Source of the DNA: Acutalibacteraceae bacterium
GTDB lineage: Bacteria; Bacillota; Clostridia; Oscillospirales; Acutalibacteraceae
NCBI GenBank assembly: GCA_045593385.1
Contig: JAZNWP010000048.1
Span: forward strand, 1 to 55,211
DNA length: 55,211 bases
Direction of reading: 5' to 3'
Each line of letters opens with the position of its first letter. The stretch's first letter is position 1. A program made the translations under genes and the position numbers. The notes under the pieces are model-generated. The model was not told where the DNA came from and searched no databases. It saw only the letters and a program-made list of their open reading frames with translations. Shown in pieces: positions 1 to 55,211 of the stretch.

Positions 1-2
1 AT

Positions 3-734
3 AATATTTATATTGATAACTCTAATAAAAATATTTATGATAAAAATAATAAAAAAATTGTTATAGGGAAATCATTACGACCAAATTTATTAACTAAAAC
101 TCCATCTTTTAATCAATTTTCAAGATAGGATGTTTATAATAAAAAAAATAAAAAATTATTATTAGATAAAAATAATAAGAAAAAAGTTATTGGAAAATAT
201 CTTAAAACATACTATACAGACAGTAATTTATATTGGAATAAAAATGTTTATGAAAATCCAAATAATTTAAATTTTTGGTTTGACTTTTTAGATAATGGAG
301 AGCTTCAAAGATATAGAGCTTAGATTATTGGGAATCGACCAAAAGCAATCAATGACACAAATGTTAAAGCTATTTATTTTAAAGAAACTCCAGATTTAAT
401 TTTTGTTGAAAATGAAGAGGATATTGATAAAAATTTATCTTATAATTATATAAAATATGAAAATATTGAAAAAGATTTTAGTATTAGTGCCCAAGGATAT
501 TCTGCGAAGGATAAAATAGATAATTTGTTATATTAGTATAGTTATGTAATAAATAATGCTGCAATTACTTCAATTCCTATTTATTATTTAGAGCCAAATA
601 CTAGAATATATATTTATGATGAAAAGACTCAAATAAATGGAGATTATATTATAAATAAATTAATAATTCCATTAACCTATAATGGAACTATGTCAATTAC
701 TGCTTCAAGAGTTGTTGAAAATTTTATTGGATAA
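3..734 (+). CDS. 5'-truncated structural protein (putative tail/baseplate component); frame 3 read through 3 in-frame TAG codons, ends TAA 732-734
   Basis: Frame 3 is continuous from the window start apart from TAG at 150-152, 321-323 and 534-536. A Shine-Dalgarno plus ATG of the next gene follows immediately. Asn/Lys-rich beta-rich composition typical of phage tail proteins. No specific family recognised. Confidence 0.4.
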
Positions 735-757
735 TAAGATAAAAAGGAGAGAAATAT

Positions 758-1051
758 ATGATAAAAAATAAAATTAAATAGTTTAAATTTGATTCTTCTA
801 GTTCAGGAGAGAATTTAACTATTACTGGATATAATATAAAAAGAATTGGAATACAAGGACCCCCAAAAACACTTTTTTATTTTAATGGAATGGAAAATAA
901 CTTAATTGAGATAGGATCTACGGGAATATTTGAATTAGATTTATTAGATACTTCAGGAGACATTTCAAAAGTTACTATTGATACAATTCCTACTTTAAAT
1001 GGAAATGAAAAAGTCATTGTGGATATTTTATATTAGCAATATATAGAATAA
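758..1051 (+). CDS. hypothetical structural protein, 97 aa, 2 in-frame TAG
   Basis: SD aaaaggagag 8 nt upstream of ATG 758. In-frame TAG at 779-781 and 1034-1036. True stop TAA 1049-1051 followed by SD aaggagg. Confidence 0.45.
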
Positions 1052-1065
1052 GGAGGAAAATATTT

Positions 1066-2583
1066 ATGGGATTTTATGGAAATGCCGAGTTTGGTGATAT
1101 TCGATTAAGAAAAGTTGAAAATTAGGGAGTTATTATTCCTGAAAATGAAAATATTAAAAAGAATAATATTAATTCGGGTTGGTTAAGTGATTATAAAGAA
1201 ATTAATTCTTTTGCTCCGAATACTTTATTTTCTAATGTATATTCTGATGAAACTTTAAAAGAAAATTTGTATGAGAGGTTTAATAAAGAAGGATTTTACG
1301 GTGGAAAGGATGGTGAGTCTCTTTCAAAAACTTTTTCTTCTGTGGCACCATATTATTAGTTTGAATTAAAAAGAAAAGATTCTACAAATTATTTATTTCC
1401 AACAGAAATTAGTAAAGTCTTTTTTCATAAAACCATAGTATTTATGCCTTTTTATGCTGTCACATTATTACCAGAGAGTGGAGCAGACATATGTTTTGTA
1501 AATAATAATCCAATTCCAGAAAAAGATTGGAAATTTGTTGATAATGATTCAACTAGACTAGGAATTGAATTTGAAAATGAAATTGCTGATGGTTCAATAG
1601 TTCAATTAAAATTTAGAGAAGATACTGGAGGAGCTATAGGATAGTAGTCAAAAACTTGGAGTGGAGGAAGCGTGGGGCAAAATGCCTTAACTGCTTTTGG
1701 TGGTAGTATTGGTAAAAATTCTTTTTCAGGAACTGGGTTTTCTGGTGGATTATTATCTTCAGTTCTTCCTGAATCACCAAATTATATATATAAAAATAAT
1801 TTTAATTCATTATTGAACATATTAGGTACCTCAAAATTATATACTGCTAGTGGAGCAGCAGCTGGAACTAATGCAACCACTATTGGTTCTGGTGGAGCTA
1901 TTGGTTTCAATACTTTTAGTAGTAATGGAGGAGGCTCCTTGGGAAATGGTGCTTTTTCTTCTAGTGGCGGGTCTATTGGAAATAATACTTTTGTTTTATC
2001 AGGTGGAGCAATTGGCAATGAAGCTACTGCTGGAGAAGGATTTTCTGGTGGAAATGAATCTAAAACAGCTTTACTAAAAATAGAAAATTTTGATTTAGAA
2101 CCAGCATTATGGGAGATTGAAAATAATGAAAATGATAATGAAAATGATTATGATTTAATTTCTATTAATTTAAGTTCGTTTTCGGAGTGGAAAAATGTTA
2201 AAAATCTAGACTATTGTCCTTTTAGTAAAATTGTAGTTGATGATTAGTATAATTATTTTATTGAAATTGCTGAAAAAACAGACAATGGAATAAAAATTAT
2301 AATTGAAAAAAATATTTTTACTAAAAGTTTAGAAAAAATTAATTTAGAAGTTAAATTCTATAAAAATTATAATTCTGTAGCAGTAGGATATTAGGCAGAA
2401 GCATTAGTAGATAATGCTGTTCAATTAGGAACAGGGAAAAATGAAAAAGAAGGCAGCCTTCAATTCAAAAATTATACAATAATGACTAATGATGGGGCTT
2501 ATGTAGTATCATCTAATTGGTATGGCACTACACTACCAGAAACTGGGAATTTTGAAGAAGGATAGCTATTCTTTAAAATTTAA
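1066..2583 (+). CDS. tail-fibre-like protein, 505 aa, with Gly-rich SGGAIG-N-F repeats; merges track ORFs 1444..1644 and 1672..2247
   Basis: SD aaggagg then ATG 1066. Frame 1 is open to TAA 2581-2583 except for TAG codons at 1357, 1642, 1645 (two adjacent), 2245, 2395 and 2563. Repeats such as GGSIGKNSFSGTGFSGG and SGGAIGFNTFSSNGGGSLGNGAF resemble fibre/needle beta-structures. Confidence 0.55.
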
Positions 2584-2614
2584 TAAATAAAAAGATAAAA
2601 AGGAGATAAAAATT

Positions 2615-3946
2615 ATGGATTTTGAACAAGGTCAATTAATTCAATAGTTAGATGATGGAACTGAAATTAATTATTATCCAAAAACTTTATTTAGTTCAGT
2701 CTATGAAAATGAAAAAGATAATGCTCTTAATTTAAAAGAGTATTTAAATAATTTTAAAATAGAGGATTCGGGTCTAATAAAAATAGGAAAAGATACTGAG
2801 TTAGCTAGCGTAACTTTAATAAAATCATCATTATATGTAAAGCCAGAAAATAGTGGTATTATTTCATATGGTAGAATAGAATTAGATTATCCGATAGAAA
2901 ATGTTGAGGAATTAAGACTATTAAGAATTCCTATTGTTGGGTTAGACGTTTATGAAATTAAGGATTTTGAATTAATAGACAAAAAAATTATTCAATATAA
3001 TTCAAAAGAATATGAATATACCGCCTTAGACATAATTAATGTTTATCAAATAAAATCAAATTCTAAGGGATTAATATCTATTGGAAATGGGACTAAATCT
3101 TTAGGATAGACTCCTTTATCATTTGGAAATTTTATTAAAAATACAGAAAGTATTGTTATAGGAAATTCTAGTACTGGAAAATTTAATTCAATTGCAATTG
3201 GAAATAATTCTTCTTCAGGATTAAATGGTTTGTCAATAGGAAATAATTCTATAAGTGAAAGTTTTAGTATTTTATCTCTTTCAATACCAGGAATTGCCAT
3301 TGGAGATAAAGCTGAAACGGTTGGTGGAATTTCAATCGGATATGGGGCAACAAGTACTTTTGGAAGTGTTTAGCTATCTACTGGAACTAATGAGCAATCT
3401 CAAACTTTAAAATTTATGGAACATTAGATATCAAATGGAACGTCCGTAACTGCTTCTGGGTCAGATATGGCAGAATATTTTGAATGGGAAGATCAAAATA
3501 TTAATAATCAAGACCGAAGAGGGTATTTTGTTACAATAAAAAATAATAAAATATAGCTTGCTACTTCAAAAAGTGATTATATTTTAGGAGTCGTTTCTTC
3601 TGAAGGTATTGCTTCATTTATCGGAAATACTGCGGTAGAAAATTGGAAAAATAAGTATTTAAAGGATATTTATGGAGATTATATTTTAGATGAAAATGGA
3701 GAAAAAATTATAAATCCAGAATTTAAAGAGACTGAAAAATATATTCCAAGAAAAGATAGAAAAGAATGGGCAGTAGTTTGTCTTATTGGATAGATTGTTA
3801 TTAATGATGATGGAACTTGCGTTCCAGGTGAATACTGTAAAGTTAATGATAATGGAGAAGGAACTGCCGCAAATATTGAAGATAATATAAAATATAAAGT
3901 TTTAGAAAGATTAGATAATAATCATATAAGAATTTTATTTAAATAA
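2615..3946 (+). CDS. tail fibre/appendage-like protein, 443 aa, with IGN-rich repeats
   Basis: SD aaaaggag then ATG 2615. Frame 2 is open to TAA 3944-3946 with about 6 in-frame TAG. Repeats IGNGTKSLG/IGNSSTGKFNSIAIGNNSSSGLNGLSIGNNS, then a globular C-terminus. Confidence 0.5.
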
Positions 3947-3952
3947 ATTGTT

Positions 3953-3998
3953 AAAAGCGAAGAAAAATAATAGTATTTTCTTCGCTTCTTTTTTTTAG
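3953..3998 (+). terminator. rho-independent terminator
   Basis: aaagcgaagaaaa / ttttcttcgcttc stem followed by a T9 run directly after the TAA of the preceding gene. Confidence 0.7.
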
Positions 3999-4096
3999 GT
4001 CAAGACTATTTAATATAATAAAGATTATTTTTAAATAAATTAGAAATAAAATATAAAATTTTATTTTAAATAAATAAGTTAGAAAGGAGAAAATAT

Positions 4097-7000
4097 ATGG
4101 AAAGAATTAGCTCATTTGATAAGATTCCTTTTAGTTTTGTTTAGTGTTCTTCAAAATATATAAAAGATATTGAAGCTGGAAATAAAACTATTCAAGAAGG
4201 CGCTGTATATTTTGTTTTAGATACGAAATAGATTTTTTTAGGTAAAAATAATAATTTAATTTCTATGGGAAAAGGATCTGGAATAATTTTTGCATTAAAA
4301 GAAACTGATTTAAATAATTTAGATCCTAATGTTTCTTTTAATTTACAAGATTTAGAAGAAGAGTACCAAGCAAATTATCCTTAGCCGAATGATTTAATTT
4401 TTAATAAAGATGGTTGTTTTTATAGAGTTTTAGAAATAGATAATACACAAATAAAAACAATTCGTTTAACTGTTGCTGGTGGCGGCAGTGGAGGTGGAGG
4501 CGGCGTCGGAGGAGCTTCTTCTATTATTTTGGCTGCCTATGCAACTGATGTTGATGATACTATTGTTTATGGAGATTCTTGTGAAATTCAATATGAATTT
4601 TGGGCTACTATGGATGGAGTTTCTACTGGTAGTGGCGTTAGAGAAATTATTATTAACGGAATAACTAAAGAAAGAAAAAATATTCCTCAAAGTACAACTG
4701 ATAATCCATATTAGATCATTGATATTTCTAAATACTTAGAGCCTGGAGATAATTTTATCCAATTAAAATGTTCTGATGTATATGGTAACTATAAAATATT
4801 ACAATTTTCAAGAGCTGTTGTCAAATTAGAAATTGATGATTCAAATTTAACTGCAAAAAACACAAAAAAAATTTTTGCAACTGAAAATGATAGTTTTACT
4901 TATACTTATATTCCCTATGGAATTGGTGAAAAAATTATTACTTTTACTTTAAAAAAAGATGATGGAACTACTACCCAGACCTTAGAAACATTTACCACTT
5001 CTGGCTCGGAGCGTAATAAAACTTTTTCGAATTTGGCTTATGGAGTTTATACATTAGAAGTATCTATGACTACCACCGTAAATGGGAAAGATTTAACTCC
5101 AGTTTAGTATTTTTATACAATTTTATGTGCGGCAAATCCGCCAGATCCTTTAACTGAATTCCATCAACCAATTATAGCTTCTTATTTACCAATATAGGAA
5201 GTTTCTCAGGGTAGTCAGATTGAATTTTATTATATGTTAAATGATCCGGCTAAAAAGACAAATAGTTCAGTTAAATTAGTTATAAAATATAAAGATTCTT
5301 TTGGAGTTATTAAAACTTATAGTGTATCTAATTCAAGAATCGTAAATTCTTTAGTTCATGATATTTGGAGAGAAAGAAATTATCCTTTGCATGATGAAGT
5401 TTATTTTTCTATTAGATATGACTACACAGACGCAATGACTGGACAAGAAATCTCTTTATCTTCTCAAGAATGGAAAGTTAAAGTAAACGCTTCTGAAATG
5501 GATAACAATATATCAAGTTCTGGTTTATTATTATCATTAAGTGCAAATGGAAGAACTAATAATGAAGATAAAAATACTATAAATCAATGGATTTATAATT
5601 CAATTACTACGGATTTTGAAAATGTTAATTGGGTAAATGATAATAATAGTGGAACTGGTTGGTTATCAGATGTAGATAAAAATTCAGTATTGAGATTAAA
5701 TGGTAGAGCTTCTGCAACAGTAAATTTTTATCCATTTAAATATGAAACTACTTCATCTGCGAATAATTTAATCGGAAGTGGATATACCTTAGAGTTAGAT
5801 TTTGCAATTAGAGATGTTAATAATAAAAATGCAATTGCAATTAATTGTATGGATAAAGAAAATGTTGGATTTAAAGTTAGTGCTAATAAAATTACTTTTA
5901 GAGGTAGAACCGGCACTGAATTATCTTCTCATTTTAATGAAGAAGAAAGAGTTAAAGTAACTTTCGTTGTGGAATCTAATGCGAAAACACCAGATGGAGA
6001 GTATGTAACGTCTAGACTTATATCTATTTATTTAAATGGTGTTTTATCTAGTGCTTAGCAATATGCTCCTGAAGAAACGTTTTAGCAAGTAAAACCATTA
6101 GGAATTACATTTGGTTCTCCAGATTGTAGTATTGATATTTATAATATTAGAGCTTATAATCGAGCTTTAACTTCTAAAGAAATTGTAAATAATTTTATTT
6201 ATGACATATCAAATATAGCTACACAATCTGCATATTATGAAAATAATGATGTTTATGATGATTATAATCAATTATCTTATACAAAATTAAAAGAAAAGAA
6301 TTCTATCATGACGATTATTGGTGATTTACCTTCTTTTAAAGGAGATAAAAAGAAAGTTACTATTAAATATGAATGTTTATTTAATAAAGATTTTGATTTT
6401 GAAGATGACGCAAATTTAGATGTGTAGGGTACATCTTCTTAGCTTTATATTAGAAAAAATTATAAAATAAAATGCGATTCAGAGCATTAGCACGGTGAAA
6501 ATCAATTACCAAATAAAGTTTTTTGTTTAAAAGCTGATTATGCTGAATCAACAAGTACTCATAATACTCAAAATGCAAATTTAGTACATACTTTTTATAC
6601 TGAAGAAACTCCAGCTTAGAAAGATGATAAAAGATGTAGAACATCTATATATGGATATCCAATAATAGTATTCCATCAAAAAACTTTAGAATCGACTCCG
6701 GAATTTATTGGAAAGTATAATTTTAACTTTGACAAAGGTAGCGAAGAAGTCTTTGGATTTACTGAAGCTTATGACGTTGAGTGTTGGGAATTTTGTAATA
6801 ATGACAGTAATGCTTGTAATTTTTTAGGACCTATTGCTGAAAATTGGAAAGATGATTTTGAACCAAGATATCTAGCACCTTTTACTATTAACCAAGGAAC
6901 TGAAGATGAATTAGAAATATCTTTTGATAGAATTGAAGAGCTTCAAGAAAAAGAAACTCTAACTGATAAAGAAAAAGCAGAATTAAAGACTCAAAGAGAA

Positions 7001-9997
7001 AAAGCTATAGAAAGATTTAAAACCATGCATAACTGGGTAGTTTCAACAAAAGATGATATTGATAAATTTAAAAATGAATTTGAGCAATATTTTGATTTAC
7101 ATTATTGTTTGATTTATTACGTTTATACTTTTGTTGCTTTAATGGTAGACCAAAGAGCAAAAAATATGTTTTTAACTTATTGGGGAAAAACTAATAAGTG
7201 GCAACCTTGGTTTTATGACAATGATACTTGTTTTGGTTTAAATAATGTTGGTAAAATGACATATGAATATTATCATGAAGATACTGATAAATATGGAAAT
7301 GGTAATGTATATAATGGTCAAGAAAGCGTATTATGGACTAATTTTAGGGAATGTTTTCCTACTGAAATAAGAGACACTTATGCAAGATTGCGAAGTGAAA
7401 AATTAATTAGTTATAATAATTTCATTGACAGATTTATTGAAAATGGATCAAATAAATGGTCAGAAACTGTCTATAATGAAGATACTGAATATAAATATAT
7501 TTATCCTTTAAAAAGTGAAGAAGATTCTAGCCATCTTACTAAGATTCAAGGAACTGGAGAAGAATACCTTCGTTATTTTATTGATAAAAGATTAAATTAT
7601 TGTGATAGTAAATGGAATTGTGGAGATTATGTAGATGATACTATTGCTTTAAGATTTTATACTCCAGACACTTGGGAAGGTATTGCACCAGATCCGACCA
7701 TTACCGTAACTCCTTTTACAAAAATGTATACTGGAGTTCGATATAAAGCTAATGGAACTCTAAAACAATAGAGAACAGAAGCTGATAAAACTGCAACCTT
7801 CTCTCCAGAATCTTCTGACTATGAAGAAGGGGAATATGAGGGTAAATTTAATGATACTGAAGTAGCGATTTATGGTGCTTCTAATTTATCTTCTATAGGA
7901 GATTTATCTGCTTGTTATTTAGGTTCTATTGACATTGGTAAGGCAGTTCGTTTAACTGAATTAAAAGTTGGTAATTCAACTGAAGGATATTATAATAATT
8001 TATTAAAAGAAGTAAATATTGGTACAAATAAATTATTAAAAAAAGTTGATTTTACTAATTGTGTTGAATTAAGAGGAAACTTAGATTTATCTAATTGTCC
8101 TAATATTGAAGAAATAAAAACTTTTGGAACTAAACTTTCAAGTGTATCTTTATCATCTTCTGGACATATTACTAAATTATATTTACCAGAAACAATTTTT
8201 AATTTAACTTTATCTAATTAGTCTTTTATTGAAGATTTTTAGATTTAGACTTTAAATGATGAATTATCCCCTTATCGAAATTTAAGAGAGATTTTAATTA
8301 TAAATTGTCCAACTATTGATTCTCAAAAAATGTTAGAGGAAATAGTTGATAACTTTTCTTCTGAATATGTGTCAATAAAAACAACTTTATCTGCCCCATC
8401 TGGAGAAAATTTATTAATAAATATATATGCTGATGGAGCCATTACAACAGAAATTTATGATGAACAAACTTCTTCATCTGCAAAAACAATTTATAAATTT
8501 ATTCAGGATCATGGAGATAATTCAACTTCAGAAGATTTAAGATATTTTACAGTTGTTTATAAAGAAGAAAATGATACAATTGTTTTAAACGAAACTTTTT
8601 CTGAATTAATAGCAGCTCTTAATAATAATGATAAAATTTATTTAGGTGGTTTAGAACTTACGAATATTGAACAACAAGGAAAATATTTAGACATAGGATT
8701 TATTAACATAGATTGGGACTTTGAAAATGCAGATTTCTTATTATCTTTATTAGATAATGAGAATATTCGAGGAAAACACCCAGAAACAAATGTTATTGAT
8801 CCAAATATGATTTGGATTACTGGAACTTGTCATATTAAAAAACTTAATGGTGAAGAAATGAAAAAACTTAAATCTAATTATCCAGAAGATTTAAAAATAA
8901 CTTATGATGACCTCACAGCTAATTTAAGTTTTTATTTGGGCGGAGACACCGTAGCAGATGGAGAAAACGCTTATTATCATTATAATTACACAATAGGAGA
9001 TACAATTACTTCTGATGAATATTTAACTTTTAGATAGATTTGGATTGATAATAAAGGTATTGATTGTACACAAGAAAATTTGTCTGAATATTTTACTTTA
9101 ATTTTAGAAGAAAATACAGTAATTTCTGGAACTTGTAAGAAAAATGTAGAAATTATTAGAGATTTATTTATTCCGATCCAAATTGCCGCAACCCAAGAAA
9201 TTTTAAATGGTGGAAATGGATTTAATCCTGTCGGCAAAGAGATTGAAGCTCCTAAAAAAGCTTCAACAGCTAAATACGATTATACTTTTAGTGGTTGGGC
9301 ATATCGTTCAGGAGCAGTGGCTAATGATATTATTTTAAATAATATCGAGCAAAATACTAAAGTTTATGCAACCTTTACTAAAACAATAAAAAAATATCCA
9401 GTATATTTTTATAATGATCCATTAAAAGAAGGGAAAGCACCGATTAAATCATTAATAGGAGATCAAATGATAGCTTATGGAAATGGTGTTCCCACAAATG
9501 AAATACCTCCAAATCCAGAATATCCAGATGAAAGTTTGAAACAAGATTATACTTTTACTGGTTGGGATCCAAATCCAACAAAAATTACTGGAGAAACTCA
9601 TTGTTAGGCACAATATAGTTATACAGCTTATTCTCCTGTTCGTTTAATAGAAAGAGATATTGTTGAATTTAGCAGTAATACTTTAACCGATATTGGAGAT
9701 TATGCTTTTTATAATTGTGCAGAATTAGAAATTGTAAATACACCTTTTGTTTTATCGATTGGTTAGTTTGCTTTTGAAGGGTGTTCTGTTTTAGATACTT
9801 TAATCTTATTAAATAATGAACAAGTTTGTACTCTTGGTACAAATGCTTTAAAAGGAACTTTAATTGAACAAAATAAAGGAAGTATTTATGTCGCAGACAA
9901 TATGGTTGAATTATATCAAAACCATAGTGATTGGAACAATTATAAAGATTATATAAAATCAATTAATGAATTAACTATTTTGGAGGTGAATGAATAA
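4097..9997 (+). CDS. giant multidomain fibre/adhesin-like protein, 1966 aa. Contains a Gly-rich linker, LamG (Laminin_G_3)-like domain, CotH kinase-like domain, LRR region, Listeria-Bacteroides (YxFxGW) repeats and a C-terminal BspA-type LRR. About 25 in-frame TAG.
   Basis: SD gaaaggag then ATG 4097. Frame 2 has no TAA/TGA until TAA 9995-9997. Track ORFs 4529.., 5234.., 7025.., 8330.. and 9080.. are all frame 2 and separated only by TAG. LamG signature ...VTFVVESNAKTPDGEYVTSRLISIYLNGVL... then IDIYNIRAYNRALTSKEI. CotH signature MVDQRAKNMFLTYWGKTNKWQPWFYDNDTCFG. LRR_5-type IGDYAFYNCAELEIVNTPF...FAFEGCSVLDTL. YDYTFSGWAY / DYTFTGWDPNP repeats. Confidence 0.6.
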
Positions 9998-9999
9998 TT

Positions 10000-12162
10000 A
10001 TGGCTAGTAAAATGACTGTTGAAAGAAAAATTTATTATGGTTCAGCTATAGATAAAACTAATGTTGATGGTAGTTTCGGTTTTGGGGCTATATATTGTAT
10101 AGGACATTCAGATTTTTCTTCTACTAGTTCTCACTCAAAAGGAGTAAAAGACAACATTCCTCCTTATTCAATTATTAATTCAACAACTATGGGAGTTGAT
10201 AGTGGTACTATTTCTATTACTACTGACGGATTAGATGGTTCTTATTCTTGGCGGCTCATAATAGAAGCATATTATAGATATGTTACGAGCGAGGGAGACA
10301 ATAGCTCAAAATATTCTGGTTCTTTAGGAAATACCAATAATTTTAGAGAAAGTGGTAATCCAAATTCCTTTTCAAATTTTTCTTCTGTTGTTTCTAAATA
10401 TAAGTATGGAACAGCATCAGATTTTTCGAGTGGTACAGAAAATGCAGGATTATTAAAGGCCTTTGATATAAATAATAGTTATACGAATGAAGAAACAAGT
10501 TCTCTTCGTTTTTATTGGGAAGAAAATGGACTAGGACTGAACGCTTCTGCATTATCAATAAAGAATAGTCAACCTTATATAACTTATGAGATTACTTTAC
10601 CCACAATAACTTTATTATCAAATAATTTAGAAATGGGAACGGTTAATGGGGCAGAAAGTGATAATATTTATAATATAGATGTTTCAAGTTCTTATTCTGT
10701 AACAGCTGAACCAAAGCCTGGATATCGTTTTGTAAAATGGTCAGATGGAAATGAAGAAAGGATAAGAACTTTTACTAAAATGGATTTAACTTCTTCGAAT
10801 ACTGAGATTACAGCAGAATTTATTCCCTATTATACAATATCTTATAATTTAAATGGAGGAAATACTAGTGAAACTAGAATAAATTTTTATGATAGTTTAT
10901 ATGGAGCATTAGATTCTAATTTATCTCCTACAGGAGTTTCTGAAATTATTATACCAACTCCATTAAAAACTGGCTATACTTTTATTGGATGGACGGGAAC
11001 AGATATTGAGGAACCTTCCATGGTTATTAATATTCCTTTAGGCTCTTCTGGAAATCGTACTTATACAGCTAATTGGCAAATTAATCAATATAAAGTTACT
11101 ATTAATTGCTCTCCAGAAGACAGCGGAATTGCAACAATTATTTTAAAAGATGGTACTGAATTTTCTAACAGTTCAAAATTATTAGACTATGGAACTTCTT
11201 TGACTGCAATTTCTGCAACAACTACTGATGTTGATAAGTATGAATTTTCAGAGTTCACTATTACTGGAAAAACACCAAGCTTAAATAATACTTTATATGG
11301 ATAGGTTGTACCAGCATAGGACATTGCTTATATAGCTTATTTTGATTTAAAAAAATATGCTGTAACTGCTTCTTCTGTATTAATTTCTTATGATGAAGAT
11401 GGAAATGAGATTGAAACCCAAGATGATTGCGCAGTTTTTGAATTAAATAATCTAAGTACATTTACGCCATAGGAGTATGGAAAATCAATTTATATTTCAT
11501 TTTTGCCCAAATTTGGATATAAATTTGTAAAATGGAAAAATACTGAAACTTCAAAAATGAATAAAGCAGTATTAGAAACAGTAGTTACTGGCGAAATTAA
11601 AGCAGTCGCTTGTTTTGAAAAAATTGAGCCAACTAATAATTCAATCCCAGATAATGTTGAAAATTTGCCATTAGCAGAAAAAGAAAAATTAATTACCTCA
11701 ATTGCAGATTCAATAATTAATAAAACAATTATTAATTATATTAATACCGTAAAGATGAATTCAATAGGTGATTATATATTTTATAATTGTGATAAATTAA
11801 AGTTTATTAATATCCCAAATGTCAATCCTTCAGCTCTTGGAAGTTATGCATTTTATGGATGTAAAAATTTAACTAGTTTACGACTTCCTGAAAATATTAC
11901 TGAATTAAAAGACCATGCTTTTGAAAATTGTATTAATTTAACTACTTTAATAATTCCAAACTCTTCATTGGTAGAATTAACAGGTCAGGATGTATTTTGG
12001 AATACACCGTTTTGTAATTCATTATATAATCAACCTTTTGGATACATTTATGTTCCAGAAGCTTTAATATCTGATTATAAGACAAGGACAAATTGGGTAT
12101 TATATGCAGAGAGATTTAGACCTATTGAAGAGTATTCGGCAATTTGTGGTGTGGAGGAGTAA
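10000..12162 (+). CDS. receptor-binding-protein-like fibre, 720 aa, with Listeria-Bacteroides repeats and a BspA-type LRR C-terminus; 3 in-frame TAG; merges track ORFs 10000..11304 and 11503..12162
   Basis: SD ggaggtg then ATG 10000, 2 nt after the giant gene's TAA. TAG at 11302, 11320 and 11470, then continuing frame 1 to TAA 12160-12162. Motifs PKPGYRFVKWSDG, KTGYTFIGWTG, PKFGYKFVKWKN and IGDYIFYNCDKLKFINIPN...YAFYGCKNLTSLRLPENITELKDHAFENCINLTTLIIP. Confidence 0.6.
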
Positions 12163-12165
12163 AAA

Positions 12166-12330
12166 ATGATTCAAAAAGAAAATATAGAATTTAATGGAAA
12201 ATTATTTGTCAGAACTTTTAGTGACAAAGGTTTTTATATAACAAGACAGGGTGTTTATTATAAAGAAGCTTATGATCCAATTATGATCTCTAGAGTTTAT
12301 GAAGAAAGTGATAAATTAATTAATAATTAA
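12166..12330 (+). CDS. small hypothetical protein, 54 aa
   Basis: ATG 3 nt after the preceding stop (translationally coupled). Ends TAA 12328-12330, followed by a terminator. Confidence 0.35.
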   Translation: MIQKENIEFNGKLFVRTFSDKGFYITRQGVYYKEAYDPIMISRVYEESDKLINN

Positions 12331-12374
12331 TTCTGGACAGATTTTATTAAAATAAAAAATTAAAAAATTAAATG

Positions 12375-12425
12375 TATAGGAGAAAGAAAAAAAAAATTCT
12401 TTCTCCTATATAATAAAATTTTAAG
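12375..12425 (+). terminator. rho-independent terminator
   Basis: tataggagaaagaa-A10-ttctttctcctata inverted repeat followed by a T-rich tail. Confidence 0.7.
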
Positions 12426-12469
12426 AAAGGATGAATTTTTTTATGATAGTAAAAGTAGATAGTACTAAT

Positions 12470-14806
12470 TTTGAGTAGTATCGTGATTTTTTCGCAGAAG
12501 CTTATAAATATTTAGAAGAAATAGAAGCTGCAGAAAATAGGAATATTATTGCAAACGAAGATCGCTCTGAAGAAAAAACTTTCACTTCTATTGCTCAATA
12601 CTTTAGATATATTGAAGAGTTTAATAACAGTGCAAGAAGAGATTATTTTTTGTTAAAATTACCTTTAGATGAGGGAATGTTTAATATTGATGCTAATACA
12701 AGATTAATTGATATTCCTGCCTCTTTTGTAAAAAGTGCAATTATTCAAAAAGATAAAGTTGCTGAAACTATTATATTTACAATTAATCGTTTTATAGACA
12801 ATGTAGATTTATGTAATGTGGAACGAATTTATGTTCAATGGACCGCGCCAGATGGTAATGGAGGAGTGCGAGAATGGGCAACTCCAGTTGAACTAATTGA
12901 TAGAGAATCAATTGCTGAAAAAATTAAATTTGGTTGGACTATAGATGAAGCTGTAACTTTATATCCTGGAAAAGTATCTTTTGCAGTAACTTTCTTTATT
13001 CCAGACGAAAGTCAAGTTGGAAAAGTTTTATATCGTTTAAATACTCTTCCAGTAAGTTTTGAAGTAAAACCAGCTCTATAGCCAGAAATTAATGCCAATA
13101 GTGTTATTAACCGTCCAGGTAATGCTTTAAATGCAGTAATTCGCAATAATCGCTATCCTGGAGTCGGAGTAAAAGCTCCATTAGTTCCAGATTTTAACGA
13201 TCCAGGTTTAGATCTTCCATCAGATGGTATGTTAATGGGGGAAGGTGCTGGAACCTTAACTTTAAAAGCATAGGCTGTTACGAATGATACTGGAATTATT
13301 AATTATAACTGGTATTTTGTTCCTGCTGAAGGTGGAGCTTATAGATATCGTTGTGGAGAAAAAGAAGTGACTGATAGTGACAATAATATAAATTATAGCT
13401 TTATGTTTAAGCCACAGATTAAGACAGCTACTGGAATTGTTGATAATACTTTATCAGCAATAGATTACAATTTATTAACTAACGATTCTAAAGATTTATT
13501 TGAAAAAATTGACACTGAAGGTAATAATTATAAATTAAAAACATCAACAACAGATGAAGTTGAAGTATTTTATAATAATATTGGAACTGTTGGTACTAGT
13601 TATGAAATAATATCAAATACTGAAACAATAAATCCAAGAGATAAAATATATGTTAAAGATATCGATGGAAGTTTTAAACTTTACACCGCCGAGGATAAAA
13701 AAGAAGAAGAAGAGACGGGAATTCCCTTAACAAAGTATGAAAAATATACATTATTTACTGTAGCTAGCAGTGGAGATGTTGTTGGTGAATATTATGTTGA
13801 AGCTGATAATACTATTAGTCCAAACACAAGTTTATCTCAAGCAAGTACATCTTGTTACCTAGAGGGTCCAGAAGATATTGTGATTTTACCTGAAGGCAAT
13901 TTAGAAAGTAATGTTTTTATTGAAAATCCTTATACATATATTAGAGGAACTAAAATAAGTTAGAGTGAATATGATTTAATTTTAGATTCGGATGAAAAAA
14001 ATAAGTTTACAAAAATAGAAGAAGATGGAAATACTTATTATTCAACTGATACCACCGTAACAGTAACTATTAGAAAAATTAATTTAACATTAGAATTAAG
14101 TCAAGTTAAAAACACAACTTTTACTTATGATTGGTATAGATCTTTAACAGAGCCGCCAGTCGACCTTTCAGAAGATGATGAGTTTGGAACTAAGATACCA
14201 AGCATTTCTGGATCAACTGCTTCAATTTCTGATGTTGGTTGGTATCAAGTAAAAGTTTCTGCAAAAAAGAATAGAAAAGAAAAAAAAGCAAGTAGTATAA
14301 TTTGTAGAGCTCTTCTTAATCCAGTTGCTCCTACATTAAATGTTGTTAAATATGACGAAAATAATCAAGAAAATACTAGTTCAATAGGAACATTTTTTTC
14401 TGCAGAAGATGGAAGTGAAACTTATGTCATTGATGGTAATAAAGATTCTAAAATAAATTTAGTTGTAAATGGATAGATTTTAATTGATGATATTGATAAA
14501 AAGAATGATAAATTGTACTCAGATGGAATTAAATATGAATGGAGAATTTATAATAAAGATAAAGGTGAATTTGAAGTATTAAATACGCTAGATCATGGTA
14601 ATTTAATTCCAAGCGTAGATAATCCAAATTTTGTAGATACTTAGTTTGTTGTAGATGCTTAGGGAAATACATTTTCTTCTCATCCGTCAAAAATTATTTA
14701 CAAATTTGATGGTAATCCAGTATTCATTTCTTGTTTTGCAATAAATACTCTATATAATAAAAATACAGTAAATGAATCTATCGCAGCGTTATTTGAAATT
14801 AAATAA
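12470..14806 (+). CDS. large structural protein, about 778 aa, 6 in-frame TAG; 5' end unresolved (see finding on frame discontinuity)
   Basis: Frame 2 is open from 12452 to TAA 14804-14806 with TAG at 13079, 13271, 13961, 14471, 14642 and 14657. Contains track ORFs 12650.. and 13367... The only SD/ATG (12442) is in frame 1 and hits TGA after 14 codons. First in-frame start candidate is TTG 12470 or ATG 12677. Confidence 0.45.
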
Positions 14807-14833
14807 TTCATCTATCAAGGAGGTTTATAAATT

Positions 14834-15430
14834 ATGATTGCTAAAGAATTAGATTTTCTTTTTCAAATTCAGTCAAAAGTAACTCCTTATTTTGTAGAAT
14901 TGCCAAATGGGAAAAAATCATATAGTATAGATTTACAAACTCGTAAAATAAATTCTCCAGAATTTTTAAGTGTTCAAGAAGATCATTTATCAAATGTAGT
15001 TTATTTTAATGTAGATAGATTTTTTGATTATATGGATTTAAGTACTTTATCTTGTGTAATTATATATCAAACACCAGATGGACAATCTCATATGTATCCA
15101 ATTCCTTATTATGATGTTTATACTTTATCCAAAGAAGGAAAAATGATTTTGCCTTGGAATATTAGTAGCATTGTTACTAAAAATAATGGTATTATAACTT
15201 ATTCTTTTAGATTTTTCAAATTATCTGGAGACACTTTTGATAATTCTGAATTAATATATAATTTAAATACTTTTCCAACAACTAGTAAAATATTATATGG
15301 TTTAGATGCCCCAAATATTGATGATAGTGATGAAGTTAATTCTACTGTTAATACTTTAGAAGAACTAATTACACAGGTAAAAGAGCTTAAAGATACTGGT
15401 TTTACTTGGACTGTTATAAACGATATATAA
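14834..15430 (+). CDS. structural protein, 198 aa, paralogous to the N-terminal domain of the 12470..14806 product
   Basis: SD aaggagg then ATG. Intact ORF with no TAG. Shares IDxxTRxI...RFxDxxDL...IxxQxxxPDG...YxLNTxP motif order with residues about 70-210 of the upstream gene. Confidence 0.6.
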   Translation: MIAKELDFLFQIQSKVTPYFVELPNGKKSYSIDLQTRKINSPEFLSVQEDHLSNVVYFNVDRFFDYMDLSTLSCVIIYQTPDGQSHMYPIPYYDVYTLSKEGKMILPWNISSIVTKNNGIITYSFRFFKLSGDTFDNSELIYNLNTFPTTSKILYGLDAPNIDDSDEVNSTVNTLEELITQVKELKDTGFTWTVINDI

Positions 15431-15433
15431 TAA

Positions 15434-15470
15434 AAAGGGGAGTAAATATTTCTATTCACTCCCTTTTTTA
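15434..15470 (+). terminator. rho-independent terminator (weak stem)
   Basis: gggagt...actccc stem followed by TTTTTTA. Confidence 0.5.
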
Positions 15471-15490
15471 CATAAAGGAGGATTTTTGAT

Positions 15491-15889
15491 ATGGAAAATA
15501 TTAATTGGTTAGAATTATTATATCAAATTTTAGAGGTTTGTATCATCCCTCTCTTGGGAATCCTTACAGCCTTTATTGTAAAATTTATTAAAGTAAAAAG
15601 TAATGAAATTACTATGAAAATAGAAAATGATAAAGTTGATAAATATATTAATATGTTAGAAAACACTATTTCTTCTTGTGTTATTGCAACAAACCAAACT
15701 TATGTTGAAACATTGAAGAATAAAAATGCTTTTACTGCGGAAGCTCAAAGAGAGGCTTTTAATATGACTCTTAATGCGGTTATGGCAGTTTTAACCGAAG
15801 ATGCAAAAGAGTATTTGCGCTCGATATATGGAGATTTAGATACCTATATCACTGCGCAGATTGAGGCTCAAGTTAATTTGAGCAAGTGA
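15491..15889 (+). CDS. holin-like membrane protein (single N-terminal transmembrane segment plus hydrophilic tail; Holin_LLH-like architecture)
   Basis: SD aaggagg then ATG. N-terminal hydrophobic stretch LLYQILEVCIIPLLGILTAFIVKFI followed by an amphipathic charged C-terminus. Position at the end of the structural block. Ends TGA. Confidence 0.4.
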   Translation: MENINWLELLYQILEVCIIPLLGILTAFIVKFIKVKSNEITMKIENDKVDKYINMLENTISSCVIATNQTYVETLKNKNAFTAEAQREAFNMTLNAVMAVLTEDAKEYLRSIYGDLDTYITAQIEAQVNLSK

Positions 15890-15900
15890 GGTAATACCCA

Positions 15901-15940
15901 AAAAATACCGAAAAAGGTATTTTTTGGGCATTTTTTTTTA
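15901..15940 (+). terminator. rho-independent terminator
   Basis: aaaaatacc-gaaaaa-ggtattttt hairpin followed by a T-run (tgggcattttttttt). Confidence 0.65.
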
Positions 15941-16030
15941 CCCAAAAATGGGATAAAATAGATTATTTTGGGTCCTTAAAAGGTTATTTTCTGTGCTTAA
16001 AAAGGTTACTTTTCGTTTAAAAAATGAACT
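15919..16030. repeat. cluster of degenerate direct repeats AAAAGGTWAYTTTY / TTTTGGGYC
   Basis: Copies at about 15921 (cgaaaaaggtatttttt), 15979 (ttaaaaggttattttc) and 16001 (ttaaaaaggttactttt), plus ttttgggca/ttttgggtcc. A GC-rich imperfect palindrome lies at 16030-16075. Sits between the holin gene and the higher-GC cassette. Confidence 0.4.
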
Positions 16031-16162
16031 CGAAGTGGTCCCTAGAAGGTTGGCCTTTGGTCCGCACTAGGACAGTATTCATTAATTTTGCCTTCCTAAT
16101 TTTTACATAGTAATGGAGGGGAATGGATATAAAAATTTTTTGTATGGAAGGAGACCTTACAT

Positions 16163-16582
16163 ATGTATCAAAACTATAATTATTATCCAGGTCAGAACCA
16201 ACAAGTCTCCCAAGCTGCTTATGTGTCGCCGCAAACATACCTACGGCAGGCGCCGCCGCAAGGATTAAAAGGCCGTCCAGTAGCATCATTAGAAGAGGCA
16301 CGTGCAACCTCAATAGATTTTGATGGTTCAGTATTTTACTTTCCTGACATTGCGAACAGACGAATTTATACGAAACAAATTAATATCGATGGCACTGCTA
16401 ACTTGCAAATGTATGAATTGAAAGAATTACCAAAAGAAACAGAGTTGTAGCAAGTCCCCACTGATTAGTTTGTTACTAAAGAAGAGTTTGAAAGGGTATT
16501 GGCGGAGTTACGCCAGAGTCTAGCCGGTTAGACTGCACCTGTCGTTGTCGAGAAACCTAAAACAGAGATACTAGCATTCTGA
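16163..16582 (+). CDS. Pro/Gln-rich hypothetical protein, 139 aa, 3 in-frame TAG, ends TGA
   Basis: SD ggaaggag then ATG. Track ORF 16163..16450 continues in frame through TAG 16448, 16466 and 16529 to TGA 16580-16582, followed by an SD. Higher GC than flanks. Confidence 0.45.
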
Positions 16583-16600
16583 AAGAAGGAGGTATGAATA

Positions 16601-16855
16601 ATGTATCCTGTAGACCCAAATGTATTAATTCAATTAATTAAACAAGGTCAAAACCCTCAACAACTAATGCTAAAAATATTATAGGGTTAGGCCGGAAGCA
16701 ACCCCCTCGTAAATAATCTCCTATCTTTAGCTCAACAAGGTAGAACTACAGAAATTGAACAAGTAGTTCGGAATCTTTACACTCAATAGGGTGGACAAGA
16801 TTTTGACCGCGATTTCGCAGCCTTTAAAAAATCATTAGGCTACGAGACAAAATAA
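16601..16855 (+). CDS. Gln-rich hypothetical protein, 84 aa, 3 in-frame TAG
   Basis: SD gaaggagg 8 nt before ATG 16601. TAG at 16685, 16691 and 16787. TAA 16853-16855. Confidence 0.45.
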
Positions 16856-16882
16856 AACTAAATTTTAAGGAGGACAAAAATT

Positions 16883-17641
16883 ATGTTTAATGGAAAAGGT
16901 TACAATTTATCAGATATTGCTGCTGTAACAGGTCGCAATGGAAATGGTGATGGAATGTTCGGAGACAATGGTTGGTGGATCATTCTGTTATTCTTATTTG
17001 CTGGCTGGGGCCGTGGCTTTGGCGGATTTGGTGGCGGAGGAGTAGAAGGTGTTCCCGCAACTCAAGCTGATGTGCGCGCCGCAGTAGATCAACAGACTTT
17101 AATTTCTAAATTAGATAATCAGACTTATGGATTAGCTGATTCTACTTATGCTCTTAATAATTCTCTTATGAGTGGTTTCCATGGAGTAGATACAGCCATT
17201 TGCACTCTTGGATATAATATGCAAGGTGGTTTTAATACTCTTGGTCATCAGATTAGTGATTGTTGCTGCGAAACTGGTCGTGCCATTGAGCGCGGTTTTG
17301 CAGATACCAATTATAATATGGCTACTCAGGCTTGCGATACTCGTAGAGCAATTGCCGATAGCACAAGAGATATTATTGATGCTAATAATGCTGGTGTTCG
17401 TTCTATTCTTGATTTCTTAACTCAAGATAAGATTGCTGCTTTAACAGCTGAAAATCAAACTTTGAAATTTGCAGCTTCTCAGGCAAATCAGAACGCATTT
17501 ATTACTGCTAACCAAGAAGCTCAGACTGCGGAATTAGTTCGTAGACTTGCAACTCCTTGCCCAGTTCCAGCATATGTAGTTCCCAATCCAAATTGTTGCT
17601 ATAATCAATGCGGATGTGGCAATGGCTTTGGCTCTTTCTAA
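16883..17641 (+). CDS. membrane-anchored Gly/Cys-rich protein, 252 aa, unknown function
   Basis: SD aaggagg then ATG. Intact ORF. TM-like WWIILLFLFAGWG, Gly-rich GFGGFGGGG, cysteine clusters CCCETG and CCYNQCGCGNGFG. Markedly higher GC than the surrounding genome. Confidence 0.55.
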   Translation: MFNGKGYNLSDIAAVTGRNGNGDGMFGDNGWWIILLFLFAGWGRGFGGFGGGGVEGVPATQADVRAAVDQQTLISKLDNQTYGLADSTYALNNSLMSGFHGVDTAICTLGYNMQGGFNTLGHQISDCCCETGRAIERGFADTNYNMATQACDTRRAIADSTRDIIDANNAGVRSILDFLTQDKIAALTAENQTLKFAASQANQNAFITANQEAQTAELVRRLATPCPVPAYVVPNPNCCYNQCGCGNGFGSF

Positions 17642-17663
17642 TTGAATAAGGAGGTTGAATTTT

Positions 17664-18086
17664 ATGGAAATTATTGCTAATGCTTTACAAACTGTAGCAG
17701 CAAATCAAAATGTTTATTTCACAGACACGGTAGTTTGTGGTAATGTTTCCATAAGTCACCGAGATGATAGTGGGTTGGTCACTCTTCGTGGAGTGACCAA
17801 CACTCAATGTAGAGCTCGTTTTAAAGTGACTTTTGGTGGAAATATCGCAGTTCCAACTGGAGAAACTGTAGGTCCTATTCAATTAGCTATTGCCATTGAA
17901 GGAGAACCGGCTTTAGCAACAACTATGATAGTTACTCCAGCCGCAGTAGAACAATTCTTTAATGTTGGCGCAAGTATTTTTATTGATGTGCCTCGTGGTT
18001 GTTGTGCTACTGTTAGTGTAAAAAATACTTCCACTATTCCAGTAGAAGTTCAGAATGCTAATTTAATTATTACTCGTGAAGCATAA
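17664..18086 (+). CDS. hypothetical protein, 140 aa, all-beta, with weak resemblance to exosporium BclA C-terminal (TNF/C1q-like) domains
   Basis: SD aaggagg 9 nt before ATG 17664 (track ORF starts slightly upstream at 17655). C-terminal pattern ...ATVSVKNTSTIPVEVQNANLIITREA resembles ...SLALGTSASIIIEKVA of BclA-CTD. This is a from-memory resemblance only. Confidence 0.4.
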   Translation: MEIIANALQTVAANQNVYFTDTVVCGNVSISHRDDSGLVTLRGVTNTQCRARFKVTFGGNIAVPTGETVGPIQLAIAIEGEPALATTMIVTPAAVEQFFNVGASIFIDVPRGCCATVSVKNTSTIPVEVQNANLIITREA

Positions 18087-18103
18087 GAAGGGAGTGTGAA
18101 GCT

Positions 18104-18739
18104 ATGCATGATAAATTAAAACACATGAAAGAAACTCTTATGTGCGCGGTTGAAATGCAGTTATGTGATCTTAGCGAAGTAGATACCAAAGAACTTGGAG
18201 AAGTAATTGATATGATTAAAGATTTAGAAGAAGCAATCTACTATTGCACAGTCACAGAAGCTATGACAAATCCTCTACAAGAAAAAGAGTGGAAAATGCA
18301 AGAAAATGGCCATCACCAAGAAAATGGTGATAGCCGTATGTATTATGATGGTCCAATGTATAAAATGATGTATGCAGATGATGGGCGTCGTCGTAGATCA
18401 GATGGAACTTTTTATGCTGATAGTGGAAATAGTGCATCTGGAGGCCAGAATTATTCAATGTATTCTGATTCTAATATGAACAGTTCAAATGGAAGAAATT
18501 ATACAAATTCAATGTATAATGATTCTATGAACGGACGTAGTTATAATAGTAGAAGAATGTATATGGAAGCTAAACATTCTCATCAAGATAAATCAGTTTA
18601 GCTTCGAGAATTAGAAAAATATATGCAGGAACTTTCTCAAGATGTAGTCGAAATGATTGAAGATGCGTCTTCTGAGGAAAAGCAATATTTAGAAAAGAAA
18701 ATATCTGCTCTTGCTACTAAGATAGGTCAAATGAAATGA
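18104..18739 (+). CDS. low-complexity N/S/Y/M-rich protein, 211 aa, 1 in-frame TAG, ends TGA
   Basis: Track ORF 18104..18601 ends at TAG 18599. Frame continues (QLRELEKYMQELSQD...KIGQMK) to TGA 18737-18739, overlapping the next ATG (ATGA). Confidence 0.5.
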
Positions 18740-19047
18740 TTATTAATGGATTGCGCTGGCGCGTCCGATTGGTCTCACCAGCGCACCCTCTCTTACTAAC
18801 TCCATGGCGCACACACGCATATGGAGTTTGTGATAAAACAACACAAACAATTTGCATTGATAAGACCCTTTCCCCTCACCATTTAAAAGAAGTCTTATGT
18901 CATGAAATTGTTCATGCTTTTATGTTTAGTTATGGTGTTGATTTATCATATGTAGAAGAAGAAATAGTAGCAGAATTAATTTCAGAATATGGAGAAGATA
19001 TTGTAAAAGAAGCTAATGTCATTTATAATGGCATAAAAATGAAATAA
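18736..19047 (+). CDS. putative HExxH zinc metallopeptidase-like protein, 103 aa
   Basis: HEIVHAF motif. ATG overlaps the upstream TGA. Followed by a strong terminator. Confidence 0.45.
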   Translation: MIINGLRWRVRLVSPAHPLLLTPWRTHAYGVCDKTTQTICIDKTLSPHHLKEVLCHEIVHAFMFSYGVDLSYVEEEIVAELISEYGEDIVKEANVIYNGIKMK

Positions 19048-19098
19048 GGGCTCACTTATGAATATTAAATAAATCATAAGTGAGCCCTTATTTTTTTT
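19046..19098. terminator. bidirectional rho-independent terminator at the convergence of the plus-strand late block and the minus-strand early block
   Basis: Perfect 16-bp inverted repeat aagggctcacttatga / tcataagtgagccctt with a T9 run on plus and an A-run (T-run on minus) on the other side. The TAA of minus gene 19097.. lies in the tail. Confidence 0.75.
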
Positions 19099-19747
19099 AC
19101 TCTCCTATATCAGGAATAACTTCCAATCCTTTTACTTTATTATAATAATCTTCAGCCTATCCATTGCCACCAAGACTATGATATAAGTCATAAAAAGCAA
19201 CAATTTGTTCCCAATCATTTTCAGTAATATATCCTTCTTTTAAATGAGTTCTACAAAGTTGAATAAATCTAAATTTATAAGATTCTCTAATTTTTGTTAA
19301 ATTGTATTCATGCTTTTCAGCTAAATCTTTTAAATGAGCATCAACTTCTTTTTTATCACAATCATGATAATCTTTAACGCTTTTGATTTCTTCTTTAAAT
19401 TTTTCTTCGTCTTCTTTAATGAGGTTTTCGACATTAGAAACATGATTATCAATAATCGATTTAATATTATTCATTTCATCCACTATTGGTTCTAATTCTT
19501 CAAGAATCATTTTTCGCTGAGTTCTTATCCTATCTTCTTCTAGTAGTCTTTCATATTCTTTCTTTTTTTCTTCTGCTTTCTTTTTTTCTTCAGCAATTTT
19601 TTCTTCTGCTATTTTTTTTGCTTGCTCTTCTTTTTCATTCATTTTTTTGTATAAATGCTTAATCCAAAGACCGGCAATAGTAGTTAAAATTGTAGTAATA
19701 ACTGCAATTACAATTTCTAATGTATAAGTTTTAAAGATTTCTTCCAT
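19097..19747 (-). CDS. membrane-anchored coiled-coil protein, 216 aa, 2 in-frame TAG near the C-terminus
   Basis: SD aggggag then ATG 19747. N-terminal TM LEIVIAVITTILTTIAGLWI, Lys/Glu-rich coiled coil. Track ORF stops at TAG 19157-19159 but the frame continues to TAA 19097-19099. Confidence 0.5.
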
Positions 19748-19776
19748 TTTTTTTCTCCCCTTTCTTTTGTTTTGTA

Positions 19777-19842
19777 AAATAAAAAAATCCCTTGAAAACT
19801 TCCATTCTAAATTAGATTGAAAGTTTATCAAGGGATTTTTAT
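19777..19842 (-). terminator. putative terminator (long-loop hairpin) for the RuvC-like gene
   Basis: aaatcccttga ... tcaagggattt 11-bp stem. On the minus strand it is followed by TTTTTTT. The loop is about 34 nt, so confidence is moderate. Confidence 0.35.
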
Positions 19843-20340
19843 TTAATCTGACCAGTCAAATGTATTATTCTGATCTAACTAATATTTTCCAATACAGAAA
19901 GAGTCTGCTTCATCTTCTGTACATTTTAATTCATAATTTTTTAATACATACTATTGAGCTAATTTTTTTTCTTGAGTTCTACCTTTTCCCGCAATTTTGA
20001 AATGAGCCTTCCATTTAATAGGTTGAATTACATAATATTTTATATTTAACTCAGTTAATAATTCATGAACTACTCCAAATGCTTCAGCAAGAATTTTAAA
20101 AGTTGTTATTCCTAATTCTTTATTACCATTAACATCTTGAAGTTGAATATCTTCAAACGCAACTTCATCAATATTATATTCTTGAATTAATTCAATAATT
20201 TTATTTCTTAACTATTCTAGTCTATCACCCAAATCATTTCCAACACAATCAAAATGACTTGTTTTTACATTTACTCCATCTTTAAATACTGAATATCCAG
20301 TAGTATGAGAAGATTGATCTAATGCTAATAAATTAGACAT
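19843..20340 (-). CDS. RuvC-like Holliday-junction resolvase, 165 aa, 3 in-frame TAG
   Basis: Absent from the ORF track because of TAGs. Frame is open from ATG 20340 to TAA 19843-19845. N-terminus MSNLLALDQSSHTTGYSVF (catalytic D plus TGY as in the RuvC LGIDPGxxxTGYGV motif). C-terminal DEADSFCIG acidic motif. Confidence 0.55.
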
Positions 20341-20875
20341 TAGTTGAACCAAATCCTCCGAAGCGTTCTCCTGTTGTAATGTCATCTTCAGTTACGCCAT
20401 AAGGAACGATAATTCCTTGACCAATTGCTTCTCCTTTTGGAATTTGAATATTAAATGGAGATAAATTATAAAGTTGAAGAAAAATTTCTCCTTCATTGTC
20501 TGGATTATTATAATAATCTGCGTCGATAATTCCTACCCCATTAGCGAGCATAATCCAATACTTTAGCGGAGAAGAACTACGAACACTAAGTTGAAGATAT
20601 GTTCCTGGGTCTAATTTACACTTCATGCCAGTAGAAACTAATGTAGGTTTATATTCAGTTTTCTTTGTAAAATCTCCCATATCTTTAAGAGTAAGATATT
20701 CATCATCTTCTATTTTTAACATTTGACTTGCTTCACCAGCAAGGTTAAAAATTGATGGAATTATATAATCTTCTGCGGCGACGAGGTCATATCCTGCTGA
20801 CTACCTAGTCTTACGGATCGGCATAACCAATTCCGCATCATTAGCATATCTACTTACTTTTTCAAATTTTGCCAT
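20333..20875 (-). CDS. dut: dUTP diphosphatase, 180 aa, 1 in-frame TAG
   Basis: Track ORF 20333..20722 extended upstream through TAG 20797-20799 to ATG 20875. Motifs SAGYDL, RSSSPLKY, GIIDADYYNNPDNEGEIF and GERFGGFGSTNV. Confidence 0.8.
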
Positions 20876-20877
20876 AA

Positions 20878-21117
20878 TTAACCCTCATACGAAATAGAGA
20901 CGATTCTATCTGGTTCTTTTTCGTCAGTAAATACTTTTGTAGCACTAACTACCTGATATTCTTCTACGATTTCGCCTTTCTGCTTAATATATTTAGTCTT
21001 ATAACTAAATGCCACTAAATCAAAAGTTGGATCATCAAGAAACTCTTGATGAAGATTTTCTACATCGTCTACTGTTGGAACTCTATAAGTGTCAACTGCT
21101 TTTAATAAATATTTCAT
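20878..21117 (-). CDS. hypothetical protein, 79 aa
   Basis: Intact ORF, translationally coupled to neighbours. Confidence 0.4.
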   Translation of the reverse strand: MKYLLKAVDTYRVPTVDDVENLHQEFLDDPTFDLVAFSYKTKYIKQKGEIVEEYQVVSATKVFTDEKEPDRIVSISYEG

Positions 21118-21386
21118 TTTTTTAATACCTCTACTTTAATATTATCTTTATTATAATTTTTTAATGAATAACTTAACACATCTTCTGCGACAGCTTGGCA
21201 AAAGACACTATTACCAGCGAGCACAACATCGCACAAAGATTTATTATAACATGTAGCACTAATGATTTCAGGGAGTTCATCCATTGAGGTAGTTGCTACA
21301 TAATCCATTTGATTTGTTTCAGAATCGACTATAAAAATTCGCTATTCTGCATCGAACATATGTAATTCACAAAATATTTTTTTCAT
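21114..21386 (-). CDS. hypothetical protein, 90 aa, 1 in-frame TAG
   Basis: Track ORF 21114..21308 extended upstream through TAG 21342-21344 to ATG 21386 with ggtaggtg SD. Confidence 0.35.
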
Positions 21387-21387
21387 T

Positions 21388-21876
21388 TTATTCACCTACC
21401 AGAACAATTCCACTATCATAAGGGAATAAGTATAAACAAGTTGGTTCACCGTCTTGGGGCTGAACCCAAATCTCAACAGCATCGCCAGCTTCAGTTAAAT
21501 CCATAGCTTTAATTAAGCCAACATTTAAACAGCAATCAAGAACATCTTCACCAAAATATTGAGGCTCAATAATCTTAAATACTGTGAAATAAGAAATTTC
21601 CTTACCATACAACATAAAATATTTATTATGGTAAGTTTTATATAAAGTCCAAATATCATACATTGCCTTATCAAAATCTTCAAGAATAGGCAATTGAGAA
21701 ATGATTTGTTTATTCATATCATATAAACCAAGCTCAAGATTTGAGCCTTCTATTTTAAGCTCTTTATATTCACCATTTTGATAAATCATAGTTTTTCCAT
21801 CTTCTGTCTAAACTATTTCACCGTCTTGTGGATTTAGAGACTTGGTATTTTTTATTTTAAATTTTTGATTAGTCAT
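21388..21876 (-). CDS. hypothetical protein, 162 aa, 1 in-frame TAG
   Basis: Track ORF 21388..21789 extended upstream through TAG 21808-21810 to ATG 21876 with SD aaaggaga. Confidence 0.4.
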
Positions 21877-21912
21877 ACTATTTCTCCTTTTTATTTCTTC
21901 ATATATAGTATA

Positions 21913-22413
21913 TCAAAAATATTTTTTTAAGTCAAGTATTCTTTGATTGCGGGAGCCACGCATAGAAAGTGTAATGTCTCGCTCAGCCTCTATATAAGGC
22001 CCGTCTATTAGAACGTCTGCGCGCCGCAAACTCTCAATGATAAAAGGATTTTTACTATCTAATAGTTCTTCTATTGTATAACCAGTCCAAATATATATTT
22101 TAGTATCTGGAACATAATATTTAACCTACTCTATTACTGTAAAAGTGAGTAGAGCATTTTCTTCGCATAATGGTTCTCCGCCCATAATACATAAATCTCT
22201 TTTAATATTTTGGGCAGTAAGACCATTAATTATTTCATTTAATGTTTCATCGGTAAATTCCAGTCCGCCATCAAAGCTCCAGGTTTCTGGATTGTGGCAA
22301 CCGGGGCATCTGTGCGGACACCCCTAAGTGAAAAAAGACACACACAGACCGGGCGCCGCACTTATATCATTTAAAATTAATCCACTATACTTCAAAGATT
22401 TTACTCCTTTCAT
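21913..22413 (-). CDS. nrdG: anaerobic ribonucleotide reductase activating protein (radical SAM), 166 aa, 2 in-frame TAG
   Basis: Not in the ORF track. Frame is open from ATG 22413 to TGA 21913-21915. Motifs SFFT-TAG-GCPHRCPGCHNPETW (radical-SAM CxxxCxxC) and ...KIYIWTGY. Lies 30 nt downstream of nrdD. Confidence 0.75.
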
Positions 22414-22443
22414 ATTAGCGTAGTTAATTGTAGTAAACTGTAT

Positions 22444-24669
22444 TTAAGAAAATTCACTATGCTTGATACGATGTTCAACCTCTGACTATTTTCCTTTGTT
22501 AAAATGTCTATAATCAGTTGTTAAATAACCAGTTACTCTGCGCAATTGTTGGATATTTTCACTTCCGCATTCAGGACAAGTATCATTGAATTCACCCTAA
22601 AAACCGCAATCAAGGCAAGAATCAATGGGGAAATTAAATGCCAAATAAGGAATATCCAATTCTTTAAAAGCATAATCAATAATTTGTTCTATTGCTTTAG
22701 TATTTTTTACAAAAGTAGAATCTAATTCAACATAAGTAATACAACCACCAGTAGGATATTTACAGAAAGGAGCCTCAATAGCTAACTTTTCAAAGATACC
22801 TATTTTCTACCATACAGGAACATGATGGCTATTGGTTAAGAATTCTTTATCAGTGACATTTGGAATAGAACCATATTGCTTGCGCAAAGCCTTAACCGCA
22901 CTATGACATAAGCCTTCGGCAGGAGTCGCATAACAAGAGAAATTTAAATTATGTCTTTCAGATGCTTCTTTGGCATATTCATTAATTCTTTTTACAACCT
23001 TTAAAGCAAATTCACGAACTTCTGGATCTGTATGATTTTTACCAAACAATGCTTGACACATTTCTGCAATTCCGATGTACCCCATAGCAAGAGTACCATG
23101 TTTAAGTGCTTCATAATTAGACACTCTACATTTTTGAGAATCCATCATAGTTCCATTTTGATACATAAATGGAGCTGCTTCTGGAGGTTGATTAACCATA
23201 ATATCAAAACGTTCTAATAATCCTTGTTCACATAATTGAAGCAATTCTTCAAATGCAATCCAAAAGCCGTTTAAATCAGGTTCGGTACGCTTACCCAGGC
23301 AGATTCCATATTCGATTCCTAATTTTGGAAGTATCATAGTATTAGGAACTAGATTACCTCTACCAACTCTTTTATAAGATTTTGAATGACGATCATATCC
23401 AATCATTGTCCTGCAACCCATTGTGCTGAATAGGGTGTCGATATCTTCTGGGTTCTCATTTGCCTAAGAATAATCGCAATTAACAAAATTGGGATAAATG
23501 CGTTTACTTAAAGATTCTAATGCTAGTTGTTTTAAATCATAGTTTGGATCTTCTGGATTGGCATTACAACCTTGTTTATATTGGAAAATACTAATAGGAA
23601 ATATTGGTGTTAAATGATGTTTTCCAATACCGGACAGAGAAGATTCAAGCATTTTACGAGAAACGAATTTTCCTTCTGGTGAAGTATCTCTACCAAAGTT
23701 GATAGATGTAAAGGGAACCTGTGAACCAGCTCTTGATTCTAATGTATTTAAATTATGATACATAGCTTCTCCTGCTTGTGTACCCTCTCTTTCTAACTGT
23801 TTAATAGCATAGTTATATGCTTTACCAAATATTTGTTCATGAGTTGCTAATTTTTTATTATCAATACAAATTTCTCCAAATGTTTTTTCAAAATCTATCA
23901 TTAAATCTTTGGCAGTTTTTTCATTATATTCACAAACATCTGTTAAATAATTTTTAATATATTTTTTAAAACTTCTCTTTACAAATGGTGCGAGATCATA
24001 ATCCAAGTGAATTGTTCCAACTCCGCCAAATTGAACCTGAGATTGACATTGAAAAATAACTGCGGTCTGCTGACAAGCACTACTAAACGAAGAAGGTGGA
24101 CGAATATCTCCATTTCTGGTAGAAAATCCATCTGTAAATAATTTTTTAAAATCTACTTGAAGACAATTGTGTTGACCAATATTTGTTTTTTCTAAATCAT
24201 GTTGATACAATAACATATCTCTATGAGCACTACTAATTCTTGGTGATAAAGTATAGTCAAGAGCGATTGTTTTTTGAAGGTCAGCGGAAGCTTCTTTTTC
24301 TCTTCCAGAAAAACTTTTTTCATCAACATTTGCGTTTGAATTTTCAACAGCGATAGCTTCAGTTCTTCTCATTACATTTTTTAATAAATTGCTACGACGT
24401 ATTCTTTCTTTATTGCGCTGGTCTCTATATAAAATATAAGATTTAGCAACTTCTGGATATTCACTTTTCATAAGTTGTTCTTCAACTAAATCTTGTATCT
24501 ATTCAACTGTAAGGTCTTTGCCCAATTGACCAATAGAATCCGCAATTTCTTCTGCGGTTTCAGTTTCATACACTGCTCCATAAGAACTAATCATTGCTTT
24601 ACTAATTGCATTTACAATTTTATCTGGATTAAATAATACTCTAGTTCCATCTCTTTTTATTACATACAT
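22444..24669 (-). CDS. nrdD: anaerobic ribonucleoside-triphosphate reductase, 741 aa, 5 in-frame TAG; merges track ORFs 22807..23421 and 23464..24471
   Basis: SD ggagg 7 nt before ATG 24669. N-terminal ATP-cone (MYVIKRDGTRVLFNPDKIVNAISKA). C-terminal Zn ribbon CLDCGF-TAG-GEFNDTCPECG and glycyl-radical motif RVTGYL. All pieces are in one frame separated only by TAG. TAA 22444-22446. Confidence 0.8.
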
Positions 24670-24705
24670 AAATTAACCTCCTTAATAAAAATACTATATT
24701 TTGTA

Positions 24706-24727
24706 TGAAGGGAAATTTCCCCTTACC
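24706..24727. other. perfect palindrome GGGAAATTTCCC (plus flanks); possible bidirectional terminator or operator
   Basis: aagGGGAAATTTCCCCtt immediately downstream of the nrdD start region. The tandem taatcaat x2 at 24741-24758 follows. Confidence 0.3.
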
Positions 24728-24756
24728 ATATTTGGAGTTTATGATTAATCAATTAA

Positions 24757-25323
24757 TCAATTTTGTCCTTGGGCGAATTGAGTCTCAGCCTAGCTCACAA
24801 TCTTTTTAGGGGCAGCTACTAACATAATTGCACTATCATTTTTGAGTTCAAAATAGTCAAATTCTATATTTTCAAAATCTTCGAAATCTGTTATCGCACG
24901 GCGGACAATTTCTTTTACATTGGGATTTTCTTCTCTATTTAATTGGCGCAGTAGGCGCTCTTTATCGGAAGTCCGCACCCATACAACAAAAACATTACAA
25001 GTTTTTAATTTTAACAAAGTTCTGACCGCGTTAGGACTAAATACCCCAATATTAATTTTATTTTCATCAAGAGCTTTTAATTCTGTTCCATATTGCCAGT
25101 TATTAAAAATTTGATAATCAATCATTTCATTATTATAAATTTTCTCAAAGAATTCTTCATCAGAATAGTAAAAATAATTAACTCTATCTATTTCTTTTTC
25201 TCTTTTTGGTCTACTTGTTGAAGTAATTATTTTATGTAAATCTGGATACTGTATTAAAGTTTCCTTTAATACAGTATCTTTCCCGCTACCAGATTCACCC
25301 ATAAGAGCAATGATATTATACAT
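24757..25323 (-). CDS. guanylate-kinase-like / dNMP kinase-like P-loop protein, 188 aa, 1 in-frame TAG
   Basis: P-loop GESGSGKDT and TSTSRPKREKEIDRVNYFYYSDEEF (guanylate kinase TTRxxRxGE..G.dY.F fold). Track ORF ends at TAG 24790. Frame continues to TGA 24757-24759. Confidence 0.55.
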
Positions 25324-28300
25324 CTTCTTCTACTCCTCCTTGATAACGAGCATCTTGAAGAATTAATTCTCCATTCATTAAAATCTCATTAATCTTATAT
25401 AATTGATGACCACCAGTAGATACATATTTCTTTGAGATGAAATCATCTCCTGAGCGAATACCGGTTACAACAATCATATTACCTCTATTAAACCAAGACT
25501 TTTCCACTATCTTCTTTGTGCCATCTGGCTGCCGCACAGAAATTTGCTTATCAAATAATGTAAAGTATTCTTTTCTAAATTTTACATTTACAACACCAGA
25601 AGGAGTTAACACGCTCACTGTGCTTTTAGTTTTATTCTTTGCGATACAAGTTCCGCAAATACGATTCAATTTAAATATATGAACTTCTTTTCCACCTTTT
25701 GAGAATGAATAATCAATTACTGGATCTTCTGGAAGGCTATAAAAATCTACAAAACCATATCTATCATTGTTAATATGTGCTAATTCATGTTCATGATAAT
25801 AAAAACATAATGCTTCCATTTCCCAAGATGACAAAGTTCCAGTTGCATATTTATTCCAATCTTCCATAAAGATTTCTTTGTTTAATTCATTAAGGATTTT
25901 ATCTTTTTCAAGAGCAATCCATTTGCGGAATACATCCATGTGCTTTTGATATACATTATCCCAAGTTTTAGTTCCAATAAACCAAGCGAGATTATCTGTC
26001 TCCATTAAATCATCAAGACTAAGTTCTTGTAAGAAGCTAATTGCTCTTGTATCCAATGTATATTTATCTTTATAACTATATTTATCAGCTTTTGTAATTG
26101 CTTTTAAATATCTATTAAATTCATAAACTCTGCGAGCAAGAATCTGTTCTTCTGTTTCTTCTGGAAGTAAGTTATGTTTAATTAAACCACCCATATTTTG
26201 AAGAGTTATTCTATTCTTTTTATCACAAGTTTCCCAGATATACCAAGTCATAACAAACTTTCTATCTTCCATTTCATCAAAGGCTCCACCTTTGATTAAT
26301 GAAATCATTGCCTGTTTTCCAGGTTTTACTTTATTTAAAAAATCTCTCGGTGAACTATATGGTCTATTAGCGATGATAGCCGCAACAACATCGTCTCCAA
26401 CATTAAGCATACCTTTGAGTCCAAAAAGTATCTGATTATTTTCGACGTCAGGAACAAATCCATAACTTGATTTATTAATGTTTGCCAAGCTAACTTTAAT
26501 TCCAGCACTAGTGATGTCACCGATTGCTTTTGCTATTTTTGCATAATCAGTTGATCCTCCTGCTTCTTCATCTGTTGCTCCACTATTTACAATAAGACAA
26601 GCAGTATTCCAATAAATAGGATTAAAATTAATGACAAAATAAATGGATTGCATACCAACAAATGAATATGGTAATGAGTGATTTAATGAGAACGCATATC
26701 CAAGCTGTGGAGCAATTGCGTTTTCCCAAAAATAATTTGCGACTTTAACATCATCAAATTGTCCATATACTTTTTCACGAAGTTCCGGGATTTTACTCAT
26801 TTGTTTCTTACCTACAATTTTACGTGCGCCGTTCGCTTCACCGAGCGTAAAGCCAGCTACATCCATAAGCAATTCCATCATTTGTTCCTGAATTGCACAA
26901 CAACCCCAATATTGGTCGCAATGTTTGTGCATGAGCTTGATCATTTCTTCGGTTAATCCAGCCTCGCGCATTTCCTTATCAAATACACCTAATCCATTTT
27001 TCTGAATACGAGCATATCTATCTTGCTGAGATTCTTTATCTTTTTCAGACATAAGTCTCATCATCGCGTTTGCCGCAGTCATTTCCATCGGATTCTGCGG
27101 TTTAAGTTTTTTTGCTATTGCTAATCCGACTCCGGTGTTGAACTGAAATACATCAAGAACATCGCCGGCCGCAAGATGATCCCAAATTCTTTGATCTGTT
27201 GTATCCATTACTTCTGGATGAATATACTTATTATATAAATCTCTTAATCCCATTTTCTCAATAATTTTATCTTCTACAAGAAGTTCAAAACATTTGATAA
27301 TCTTGTCTGAAATTTCAGTTACGAGGAAGTCATACTTTGTATCTCCTGCTGCTTCTGCTTTATGAAGATCATAACAAGTAATCAAATCTCCACTTGGAGT
27401 TCTCATAAAAGCCGCAGTTTCAAATGGGTCTTCACCATATAAGATAACACCAGATGCGTGAGAAGAACGCTTATTAACAAGTCCTTCGATTGACATAATA
27501 ATATCCAATAAACCTGGATAATTATTTACTTCTCTAATAAATGCACTTACAGGTTTTCTATCTTTTTCTTCATTTCCATAAACAACATCATTAATACTCC
27601 ACAAGAAACCTCTCTCTTGGGGAACCAATGAACTCATATATTGTGCGAGGTCGACATCGATTCCATCTGGATAATCCTCGCTTCTATAACCGCGGCAAGC
27701 CGTGAGTATAGCTGATTTTGTTCCTTCTGTTCCAAAAGTAGCTACCTGAATGAGTCCTAACTCTCCACGCTCTTGTCTAATTCTACGGAAGATCTCCGGT
27801 CTTTTAGATGGAGCGAGGTCGATGTCGATATCGGGCAATTCGGCTCTTTCTTTATTAAGGAAACGCCAGTAAGGTAGATTCCATCTGACTGGGTCTAATT
27901 GGGTAATACCCAAGAGATAGTTTGATAGAAATCCTGTGGCTGAACCTCGACCTGGTCCAACAATGCTGCCACACTCCCAGAATAAGTCAATATAGTGTTT
28001 AAAGGTATTAAAGTATGCGAATAAGCAGTCATCAAGTTTTTCTCCTATATCTTTAATAATATCGGCTTCTATTTCTAAACGATCCCAATAATTTATTTTA
28101 TTATGCAAATCTTTGTCGTGTAAGCTTTTAGCGCACTCAAATAACCAATATCTCTCTTGAATATTACCTTCTTCATAAAGTTCTTTTAATACTGGCCATT
28201 TTCCTCCAGAGAAATCCCAATCTACGTGTTTAATATATTCATAAATATCCCAATCACTATATTCTGGTAATTCAATTTTGGGAATCATTTGTTTTCTTTC

Positions 28301-29206
28301 TAATGAATATTCTTTGAAATTATCTTTCAATAAATCTGAATTATATAAAATTTCTTGTGCAATAATTTCAGAATCGAAACACTTTTTTAATAATTCATAA
28401 ACTTCATCATATGTCATAAGATGAGCAAACTCATAGAAACTATCTACTTCTCGTTCTCCACCCTTTGAATTAAGATATGATTTATGAACAAATCTATCTT
28501 CCTTTGTAAGATAGTGTGCGTCAGTTCCAACAACCATTGGTATGTTGTAATATTGCGCTATTTTATATAACTTTCTATTTACTATACATTGGTCTTCTGC
28601 GGTGGACGGAGCGCACTCAATATAAAAATCTGAACCGAAAACATTGATACAATAATTGATAAACTCACAAATTTGATTATAATAAACTTGCATATTTACT
28701 AAATCATTGACATTTTCTGCTAATGACATATTGTATGCGGCCGCAGACAACTCTCCACCCATACATGCAGTGGTTGCTACAATGTGACCCTTATATTTAC
28801 TCATAATTTTAGCTAATTCATCTTTTGTAATCGGAACTCTTTCCATTCCTCTATCAGTATATGAATTATACCAAGCAATTGAACTTAATTCTCTTAATGC
28901 TTTATGACCTATTTCGTCTTTTGCAATTAAGATAAAGTGATTATATTTTATTCCAGACTCTCTTTTATCAACCAGATAAATCTCATTACCCAAAGCGATT
29001 ACAAAATCAGGATTTTTTTCTTTTAACTTTTTAGCATACTGATTTACTTCCATATGAGCACTAAGACATTCGTGGTCTGTGATAGCAATACCAGAAAGAC
29101 CTAATTCAACAGCTTTGTTAATTAGGTCTATCGGTCGGTTAATGCAATCAAGTAGTCGGATATTTGAATACATTGTATGCGAATGACAGTTAAAATATGT
29201 ATTCAA
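25316..29206 (-). CDS. dnaE: DNA polymerase III alpha (DnaE-type) replicative polymerase, 1296 aa, no TAG
   Basis: N-terminal PHP domain (FNCHSHTMYSNIRLLDC), palm motif GPGRGSATGFLSNYLLGITQLDP, OB-fold C-terminus. Apparent TTG start 29206 with SD aggagggtg 4 nt upstream. TAA stop. Confidence 0.85.
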   Translation of the reverse strand: MNTYFNCHSHTMYSNIRLLDCINRPIDLINKAVELGLSGIAITDHECLSAHMEVNQYAKKLKEKNPDFVIALGNEIYLVDKRESGIKYNHFILIAKDEIGHKALRELSSIAWYNSYTDRGMERVPITKDELAKIMSKYKGHIVATTACMGGELSAAAYNMSLAENVNDLVNMQVYYNQICEFINYCINVFGSDFYIECAPSTAEDQCIVNRKLYKIAQYYNIPMVVGTDAHYLTKEDRFVHKSYLNSKGGEREVDSFYEFAHLMTYDEVYELLKKCFDSEIIAQEILYNSDLLKDNFKEYSLERKQMIPKIELPEYSDWDIYEYIKHVDWDFSGGKWPVLKELYEEGNIQERYWLFECAKSLHDKDLHNKINYWDRLEIEADIIKDIGEKLDDCLFAYFNTFKHYIDLFWECGSIVGPGRGSATGFLSNYLLGITQLDPVRWNLPYWRFLNKERAELPDIDIDLAPSKRPEIFRRIRQERGELGLIQVATFGTEGTKSAILTACRGYRSEDYPDGIDVDLAQYMSSLVPQERGFLWSINDVVYGNEEKDRKPVSAFIREVNNYPGLLDIIMSIEGLVNKRSSHASGVILYGEDPFETAAFMRTPSGDLITCYDLHKAEAAGDTKYDFLVTEISDKIIKCFELLVEDKIIEKMGLRDLYNKYIHPEVMDTTDQRIWDHLAAGDVLDVFQFNTGVGLAIAKKLKPQNPMEMTAANAMMRLMSEKDKESQQDRYARIQKNGLGVFDKEMREAGLTEEMIKLMHKHCDQYWGCCAIQEQMMELLMDVAGFTLGEANGARKIVGKKQMSKIPELREKVYGQFDDVKVANYFWENAIAPQLGYAFSLNHSLPYSFVGMQSIYFVINFNPIYWNTACLIVNSGATDEEAGGSTDYAKIAKAIGDITSAGIKVSLANINKSSYGFVPDVENNQILFGLKGMLNVGDDVVAAIIANRPYSSPRDFLNKVKPGKQAMISLIKGGAFDEMEDRKFVMTWYIWETCDKKNRITLQNMGGLIKHNLLPEETEEQILARRVYEFNRYLKAITKADKYSYKDKYTLDTRAISFLQELSLDDLMETDNLAWFIGTKTWDNVYQKHMDVFRKWIALEKDKILNELNKEIFMEDWNKYATGTLSSWEMEALCFYYHEHELAHINNDRYGFVDFYSLPEDPVIDYSFSKGGKEVHIFKLNRICGTCIAKNKTKSTVSVLTPSGVVNVKFRKEYFTLFDKQISVRQPDGTKKIVEKSWFNRGNMIVVTGIRSGDDFISKKYVSTGGHQLYKINEILMNGELILQDARYQGGVEEDV

Positions 29207-29238
29207 TTTACACCCTCCTATTTTTATTCTTACATTAT

Positions 29239-29267
29239 ATTATATCAAATTTTTATATAAAAGTCAA
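29239..29267 (-). promoter_or_regulatory. sigma70-like promoter TTGACT-N17-TATAAT for the polymerase gene
   Basis: Reverse complement reads ttgact tttatataaaaatttga tataat. About 30 nt upstream of the SD. Confidence 0.5.
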
Positions 29268-29300
29268 ATTAATTCTATTATATTGTATATTGTCTCATAA

Positions 29301-30035
29301 TTATTCTCCCTTGTATCTAAATAATTTTTCTACTGCTTTAAAATTATTCTCTTTGTTTGTGGTTCTTGTAACTTCTTGTTCCCAAATAATTTCAAAATCA
29401 TCTGGAGCAGACTGTTCAGATACAAATACATAATTATCTTTACTTAATTCTCTTACCCAATTCCAAAAGTGGTCATAATCCATTTTTTCTTGATTAGCAT
29501 ATCCATAGAATTTTGTTCCTTGATATGGTGGATCAAGATAGATTACTGCACCAGATACCGGTTCAAGATCTTGATATCTTTGAGTTTTAAAAACAACTCC
29601 TTCAAGAGCTTTTGCTTGGGCTTCGAGATTGCGGCGAGCTTCGAGAAAGTAATTTCTAGCCTCGGTATTTTTTGCGTAACCGCGAGGAAAACCTCCATTT
29701 GAGTAGCTCGCAAAGAATTCCATAGCACCGATATCCGCAAGTGTCATGTCTTCTGGCATAATGCCATCTTTAACATAAGCCTTGCCCTTATCCCACAATT
29801 CTCTATTCCCTTCTGGAAGAACAAATTCCATACCCTTTTGAGCCGCTTGAAGAAGCGCGATGAGAGTATTACTTCTGTCATATCCTATTCTATTTTCACA
29901 TTTTATTTTATCTATAATATTCGCTCCACCAACAAAACACTCTATATAAGTATCTACATTGTTGTCGTCGATTGCTTTCTAAATTATAGGCACTATATAT
30001 TTAGCATACTTTGCTTTTGATCCCATATAAACCAT
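29301..30035 (-). CDS. dam: DNA adenine (N6) methyltransferase, Dam-like, 244 aa, 1 in-frame TAG
   Basis: Motif IV IYLDPPYQGT and motif I region FVGGANI. Track ORF 29301..29831 extended upstream through TAG 29978-29980 to ATG 30035 (SD ggag). Confidence 0.7.
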
Positions 30036-30048
30036 ATATAATCTCCTT

Positions 30049-31203
30049 TTAATCCTTTTTTACAATAACAAGTTTATCACTTGCTCTCGTCGCCGCGGTA
30101 TATAACCAACGAGCATGTTCTGTTTTATCAAACGGGAATTTTTCTTCTATTACAAGAACTTTATCCCATTCTGAACCTTGAGCCTTATGACAAGTAATTG
30201 CATATCCATATGTGAATTCTTTTGGAATTACATCACCTATTCTTGCTCTAAGTTTATTTAATTTATATTTATCTCTCCATTCAAGTTCACTCTCTCCGCC
30301 TTTCATAATGCGAGGATCCATGCTAATTATTCCAAAGTTTTCTTCGGCATCAGAAATAAATCCACCAGTAAGAGTATTAATGACTCCTTTATCATATGCA
30401 TACAAAGGGACATTAATTTTACCAGGAGTTGGATTTTGTAATGTTCCAATTGTACCATTTACCAAAGGATCGCCGTTTGTAAAATTAAACCAATCCCAAT
30501 AATTGCGGAGGCAGATAACTTTGTCTCCATTTTGCGGCTCGGGGCCAAATCCTTTTAGTTGGCGCATTTGGTCATTTACGCTATGTCTATTTAGATTTGT
30601 TGCAACCAAAATTTGATCTGCCCATTGGAGCATACCAGTGTTCAAATCATCCATAGTATAAATCTGAACTTGGTCATTTTTTTCGAGAGCTATTGGTTTT
30701 TGCTCACGGATGTCCATTGTAAGTCTAACAATTCCAGATTCAGTTGCTTGTCTCATAATTTCATCAAGGAAAATATGAGGATGATCTAATAAATGATTGT
30801 CTTCATCTTTATCTATTGGTGGTAGCTGAAATGGGTCTCCAAGACAAATTACATAAACATTATGACTAAATAATTTATCCATAATACTTTTTGGTGCCAT
30901 AGATACCTCATCAACTACAACTACCGTATAATCCAAAGATTTCTTGGGAATTCTTGTAAATCCTCCGCCAGGACGGGGAATACTATCATACAAAAGTCTG
31001 TGTAATGTCATGGCATTTTTATTACCTTTTTTAACCAAAACTTGAGCAGCTTTTCCTGTAAATGTAGCATAGCAAACTTTGCTCGCTTCTACGTCAAGAG
31101 CTTCGATAATAAACCGCACAAGAGTCGACTTGCCCGTTCCTGCATAGCCCGCTATTACGGTATATTTTTCGTGATCTCGATGTCGCTGAACCGCGATCCG
31201 CAA
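30049..31203 (-). CDS. Dda/RecD-like superfamily-1 DNA helicase, 384 aa, no TAG
   Basis: Walker A AGYAGTGKST, VVVVDEVSMAP, and C-terminal CHKAQGSEWDKVLV motifs typical of the RecD/Dda (AAA_30/UvrD_C_2) family. Confidence 0.75.
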   Translation of the reverse strand: MRIAVQRHRDHEKYTVIAGYAGTGKSTLVRFIIEALDVEASKVCYATFTGKAAQVLVKKGNKNAMTLHRLLYDSIPRPGGGFTRIPKKSLDYTVVVVDEVSMAPKSIMDKLFSHNVYVICLGDPFQLPPIDKDEDNHLLDHPHIFLDEIMRQATESGIVRLTMDIREQKPIALEKNDQVQIYTMDDLNTGMLQWADQILVATNLNRHSVNDQMRQLKGFGPEPQNGDKVICLRNYWDWFNFTNGDPLVNGTIGTLQNPTPGKINVPLYAYDKGVINTLTGGFISDAEENFGIISMDPRIMKGGESELEWRDKYKLNKLRARIGDVIPKEFTYGYAITCHKAQGSEWDKVLVIEEKFPFDKTEHARWLYTAATRASDKLVIVKKD

Positions 31204-31236
31204 ACCTTCCTCCTATTTTTTACTTAAAATCATATT

Positions 31237-32082
31237 TTATTCTCCCATCAAAATTTCTATTGTAATATCATTAATATCATTAATTCTTATTAATTTAATT
31301 CCTTTATCTAAACAATACTAATTTTTTAATTTATCTCTAAATTGAACCATTTCAATTGATTCCCAGCCTGTTTGTTGAAAATGCTAAATTCCATCAAACT
31401 CAATTAAATGAGATAAAGTCCCATCAGGATTAAAAATAGCAAAATCAAAGCGTAATTTGTTTTTATAAATCAGATCATTAAAAGTATATTCGCGTTCAAA
31501 TATAATATTATTTTCAGATAAAAGATTAGCAATCATTTCTTCTCCAATACTTTTAATACAACCGCAGGATTTAGTAGTTCCGTTTCGCAAAGATATTCCT
31601 CGAATAGATTTAATTGATCCGCATTTTAAACACTAACAATACCAATAAGAATCATTTTCATGGCCAAGATGTTTTTCGCTTAAATCTCGTTTAAGAACTT
31701 TTAAAAAACCATAAGTCTATCCAGACATATCAATTAATGTTGTTTTACGAATATGACAATTACTACAAAATTTTCTTTTTGAACGCAATACATTACTTCC
31801 TACATTTTCTATGTGTCCGCAATGAATACATTTACATTGATATAAAAGACAATTGTCTTTTGCTTTTTCTTTGCATTTATTTAATACTAAAAAATCTCCA
31901 AAGATATTTCCAATCATTTTATCTTTTTGACACTTACAAATAGGATTTTTTTTCAAACTATCAGAACGCATAGATTTTTCGTCTCCACAATATTCACATT
32001 TTATTTTCCAATAACGGGCTGCGGTATTCCTTGAATAATCTCGTTCTAAAACTTTATAACTTCCAAAAATAGAATTTATCAT
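31237..32082 (-). CDS. nuclease with three Zn-ribbon-like repeats and a C-terminal DUF559/Vsr-like PD-(D/E)xK endonuclease domain, 281 aa, 4 in-frame TAG; likely free-standing homing-type endonuclease
   Basis: Merges track ORFs 31717..32082 and 31384..31590 plus a downstream extension through TAG to TAA 31237-31239. C-terminus RFDFAIFNPDGTLSHLIEFDG-TAG-HF...KGIKLIRI matches the DUF559 core. N-terminus has repeated VL(E/K)RD...YW.C..CG...S.....SCGC modules. Confidence 0.5.
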
Positions 32083-32169
32083 TTAATCACTCCTTCTATT
32101 TTAGTTAAAAATTTATAATTAACAAATTTTTCATTTTGTCCTGTTTTTTTGTAAATTTAAATAAAAAAT

Positions 32170-32406
32170 TTAGTCGTGTTCTCCTATTGCTTCATCTAAT
32201 ATTTGAATAAAACGCATTAAATCTCTATTATGTCTATCTCTAATTCTCGTTTCTGCTTCAAACTGAGAAAGACCACGCTCACTTTTTAACATTGTTACTT
32301 CATGCATAAAAGCTTTTGATTGAGCGTCTTTATAGCGATATACAAGACTGTCAAACATATAGCCTTTTAAATGCTTATCATTTTTCTCGAACTTAAATTC
32401 ATTCAT
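32170..32406 (-). CDS. hypothetical protein, 78 aa
   Basis: Intact ORF. Promoter-like element immediately upstream. Confidence 0.4.
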   Translation of the reverse strand: MNEFKFEKNDKHLKGYMFDSLVYRYKDAQSKAFMHEVTMLKSERGLSQFEAETRIRDRHNRDLMRFIQILDEAIGEHD

Positions 32407-32441
32407 ACTAATTCACCTTTACTATATTTTCTCTCATTTAT

Positions 32442-32470
32442 ATTATACTTAATTTTTTAATAAAAATCAA
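32442..32470 (-). promoter_or_regulatory. sigma70-like promoter TTGATT-N17-TATAAT
   Basis: Reverse complement reads ttgatt tttattaaaaaattaag tataat upstream of gene 32170..32406. Confidence 0.4.
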
Positions 32471-32934
32471 TCTAAGAAAATATTATTCTCGCTTAAAATA
32501 GTAAATTCATAAGTTGGAACAATTCGGTCAAAAATTTCTAAATCAACTTTTGGTTTTCGGTTTTCGGCTCTTTCAACCAAGGCCGGCTGGAGCTGGGATA
32601 ATAATTCTCTATATTTAAGTAATTCATTAACTTCTGCTTCAAGTGTGGCAACTCTTTCTTCAAGGGTATCTATTGTAGAAGTTATACAATAAGCACTGTT
32701 CTCTAACATATCAATTTTATTTTTAGTTATACTAATTTCATTATTATATTCATTACCATCATATTGTAATTCAGTTATTGCATTATTTAATTGTGAAATT
32801 GCCTAAGTTGCTTCTTCTGTACTAATTCCAACACAACCCATAATTTCGCTTAAACTTTTTCCTATAACATATGGTTCGTAATCAAAAGAAACCAATCTAT
32901 TTCCATGTTTATCATAAGCATATACTGTTTCCAT
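32467..32934 (-). CDS. coiled-coil hypothetical protein, 155 aa, 1 in-frame TAG
   Basis: Track ORF 32467..32709 extended upstream through TAG 32803-32805 to ATG 32934 with SD aggaga. Confidence 0.45.
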
Positions 32935-32944
32935 ATTATTCTCC

Positions 32945-32996
32945 TATAAATAAAAATAAGGGGCCATATAGAAATATAAGTTTCTATATGGCCCTC
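32945..32996 (-). terminator. rho-independent terminator (minus strand)
   Basis: aggggccatatagaaa / tttctatatggccct 15-bp stem. On the minus strand it is followed by TTATTTTTATTT. Confidence 0.65.
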
Positions 32997-33156
32997 AATG
33001 TTATCCTACAAAGTAGGTATACGCCTTTTGGGCGTTTGTTTGTCTAATATTATAACTAAAAGAAGCACATCTTTCATAGCATTTCGCAAAACATAATGCT
33101 GCTTCAGACGGACTAGATAAATTTAAAAAATTTAAATAATTCATTGAACTACTATA

Positions 33157-33936
33157 TTTATATCCAAATACATTGAATTCTTTTTCAATAGTATTTTTAA
33201 GATATTCGCACTAATATTCTAAACTAGCCCCTGATAAAGTTCCATCAGTGTATGGTAAATACCACTAACAAATACCATAATATTGACCACTGTATAAATA
33301 TGGTTCTATATTTAAAGTCTAACCTCCAACTTCTGCCATAATATTACCCATAATTCCAGCGCATACATAGTCATTCCAACCTAACTCTTTCATATACAAC
33401 CAAATATATGATGCCACCGGATATTCAGATTTTCTTTTTTGCCACAATTCTTCCTCATAATCTATTTCTTCTATTTCAGTAGTAGTTTCGATTATAATTG
33501 GTGTAGTTGTTTCTTCTATAGTTGTTGAAATTTCATTAAAAGTAGTCTTAATTGTGGTTTCTATTTCAGTTGTGCTTTCAACTGTTCCACAGACTTCTTC
33601 CTCAATTGTAGTTTCTACAATTTCAGATGTTATTTCTTTAACAACATTTTCAATTATCTCACAAGATTCTTCTTCAATAATGCTTTCTGTTGGTTTGTAG
33701 GCTATATATTTAACCTCATAAAAAATTTCAGTAGATTCTTCTACCATTCCTTCAGTAGTAGTTTCTAATAATGGTATAACTTTTTTTACAACTTTTTTAG
33801 ATGGGATGTTAATTTCTAATATAGTTGAATTAATTGTTTTATCAGTTATGGCTGATATGTTTTTTATAGATAGAGTAAAAAATAAACTGATTGATAAAAT
33901 AAGTGCTATAATAGCAGTTAGAATATTTTTTTTCAT
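33157..33936 (-). CDS. secreted protein with signal peptide, Thr/Glu-rich linker and a phage-tail-lysozyme-like (peptidoglycan hydrolase) C-terminal domain, 259 aa, 3 in-frame TAG
   Basis: N-terminus MKKNILTAIIALILSISLFFTLSIKNISA is signal-peptide-like. Repetitive TTEIETTIKTT linker. C-terminus VCAGIMGNIMAEVGG resembles the AxGIxGNxxxESG motif of tail-lysozyme domains. Track ORF 33319.. extended through TAG to TAA 33157-33159. Confidence 0.4.
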
Positions 33937-33975
33937 AATTACCTCCTAATATTTCTATCAGGCCGTCAATTATAT

Positions 33976-35766
33976 TTAGAAATAGTATTTTTGTTCTCCA
34001 ATAATTTCATAATCCTCAATAATAATCTGAGGTTCTACAATACCATTCCACTCGTTTCGTCCGCATGTGCCGACGATATTAATGGTTATACAACCGAGTT
34101 CAGAGTAAAACTTTTCATACTCTTCTTGTGACGACTTGAATTTGATTAAACTCGTGCCATTTGGCAAGGTTATCTTCAAGGTAGGACTCTTGTCTTTTGA
34201 CATTAAAGTAACATTAGAACTAGTTAATTTAATATTTTCAATAGCAACAAGAGGTTCTTCTACCCCTTGGCCCCATAAAGATTTTAATTCAGCAATTTTA
34301 ATAATATCTTTTCCATTAAAGTCATTACCAGCATATATGAAATCAACCTTATAACATGGGGTAAAGTCAAAATCTGCCAAAGAATCGTTAGAGTAGTTTA
34401 TAAAGGTATCAATATTTAAATCTTTGATTCCAACACCAAGCGCGTTTGCATGCCCTTCCGCATACATAACTAAGCCGCTTTCTTTTAAAAACTCTCTCAA
34501 GTTGTCAAATTTAGATTTATCGTATCCTCTTCCTGAACCCTCCCAAGAAATGTCTTGTAAAACAAGCCTTTCTCCTTTTGTTCCTAAACATTCTATCTCT
34601 TGGATGGTTTTATTTAATAACAAAACCGGGCGTTGATATTGAGACATTAACTGATTTGCGATTAAACCAGTTAAGTTCTTATCAGTCGCAAAAGTATCTA
34701 ATTTAACAACTAAAATTTTATTCTCCAACAAATTTTGTTCTTCTATTGTGCGTTCAATTATTTCCAAGGCTGCGTCTCTTGCTTTTGTTTGCCTATTTTT
34801 TATGTTCATGCAATTACGACAAGCCTATTCTACTCTCGTCTCTTGCTGACCCTTACATCCTCGTTTAGTTGATGGGATTAGTTCATATCCCCGATAGTCA
34901 AGCATGGACTCGAATAGCATGACCTTTTCTTCTTGCGTTCCCATTCGAATCGTGGCATTTACATAGGGAGCAATATAAAAAGCTATTCCAAAAGGAGTGA
35001 TACCATTTTTTAATTGATATTCCTGTCTTTCGACCATTCCTCTGAAATACGGATTGCGGATACTTTTCAAACCTTTGTTTATTAAATGCTTTGTTTCATA
35101 GTCTCGCAAATCCATCATGTCGGCCACCATACCCAGTGCGACCAAATCTAAATATTGATCTGCATAATCAACATCCAAAAGAGTATCTATGTAAGAACAG
35201 AATTTATATACCATTCCTACACCAGAAAGTGATTTTGTTGGATAATCACACATTTGATTATTGATAACACAGGCATGTTCAGATTCTTTATCTGTTTCAT
35301 GGTGGTCTATTACTAACACATCTACTCCTCTTTCCGCAAGTTCTTTATGAACTTCATAATCATTTGAGCTTGAGTCGGGAGCAATTACTAGCTTAACATT
35401 GGTTGGAATGGTGTTAAGTAGTATTCCGTGTTCCTTCCCTGTATGGATACGATATAAAATGTTATTCTGCACAAAACCAGGGAAGAGACAATTTAAGTAG
35501 TTTATTAACGTTGCGGCAGATGTGTATCCATCGCAGTCGCTATCAATCTACACTAGAACTTTGTCGTTTTGTGAGATATGTTTGATAAGCATTTTTGCGC
35601 CCTTTTTAATATTTTTAATTAAAAGAGGATCTACAATATCCTTATTAGTTGTATTTAAATAGTGTTCTACATTTTCCGGGGCAATGCCTCGGTTGGCAAG
35701 CACCTGTTCGACCGCTGTCAACACTTTATTAGGCGGGAACTGTGGTGCAATAAGTTGATATTCCAT
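33976..35766 (-). CDS. recJ: DHH-family phosphoesterase, RecJ-like ssDNA exonuclease, 596 aa, 2 in-frame TAG; merges track ORFs 35548..35766, 34825..35472 and 33976..34809
   Basis: All three ORFs share one frame separated by TAG at 35548-50 and 34825-27. DHH motifs KVLV-TAG-IDSDCDGYTSAA and VLVIDHHETD. SD aaggagg before ATG 35766. Confidence 0.7.
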
Positions 35767-35819
35767 AAGAAATTCAACCTCCTTTCATGTAGATCACCAC
35801 CAACTTTATATTTGAAAAT

Positions 35820-36182
35820 TTATTCAATATATTTACTTCCTTTCGACCAATCAGGATGCCAATATCGAATATTATTTGGATAATAAGTTGCATAAGTTTG
35901 AGGACGAATTATATTATTATAAACTTCTAAGGTAATTCTAGTATCTACTATAGAAAAATCTGCTCTGTGACCTCTACTACAATCACCAGCTCTTCTAACT
36001 TTCCAAGAATCTATTATACCATCATCATTTTCGAAAAGTGCATTAGAACCATCCCTGCAGATTCTAACGTTCTAAGCTTCAATACCTTTCTTTTGATATT
36101 CCTAAACTATCTATTCAAAAAACTTATTTCCGTCTTCAATTTTTTCAGTCCAAATTATATATCTTCTATACCTTTTTTTCAT
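35820..36182 (-). CDS. hypothetical protein, 120 aa, 3 in-frame TAG
   Basis: Not in the track. ATG 36182 overlaps the primase TGA (ATGA). Frame is open through 3 TAG to TAA 35820-35822. Confidence 0.4.
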
Positions 36183-37279
36183 AAAATTATCCTTTCTTTA
36201 AATAATTGCAAAAATTTTTCTGGACCTTCATCAATTGGACTTGATTTATATCCAGTTATCATATTCTTATCAAAAATAAAAGAAATAGTTGCTGAATTTT
36301 TATATTTATTTCTTAATTTAATAAGATTCGTTTTTAATCTTTTAAACTCTTCATCACCAATTGCTTCAAACTGTCTATCAAACGCAATTACAATTTCTTC
36401 TACGCCTAAATCCAAAAGCATTTGTATTTGATACGCTGATATACTAAAACCGCAACAAGCAACTGAAATATCGTTATCCAAGCCAAAATATGATTTATAT
36501 AATAAAGTTGATTTTTCTGATTCAAAAACAATAACTTTTTTCATAATTTTAATATTATCTTTACTAAAATTAAGATTATATAAATTCATACCAAGAGGAT
36601 GATTATATAGTTCTTTATTAATTTTTAAAGGTCTATATTTACCAAAAAGCTTTCCCTCTTCTTCACACATTGTGCGGCCGCGCAGTCCTACGAACCTACC
36701 AGTCGAGTCAAAATGCGGAATTGTAATTTGGTCTCCTCCTGGATAAAACCCGATTCGTGCCTGATTCATCGCCTCTTGTGAAATTCCTTCATCTAACCAA
36801 GGTCTTATTTTTACACCATAGTTAAATCTATTTAAAATTTCATCATCATATTCTTTCAATATAATATTGCTTTCTTTTAAGGTAATTTCTTGAATTCTTT
36901 CATAATTAGTGAGATATTTCCAATCTTCCAGTTTCTCATCTGGATTTTCTGCGTATTCACCAGATAATCCGAACCGCTGAGCAACCCAGCGCACGGCATC
37001 ATTTAAATCGAATTCTTTTCCCCATTGAATCTTTGCTACTTTAATAACCAACTGAAATGGATCAAAATATTCATCGCAACCAGTGAAGCATTTAAACAGT
37101 CCTGTATTTTCATAATAATATAATTTCTTACTTCCTTCTCCTGGAGGATTGTGGCAGATAGTCGCGGAGATAAGCCCAAATGCTGCCGCATTGGGCTCAC
37201 CACCAAATTCATATAATAAATCAAAAATATTTTCAGTTGTCAAAGATTCTCTAATTTTTAATTTATCAAATGTTATCAT
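36179..37279 (-). CDS. dnaG: DnaG-type DNA primase (zinc-binding plus TOPRIM), 366 aa, no TAG
   Basis: CHC2 zinc finger CHNPPGEGSKKLYYYENTGLFKCFTGC. TOPRIM VIVFESEKS / DxD region. Confidence 0.8.
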   Translation of the reverse strand: MITFDKLKIRESLTTENIFDLLYEFGGEPNAAAFGLISATICHNPPGEGSKKLYYYENTGLFKCFTGCDEYFDPFQLVIKVAKIQWGKEFDLNDAVRWVAQRFGLSGEYAENPDEKLEDWKYLTNYERIQEITLKESNIILKEYDDEILNRFNYGVKIRPWLDEGISQEAMNQARIGFYPGGDQITIPHFDSTGRFVGLRGRTMCEEEGKLFGKYRPLKINKELYNHPLGMNLYNLNFSKDNIKIMKKVIVFESEKSTLLYKSYFGLDNDISVACCGFSISAYQIQMLLDLGVEEIVIAFDRQFEAIGDEEFKRLKTNLIKLRNKYKNSATISFIFDKNMITGYKSSPIDEGPEKFLQLFKERIIL

Positions 37280-37283
37280 TACA

Positions 37284-37520
37284 TTATAGACCTACTATTA
37301 CTTTAGTACAATATCCTTTTAAACCAAGAAATTGATTTACATAATCACACAATGCTTGTTGTGGATTTTTTCCTTTATTTTGATTAACAATTAAATCTGC
37401 TAAAGTTTGAGTCATTTTATACTCAAACAATCCGCTATGAAATTCAGGTGGTTCAACAACAGATTCTTTATTACTACCATAATCTCTTACCTTGTTCTTT
37501 TTTTCATACATTTTAGTCAT
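37284..37520 (-). CDS. small hypothetical protein, about 78 aa
   Basis: Track ORF 37284..37652 overlaps the helicase 3' end. Internal ATG 37520 with SD aaggag is the likelier start. Confidence 0.3.
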   Translation of the reverse strand: MTKMYEKKNKVRDYGSNKESVVEPPEFHSGLFEYKMTQTLADLIVNQNKGKNPQQALCDYVNQFLGLKGYCTKVIVGL

Positions 37521-37596
37521 ATTATTTATCTCCTTCTTATCTACAATTCCAAAATCGGAATCGTGTAATAAATTTAACTTACTTCTAAGCCCTCGC

Positions 37597-39144
37597 TCAA
37601 TCTTCACATTCGAAGGCTGATTCTTCGTCAATTCTAATTCTAACATCATCAATACTTACCATTTCATAATCATATGTCGTGCAGAACATCGGTTGAATTC
37701 TACAACAACCTAAATCTGCTTTACACCATAAGATTACTCCTTTATACCGTCCTCGTCTATTTTTATAAATAGACATTTTAATTGTTGGTCTTTCAAAAAT
37801 ATTAGACGATAATATATTTTCAAGAGCTACTAAGTCATCGTCTTTTACCGAGAGTAAAATCGCCCCATAGTCTATTTTATCGGCAATCGCCTTCGCACCA
37901 CGAAGAAGATTTTGATCAGGAACATCTGCATCTACATATGAGCCATTCAACTGCGTTGCTGACATAATAAATACTCCGTGTTGATTACATATGTCTTTTA
38001 ATCGAGTAGATAACATAAACAAGATATTATCTTCTCTTAATTTAATACCTCCAGAACGACGAGTAATTTCTTCAAGAATCTTCAAGCTTGTATGTATATA
38101 GTCATGAAAAACATACTTTACATCATGTTCTCGAATATTTTTCTTTATCTTATCTTCAACATCTTTTAATGAAAAGTCTGGTAATTCTTCAACATAGATT
38201 GGACTATCTTTTAATAAATTAGCCGCATAAATAACTCTTTCTTCTTCATCACCCTCGTATGAACCATTCAGAATCTTTTCTTCATTAACATTTGATAAAA
38301 ATGCTAACATCATAGTTTGAATTTCTTCAAGTTCCTGTTCTGTTGTAATAAATAAAACAGGCTCTGCGGCGCCACTTCCAATCCAACCAAAAGTATCATC
38401 ATATAGTTTATTACAACCAATATAACAGCAGTCGGCAATCATCGAGCGCGTCTTTCCGATACCAGTTGCGGCTGAGCGCAAATAAAACTTTTTTAATCTT
38501 GCTCCACGAGTTACTGTATTAATAAGCGGTCCGTATAAAGGAACTCCAACTTCTGGATGATCTTTAAATTTTTGAATTAAATCAAGAATTCCTTCTCCAG
38601 CTTGTTGAGCCTCACTAAATGTATCATCAACATATTGAAGTCTAATATTTTCGATTTTTGAATCTACCTTATCAGCAATGTCTTCCAAAGTTGAGTTATC
38701 TAATTGCTCTTCTTGATATTGTTTTTTCTTTGTGTCTAATATATTATCAACATCATAAATGTCTGATATATCAATTCCGCAATTATCATATGCTCTTAAT
38801 AAAGAAAATTTCTTTAATCTACCATAATAATAATCAAAAGCAGAACTAACACAGCTATCAGACACTTTCATTAGCCACTCTTCGCCTTTTCCTTCTTTAT
38901 AAATAGCTTCACTTTTAGGCTTTGTTGATAAGAAGTCTGAAATACTCTCTAAAGTAATTTTCTTTGCTCCTAATTCATATATTTTATAAATTGCTCCAAA
39001 AACTGTTTTATGAAACATATCTGGAAAATCTTCATCAACAATACTATATTTATCAGTAAAATCCAGAAGTTGGGGAGTATTATATACACATCCAATTACC
39101 TGCATAATACTTGTGGTATCTACATATTTAGATGCCATCCGCAT
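37597..39144 (-). CDS. dnaB: DnaB-family replicative DNA helicase, 515 aa, no TAG
   Basis: Walker A SAATGIGKT. DnaB N-terminal domain. RecA-like core with H3/H4 motifs. Confidence 0.85.
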   Translation of the reverse strand: MRMASKYVDTTSIMQVIGCVYNTPQLLDFTDKYSIVDEDFPDMFHKTVFGAIYKIYELGAKKITLESISDFLSTKPKSEAIYKEGKGEEWLMKVSDSCVSSAFDYYYGRLKKFSLLRAYDNCGIDISDIYDVDNILDTKKKQYQEEQLDNSTLEDIADKVDSKIENIRLQYVDDTFSEAQQAGEGILDLIQKFKDHPEVGVPLYGPLINTVTRGARLKKFYLRSAATGIGKTRSMIADCCYIGCNKLYDDTFGWIGSGAAEPVLFITTEQELEEIQTMMLAFLSNVNEEKILNGSYEGDEEERVIYAANLLKDSPIYVEELPDFSLKDVEDKIKKNIREHDVKYVFHDYIHTSLKILEEITRRSGGIKLREDNILFMLSTRLKDICNQHGVFIMSATQLNGSYVDADVPDQNLLRGAKAIADKIDYGAILLSVKDDDLVALENILSSNIFERPTIKMSIYKNRRGRYKGVILWCKADLGCCRIQPMFCTTYDYEMVSIDDVRIRIDEESAFECED

Positions 39145-39151
39145 TTACCTC

Positions 39152-39808
39152 CTAATCTTCATCTAGAAATGTAAATAATTCACGCTTTTTTACTTTTCTC
39201 TGCGGACGAGGAATTGAAATTTCTATTACTTTTGGTACATATAAATTAACTTCAATATCTTTATTCTTTTGTTGATTTAACCATAAATTATAGAAATAAT
39301 TATAAGCATCTTTATATACATAAGGTATAATTCCAATACCACCATTTGCTTTTTCTTTATCTCCATTTTTTATTTCATAAAAATAATATAATGCTTTTCT
39401 CATACCAGAATATGTAAAGTTATATTCTTCAACATATTTTTTAATTTGAGATTTCACTCTTGGTTCTATATAAGAAATTGAAAATAATTTTTTAATATAA
39501 TCTTCCAATTCTTCCTTATCAGTTTTTTCCCTATGCTCTTCAATTTCTTGACATTTTTTATGAGCATATTTGCCATTTGAAATCATTACACAATCTTCAT
39601 CTTTTTTATTTAATGGAGATTTACAATAAGCGCAAACCACATTGTCAGATGGATCAATAATTTCTTTTTTTACATAGTTTGGATCTTTTTCAGCCTCTCG
39701 CAACATACATGCAGCGTGCGCATATCGTCTCGCACTAACAAGCGCATATTCTTCCTTATCTCTATCAAATTTTATTTTACAATAAGGACATATTACAAAA
39801 TGACTCAA
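39152..39808 (-). CDS. zinc-finger protein (two CxxC...HxxC modules), 218 aa, replication-associated, unknown function
   Basis: CPYCKIKF...YAHAAC and CAYCKSP...YAHKKC. Lies in the primase/helicase operon. Confidence 0.45.
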   Translation of the reverse strand: MSHFVICPYCKIKFDRDKEEYALVSARRYAHAACMLREAEKDPNYVKKEIIDPSDNVVCAYCKSPLNKKDEDCVMISNGKYAHKKCQEIEEHREKTDKEELEDYIKKLFSISYIEPRVKSQIKKYVEEYNFTYSGMRKALYYFYEIKNGDKEKANGGIGIIPYVYKDAYNYFYNLWLNQQKNKDIEVNLYVPKVIEISIPRPQRKVKKRELFTFLDED

Positions 39809-39845
39809 TTCAAATCCACCTCTTTATTTTTTAATTTACATATAT

Positions 39846-39874
39846 ATTATACCAAAAAATAATAAAAAAATCAA
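39846..39874 (-). promoter_or_regulatory. promoter TTGATT-N17-TGGTATAAT (extended -10); copy 1 of a conserved ~45-bp element
   Basis: Reverse complement reads ttgatt tttttattattttttgg tataat. Shares the block atatatattataccaaaa..aaaaaaatcaagt with 42257-42305 and 54686-54724. Confidence 0.5.
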
Positions 39875-39905
39875 GTCAGAGCTTTATTTACTCCGACTTG
39901 ATAAA
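39871..39905 (-). terminator. terminator hairpin whose T-tract overlaps the -35 of the promoter at 39846-39874
   Basis: Minus-strand caagtcggag-taaataaag-ctctgacttg followed by atttttttatt. Confidence 0.4.
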
Positions 39906-39920
39906 GTTTTACATTAAATC

Positions 39921-40880
39921 CTACTTAATATCACTTATAATTAAATAAATAAACTCTGCTTGTTCAGGAGTGGTATCACTAACTTTTTTACCCTTTCCAA
40001 GATATTTCTCAACAATAGAGGTAATCTTAGGAGCGTTAGTAGTTCCACTACTCATTAGCTGACCAACTAAATCTTGAAATTCAGCCATAAGCATATCATA
40101 ATCATAAGTTGTTTCAGTAGGAGCTACAATTCTTTCAGTAGTTACAAACATATTATCAGTTTCAGCAGCTTCCTTGTCAATTGCTTCATTAATAGCATTT
40201 TCAAGATTTTTATAGCTCATAGTAATTTCATTAGGAATATACTTAAAGCGGCAACCGCATTCAACAACGCCAGAAGGATCTCTCAAAGTAAGAACAGACA
40301 TTTCATTTGCATTTTTCTGATGGGTATAACCATAAATATCTGCCATACCTGCAATAACAGTCTTCGTTGAATTGCTAAGACTTGGACGGATTTTTGTTGT
40401 CTTCGTTCCATCTGGATTATCAATCTGTTCAAGTTTATCATGTCCGATAAAGAATACAGCGTATCCTAATTGAGTTAGTCCACGGAAAATTTCATTGAAT
40501 TCATCTTTAAATTTAGTCCAACCTTTTCCATATCCCATATCGCCAAGGTCTTCAATACCATTTTGATTACAAATATATTTTTTACATCTATCTGCAGCAA
40601 TATCAATAGTATCTACTATGACTGCGCTAAAAGTGCTTTGAACTTCTGGCTTTTTAAGTTCTCTATAAACTTGTTTCATTTCTGCCCATGAGGTAATGTC
40701 TTGCGCCATTACCCCAGGGAGAGCATGATATCCAGGTTCAAAAGCAAGAAGAAGAGATTTTCCCATCTATGTTGCGAGAGTTGTTTTACCAGTTTTAGGT
40801 GCTCCATAGATATATGTAATATATCCGCTTAAATCACGAGATACTTTATGAGGCTGTATATTTAATAAATTAATAGCCAT
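39921..40880 (-). CDS. phage AAA_24/Sak4-like RecA-fold ATPase, 319 aa, 1 in-frame TAG
   Basis: Track ORF 39921..40766 extended upstream through TAG 40767-69 to ATG 40880 (SD aggagg). Walker A GAPKTGKTTLAT. Walker B VIVDTID. Confidence 0.5.
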
Positions 40881-40905
40881 TTTGATTTCCTCCTCTTGCG
40901 TTTAA

Positions 40906-41850
40906 TTAGAAATTAAATTCGCCTTGAGCTGTTGTAATTGTAGAAGAACCTGCTCCGCTAGCCTTAGATGCTTTATATTCATCTTGACGCTTTTTCATAG
41001 CAGCAAGGTCTACTTCTCTCTTCTGAATTGCTTCATTTAATTCAACAGCAGTAATAGAACTTTCATCATCCCAAAGATAAGGTTCTTTTGCAGCACCAGT
41101 AATTACGAAATCTTTGCGAGTACTCTTAATTTCACGAACTTCATCTTCTCCGAAAGCAGATTCAGTAGTTATAGTTCTAGTAACTACTTCGGATACCTGA
41201 CGACCCCAAACACAAGTGAAAACTGGTTCTTTTTGAGAAGCTCCAAGACCTTCAAAATAATCCATTGCATGAGGATTTGTAGCACTGAATTCTACAGGAA
41301 GAAGATCTTTACGGAAATTGAAAATTGCTCCTTTTACAATTACCTTTTCAGGAATCTTCTTTTCTTCATCAGCTTCTGTACGAGTTACACTATTGATAAG
41401 CATATCTGTCTTAAAGGTATTACGAACTTTTTCATCAGCATCAATTGCATCTACTTTATGAACAAATCCGCCTTCGTTTCTCTTAGCACTTACCAATTCT
41501 TCCTTACCATTTCTATCGGTATAAAATTCGTTAAGACCAATTGCTGAATCTACACGAAGCTTTACAGCTTTGTCAGCACCATCTTTCATATAAGTGCCAA
41601 ATGTTCCATTTATAATATTATTAAGAGTTGTATATGTGTCATTAGGTTTACCAGAACCAAAAGTGGCAGTTACATATGTGAAATGAACTGTGATAATATT
41701 TGTCATAGCATCATCAGTTGCAATGCCAATTGTTCCAGAAATAAACGGAGTACCAGGATTCTTTGAAGTTTCACCACTTACTTTTGATTCAAGAGCGTGT
41801 TCATAAAGTACTCCTTCGATGTGAGTTTGATTAATCATTGTTTTCTTCAT
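40906..41850 (-). CDS. hypothetical protein, 314 aa (possibly ssDNA-binding or recombination-associated)
   Basis: Intact ORF between the ATPase and regulator genes. C-terminal flexible Ser/Gly tail ending GEFNF. No confident family match. Confidence 0.3.
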   Translation of the reverse strand: MKKTMINQTHIEGVLYEHALESKVSGETSKNPGTPFISGTIGIATDDAMTNIITVHFTYVTATFGSGKPNDTYTTLNNIINGTFGTYMKDGADKAVKLRVDSAIGLNEFYTDRNGKEELVSAKRNEGGFVHKVDAIDADEKVRNTFKTDMLINSVTRTEADEEKKIPEKVIVKGAIFNFRKDLLPVEFSATNPHAMDYFEGLGASQKEPVFTCVWGRQVSEVVTRTITTESAFGEDEVREIKSTRKDFVITGAAKEPYLWDDESSITAVELNEAIQKREVDLAAMKKRQDEYKASKASGAGSSTITTAQGEFNF

Positions 41851-41873
41851 TTTTAATTTTCTCCTATTCTACT

Positions 41874-42236
41874 TTAATTTTCTTCAATATTAATATTTTT
41901 ACCTTTTTCTGTGATTGAATAAATTACTGGATCTTTGCTAACTTTTTCAACAAAACCATCTGATACAAGTTTTCTAATTGCGCCAGAGACAGTTCTTGAA
42001 CTAACAAATAAACCTTCTGCAATATCCTTTGCTTTCCACATTGGAGTTTCTGCATTTTCTTGTAAAAATTTCAGAATAAGTTTACCATTGTCAGTAAACA
42101 TCGGCTTTTCTGGTTCATCTTTGCCGCAAAATACTTCCCAATAAAGTCTTACATCTTCTGGCATATTATGAACTTGAACATCAGCTGCATCCATAATTTC
42201 TTCTACAAACTTAATAAATTCTTGTTTCTTACTCAT
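41874..42236 (-). CDS. winged-helix DNA-binding protein, 120 aa
   Basis: ETPMWKAKDIAEGLFVSSRTVSGAIRKLVSDGFVEK is an HTH plus wing. Confidence 0.5.
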   Translation of the reverse strand: MSKKQEFIKFVEEIMDAADVQVHNMPEDVRLYWEVFCGKDEPEKPMFTDNGKLILKFLQENAETPMWKAKDIAEGLFVSSRTVSGAIRKLVSDGFVEKVSKDPVIYSITEKGKNINIEEN

Positions 42237-42275
42237 TTTAAATTACTCACTTTCTTTTTTTTACCTTGTATATAT

Positions 42276-42304
42276 ATTATACCAAAATTAATTAAAAAAA
42301 TCAA
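42276..42304 (-). promoter_or_regulatory. promoter TTGATT-N17-TGGTATAAT; copy 2 of the conserved element
   Basis: Reverse complement reads ttgatt tttttaattaattttgg tataat. The -35 overlaps the folA stop codon. Confidence 0.5.
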
Positions 42305-42795
42305 GTTATTCTGTCATATTGCCAGAATTGAAACGAAAAATCTTTATAGTTTTCCAACTCTCCAAGAGCCATTGATTTCCATTGAGGATCTTTATCCAGG
42401 TTTGGAAAATATGTATCAACATTTTCATGTTTTTTATAAATTTTTGTTATATAAACTCGATTACAATAAGGAAGAAGTTCTTTGTAAATAATACCTCCAC
42501 CTATAATAAAAATTTCTTTTTTAGAAGTTTCTAACCAAGGAAGTAATTCTTCTAATGTCATATAAATAACTTGACTCGTTCCAGAAGGGGGATATTCTTT
42601 CCGTGTAATAATTACATTATTCCTATTTGAGAGAGGTTTTTTTGGTAAAGAATCCCAAGTTTTACTTCCCATTATTACTACATTATTAGTAGTGAGTTTT
42701 TTAAAATTTTTTAAGTCTGCGGGGATTGATTCTAACAAATTTCCATTGTATCCTATTCCCCAGTCTTCATTTACTGCTACTATTGCATTAATCAT
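42301..42795 (-). CDS. folA: dihydrofolate reductase, 164 aa, no TAG
   Basis: MINAIVAVNEDWGIGYNGNLLESIPADLKNFKKLT...VIMGSKTW is the canonical DHFR N-terminus. Ends TGA. Confidence 0.8.
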   Translation of the reverse strand: MINAIVAVNEDWGIGYNGNLLESIPADLKNFKKLTTNNVVIMGSKTWDSLPKKPLSNRNNVIITRKEYPPSGTSQVIYMTLEELLPWLETSKKEIFIIGGGIIYKELLPYCNRVYITKIYKKHENVDTYFPNLDKDPQWKSMALGELENYKDFSFQFWQYDRIT

Positions 42796-43022
42796 ATAAA
42801 TTTTCCCTCATTCCAATTTTTGGCTGCTTTAATTTTAGCATCAAAAAGAGAAATCTCTTGAGCAAACCAGAATCCTCCAGTATTCATAGTTTTCTTATGA
42901 CAATTTGGACATTCAAGCCATAAATGAGTATAATAGGGATTTGGTCTAATAAATTCTGGATAAAATCCACAATCACAGGCCTAAATACTTACTACTTCAT
43001 TTGAAATAATATAATCTTTCAT
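42792..43022 (-). CDS. small Cys-rich (Zn-binding) protein, 76 aa, 1 in-frame TAG
   Basis: ATG 43022 overlaps the thyA TGA. CDCG...CPNCH. TGA 42792-94 overlaps the folA ATG. Confidence 0.35.
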
Positions 43023-43888
43023 ATTCCTAACTCCAATTTTAATTGAGGTTTAATAGGATTATAATTTACCATAGAAAAATCATCAATAGTAAAATCATAA
43101 AAATTATTTTTATCTTCATTAAGAACTAGCATACTTTCTGGATACACTCCATTATAATAATCTTTTGCGTCAAGTTCTTTAAATCTTTTTAGCATTTCAT
43201 TTGCTTGTTCTATATGACGATCATAAATTTGTTCATTGGCAACAAAATGCGAAAATACTCCAGGCAAATAATTTGTATGACGAGCAATCATCATTAATAA
43301 AGCAGCATACTATGCTTCATTAATGCCGCCTGGACCAGAAGCAGTTAGCATATCACCACTGCGCTGAACAAGAACCATATCAAGATATTCTTTTCCGTTT
43401 TCATTGCGGACGTTCCATATTGTGAGGAATGCGCAAGGGGCTAATCCGGCCGTTTCAGCAAGGTCCGTTTCTTGCCAAAGGGATACTATTTTACGACGAC
43501 CATATGGATCAGTTTCAATATCTTTAATAAGTTTGTTAATTAAATCATAGCGACTAACCGTTGCCCCATATCTTTGTCCAATTGTGCCGTCTCCAATATC
43601 CCAATCGCCCCACCAATTAACTCCCATTTCTTCCATTTTAGTTATTTCATTGGTTGGCTTTTGATAAATGGTAAAGATTTCTTTTATTCCAGTTTTCCAA
43701 GCAATTGGACGATATTGACAAATTGGAAATTCTCCACGAGATAAGTCATAAGTTCTAAAAGTATGATTTATTGATTTAGTATGTGCGGGAGTGCCATCCG
43801 CATATTTTGGACGGGGATTCCGGTCCCAATAGCCATCCGCAAGTATTCTATCAATAATTTCTTTCATATAAATATCTGCTTTATTCAT
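43019..43888 (-). CDS. thyA: thymidylate synthase (B. subtilis ThyA-type), 289 aa, 1 in-frame TAG; merges track ORFs 43310..43888 and 43019..43294
   Basis: DGTPAHT, IAWKTGIKEIFTIYQ, DGTIGQRYG, catalytic LAPCAF, QRSGDM, C-terminal FYDFTIDDFSMVNY. TAG 43310-12 aligns with Gln of FNVFQYN in B. subtilis ThyA. Confidence 0.8.
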
Positions 43889-44177
43889 ATTTTATTTTAT
43901 CCTCCAATGATAAGGTATATCCTTTTAAATGTCCAAATAAAAAACTATTTACAAAAACTTCTAATTCATCAATGTAGATTTCTACATCTGGACTTTTGTG
44001 CCTATAATCAAATACGTCTTTATAACTTATAAATTCAATATTTGTAATTCCATAAGAATACGCTTTCTGTTTCATCGCAAATGGATTAATACAAGCAATA
44101 ACCGCACCAGTCTATTCAGCTAATTCCATTAATTTTCCAGTTTTCCCAGTTCCTTTATCATCAATTATTCTATGCAT
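43881..44177 (-). CDS. hypothetical protein, 98 aa, 1 in-frame TAG (P-loop-like GTGKTGK)
   Basis: Track ORF 43881..44075 extended upstream through TAG to ATG 44177. Confidence 0.35.
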
Positions 44178-44403
44178 TTTCACATTTCTCCTTGTATTCT
44201 TTTACGAATTGGGTTAAATTTTCTTGTAAAGATTTGCTAAAATCTTCAATATTATCCGCTTCAAAAATTCCATTTAATGAATATGAACCAACATAGTTAT
44301 TATAATTTTCACAAAATAATACTTGACTTATTTTTTGAATTTGGTCATTCGCTTCATTTTCATTTTTTGCTTCTTGAATTATTGCCGAAAAACTAAACAT
44401 CAT
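44161..44403 (-). CDS. hypothetical protein, 80 aa, 1 in-frame TAG near the C-terminus
   Basis: Track ORF ends at TAG 44170. True stop TGA 44161-63. Confidence 0.35.
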
Positions 44404-44414
44404 AATGGCTCTCC

Positions 44415-45425
44415 TTATTTTATACTATATCCAAATTCTTTTGCTTTAAAATAATCTTGCCAGTAATCTTCTCTTGAATCTAAAAGACTTCTATCGCATT
44501 CTTCAACAACTTCAAATGTAAAGTTTTCAGGTCCAATAGCAATCATAGCTGGATATAACTTATTTTTTGTTGGTTGTTCTGCACCAACTCCACGCTTAAT
44601 ATGTTGTTTCCAACGATCTGCAATATTTGCGGCTTGACCAACATAGCATTTTCCAGAAGAGATTTCAGTTATTTTATATATTCCGGTGTGAGTGCCGGAA
44701 CCGACCACTCGACCAATCATATCAGTAGTAGGTTTTTCATAATAACATTTCCAAATGATTTTATTAAGAGGTTCTTTGTTTCTTAATAGATGTTCTATTG
44801 AGCGCAAAGCCTCGATTTCATTAATATCAACTTCGTTTAAACAAATCCGATAAAAATCTTGTTGAGTGCGCAGTTCTTCCGCCCTTTTGGCGGCTTCAAC
44901 CGCAGCTGCATGAATATTTCTCATTTCTGAAATATCAGTCTATAATTTTTGGAATTCTTTTAAATTATCCTATACTATTTCATCGTATTCAATCTAAAAC
45001 TATTCAATATTTTCATCTTTCGCAGCCATTGCTTTAATAATCTCTTCATTTAATTTACTCTATGCGATTTCTAATTGAAGATTATAATAAGAATCTGCGG
45101 CGGTTTTAGACTATTCTTCAAGCATTCTCATATTATCGTTTAAAATGTTAATATTAGATAAAATAGTATTTTTTTCAGCAGTTAATTCTCTTGTTTCATT
45201 TTCTATTATTTCTTTTTGATCTAATAAAATTAATTTATCATGAATTAACTATTGGTTATCTTTTTCTAATTGCTGATACTCTCTTTTGGCTTTCTAATTT
45301 TCTTCTTTTATCCATTCATCCTATTGCTCAGCCGCAACTAACCGAGGTTTTAGAATAAAAAATATAGATAAGCCAGTTATTACTGCTGTAATAACAATTG
45401 CTATTATTAATACAACAAATTGCAT
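44415..45425 (-). CDS. membrane-anchored coiled-coil protein with C-terminal GIY-YIG nuclease domain, 336 aa, 9 in-frame TAG in the coiled-coil half
   Basis: ATG 45425. N-terminal TM FVVLIIAIVITAVITGLSIFFIL. Coiled coil reads smoothly with Gln at the TAGs (EQQDEWIKEENQKAKREYQQLEKDNQQL...). C-terminus GIYKITEISSGKCYVGQAANIADRWKQHIK...EDYWQDYFKAKEFGYSIK matches the I-TevI-like GIY-YIG domain. The track shows only the C-terminal 169 aa. Confidence 0.6.
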
Positions 45426-45479
45426 AGTAAAAAAAATAAGGGGTAAGAATTATTTTCTTACCCCTTTGATAAAATCAAA

Positions 45480-45755
45480 TTAGTCAGCAGCTTCTTCAGT
45501 TGCGTCTGGATCGAAGCTCATACCTGCAGGAGTGAGGCTCAAAAATTTAACCTGCTTATGTGTTCCATCTTCAAGTTCGATTTCAGCAAGAGTACGAACG
45601 CCAAGACCCTTTCTTTGAATAGCAGAAGTGAAAATACCATCAACAGACTTCTTTTCAAGACCGAGAGCAGCAGCAACATCAGCAGCAGTTACATTTTCAC
45701 CATTGATTTCCTTCAAATAATTTAAAACCTTTTTAGAATTTTCTTTCATAGCCAT
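45480..45755 (-). CDS. winged-helix DNA-binding protein, 91 aa
   Basis: VTAADVAAALGLEKKSVDGIFTSAIQRKGLGVRTLAE is an HTH plus wing. Driven by a consensus promoter. Confidence 0.45.
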   Translation of the reverse strand: MAMKENSKKVLNYLKEINGENVTAADVAAALGLEKKSVDGIFTSAIQRKGLGVRTLAEIELEDGTHKQVKFLSLTPAGMSFDPDATEEAAD

Positions 45756-45817
45756 AACTTTTTTTCTCCTTTTAATTAAATATTTTTTTTTATTTTTTTA
45801 AGCTTAGCTTATGTAAA

Positions 45818-45847
45818 TATTATATCAAAAAATTTTTGTTTTGTCAA
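45818..45847 (-). promoter_or_regulatory. consensus sigma70 promoter TTGACA-N17-TATAAT
   Basis: Reverse complement reads ttgaca aaacaaaaattttttga tataat, 60-90 nt upstream of the 45755 start. AT-rich UP-like region upstream. Confidence 0.6.
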
Positions 45848-45865
45848 GAAATTTTTTAATTTTTT

Positions 45866-46060
45866 TTACTTATTTTTTTCAAGTATTTCCATTACGAGTT
45901 CATCTATAATTACCATATCATCCAAGTTGGCAACATTGCTAGAAATTCTCATAATTTCCTACTCTGCTTTTGCGACTTTCTCTTTGTCATCGCTGGTCTG
46001 AATAATGATTTCACACTTTGCAATTTTTTGTGCGAGATTTTTTAATTCTTTTCTTTTCAT
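45866..46060 (-). CDS. small hypothetical protein, 64 aa, 1 in-frame TAG
   Basis: Not in the track. ATG 46060 with taaggatg SD. TAG 45941-43. TAA 45866-68. Confidence 0.35.
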
Positions 46061-46093
46061 TTAAAAATTTTCATCCTTAATCTTTACAATTTT

Positions 46094-46122
46094 ATTATAC
46101 AAAAATTTTTTTAATTTGTCAA
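46094..46122 (-). promoter_or_regulatory. consensus sigma70 promoter TTGACA-N17-TATAAT
   Basis: Reverse complement reads ttgaca aattaaaaaaatttttg tataat. Abuts the ligA stop codon. Confidence 0.55.
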
Positions 46123-48114
46123 TTAAGTTATTCCAAAAGTCTCGATAAATTCTTCTTCTGACAAGATTGGAATTCCTAATGACTTTGCACTATTATTTTT
46201 ACTTGATGTAGAATTGACATCATTATTTATTAAGTAATGAGTATTTTTTGAAACGGACCCAGTTACTTTCCCACCAAGAGCTTCAATTTTAGATTTTAGT
46301 TCATCTCTATTTTTGAAGCGATTAACTTTTCCAGTTATAACAAATATTTTATCAACAATTTTATTATTTGTAATTTCTTCTGTTTCAACTGGTTTTACAA
46401 AATTTATATAATTATTTACTATAAATTTTGCTTCATCGTAATTAAATTTAGAAATACTTGAATGCATTTCCACACCAAAATTTGGTAATTCATAAAACTT
46501 ATATTTATTTTCAACCGCTGAAATAAAATTTTCCCAAGTTTTAAAATGATTTGCCAGATCTTTTGATGCAGTTGTACCAATCAACGGAATACCTAAGGCC
46601 GCAATGAACTGATGAAGTTCACAGGTTTTTCCTTCCTCAATAGCAGATAGAATTTTTTCAACCGAGCGCATTCCAAATCCAGGTTTCTTAACCCAATCAT
46701 TTTTATGAGAAGAAAGAGTGAATATATCGGTGTAAGTTTCAATCCAACCCCACTCAAGAAGTTTTTCTAAAGTTGCTTTAGATATGCCTTTTATATCTAA
46801 ACCCTTCTTTCCACAGAAATGATCAAGTCTATTAATAAACTTTCCAGGGCAATTTGGATTGGTACATTCAAGCACAGTTGTTCCAAAAGCACCAGAATCA
46901 GATTTCTGTCGTGTTTCTCCATCACAAACAGGACAATATTTAGGTATTGTAAAATAATCTAATCTCGGATAATTATCTGCCTCTTGATAATGTTCGCTAT
47001 TACTAATTTGAGGAATAATCATATTCGCCTTATAAACTTCTATTTTTTGACCATAAAAAGGTTTTGTGTTTAAAGTTTTTCCCATAATACTAATATTATG
47101 AAGACTCGCTCGATTTACTTCAGTGCCATCAATATTCACAGGAGTAAATACAGCAACTGGAGTTAAGGTTCCTGTTCTTCCCATCGTCCATTCAATATCT
47201 AAAAGTGAAGTTAAAAATACATCATCATAAAATTTATATGCTAAAGCATTTTTAAAATGATGTTCAGTTTCTCCTAATGAGCGACCATATTCGCAATCAT
47301 TAAATTTGAAAACTGCTCCATCTATTGGATAAGAACATTCTTCTGCCATCCATTTTACATCTGAAATAAAAGATTCAACATGACTAACTTCTTTCATTGT
47401 TGCTCTAATAAAAGGAACAACAGTAAAAGACATATCCCTAAGATTTCTTAACTTTTCAGATAAAAAATCTATTTCTTGATAATCATCATAAAATGGAGTA
47501 ATAACATCCCAAGCTACGAAAGTTAGTTTTCTTTTAGAACATTCTTTTGAATCTAAAAGCCTAATACTTCCTGAAGCAAAATTCCTTGGTGTTGAATATA
47601 TTCCACTAAAATTTTCAAAATCTTTATAAGTGCAAATAATTTCTCCATCAATTGTTAATTTTTTAAGATAAGGAATTTTCTTTGGGACTGATGGAAGAAC
47701 TTTTACATTATGTAAAATATTTTCTCCAACAAGTCCATTACCTCTCGTTTCTGCGGAAACTAACTCTCCATTTTCATAAGTAAGAGAACAAGTTAATCCA
47801 TCCATTTTACACATAACAAGCATTTCTTCATTTCGTGAAAACCTAAGAACATCTTCTACAAGCTTGGTTTTTTCAAGAGATAACATTTTATGATCGTGAG
47901 TTTTTTTCTCTAACTCATTAACAAGTTCATAACTTATTGATTGAGTTGGAGAATTACTCAAAATGAGACCTGTTTTATTTTCTAAATCTTGTAATTTAAA
48001 ATATAAATCATCCCATTCCTTATCACTAATTAAAGGATTTCCTTCATCATATGCTTTCGTATATTCATTCAAGCATTTTACTAAATGAATTATCTCTCCA
48101 TAGAGTTTAATCAT
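46123..48114 (-). CDS. ligA: NAD+-dependent DNA ligase, 663 aa, no TAG
   Basis: Adenylation motif CKMDGLT. OB fold. Cys4 zinc finger CPVCDGE...CTNPNCPGK. HhH region. C-terminal BRCT (KIFVITGKVNRFKNRDELKSKIEALGGKV). Confidence 0.85.
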   Translation of the reverse strand: MIKLYGEIIHLVKCLNEYTKAYDEGNPLISDKEWDDLYFKLQDLENKTGLILSNSPTQSISYELVNELEKKTHDHKMLSLEKTKLVEDVLRFSRNEEMLVMCKMDGLTCSLTYENGELVSAETRGNGLVGENILHNVKVLPSVPKKIPYLKKLTIDGEIICTYKDFENFSGIYSTPRNFASGSIRLLDSKECSKRKLTFVAWDVITPFYDDYQEIDFLSEKLRNLRDMSFTVVPFIRATMKEVSHVESFISDVKWMAEECSYPIDGAVFKFNDCEYGRSLGETEHHFKNALAYKFYDDVFLTSLLDIEWTMGRTGTLTPVAVFTPVNIDGTEVNRASLHNISIMGKTLNTKPFYGQKIEVYKANMIIPQISNSEHYQEADNYPRLDYFTIPKYCPVCDGETRQKSDSGAFGTTVLECTNPNCPGKFINRLDHFCGKKGLDIKGISKATLEKLLEWGWIETYTDIFTLSSHKNDWVKKPGFGMRSVEKILSAIEEGKTCELHQFIAALGIPLIGTTASKDLANHFKTWENFISAVENKYKFYELPNFGVEMHSSISKFNYDEAKFIVNNYINFVKPVETEEITNNKIVDKIFVITGKVNRFKNRDELKSKIEALGGKVTGSVSKNTHYLINNDVNSTSSKNNSAKSLGIPILSEEEFIETFGIT

Positions 48115-48139
48115 TTTTATTCTCCTTAATTACAAATAT

Positions 48140-48168
48140 ATTATAATAAATTTTTTTTATTTTGTCAA
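48140..48168 (-). promoter_or_regulatory. consensus sigma70 promoter TTGACA-N17-TATAAT for ligA
   Basis: Reverse complement reads ttgaca aaataaaaaaaatttat tataat. Confidence 0.6.
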
Positions 48169-48191
48169 CTATATGCTGCTAGTAAGCAAGG

Positions 48192-50567
48192 TTAAACCTT
48201 GCTTACAGACAACACTTTATTATTTTTTATTACGATATTTCCTGCAGATGCTCTACTTAATACTGGAATTTCAGAAGCTTCTATACAAATACTTGATTTA
48301 TCACCAAGAATTAATACGCTATCTGCATCCTCAACAAGGGTCGCCGCACTTACTCTTCCAGTTGACTCAGTTGGTTTATAGCAAGCAAGTCCCTTACCAG
48401 CTCTCTTTTGGACAGGAATTTCAGATAAATCAATTCTCTTCGCTACACCATTTGTAGCAAATATAGCTAACTTATCAGTCACATTACGAACTGGAATTGC
48501 TGAAACGATATAGTCATCATCTGCAAGATTAATACCTTTAATACCGGTTGTAGTTCTTGATGTGGGTCCAACTTCTTTAGAATCAAATCTAATACATATA
48601 CCTTTTGAAGTGATTAAGATTAATTGTTCATCTTTTACAAGAGATACTGCGGTAAGCTCGTCGCCTTCTCGAAGGTTGATTGCGGCAAGTCCGGTCTTTT
48701 TCTTCGTTTTTACATATTCTTCAAGAGATGTCTTTTTAACAAGACCATTCTTAGTTACAAATAATACATATTGAGCATCGGTATCTCTATAAATTGAATA
48801 GATAACTGAAGGTTCTTCTTCAACTTCCATATTAACCAATGACTTTACCGATTGACCTTTAGAAACATTTGTTCCTACTGGAACATCATTTACCAAAAGT
48901 CTATACATTTTTCCTTTATTTGAGAAAATCATCAAGGAATCTATTGTATTTGTGCGGATAACTGCTTGAGTTATATCATCCTGCGTCTTTATGCCTTTAC
49001 CATTCCTCTTCTGGGTGCGGAAGCTCGATGAGGGGATTCTTTTAACGAGACCACCTTCTGTCATTACCACAACACATTTTTCTGGTTCAACGAATTCAAT
49101 TTCTTTTTCTTCTTTGGTTGAAACTACTTGAGTTATAGATGAACGACGAGCATCACCGTATATTTTCTTTAATGAGTTGAAAGTATTTATCATTTCTGGA
49201 ATTGGATTAGATAAAATTGTATTTAATCTTTCTAATTCTTTAACTAAATCAGCTAATTCTTTTTCAATTTCTACTTTTTCTAATTTAGCTAATTTTGCTA
49301 ATTTCATGTCAAGAATTGCTTTTGCTTGTTCTTCATTCAACTCATAAGCAGCCATAAGTTTCGTTTTAGCGGCTGCCGCAGATTCACTACTCTTAATCAT
49401 TGCAATAACATTATCAATATCTTCAAGAGCTTTCAATAAACCTTCTAAAATATTGATTCTATGAGCAATTTTATCTGCTTCATATTTTGTTTTTCTTAAT
49501 AAAACATCTTTTTGATGCTCTACATATATTTCTAAAAGTTGTTTAATATTTAACAATCGAGGTTTCTTATTTACAAGTGCTACTTGGTTGAAACTATAAG
49601 TATCTTCCAACCTTGTGAGCTTAAATAATTTTGCAATAATCGGCTCAGTAGGGACTCCTTTGGCAACCTCTATAACAAAGCGGACGCCATCTTTATTGCT
49701 TTCATCTCTGATTGCCGTGATGCCTTCCATCTTTCCTTCTTCACATAATTTGTCTATTTCTTGAACAAGGTCTTCTTTTGAGACTTTATATGGAATGGAG
49801 GAAAATACAATACTATCTCCTCGCTTGTCAGATTCAATGGTATATTCACCTCTAATTCTTGCCCTGCCTTTTCCAGTTAAGTAAGCAGTAGGCAATTCAT
49901 CTTTATTAATTATCAATCCGCCAGTAGGAAAATCTGGACCAGAAATATAATTAAGTAATTCTTTTACTTCACAATTTGGGTTTTCTACTAAAAACACTGC
50001 TGCATCCATAACTTCAGTTAAATTATGAGGGGCAAAACTACAAGCCATAGCAACCGCAATTCCAGAAGTTCCATTAACAATTAAATTAGGGATTCTACTT
50101 GTCAAATAAACTGGTTCATTTTCTACGTCAGTATAAGCTAATTGCCAATCAACAGTATTCTTTCTTATGTCTGCAAGCATCTCTTCGCCTATTTTAGATA
50201 ACTTACATTCAGTATATCTGTAGGCTGCAGGTTCATCTCCATCTCTACTGCCATTATTTCCATGAAACGTGATTAATGGATATCTCATATTCCAAGGCTG
50301 GCTTAACCAACATAATGCTCCATATATACTTGAATCTCCGTGCGGATGGAAGCGGCTCATTGTATCTCCAACCGGCTGAGCGCATTTTACAAACTTTTTA
50401 TTATTCATTTGCCCTTTATCAAACATATCCCAAAGAATTCTTCTTGCTACTGGTTTTAAACCATCTTCTGCTGAAGGGATTGCTCGATCAGTTATAACGC
50501 TTAAACTATAATCAAGGAAGCTTTGTTCCACTTCCCCGATAATCGGGGTCTGAATTATGTCTCCCAT
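48192..50567 (-). CDS. gyrA: type IIA topoisomerase subunit A (GyrA/ParC/T4 gp52-like), 791 aa, no TAG
   Basis: RRILWDM...PHGD. Active-site region AAYRYTECKL. C-terminal beta-pinwheel repeats. Confidence 0.85.
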   Translation of the reverse strand: MGDIIQTPIIGEVEQSFLDYSLSVITDRAIPSAEDGLKPVARRILWDMFDKGQMNNKKFVKCAQPVGDTMSRFHPHGDSSIYGALCWLSQPWNMRYPLITFHGNNGSRDGDEPAAYRYTECKLSKIGEEMLADIRKNTVDWQLAYTDVENEPVYLTSRIPNLIVNGTSGIAVAMACSFAPHNLTEVMDAAVFLVENPNCEVKELLNYISGPDFPTGGLIINKDELPTAYLTGKGRARIRGEYTIESDKRGDSIVFSSIPYKVSKEDLVQEIDKLCEEGKMEGITAIRDESNKDGVRFVIEVAKGVPTEPIIAKLFKLTRLEDTYSFNQVALVNKKPRLLNIKQLLEIYVEHQKDVLLRKTKYEADKIAHRINILEGLLKALEDIDNVIAMIKSSESAAAAKTKLMAAYELNEEQAKAILDMKLAKLAKLEKVEIEKELADLVKELERLNTILSNPIPEMINTFNSLKKIYGDARRSSITQVVSTKEEKEIEFVEPEKCVVVMTEGGLVKRIPSSSFRTQKRNGKGIKTQDDITQAVIRTNTIDSLMIFSNKGKMYRLLVNDVPVGTNVSKGQSVKSLVNMEVEEEPSVIYSIYRDTDAQYVLFVTKNGLVKKTSLEEYVKTKKKTGLAAINLREGDELTAVSLVKDEQLILITSKGICIRFDSKEVGPTSRTTTGIKGINLADDDYIVSAIPVRNVTDKLAIFATNGVAKRIDLSEIPVQKRAGKGLACYKPTESTGRVSAATLVEDADSVLILGDKSSICIEASEIPVLSRASAGNIVIKNNKVLSVSKV

Positions 50568-50688
50568 AAGGGACCTCCTTTATATCTACAAATTTATCAA
50601 AATATTCATTATTAATTGTTGGAATATAATTATTTATAATTTCTTCTATTAAATCATATATTTTAACTGAATTATATTTTAAACTAAA

Positions 50689-50802
50689 CTAATTATTTTT
50701 ATATTCTACTTTTCCATCTATTATATCTAAAAGCCTTTTTTCTTGTAAATGTTTTTCAAGTATCATAGAAATTTTTTCTTTTGAATTAGCTAAATGAGGC
50801 AT
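50689..50802 (-). CDS. small hypothetical protein (37 aa to TAG; about 96 aa if TAG is read through to TGA 50512-14, overlapping the gyrA start)
   Basis: SD ggaggaag then ATG 50802 (MPHLANSKEK...). Frame meets TAG at 50689-91. Confidence 0.25.
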   Translation of the reverse strand: MPHLANSKEKISMILEKHLQEKRLLDIIDGKVEYKNN

Positions 50803-51262
50803 ATGCTTCTTCCTCCGTAATATATCCAGTAGCAAGTTGATCTGCAAGTTCATTCCAATCGTCACCAGCATGACCTTTTATTTTTCTCAATTCAATTCGA
50901 TATCCTTCTTTATAGTAATCATAATATGCTTGGATTAAATCTAGATTTTCAGGAATTTTTTTATCGCTTTTTATCCAACCACGTCTAGCCCAACCAAACA
51001 TCCAATCGTTAAGAGTATTTACACAATATGCAGAGTCGCTATATACAACTGGCGGCTGACCCCAATCTTCACATTTAATTCCAAAATTAAACATTACATA
51101 TAATATTGCTTTTAATTCTTCTCGATTATTTGTCGTATTTTCGGACCTTTTGGAGCGGACGAACTGGACACTTCCATTTTCATCCACTCCTACTATTCCA
51201 TATCCACCTTTAGCATTGGCTTTTCCATTTCCAATACAAGAACCATCAGTATAAAAAATCAT
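50786..51262 (-). CDS. rnhA: ribonuclease HI, 158 aa, no TAG
   Basis: FYTDGSCIGNG...GGYGIV, TNNREEL, VVYSDSAYCVN, GHAGDDWNELADQLA match the RNase H catalytic DEDD motifs. Confidence 0.8.
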   Translation of the reverse strand: MIFYTDGSCIGNGKANAKGGYGIVGVDENGSVQFVRSKRSENTTNNREELKAILYVMFNFGIKCEDWGQPPVVYSDSAYCVNTLNDWMFGWARRGWIKSDKKIPENLDLIQAYYDYYKEGYRIELRKIKGHAGDDWNELADQLATGYITEEEAYASFS

Positions 51263-51656
51263 TAAGACTAAACTACCTTTCTGTTTTATTTAAATAAGTG
51301 TCTTTTTCTAAAAAAGGTGCTTCTTCTTTTGGTTTAAAAATAGTTATATTTTTAACAACATTACTATTAACTAATAAAATATCATTATTTGGAAAAACTT
51401 TTTTTAATTCTTGATATAAAATTTTATATTCACCCATATCTATATCATCAGAAATTTGACACATAATAACATCATTGGGGTTTGTTTTAACAATCTAAAC
51501 AGGAATTCCATCTGACCAAACATCAACAGTCCCGTTTAGAGAAGAATCTGGATATATCGGTGAAGACGAATATTTGCTAAAATCAATTCCATCAAGCGTT
51601 GAAGATAAATATTTACTAAAATCAATTCCATCAATTGAATTATTTATATTACACAT
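51246..51656 (-). CDS. hypothetical protein, 136 aa, with a 13-aa tandem repeat (IDGIDFSKYLSS x2) and 2 in-frame TAG
   Basis: ATG 51656 lies 2 nt after the gyrB stop. Track ORF 51273..51464 is its C-terminal part. Reads through TAG 51273-75 to TGA 51246-48. Confidence 0.35.
51562..51639. repeat. 39-bp tandem direct repeat x2 (in-frame, coding)
   Basis: gaagacgaatatttgctaaaatcaattccatcaagcgtt / gaagataaatatttactaaaatcaattccatcaattgaa. Confidence 0.6.
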
Positions 51657-53586
51657 CTACATTTGCCCTCCAAGCATTATTTTCAATGAACTTTTTTCTT
51701 GGGTCAACACTTTCACCCATAAGACTCATAAATGTTTTTGCTACTTCGGTAGCATCTTCCATTGTAATTTGTTTTAAAGTTCTTGTTTCTTTTGACATAA
51801 CAGTTTCTGCCATTTCTTCAGGATCCATTTCACCAAGACCCTTCATTCGACCAAGCTCAAAATTCTTTGAAGTAGACTTTCTAAATGCTTCAAGTGCGGC
51901 ATCATCTTTTAAATATTGAATCTTAGTTCCCATAGTAGCTTTATAAAGAGGAGGCACTGCCGCATATACATAACCCTTTTCCAGTAATTCCGGACAGAAC
52001 TTCCAGATAAATGTGAGGAAGAGGACGCGTATGTGGCTGCCATCAACGTCAGCGTCTGCGGTGATAATAAACTTACCATAACGAAGTTTTGTTTCATCAA
52101 CGATAATTTTATTGTCTTTCACTTCTAAGCCAAAAGCATCAACCATACCACTTATTTCTTTATTTTGAAGAGCTTTATGTAAATCACATTTCAAAACATT
52201 AAGTGGCTTACCACGAAGCTGAAACACTGCTTGTGTTAATCTGTCTCTCGCTTCTTTTGTTGATCCAGCAGCAGATTTACCCTCTACAATAAATACTTCA
52301 CAGTTATATCTATCTTTCGAGCTAGCATCTGCAAGAACATCTGGCATAATTACTCTGCGCTTAGCATCGGCTTTGCGCACAGTTTCCTTAGCCTTTTTTG
52401 CCTTTTCCCTTGCCGCTCGAGCCAAAAGTGCTTTATCTACAATAGCCTTAGCATCTTTTGGATTTGCGTCAAGCCAAACTTTTATTTCCTTAGATACTAA
52501 TCTTTGGACTGCCGTTCTTGCTTCGCTACTGGAAAGAACATCTTTTGTCTGACCAGAGAAAACTGGGTCTGGCATAATAAATGAAAGAACAAGAACAAGT
52601 CCTTCTTTTAATTCTTCGCCAGTGATATTAGCATCTTTTTCTTTTAATAATTTATTATCTCTTGCGTAATCGTTAATTGTGCTTGTAAGCGCAGTTCTGA
52701 AACCGGTTAAGTGAGTTCCCGCGCTATTTGGAATTGAATTGGTATATAATTTATAAGTATCAGTATAATTATCATTATACTGCATAGCAAGTTTTACTCC
52801 AATTCTATCTTCCATATTTTCAGTATAAAATACTGATGTTAATTTTGTTTTGTCTTTATTTAAATCATTAATATAATCTTTAATACCATTTTGAGAAGTA
52901 ATTATTTCTTTTGATTTATCTTCAAATTGAAGTGAAAAAATCAATCCTGGAGACAAATAAGCTAATTCTTGAATTTGCTTTTTTAAAGCATTATAATCAA
53001 GAGAGATACCTTCTTTAAAAATCGATATATCTGGCTTAAAAGATATACAAGTCCCAGAAACTGTTTTATCAATTACACCATTTAAGCCTAAAAGCGGTTC
53101 TTCTTTGTAGCTAATTAATTCACCTTTTTTAAATTCGGCAGTTGCTTTTTTGCCATTTCGAGCAGAAACAACTTTAAATATTTCTGATAAAGCATTAGTC
53201 GCTTTTGCACCTACACCATTCATACCACCAGACGTATTATATCCTGCTTTTCCATCACTATCGAATTTAGCACCGGTATGTAATTTGGTATAAACATTAA
53301 CCAAAGTTTCACTTCCATCTTCAGCTTTGCCGAAAGGAACGCCACGGCCATTATCTCTAATAGTTATAATATCATCTTTAACATAAATTTCGCACTCTGT
53401 GCAATGTCCATTCAGATATTCATCAACAGCATTTGATATAATTTCGAGGGTGATGTGCCTTACACCTTCTGGTCCAGTTGAACCGATATACATACCCGCA
53501 CGAAGTCTAATTGCTTCAATACCCTCTAAGGTCTTAATTTGATTTACGCCATACTCAGCATTATTTACGTTGTTTGGTATTTCCAT
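51649..53586 (-). CDS. gyrB: type IIA topoisomerase subunit B (GyrB/ParE/T4 gp39+60-like), 645 aa, no TAG
   Basis: GHKL ATPase (EIISNAVDE, GRGVPFG). TOPRIM EVFIVEGKSAAGS. PLxGK. C-terminal tail. Confidence 0.85.
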   Translation of the reverse strand: MEIPNNVNNAEYGVNQIKTLEGIEAIRLRAGMYIGSTGPEGVRHITLEIISNAVDEYLNGHCTECEIYVKDDIITIRDNGRGVPFGKAEDGSETLVNVYTKLHTGAKFDSDGKAGYNTSGGMNGVGAKATNALSEIFKVVSARNGKKATAEFKKGELISYKEEPLLGLNGVIDKTVSGTCISFKPDISIFKEGISLDYNALKKQIQELAYLSPGLIFSLQFEDKSKEIITSQNGIKDYINDLNKDKTKLTSVFYTENMEDRIGVKLAMQYNDNYTDTYKLYTNSIPNSAGTHLTGFRTALTSTINDYARDNKLLKEKDANITGEELKEGLVLVLSFIMPDPVFSGQTKDVLSSSEARTAVQRLVSKEIKVWLDANPKDAKAIVDKALLARAAREKAKKAKETVRKADAKRRVIMPDVLADASSKDRYNCEVFIVEGKSAAGSTKEARDRLTQAVFQLRGKPLNVLKCDLHKALQNKEISGMVDAFGLEVKDNKIIVDETKLRYGKFIITADADVDGSHIRVLFLTFIWKFCPELLEKGYVYAAVPPLYKATMGTKIQYLKDDAALEAFRKSTSKNFELGRMKGLGEMDPEEMAETVMSKETRTLKQITMEDATEVAKTFMSLMGESVDPRKKFIENNAWRANVDV

Positions 53587-54317
53587 TTAAAACCTCCACA
53601 TTTATTTCTTTTTCCATTACAAACTTTTGAAATGCCACTGGCATCGCAATCATTATCTGCGGCAGCTAATGCTACACTACCATAAATCTGTAATTCTTCA
53701 TTATTATCATTCATTTTTATTACTTGTTTACTTGATTTTGTAATTCTATTATTTTGAACTTGATTAACTTTTATTTCTGGAATAATAATTTCATTTTCTT
53801 CATCTAAAAATCTAAAAATACGATTGCCAGTTGTCAATCTTGTTCCATTACAAACATTACTGATTTTAAATCTATCTAATCCAGTTGCTTCACCTGCTTC
53901 TGCGAGAGAGTTCCAAATAACAAGAATGTTATTGGCAGAGTCAATTTCACAAACTCGTTTACCGTATTTTTCTCTTTTGGTATCACTCATTTTCTTTGCT
54001 ATTACAGGATCAAACATAGGACTATCAGTTTTATCAGTTTGATTATATCCATTTGGCTTAACACAATCTTCTTTAATAATCCAATTGTGCTCTGCTTCAA
54101 TCATTGCTTTCCAAGTTGGTAAAGTATCAACTATTTCAAAAGTGAAGTTAGCAATACCAAACTCTCTGAAAGCGACCATTAAAGGATAATTATAATGATG
54201 GTCTTTTTCGTTGATGGAAGCTTCTTTATGCTACCTCCATCTGCGTTCAGTTTCAATTGATGAACCAATATAAACCATTCCATTTTTTTGATTAGTTATT
54301 TTATAAATTTGATACAT
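53565..54317 (-). CDS. free-standing GIY-YIG homing endonuclease (Seg/I-TevI-like with NUMOD-like linker), 250 aa, 1 in-frame TAG
   Basis: ATG 54317 with SD aaggtaaggtg. YQIYKITNQKNGMVYIGSSIETERRWR-TAG-HKEA (GIY...YIG...R..H). EHNWIIKEDCVKPNGYN. Repeated ISNVCNGTRLTTGNRIFRF / ISKVCNGKRNKCGGFKWKY modules. The 3' end overlaps the gyrB start by 22 nt. Confidence 0.7.
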
Positions 54318-54413
54318 AGAATTCACCTTACCTTTCTATTATATCATAAAAATTGATAAAAATTAATTTTCCATTCTGGGCCAATGCCAGGACAGAGTTG
54401 ATGAAATTAACCT

Positions 54414-54656
54414 TTATTCTGTCAATAGATGTGCGGCAGCAGGCAATTCTGTTACAATATGCTCTAATTCTCCATTAAATTCATATTCTTTTTTACATTT
54501 TTTACATAACCAATGACTTAAAGTGAGATATCCATCAATTAAATTCATTGATTGCTTACAATATGGACATTTTAAAGGAGTAATACCGGGTCTTAACCGA
54601 ATTGCTTCAATGCCTTCGAGTGTTTTTATATCTTTAACACCATAATCTATTGACAT
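54414..54656 (-). CDS. 80-aa ORF whose first ~24 aa duplicate the GyrB N-terminus (IKTLEGIEAIRLRPG), then a Zn-ribbon (CPYC...CKKC)
   Basis: The shared 15-aa core (IKTLEGIEAIRLR) is identical to GyrB 51649..53586 at protein level; differs at synonymous sites (att/ata, aag/aaa, tta/ctc, aga/cgg ...). Own promoter upstream. Confidence 0.5.
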   Translation of the reverse strand: MSIDYGVKDIKTLEGIEAIRLRPGITPLKCPYCKQSMNLIDGYLTLSHWLCKKCKKEYEFNGELEHIVTELPAAAHLLTE

Positions 54657-54693
54657 AGCTTAAAATCCTTTCTATTTTTTATTTTACAAATAT

Positions 54694-54722
54694 ATTATAC
54701 CATATTTTTTTTAAAAAATCAA
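54694..54722 (-). promoter_or_regulatory. promoter TTGATT-N17-TGGTATAAT; copy 3 of the conserved element
   Basis: Reverse complement reads ttgatt ttttaaaaaaaatatgg tataat, upstream of ORF 54414..54656. Confidence 0.5.
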
Positions 54723-54731
54723 TTAAGAAAA

Positions 54732-55211
54732 TCAGAATAATCCCTCAATTTGATTTTTATCATTAACAAAAATAAAGTTTGCGGCAGGAACTTTCGGCAA
54801 ACCAGGCATTGTCATAATTTTTCCACAAATAATTACTATAAATCCAGCACCTGCAGACAATCTTACTTCATTAACTTTAATGGAGAAATCTTCGGGTGCT
54901 CCTAATAAAGTTGCGTCATCACTAAAGCTATATTGTGTTTTTGCTATGCAAATTGGTAATTTATCATAACCAAGAGAAGTGATTTTTTCTATCATACGTT
55001 CAGCTTCTTCTGAATAAATTACATCATTAGCCCCATAAATATTATGCGTAAGATTATAAATTTTTTGCTTTATATCTTGATTGATGTCATATGGATGAGT
55101 TAAAACGCCAGTATCTTGTTGAATTGCGTCAAGCACTTCCCAAGCCAGGGCTTCCGCACCTTTCCCGCCTCGCGCAAAAGAATCACATACAACGCAAGGA
55201 ACTTTTATATC
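54732..55211 (-). CDS. fhs: formate--tetrahydrofolate ligase, 3' portion (gene continues beyond the window end)
   Basis: ...ARGGKGAEALAWEVLDAIQQDTGVLTHPYD...LPICIAKTQYSFSDD...EVRLSAGAGFIV...TMPGLPKVPAA...IEGLF is the characteristic FTHFS C-terminus. Frame is open to base 55211. Slightly higher GC than the phage average. Confidence 0.65.
   Translation of the reverse strand, partial: DIKVPCVVCDSFARGGKGAEALAWEVLDAIQQDTGVLTHPYDINQDIKQKIYNLTHNIYGANDVIYSEEAERMIEKITSLGYDKLPICIAKTQYSFSDDATLLGAPEDFSIKVNEVRLSAGAGFIVIICGKIMTMPGLPKVPAANFIFVNDKNQIEGLF

Follow-up and report, generated by a model that had tools for sequence, protein, structure and literature searches.

A GIY-YIG endonuclease gene at the start of phage gyrB probably travels in a cassette that brings its own gyrB 5′ end

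The window, that is the whole stretch of 55,211 nt analysed here, comes from an uncultivated phage of ~120–200 kb in which TAG is read as a sense codon. When TAG was read through, ORFs of 100 aa or more in the window added up to 20,295 aa instead of 15,125 aa. Recoding is extensive, as exemplified by ORF 4070..9997, whose 1,975 aa include 19 in-frame TAGs. Long ORFs broken only by TAG, together with a TAG at a Gln position of homologues (codon 29 of the endonuclease gene described below), correspond to a TAG-to-Gln code (genetic code 15 type). A tRNA scan of the 55-kb window found none, so no suppressor tRNA(CUA) is located within it. Nucleotide searches of GenBank phages revealed no relative (a single match of 122 nt), and the best identity in protein searches was 44%; the phage clade is known solely from metagenomes.

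The locus studied lies on the minus strand. The gyrB gene (51649..53586) encodes 645 aa, is complete and looks functional: it contains the HATPase_c, DNA_gyraseB, Toprim and GyrB_C domains, i.e. all GyrB domains, with a full N-terminus, and has no in-frame TAG. Its start codon and ribosome-binding site (GGAGG, 53597..53593) are inside the 3′ end of an endonuclease gene (53565..54317; 250 codons plus stop). This confirmed the 22-nt overlap reported in the first-pass annotation; the two genes are in different frames. The proposed I-TevI-like GIY-YIG identity was borne out by matches to Pfam GIY-YIG (PF01541, E = 4.2e-11), to the catalytic domain of I-TevI (1MK0/1LN0, E = 2.8e-9, residues 4–97) and to PHROG homing endonuclease families. 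The N-terminal domain has the conserved Tyr, Tyr, Arg, Glu and Asn: the I-TevI alignment pairs IY..YIG, RW.(Q/TAG)H and GYN, and a one-residue shift is needed to pair the catalytic Glu (EAEHNW vs ERENFW). The C-terminal DNA-binding module matches the I-HmuI NUMOD-like family PF22083 in two stretches (E = 8e-9), and the tail matches phrog_20162. The dN/dS of the endonuclease is 0.10–0.20, and as judged from its sequence the gene is demonstrably intact and under purifying selection.

Describing this gene as a 250-aa ORF is correct as to its 250 codons, but in the standard code it is not open, having an in-frame TAG at codon 29 (54233..54231). The same codon is Gln (CAA or CAG) in 14 homologues, TAG in L100 and CAT (His) in L053. 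Across the endonuclease genes all five in-frame stops are TAG, those at codon 29 falling at the homologues' Gln position. Because the window is extensively TAG-recoded, the codon-29 TAG is probably read as Gln; if it were not decoded, the gene could be a recent nonsense pseudogene.

Upstream of the endonuclease gene there is an 80-aa ORF (54414..54656). It had been described as separately promoted, and it does have its own promoter-like site (54694..54722; TTGATT-17-TGnTATAAT, upstream TG) and ribosome-binding site, AGAAAGGA. In empty-site relatives the same promoter region drives intact gyrB; here, the promoter-like site and AGAAAGGA would now drive only a stranded gyrB fragment fused to cargo. 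This fragment, designated F (54583..54656), appears to be the 5′ end of the resident gyrB, still at its original position, and consists of 24 codons, MSIDYGVKDIKTLEGIEAIRLRPG, and the AT of codon 25. It is followed in frame by the cargo (54442..54582), the 3′ part of a captured small zinc-ribbon gene with a CPYC..CKKC motif. The last codons of the ORF (PAAAHLLTE) and its stop are encoded by the first part (TGCTGCCGCA..) of a conserved 124-nt module (54318..54441).

The module bears a promoter, is frame-independent and is kept in 14 cassette loci whatever their cargo. It holds a hairpin (54390..54376), a TGnTATAAT −10 element (54346..54338) and the ribosome-binding site of the endonuclease. One hairpin pair covaries (U-A, C-G, U-G), and this small hairpin is the sole covarying feature, so no RNA element is claimed for the module: its fold was no better than shuffled (single sequence, z −1.3) and the alifold consensus was weak. 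When viral contigs were searched for the exact pattern of the module, only the loci already known and one more were recovered. A reading of PAAARLLAE as a conserved C-terminal peptide of the tails was ruled out, because the DNA encoding it occurs in each of the three frames with respect to the tail ORF.

The N-terminus of the 80-aa ORF duplicates that of GyrB with synonymous divergence, as noted before. The identical contiguous core is 13 aa, IKTLEGIEAIRLR, and not the 15 aa originally given. In the 20 codons YGV..G, 6 are identical, 11 differ synonymously and 3 non-synonymously, leaving the same residue at 17 of 20 positions; 42/62 nucleotides match in this stretch, with no identical run exceeding 12 nt. 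An all-vs-all comparison within the window identified this as its only short peptide duplication; three further matches are more extended similarities that link separate ORFs (E = 3e-7). The copy at the gyrB start (G′5′, ‘type I’; 53492..53586), comprising MEIPNNVNNAEYGVNQIKTLEGIEAIRLRAG and the AT of Met32, we consider to be a foreign gyrB 5′ end carried by a cassette. It has a Pro to Ala change within the RLRPGMYIG motif, which is elsewhere invariant. G′5′ accompanies the endonuclease across differing gyrB lineages and is 64–80% identical to the co-resident F copy.

Comparison with endonuclease-less relatives, which had been suggested as a check, revealed pairs of empty and filled sites that directly show insertion of such a cassette. 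Filled loci L095 and L096 are 100% identical to empty-site L048 throughout the upstream region and F, over 138 nt up to GGTATG (..CCAGGTATG). The carried 5′ copy is 69% identical, and ~99% identity begins 15–40 nt past codon 25. The same pattern was found for L099 vs L058 and for L039 vs L040. Thus, in three comparisons a sequence is present or absent at one site in near-identical genomes with co-conversion of flanks, as is typical of a mobile element. The window itself has no near-isogenic empty-site partner, the nearest cassette-free allele being 82% identical. In the window the cassette is 1,091 nt long (54582..53492, minus strand), lies inside gyrB at about codon 25 (..CCN GGN AT|G) and comprises the zinc-ribbon cargo, the 124-nt promoter module, the GIY-YIG endonuclease gene and the foreign gyrB 5′ end. 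At least 16 cassette loci have this one layout behind differing upstream genes, e.g. FTHFS or lysozyme. Cassette types I, II and III reassort with cargo classes, and the grouping of the downstream gyrB 5′ copies follows the cassette type and not the lineage of the host gyrB.

Five loci without the endonuclease gene carry the same ORF (L106, P0006, P0017, P0088 and L108), an arrangement that the first-pass annotation would have taken as a sign that the ORF is unrelated to homing. Such loci do exist, but they keep the endonuclease 3′ end and/or a cassette-type gyrB start and are derived deletions, so the objection does not apply. L053 and L059 were considered as an ancestral free-standing state without duplication; this was discarded because the cargo ORF begins with the resident gyrB ribosome-binding site and 4 codons.

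Junctions are spread over ~10 nt (after CCN, GGN, AT, ATG or ATGTAT), which fits several independent joins near one break. In L053 the junction is at codon 4 and only 4 gyrB codons are left. The content of the cargo slot differs among relatives, in which no fewer than nine unrelated small ORFs occur, among them membrane peptides and two kinds of zinc ribbon; this diversity could come from independent joins or from later swapping. The cargo tail in the window matches phrog_5602 (E = 2.8e-5), and its stand-alone zinc-ribbon relatives are 50–75 aa long; other cargo tails had no Pfam match at family cut-offs. Among the stand-alone zinc-ribbon genes homologous to this tail (tail A), that of L109 shares ACTCCTTTAAAATGTCCnTATTGTAA with it, preceded by GGC ATA, and in L108 the zinc-ribbon tail follows another N-terminus.

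Overall, the data very probably describe a filled homing site, in which the cassette restores gyrB by means of its own 5′ copy and the resident gene start is stranded upstream. A free-standing I-TevI-like GIY-YIG endonuclease would move in a 1.1-kb cassette that is neither intron nor intein. From the junction positions and the amino-acid changes we infer that the endonuclease cleaves the cassette-free allele, around codons 23–26 of gyrB, and that the carried copy is resistant. Repair would then copy the cassette from a filled allele, flanked by homology to the stranded fragment F on the left and to the body of gyrB on the right, and co-conversion tracts would be very short. Since the right end of the cassette brings the gyrB ribosome-binding site, start codon and first 31 codons, gyrB stays intact downstream and would be translated independently from its own ribosome-binding site. 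The carried copies would evade cleavage through changes in RLRPGMYIG (P to A in type I, I to V in type II, Y to F in type III), each at most 3 codons from the junction. Cassette-free alleles with the same changes exist (Ala in L015–17, Val in L007/8/14), and the supposed immunity changes could be ordinary polymorphism, not adaptations. The synonymous divergence of the carried copy, with its longest identical run of 12 nt, would limit cassette loss by repeat recombination.

The zinc-ribbon tail, in turn, would derive from a small stand-alone phage gene located upstream of the endonuclease in a donor, of which it retains the 3′ part. It would have been joined to the broken gyrB end at GGNAT microhomology, and its translation would now begin at the orphaned start of gyrB. 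With TAG read as Gln in the recoded phage, the in-frame TAG probably holds the endonuclease off until TAG is decoded. Endonuclease-mediated conversion from a diverged donor had been among the initial readings and proved essentially right; the donor copy would be the downstream one and the upstream copy the resident.

We regard as possible, but distinctly tentative, a further role of the cassette as a gene-delivery platform. Because slot ORFs are either fused to the gyrB start or have a ribosome-binding site of their own, homing would disperse microprotein genes that hitch-hike on the cassette and are under a strong early promoter from the outset. In this view a TAG codon in the endonuclease may also set the timing of nuclease expression apart from that of the co-transcribed gyrase.

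The synonymous divergence had been taken to imply selection on the peptide, and the 80-aa protein could accordingly be a selected decoy or regulator, whose GyrB arm docks on the ATPase domain of host or phage gyrase and whose zinc ribbon adds a function. The ORF does retain a strong promoter and a ribosome-binding site, the fusion is in frame in at least six cargo classes, and dN/dS of the tail (0.05–0.75) is below 1 in 10 of 10 pairs. The 13-aa core, however, is intact in only 10 of 22 tail-A homologues; it is substituted or deleted in 11 and absent altogether in a twelfth (P0018), and seven of those with an altered core (P0002, P0009 and P0013–P0017) retain the Cys motif. Because this decay of the stranded fragment recurs in many relatives, the pattern can be explained without selection at the peptide level. 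Endonuclease-less gyrB alleles also diverge from one another as much as F does from the carried copy, which contradicts the selection argument. Recent derivation from live gyrB explains conservation of the fragment: both copies appear to owe their protein conservation to functional gyrB alleles between which synonymous divergence had already built up. Furthermore, the tail belongs to a captured stand-alone family found with other N-termini (L108), some cargos are unfused with their own ribosome-binding site, and the ORF of L053 has only 4 gyrB codons. A decoy or regulatory function is improbable on these grounds, and the 24-codon remnant is dispensable.

A split or alternative 5′ exon had also been suggested, in which case the insertion would be bypassed or removed by splicing, as a group I intron or otherwise, and the 24 codons would be a first exon joined to ..MYIGS. 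The near-precise boundaries within coding sequence, the GC-rich module with a covarying hairpin upstream of the endonuclease ORF and the genuine group I intron that relatives have at gyrB codon ~589, with or without a GIY-YIG gene, are what such a reading could draw on. At the gathering threshold, Rfam gave nothing on the window or on four loci; only the E-value mode (E ≤ 10) was informative. In this mode no Intron_gpI (RF00028) match was found in 53300..54800, but the same scan detected the group I intron in gyrB of L080, used as positive control (23.4 bits, E = 5.8e-4). Nor do the junctions suit splicing: the 5′ exon does not constantly end in U, the 3′ junction is not preceded by a terminal G, no junction reading gives both, and junctions vary by ~10 nt between cargo classes. 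The sequence 3′ of the endonuclease ORF is only ~93 nt long and is constrained as protein-coding, the fold of the module is no better than shuffled, and the downstream gyrB is complete with its own ribosome-binding site and start. Splicing or bypassing is thus very improbable. Least probable of all is that the gyrB 5′ end was duplicated in tandem in situ and then diverged, with an endonuclease that arrived later and had no causal part: two copies of the same 20 codons do lie 1.1 kb apart in direct orientation, but the upstream copy equals the empty-site alleles of near-isogenic phages and the downstream one is 64–80% identical, downstream copies cluster by cassette type and not by host gyrB lineage, and the duplication is found only alongside the endonuclease or its 3′ remnant.

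A split-intein or ‘fractured gene’ arrangement (PMC2677866) was dropped from consideration, as gyrB is whole and the fragment is not followed by an intein motif.

The proposed cassette most resembles mobile ORFs (mORFs) of fungal mitochondria with a foreign gene C-terminus, described for atp6 of Allomyces macrogynus, for atp6, atp9, cox2 and nad3 of Glomus, for atp9 of Rhizopus and for cox2 of Mortierella (PMC3630166). In both, an endonuclease gene inside coding sequence comes with a foreign version of the gene end that is displaced, which keeps the host gene whole, and the native remnant adjoins. At the nucleotide level the mORF remnant is closer to relatives than is the inserted copy (PMC3630166), the values for the remnant being 91–98% in mORFs and up to 100% here; the carried copy is ~64–81% identical yet conserved as protein in both systems (PMC3630166). 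The cassette shares the endonuclease, the foreign end and the closer native remnant, but not the 3′-end, in-phase arrangement. It is a mirror image, carrying the 5′ end with ribosome-binding site and start and not the 3′ end, so that its stranded remnant keeps the promoter and would still be translated. The cassette is also found in a dsDNA phage and not in an organelle, its endonuclease is out of frame with the host gene (22-nt overlap) whereas the mORF terminus and often its ORF are in phase, and it has a variable cargo slot between remnant and endonuclease. A limited literature search found no phage endonuclease with a duplicated 5′ gene end, which is not proof of novelty.

Among phage elements, the endonuclease is similar to I-TevI and the T-even Seg enzymes in its I-TevI-like catalytic domain and NUMOD-type DNA-binding tail. 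As in the ‘intronless homing’ of Seg genes, there is neither intron nor intein, and presence/absence polymorphism comes with flank co-conversion. Seg genes, however, lie between genes and cut a neighbouring gene, whereas the cassette is inside coding sequence and has a replacement gene start; I-TevI is intron-borne, the cassette endonuclease free-standing. Free-standing endonucleases inside essential replication genes are known from split genes: mobE in nrdA of Aeh1, mobE's counterpart mobA between T4 topoisomerase genes 39 and 60, where the gene concerned is the homologous type II topoisomerase subunit, and seg in gene 43 of phage 25 (PMC2988022). Such genes give two polypeptides needing reassembly, with no duplication described (PMC2988022); here gyrB has all its domains, and the remnant decays in relatives. 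The T4 39/60-mobA precedent invoked at the outset is therefore a loose analogy only, the T4 gene being split and not duplicated.

The cassette would add a third mode in which a free-standing homing endonuclease can reside in an essential phage gene, neither by a self-splicing intron or intein nor by gene splitting, but with a recoded replacement of the start of the gene carried along. This would connect phage biology with the ‘carried terminus’ mobile ORFs of fungal mitochondria and account for puzzling short ‘GyrB N-terminus’ ORFs in metagenomes (at least 40 clusters). It also suggests a search rule, as a short, synonymously diverged gene-end duplicate adjoining a nuclease gene could point to elements of this kind in other phages and to the sites they target. 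With exact empty and filled alleles known, the target site can be put to a direct test, and the variable cargo slot and TAG-interrupted nuclease provide leads on the interplay of selfish elements, hitch-hiking genes and stop-codon recoding.

The same gene in this phage clade also houses group I introns, with GIY-YIG genes in relatives L045 and L047–L053 and without an ORF in L080. These depend on RNA splicing, with exons ending in U and introns in G, whereas the 5′ cassette has no ribozyme signature. The GIY-YIG domains of the introns and of the cassette are 34–44% identical, and both elements insert precisely in a conserved motif.

The gyrB locus of the window lies on the minus strand. The product of gyrB (51649..53586) has 645 aa and contains the full set of four GyrB domains; the gene start is overlapped by 22 nt by the 3′ end of a GIY-YIG endonuclease gene (53565..54317). 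An 80-aa ORF (54414..54656) lies upstream of the latter and has in front of it a ribosome-binding site and a promoter-like site, TTGATT-17-TATAAT with an upstream TG (54722..54694). The N-terminus of the 80-aa ORF is MSIDYGVKDIKTLEGIEAIRLRPG and that of GyrB is MEIPNNVNNAEYGVNQIKTLEGIEAIRLRAG. Among the 20 codons common to both, six are identical, eleven differ synonymously and three non-synonymously; 42 of 62 nt are identical, the longest identical run being 12 nt. In an all-against-all comparison of the window ORFs this pair was the sole short peptide duplication (E 3e-7), the remaining three matches being longer similarities between separate ORFs. The first-pass annotation had reported both the overlapping endonuclease gene and the synonymously diverged duplicate of the GyrB start. 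These observations were confirmed with two corrections: the uninterrupted stretch of identity spans 13 aa rather than 15, and the 250-aa endonuclease gene has the coordinates proposed for it but is not an open ORF in the standard code, as TAG occurs at codon 29 (54233..54231).

No close relative was found among GenBank phages. IMG/VR and metagenomes yielded many contigs of 120-200 kb carrying gyrB genes 60-86% identical to that of the window. In most of these gyrB is uninterrupted and begins M..YGVKDIKTLEGIEAIRLRPGMYIGS, a start closer to the N-terminus of the 80-aa ORF than to that of the window's own GyrB. The architecture of the window is common to at least 16 loci. Their shared order is a variable upstream gene, the gyrB promoter with the first ~24 codons (F), a variable segment, a conserved module of ~125 nt, a GIY-YIG gene of 248-250 aa, and a complete gyrB (G′) whose ribosome-binding site and start lie inside the endonuclease 3′ end. 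The gene directly upstream in the window encodes formate-tetrahydrofolate ligase (54732..55211, minus strand), as in L086, L089 and L090. This phage-carried auxiliary gene of one-carbon metabolism (Pfam FTHFS, 537-549 aa in relatives) is present upstream of gyrB in part of the clade and is replaced by a lysozyme/peptidase gene in other members. Just 3′ of gyrB, an ORF at 51495..51656 (minus strand) encodes DGIDFSKY(L/S)SS twice, as a direct repeat; the intergenic position downstream of gyrB is occupied by another GIY-YIG gene in some relatives (L013, L030, L053).

The origin of the two gyrB starts could be read from pairs of loci with and without the insertion. The filled loci L095 and L096 are identical to the empty locus L048 over 138 nt of upstream sequence and F, through ..CCAGGTATG, where the uninterrupted L048 allele reads ..ATTCGCCTTAGACCAGGTATGTATATTGGTTCT... 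The first 59 nt compared of G′ in L095 are only 69% identical to L048, and identity rises to ~99% starting 15-40 nt past codon 25. The same pattern was seen in L099 versus L058 and in L039 versus L040. F is thus the resident gyrB start in its original place, and the start attached to the complete gyrB is foreign and came with the inserted cassette, which in the window covers 1,091 nt (54582..53492, minus strand). Crossover points lie close to the cassette junction. Both kinds of allele can come from one sample: IMG sample 3300024272 yielded the cassette-free L004 and L018 as well as the filled L010. The earlier suggestion of a remnant of gene conversion from a diverged donor is therefore supported by these endonuclease-less relatives and made more precise: the upstream fragment is the resident copy, the gyrB-attached one the foreign copy. 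The cassette-free locus L058 and a filled locus of the L009 type, L081, are on the same contig (IMGVR_UViG_3300032167_000002, 402,311 bp). Genomes of this clade usually have about half that length, so a chimeric or concatenated assembly, joining two related phages, is the probable explanation.

We consider it very probable that the locus arose by movement of such a cassette. The endonuclease would cut a cassette-free gyrB, we infer around codons 23-26. Both broken ends would then invade an allele that has the cassette: F would pair with the left one, the gyrB body immediately after codon 25 with the right one, and the cassette would be copied between these pairing regions. Initial joins would have been illegitimate, in genomes with unrelated upstream genes, capturing donor sequence upstream of the endonuclease; this would explain the variable cargos and scattered junctions. 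Once adjoining the cassette, F would serve as a portable left arm. Changes in the target motif would protect the carried gyrB copy, and its low nucleotide identity to F would prevent recombination between the two.

Endonuclease C-termini and carried gyrB starts fell into three types: type I, MEIPNNVNNAEYGVNQ..RLRAGMYIG (window, L009-13, L093-97, L105, L106); type II, MGISVNNNADYGVKQ..RLRPGMYVG (L001, L088, L091, L092, L098-100); and type III, MSEEILLKKGKEDYGVKDIRTLEGIEAIRIRPGMFIG with a TTG start (L039/L101, L086, L089). Each type departs at a single residue, no more than three codons from the junction, from a motif that is otherwise invariant, RLRPGMYIG. L053 and L059 combine a type III endonuclease C-terminus and a Y-to-F change, yet retain RLRPG. 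Cassette-type changes also occur in some cassette-free alleles, as RLRAG with GCG GGT or as GMYVG (L015-L017; L007, L008, L014). Such alleles may have been left behind by loss of the cassette and possibly resist cleavage; L015-17 look like recombinants between F and G′, with a K-D-type 5′ half and a type I 3′ half (AGA CTT CGC GCG GGT).

The module 5′ of the endonuclease is conserved in any reading frame, so 'PAAARLLAE', which had been considered as a peptide feature, is merely its translation in some loci. A TGnTATAAT element and a ribosome-binding site lie within it. The module also has a small hairpin with a covarying pair (U-A, C-G, U-G) immediately 5′ of the endonuclease promoter, at 54376..54390 in the window and at the corresponding place in 13 loci. 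In the window the stem is CUGG/CCAG; most loci have CCGG/CCGG, L089 has CCUGG/CCAGG, and L088 and L095 have a U-G pair. The overall RNA fold of the module was not significant against shuffled sequence. Derived loci were also found. The endonuclease has been lost by deletion between GCTGCCGCA-like short repeats of the module and of the C-terminal part of the endonuclease gene (L106 2812..3138, P0006, P0017, P0088). In L105 (~4080..4130) an endonuclease 3′ remnant precedes gyrB, fused behind an RNase H gene. L108, which has no endonuclease, has a stand-alone zinc-ribbon ORF whose N-terminus is new, between two GGAGGTTTTAAATGG repeats.

The segment following F behaves as a cargo slot: at least seven unrelated tails were found on metagenomic short ORFs beginning with the GyrB N-terminus, and in other loci the slot holds an independent small ORF that has a ribosome-binding site of its own. 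The window tail matches phrog_5602 (E 2.8e-5), and a full HMMER search found stand-alone relatives, the family being zinc-ribbon proteins of 50-75 aa. One of them, on a 105-kb contig, has NAD-salvage genes around it. This member reads ..GGC ATA ACT CCT TTA AAA TGT CCC TAT TGT AA.. and the window ..GGT ATT ACT CCT TTA AAA TGT CCA TAT TGT AA.., which puts the fusion point at a microhomology, GGNAT, shared with gyrB codons 24-25. Tail dN/dS was 0.05-0.75, below 1 in all ten pairs, and tail dS was below that of the endonuclease and of F.

The synonymous differences had earlier been taken as a sign of selection on the GyrB-like peptide, possibly a decoy mimicking the GyrB N-terminus. This is unlikely. 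Of 22 homologues with the window's tail, 11 have changes or partial deletions in the 13-aa core and one further (P0018) lacks it; seven of the 11 still keep CxxC..CxxC. L108 has the zinc ribbon behind its new N-terminus, and in L053 no more than the first four gyrB codons remain, joined to a 70-aa cargo of another kind. Taken with the tail dN/dS, this means that selection, if any, acts on the cargo rather than on the GyrB-like peptide.

A group I intron with a split or alternative 5′ exon, also proposed initially, was rejected, since no Rfam match to a group I intron was obtained in 53300..54800 even at E<=10, no splice-site placement at the 5′ cassette gives both exon U and intron G, and cassette junctions vary by up to ~10 nt between loci. 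As a positive control, the same search detected such an intron (Rfam Intron_gpI, E 5.8e-4) at gyrB codon ~589 of L080 (~7715..8001, ~0.27-0.29 kb, ORF-less), with U as the last exon nucleotide and G as the last of the intron. This intron interrupts the GRMKG|LGEMD motif, and in other loci, which have insertions of ~1 kb at gyrB codon ~583-589 (L045, L047-L053, L055-L057, L059), the insertion holds a different GIY-YIG gene, 34-44% identical. Further insertions of ~1 kb occur at gyrB codon ~515-528 (L071, L073, L074; with a GIY-YIG gene in L073 and L074) and at gyrA codon 77/78 (L056). Gyrase genes are a hotspot of mobile insertion in this phage clade.

Domain, structure and PHROG matches identify the window enzyme as a bona fide I-TevI-like GIY-YIG endonuclease with a NUMOD tail, and it appears to behave as a free-standing homing endonuclease. 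The T4 39/60-mobA precedent invoked earlier offers no more than a loose analogy; there the gene is split and not duplicated. Splitting is the outcome in all three phage precedents, mobE/nrdA, mobA/39-60 and seg/43, and duplication is unmentioned in a review of these insertions (PMC2988022). Among known systems, the fungal mitochondrial mORF comes nearest: it carries a foreign C-terminus, leaves a native remnant and shows the same pattern of nucleotide versus protein identity (PMC3630166). The phage cassette differs in being its 5′ mirror image in a phage setting, with a putatively expressed remnant and a cargo slot. A limited check of the literature found no phage example of a carried gene-end cassette.

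Endonuclease codon 29 is CAA or CAG (Gln) in 14 homologues, TAG in the window and L100, and CAT (His) in L053, whose gene has three in-frame stops (codons 93, 144 and 188), all TAG. All five in-frame stops in these three genes are thus TAG. The window gene is otherwise open, with dN/dS of 0.13-0.20 versus relatives, and its TAG is probably a sense codon. TAG read-through lengthens many window ORFs, that at 4070..9997 (plus strand) reaching 1,975 aa with 19 in-frame TAGs. Such codons are abundant in long ORFs over 1..45500, also at 1009..2583 (plus), 22444..24672 (minus) and 44415..45449 (minus), and absent from gyrA, gyrB and a 1,307-aa ORF; no tRNA was found within the 55-kb window. The pattern fits a recoded phage with recoding limited to a subset of genes. 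The TAG stops in the endonuclease genes suggest that translation of the nuclease requires TAG to be decoded, the co-transcribed gyrB having its own ribosome-binding site, and we infer that TAG may time endonuclease expression. The ORF at 44415..45449 (344 codons stop-to-stop, nine in-frame TAGs) has a second GIY-YIG domain, its residues 257-316 being 38% identical to the gyrB-associated endonuclease; equivalents of this match lie ~6-8 kb downstream of gyrB in several relatives.
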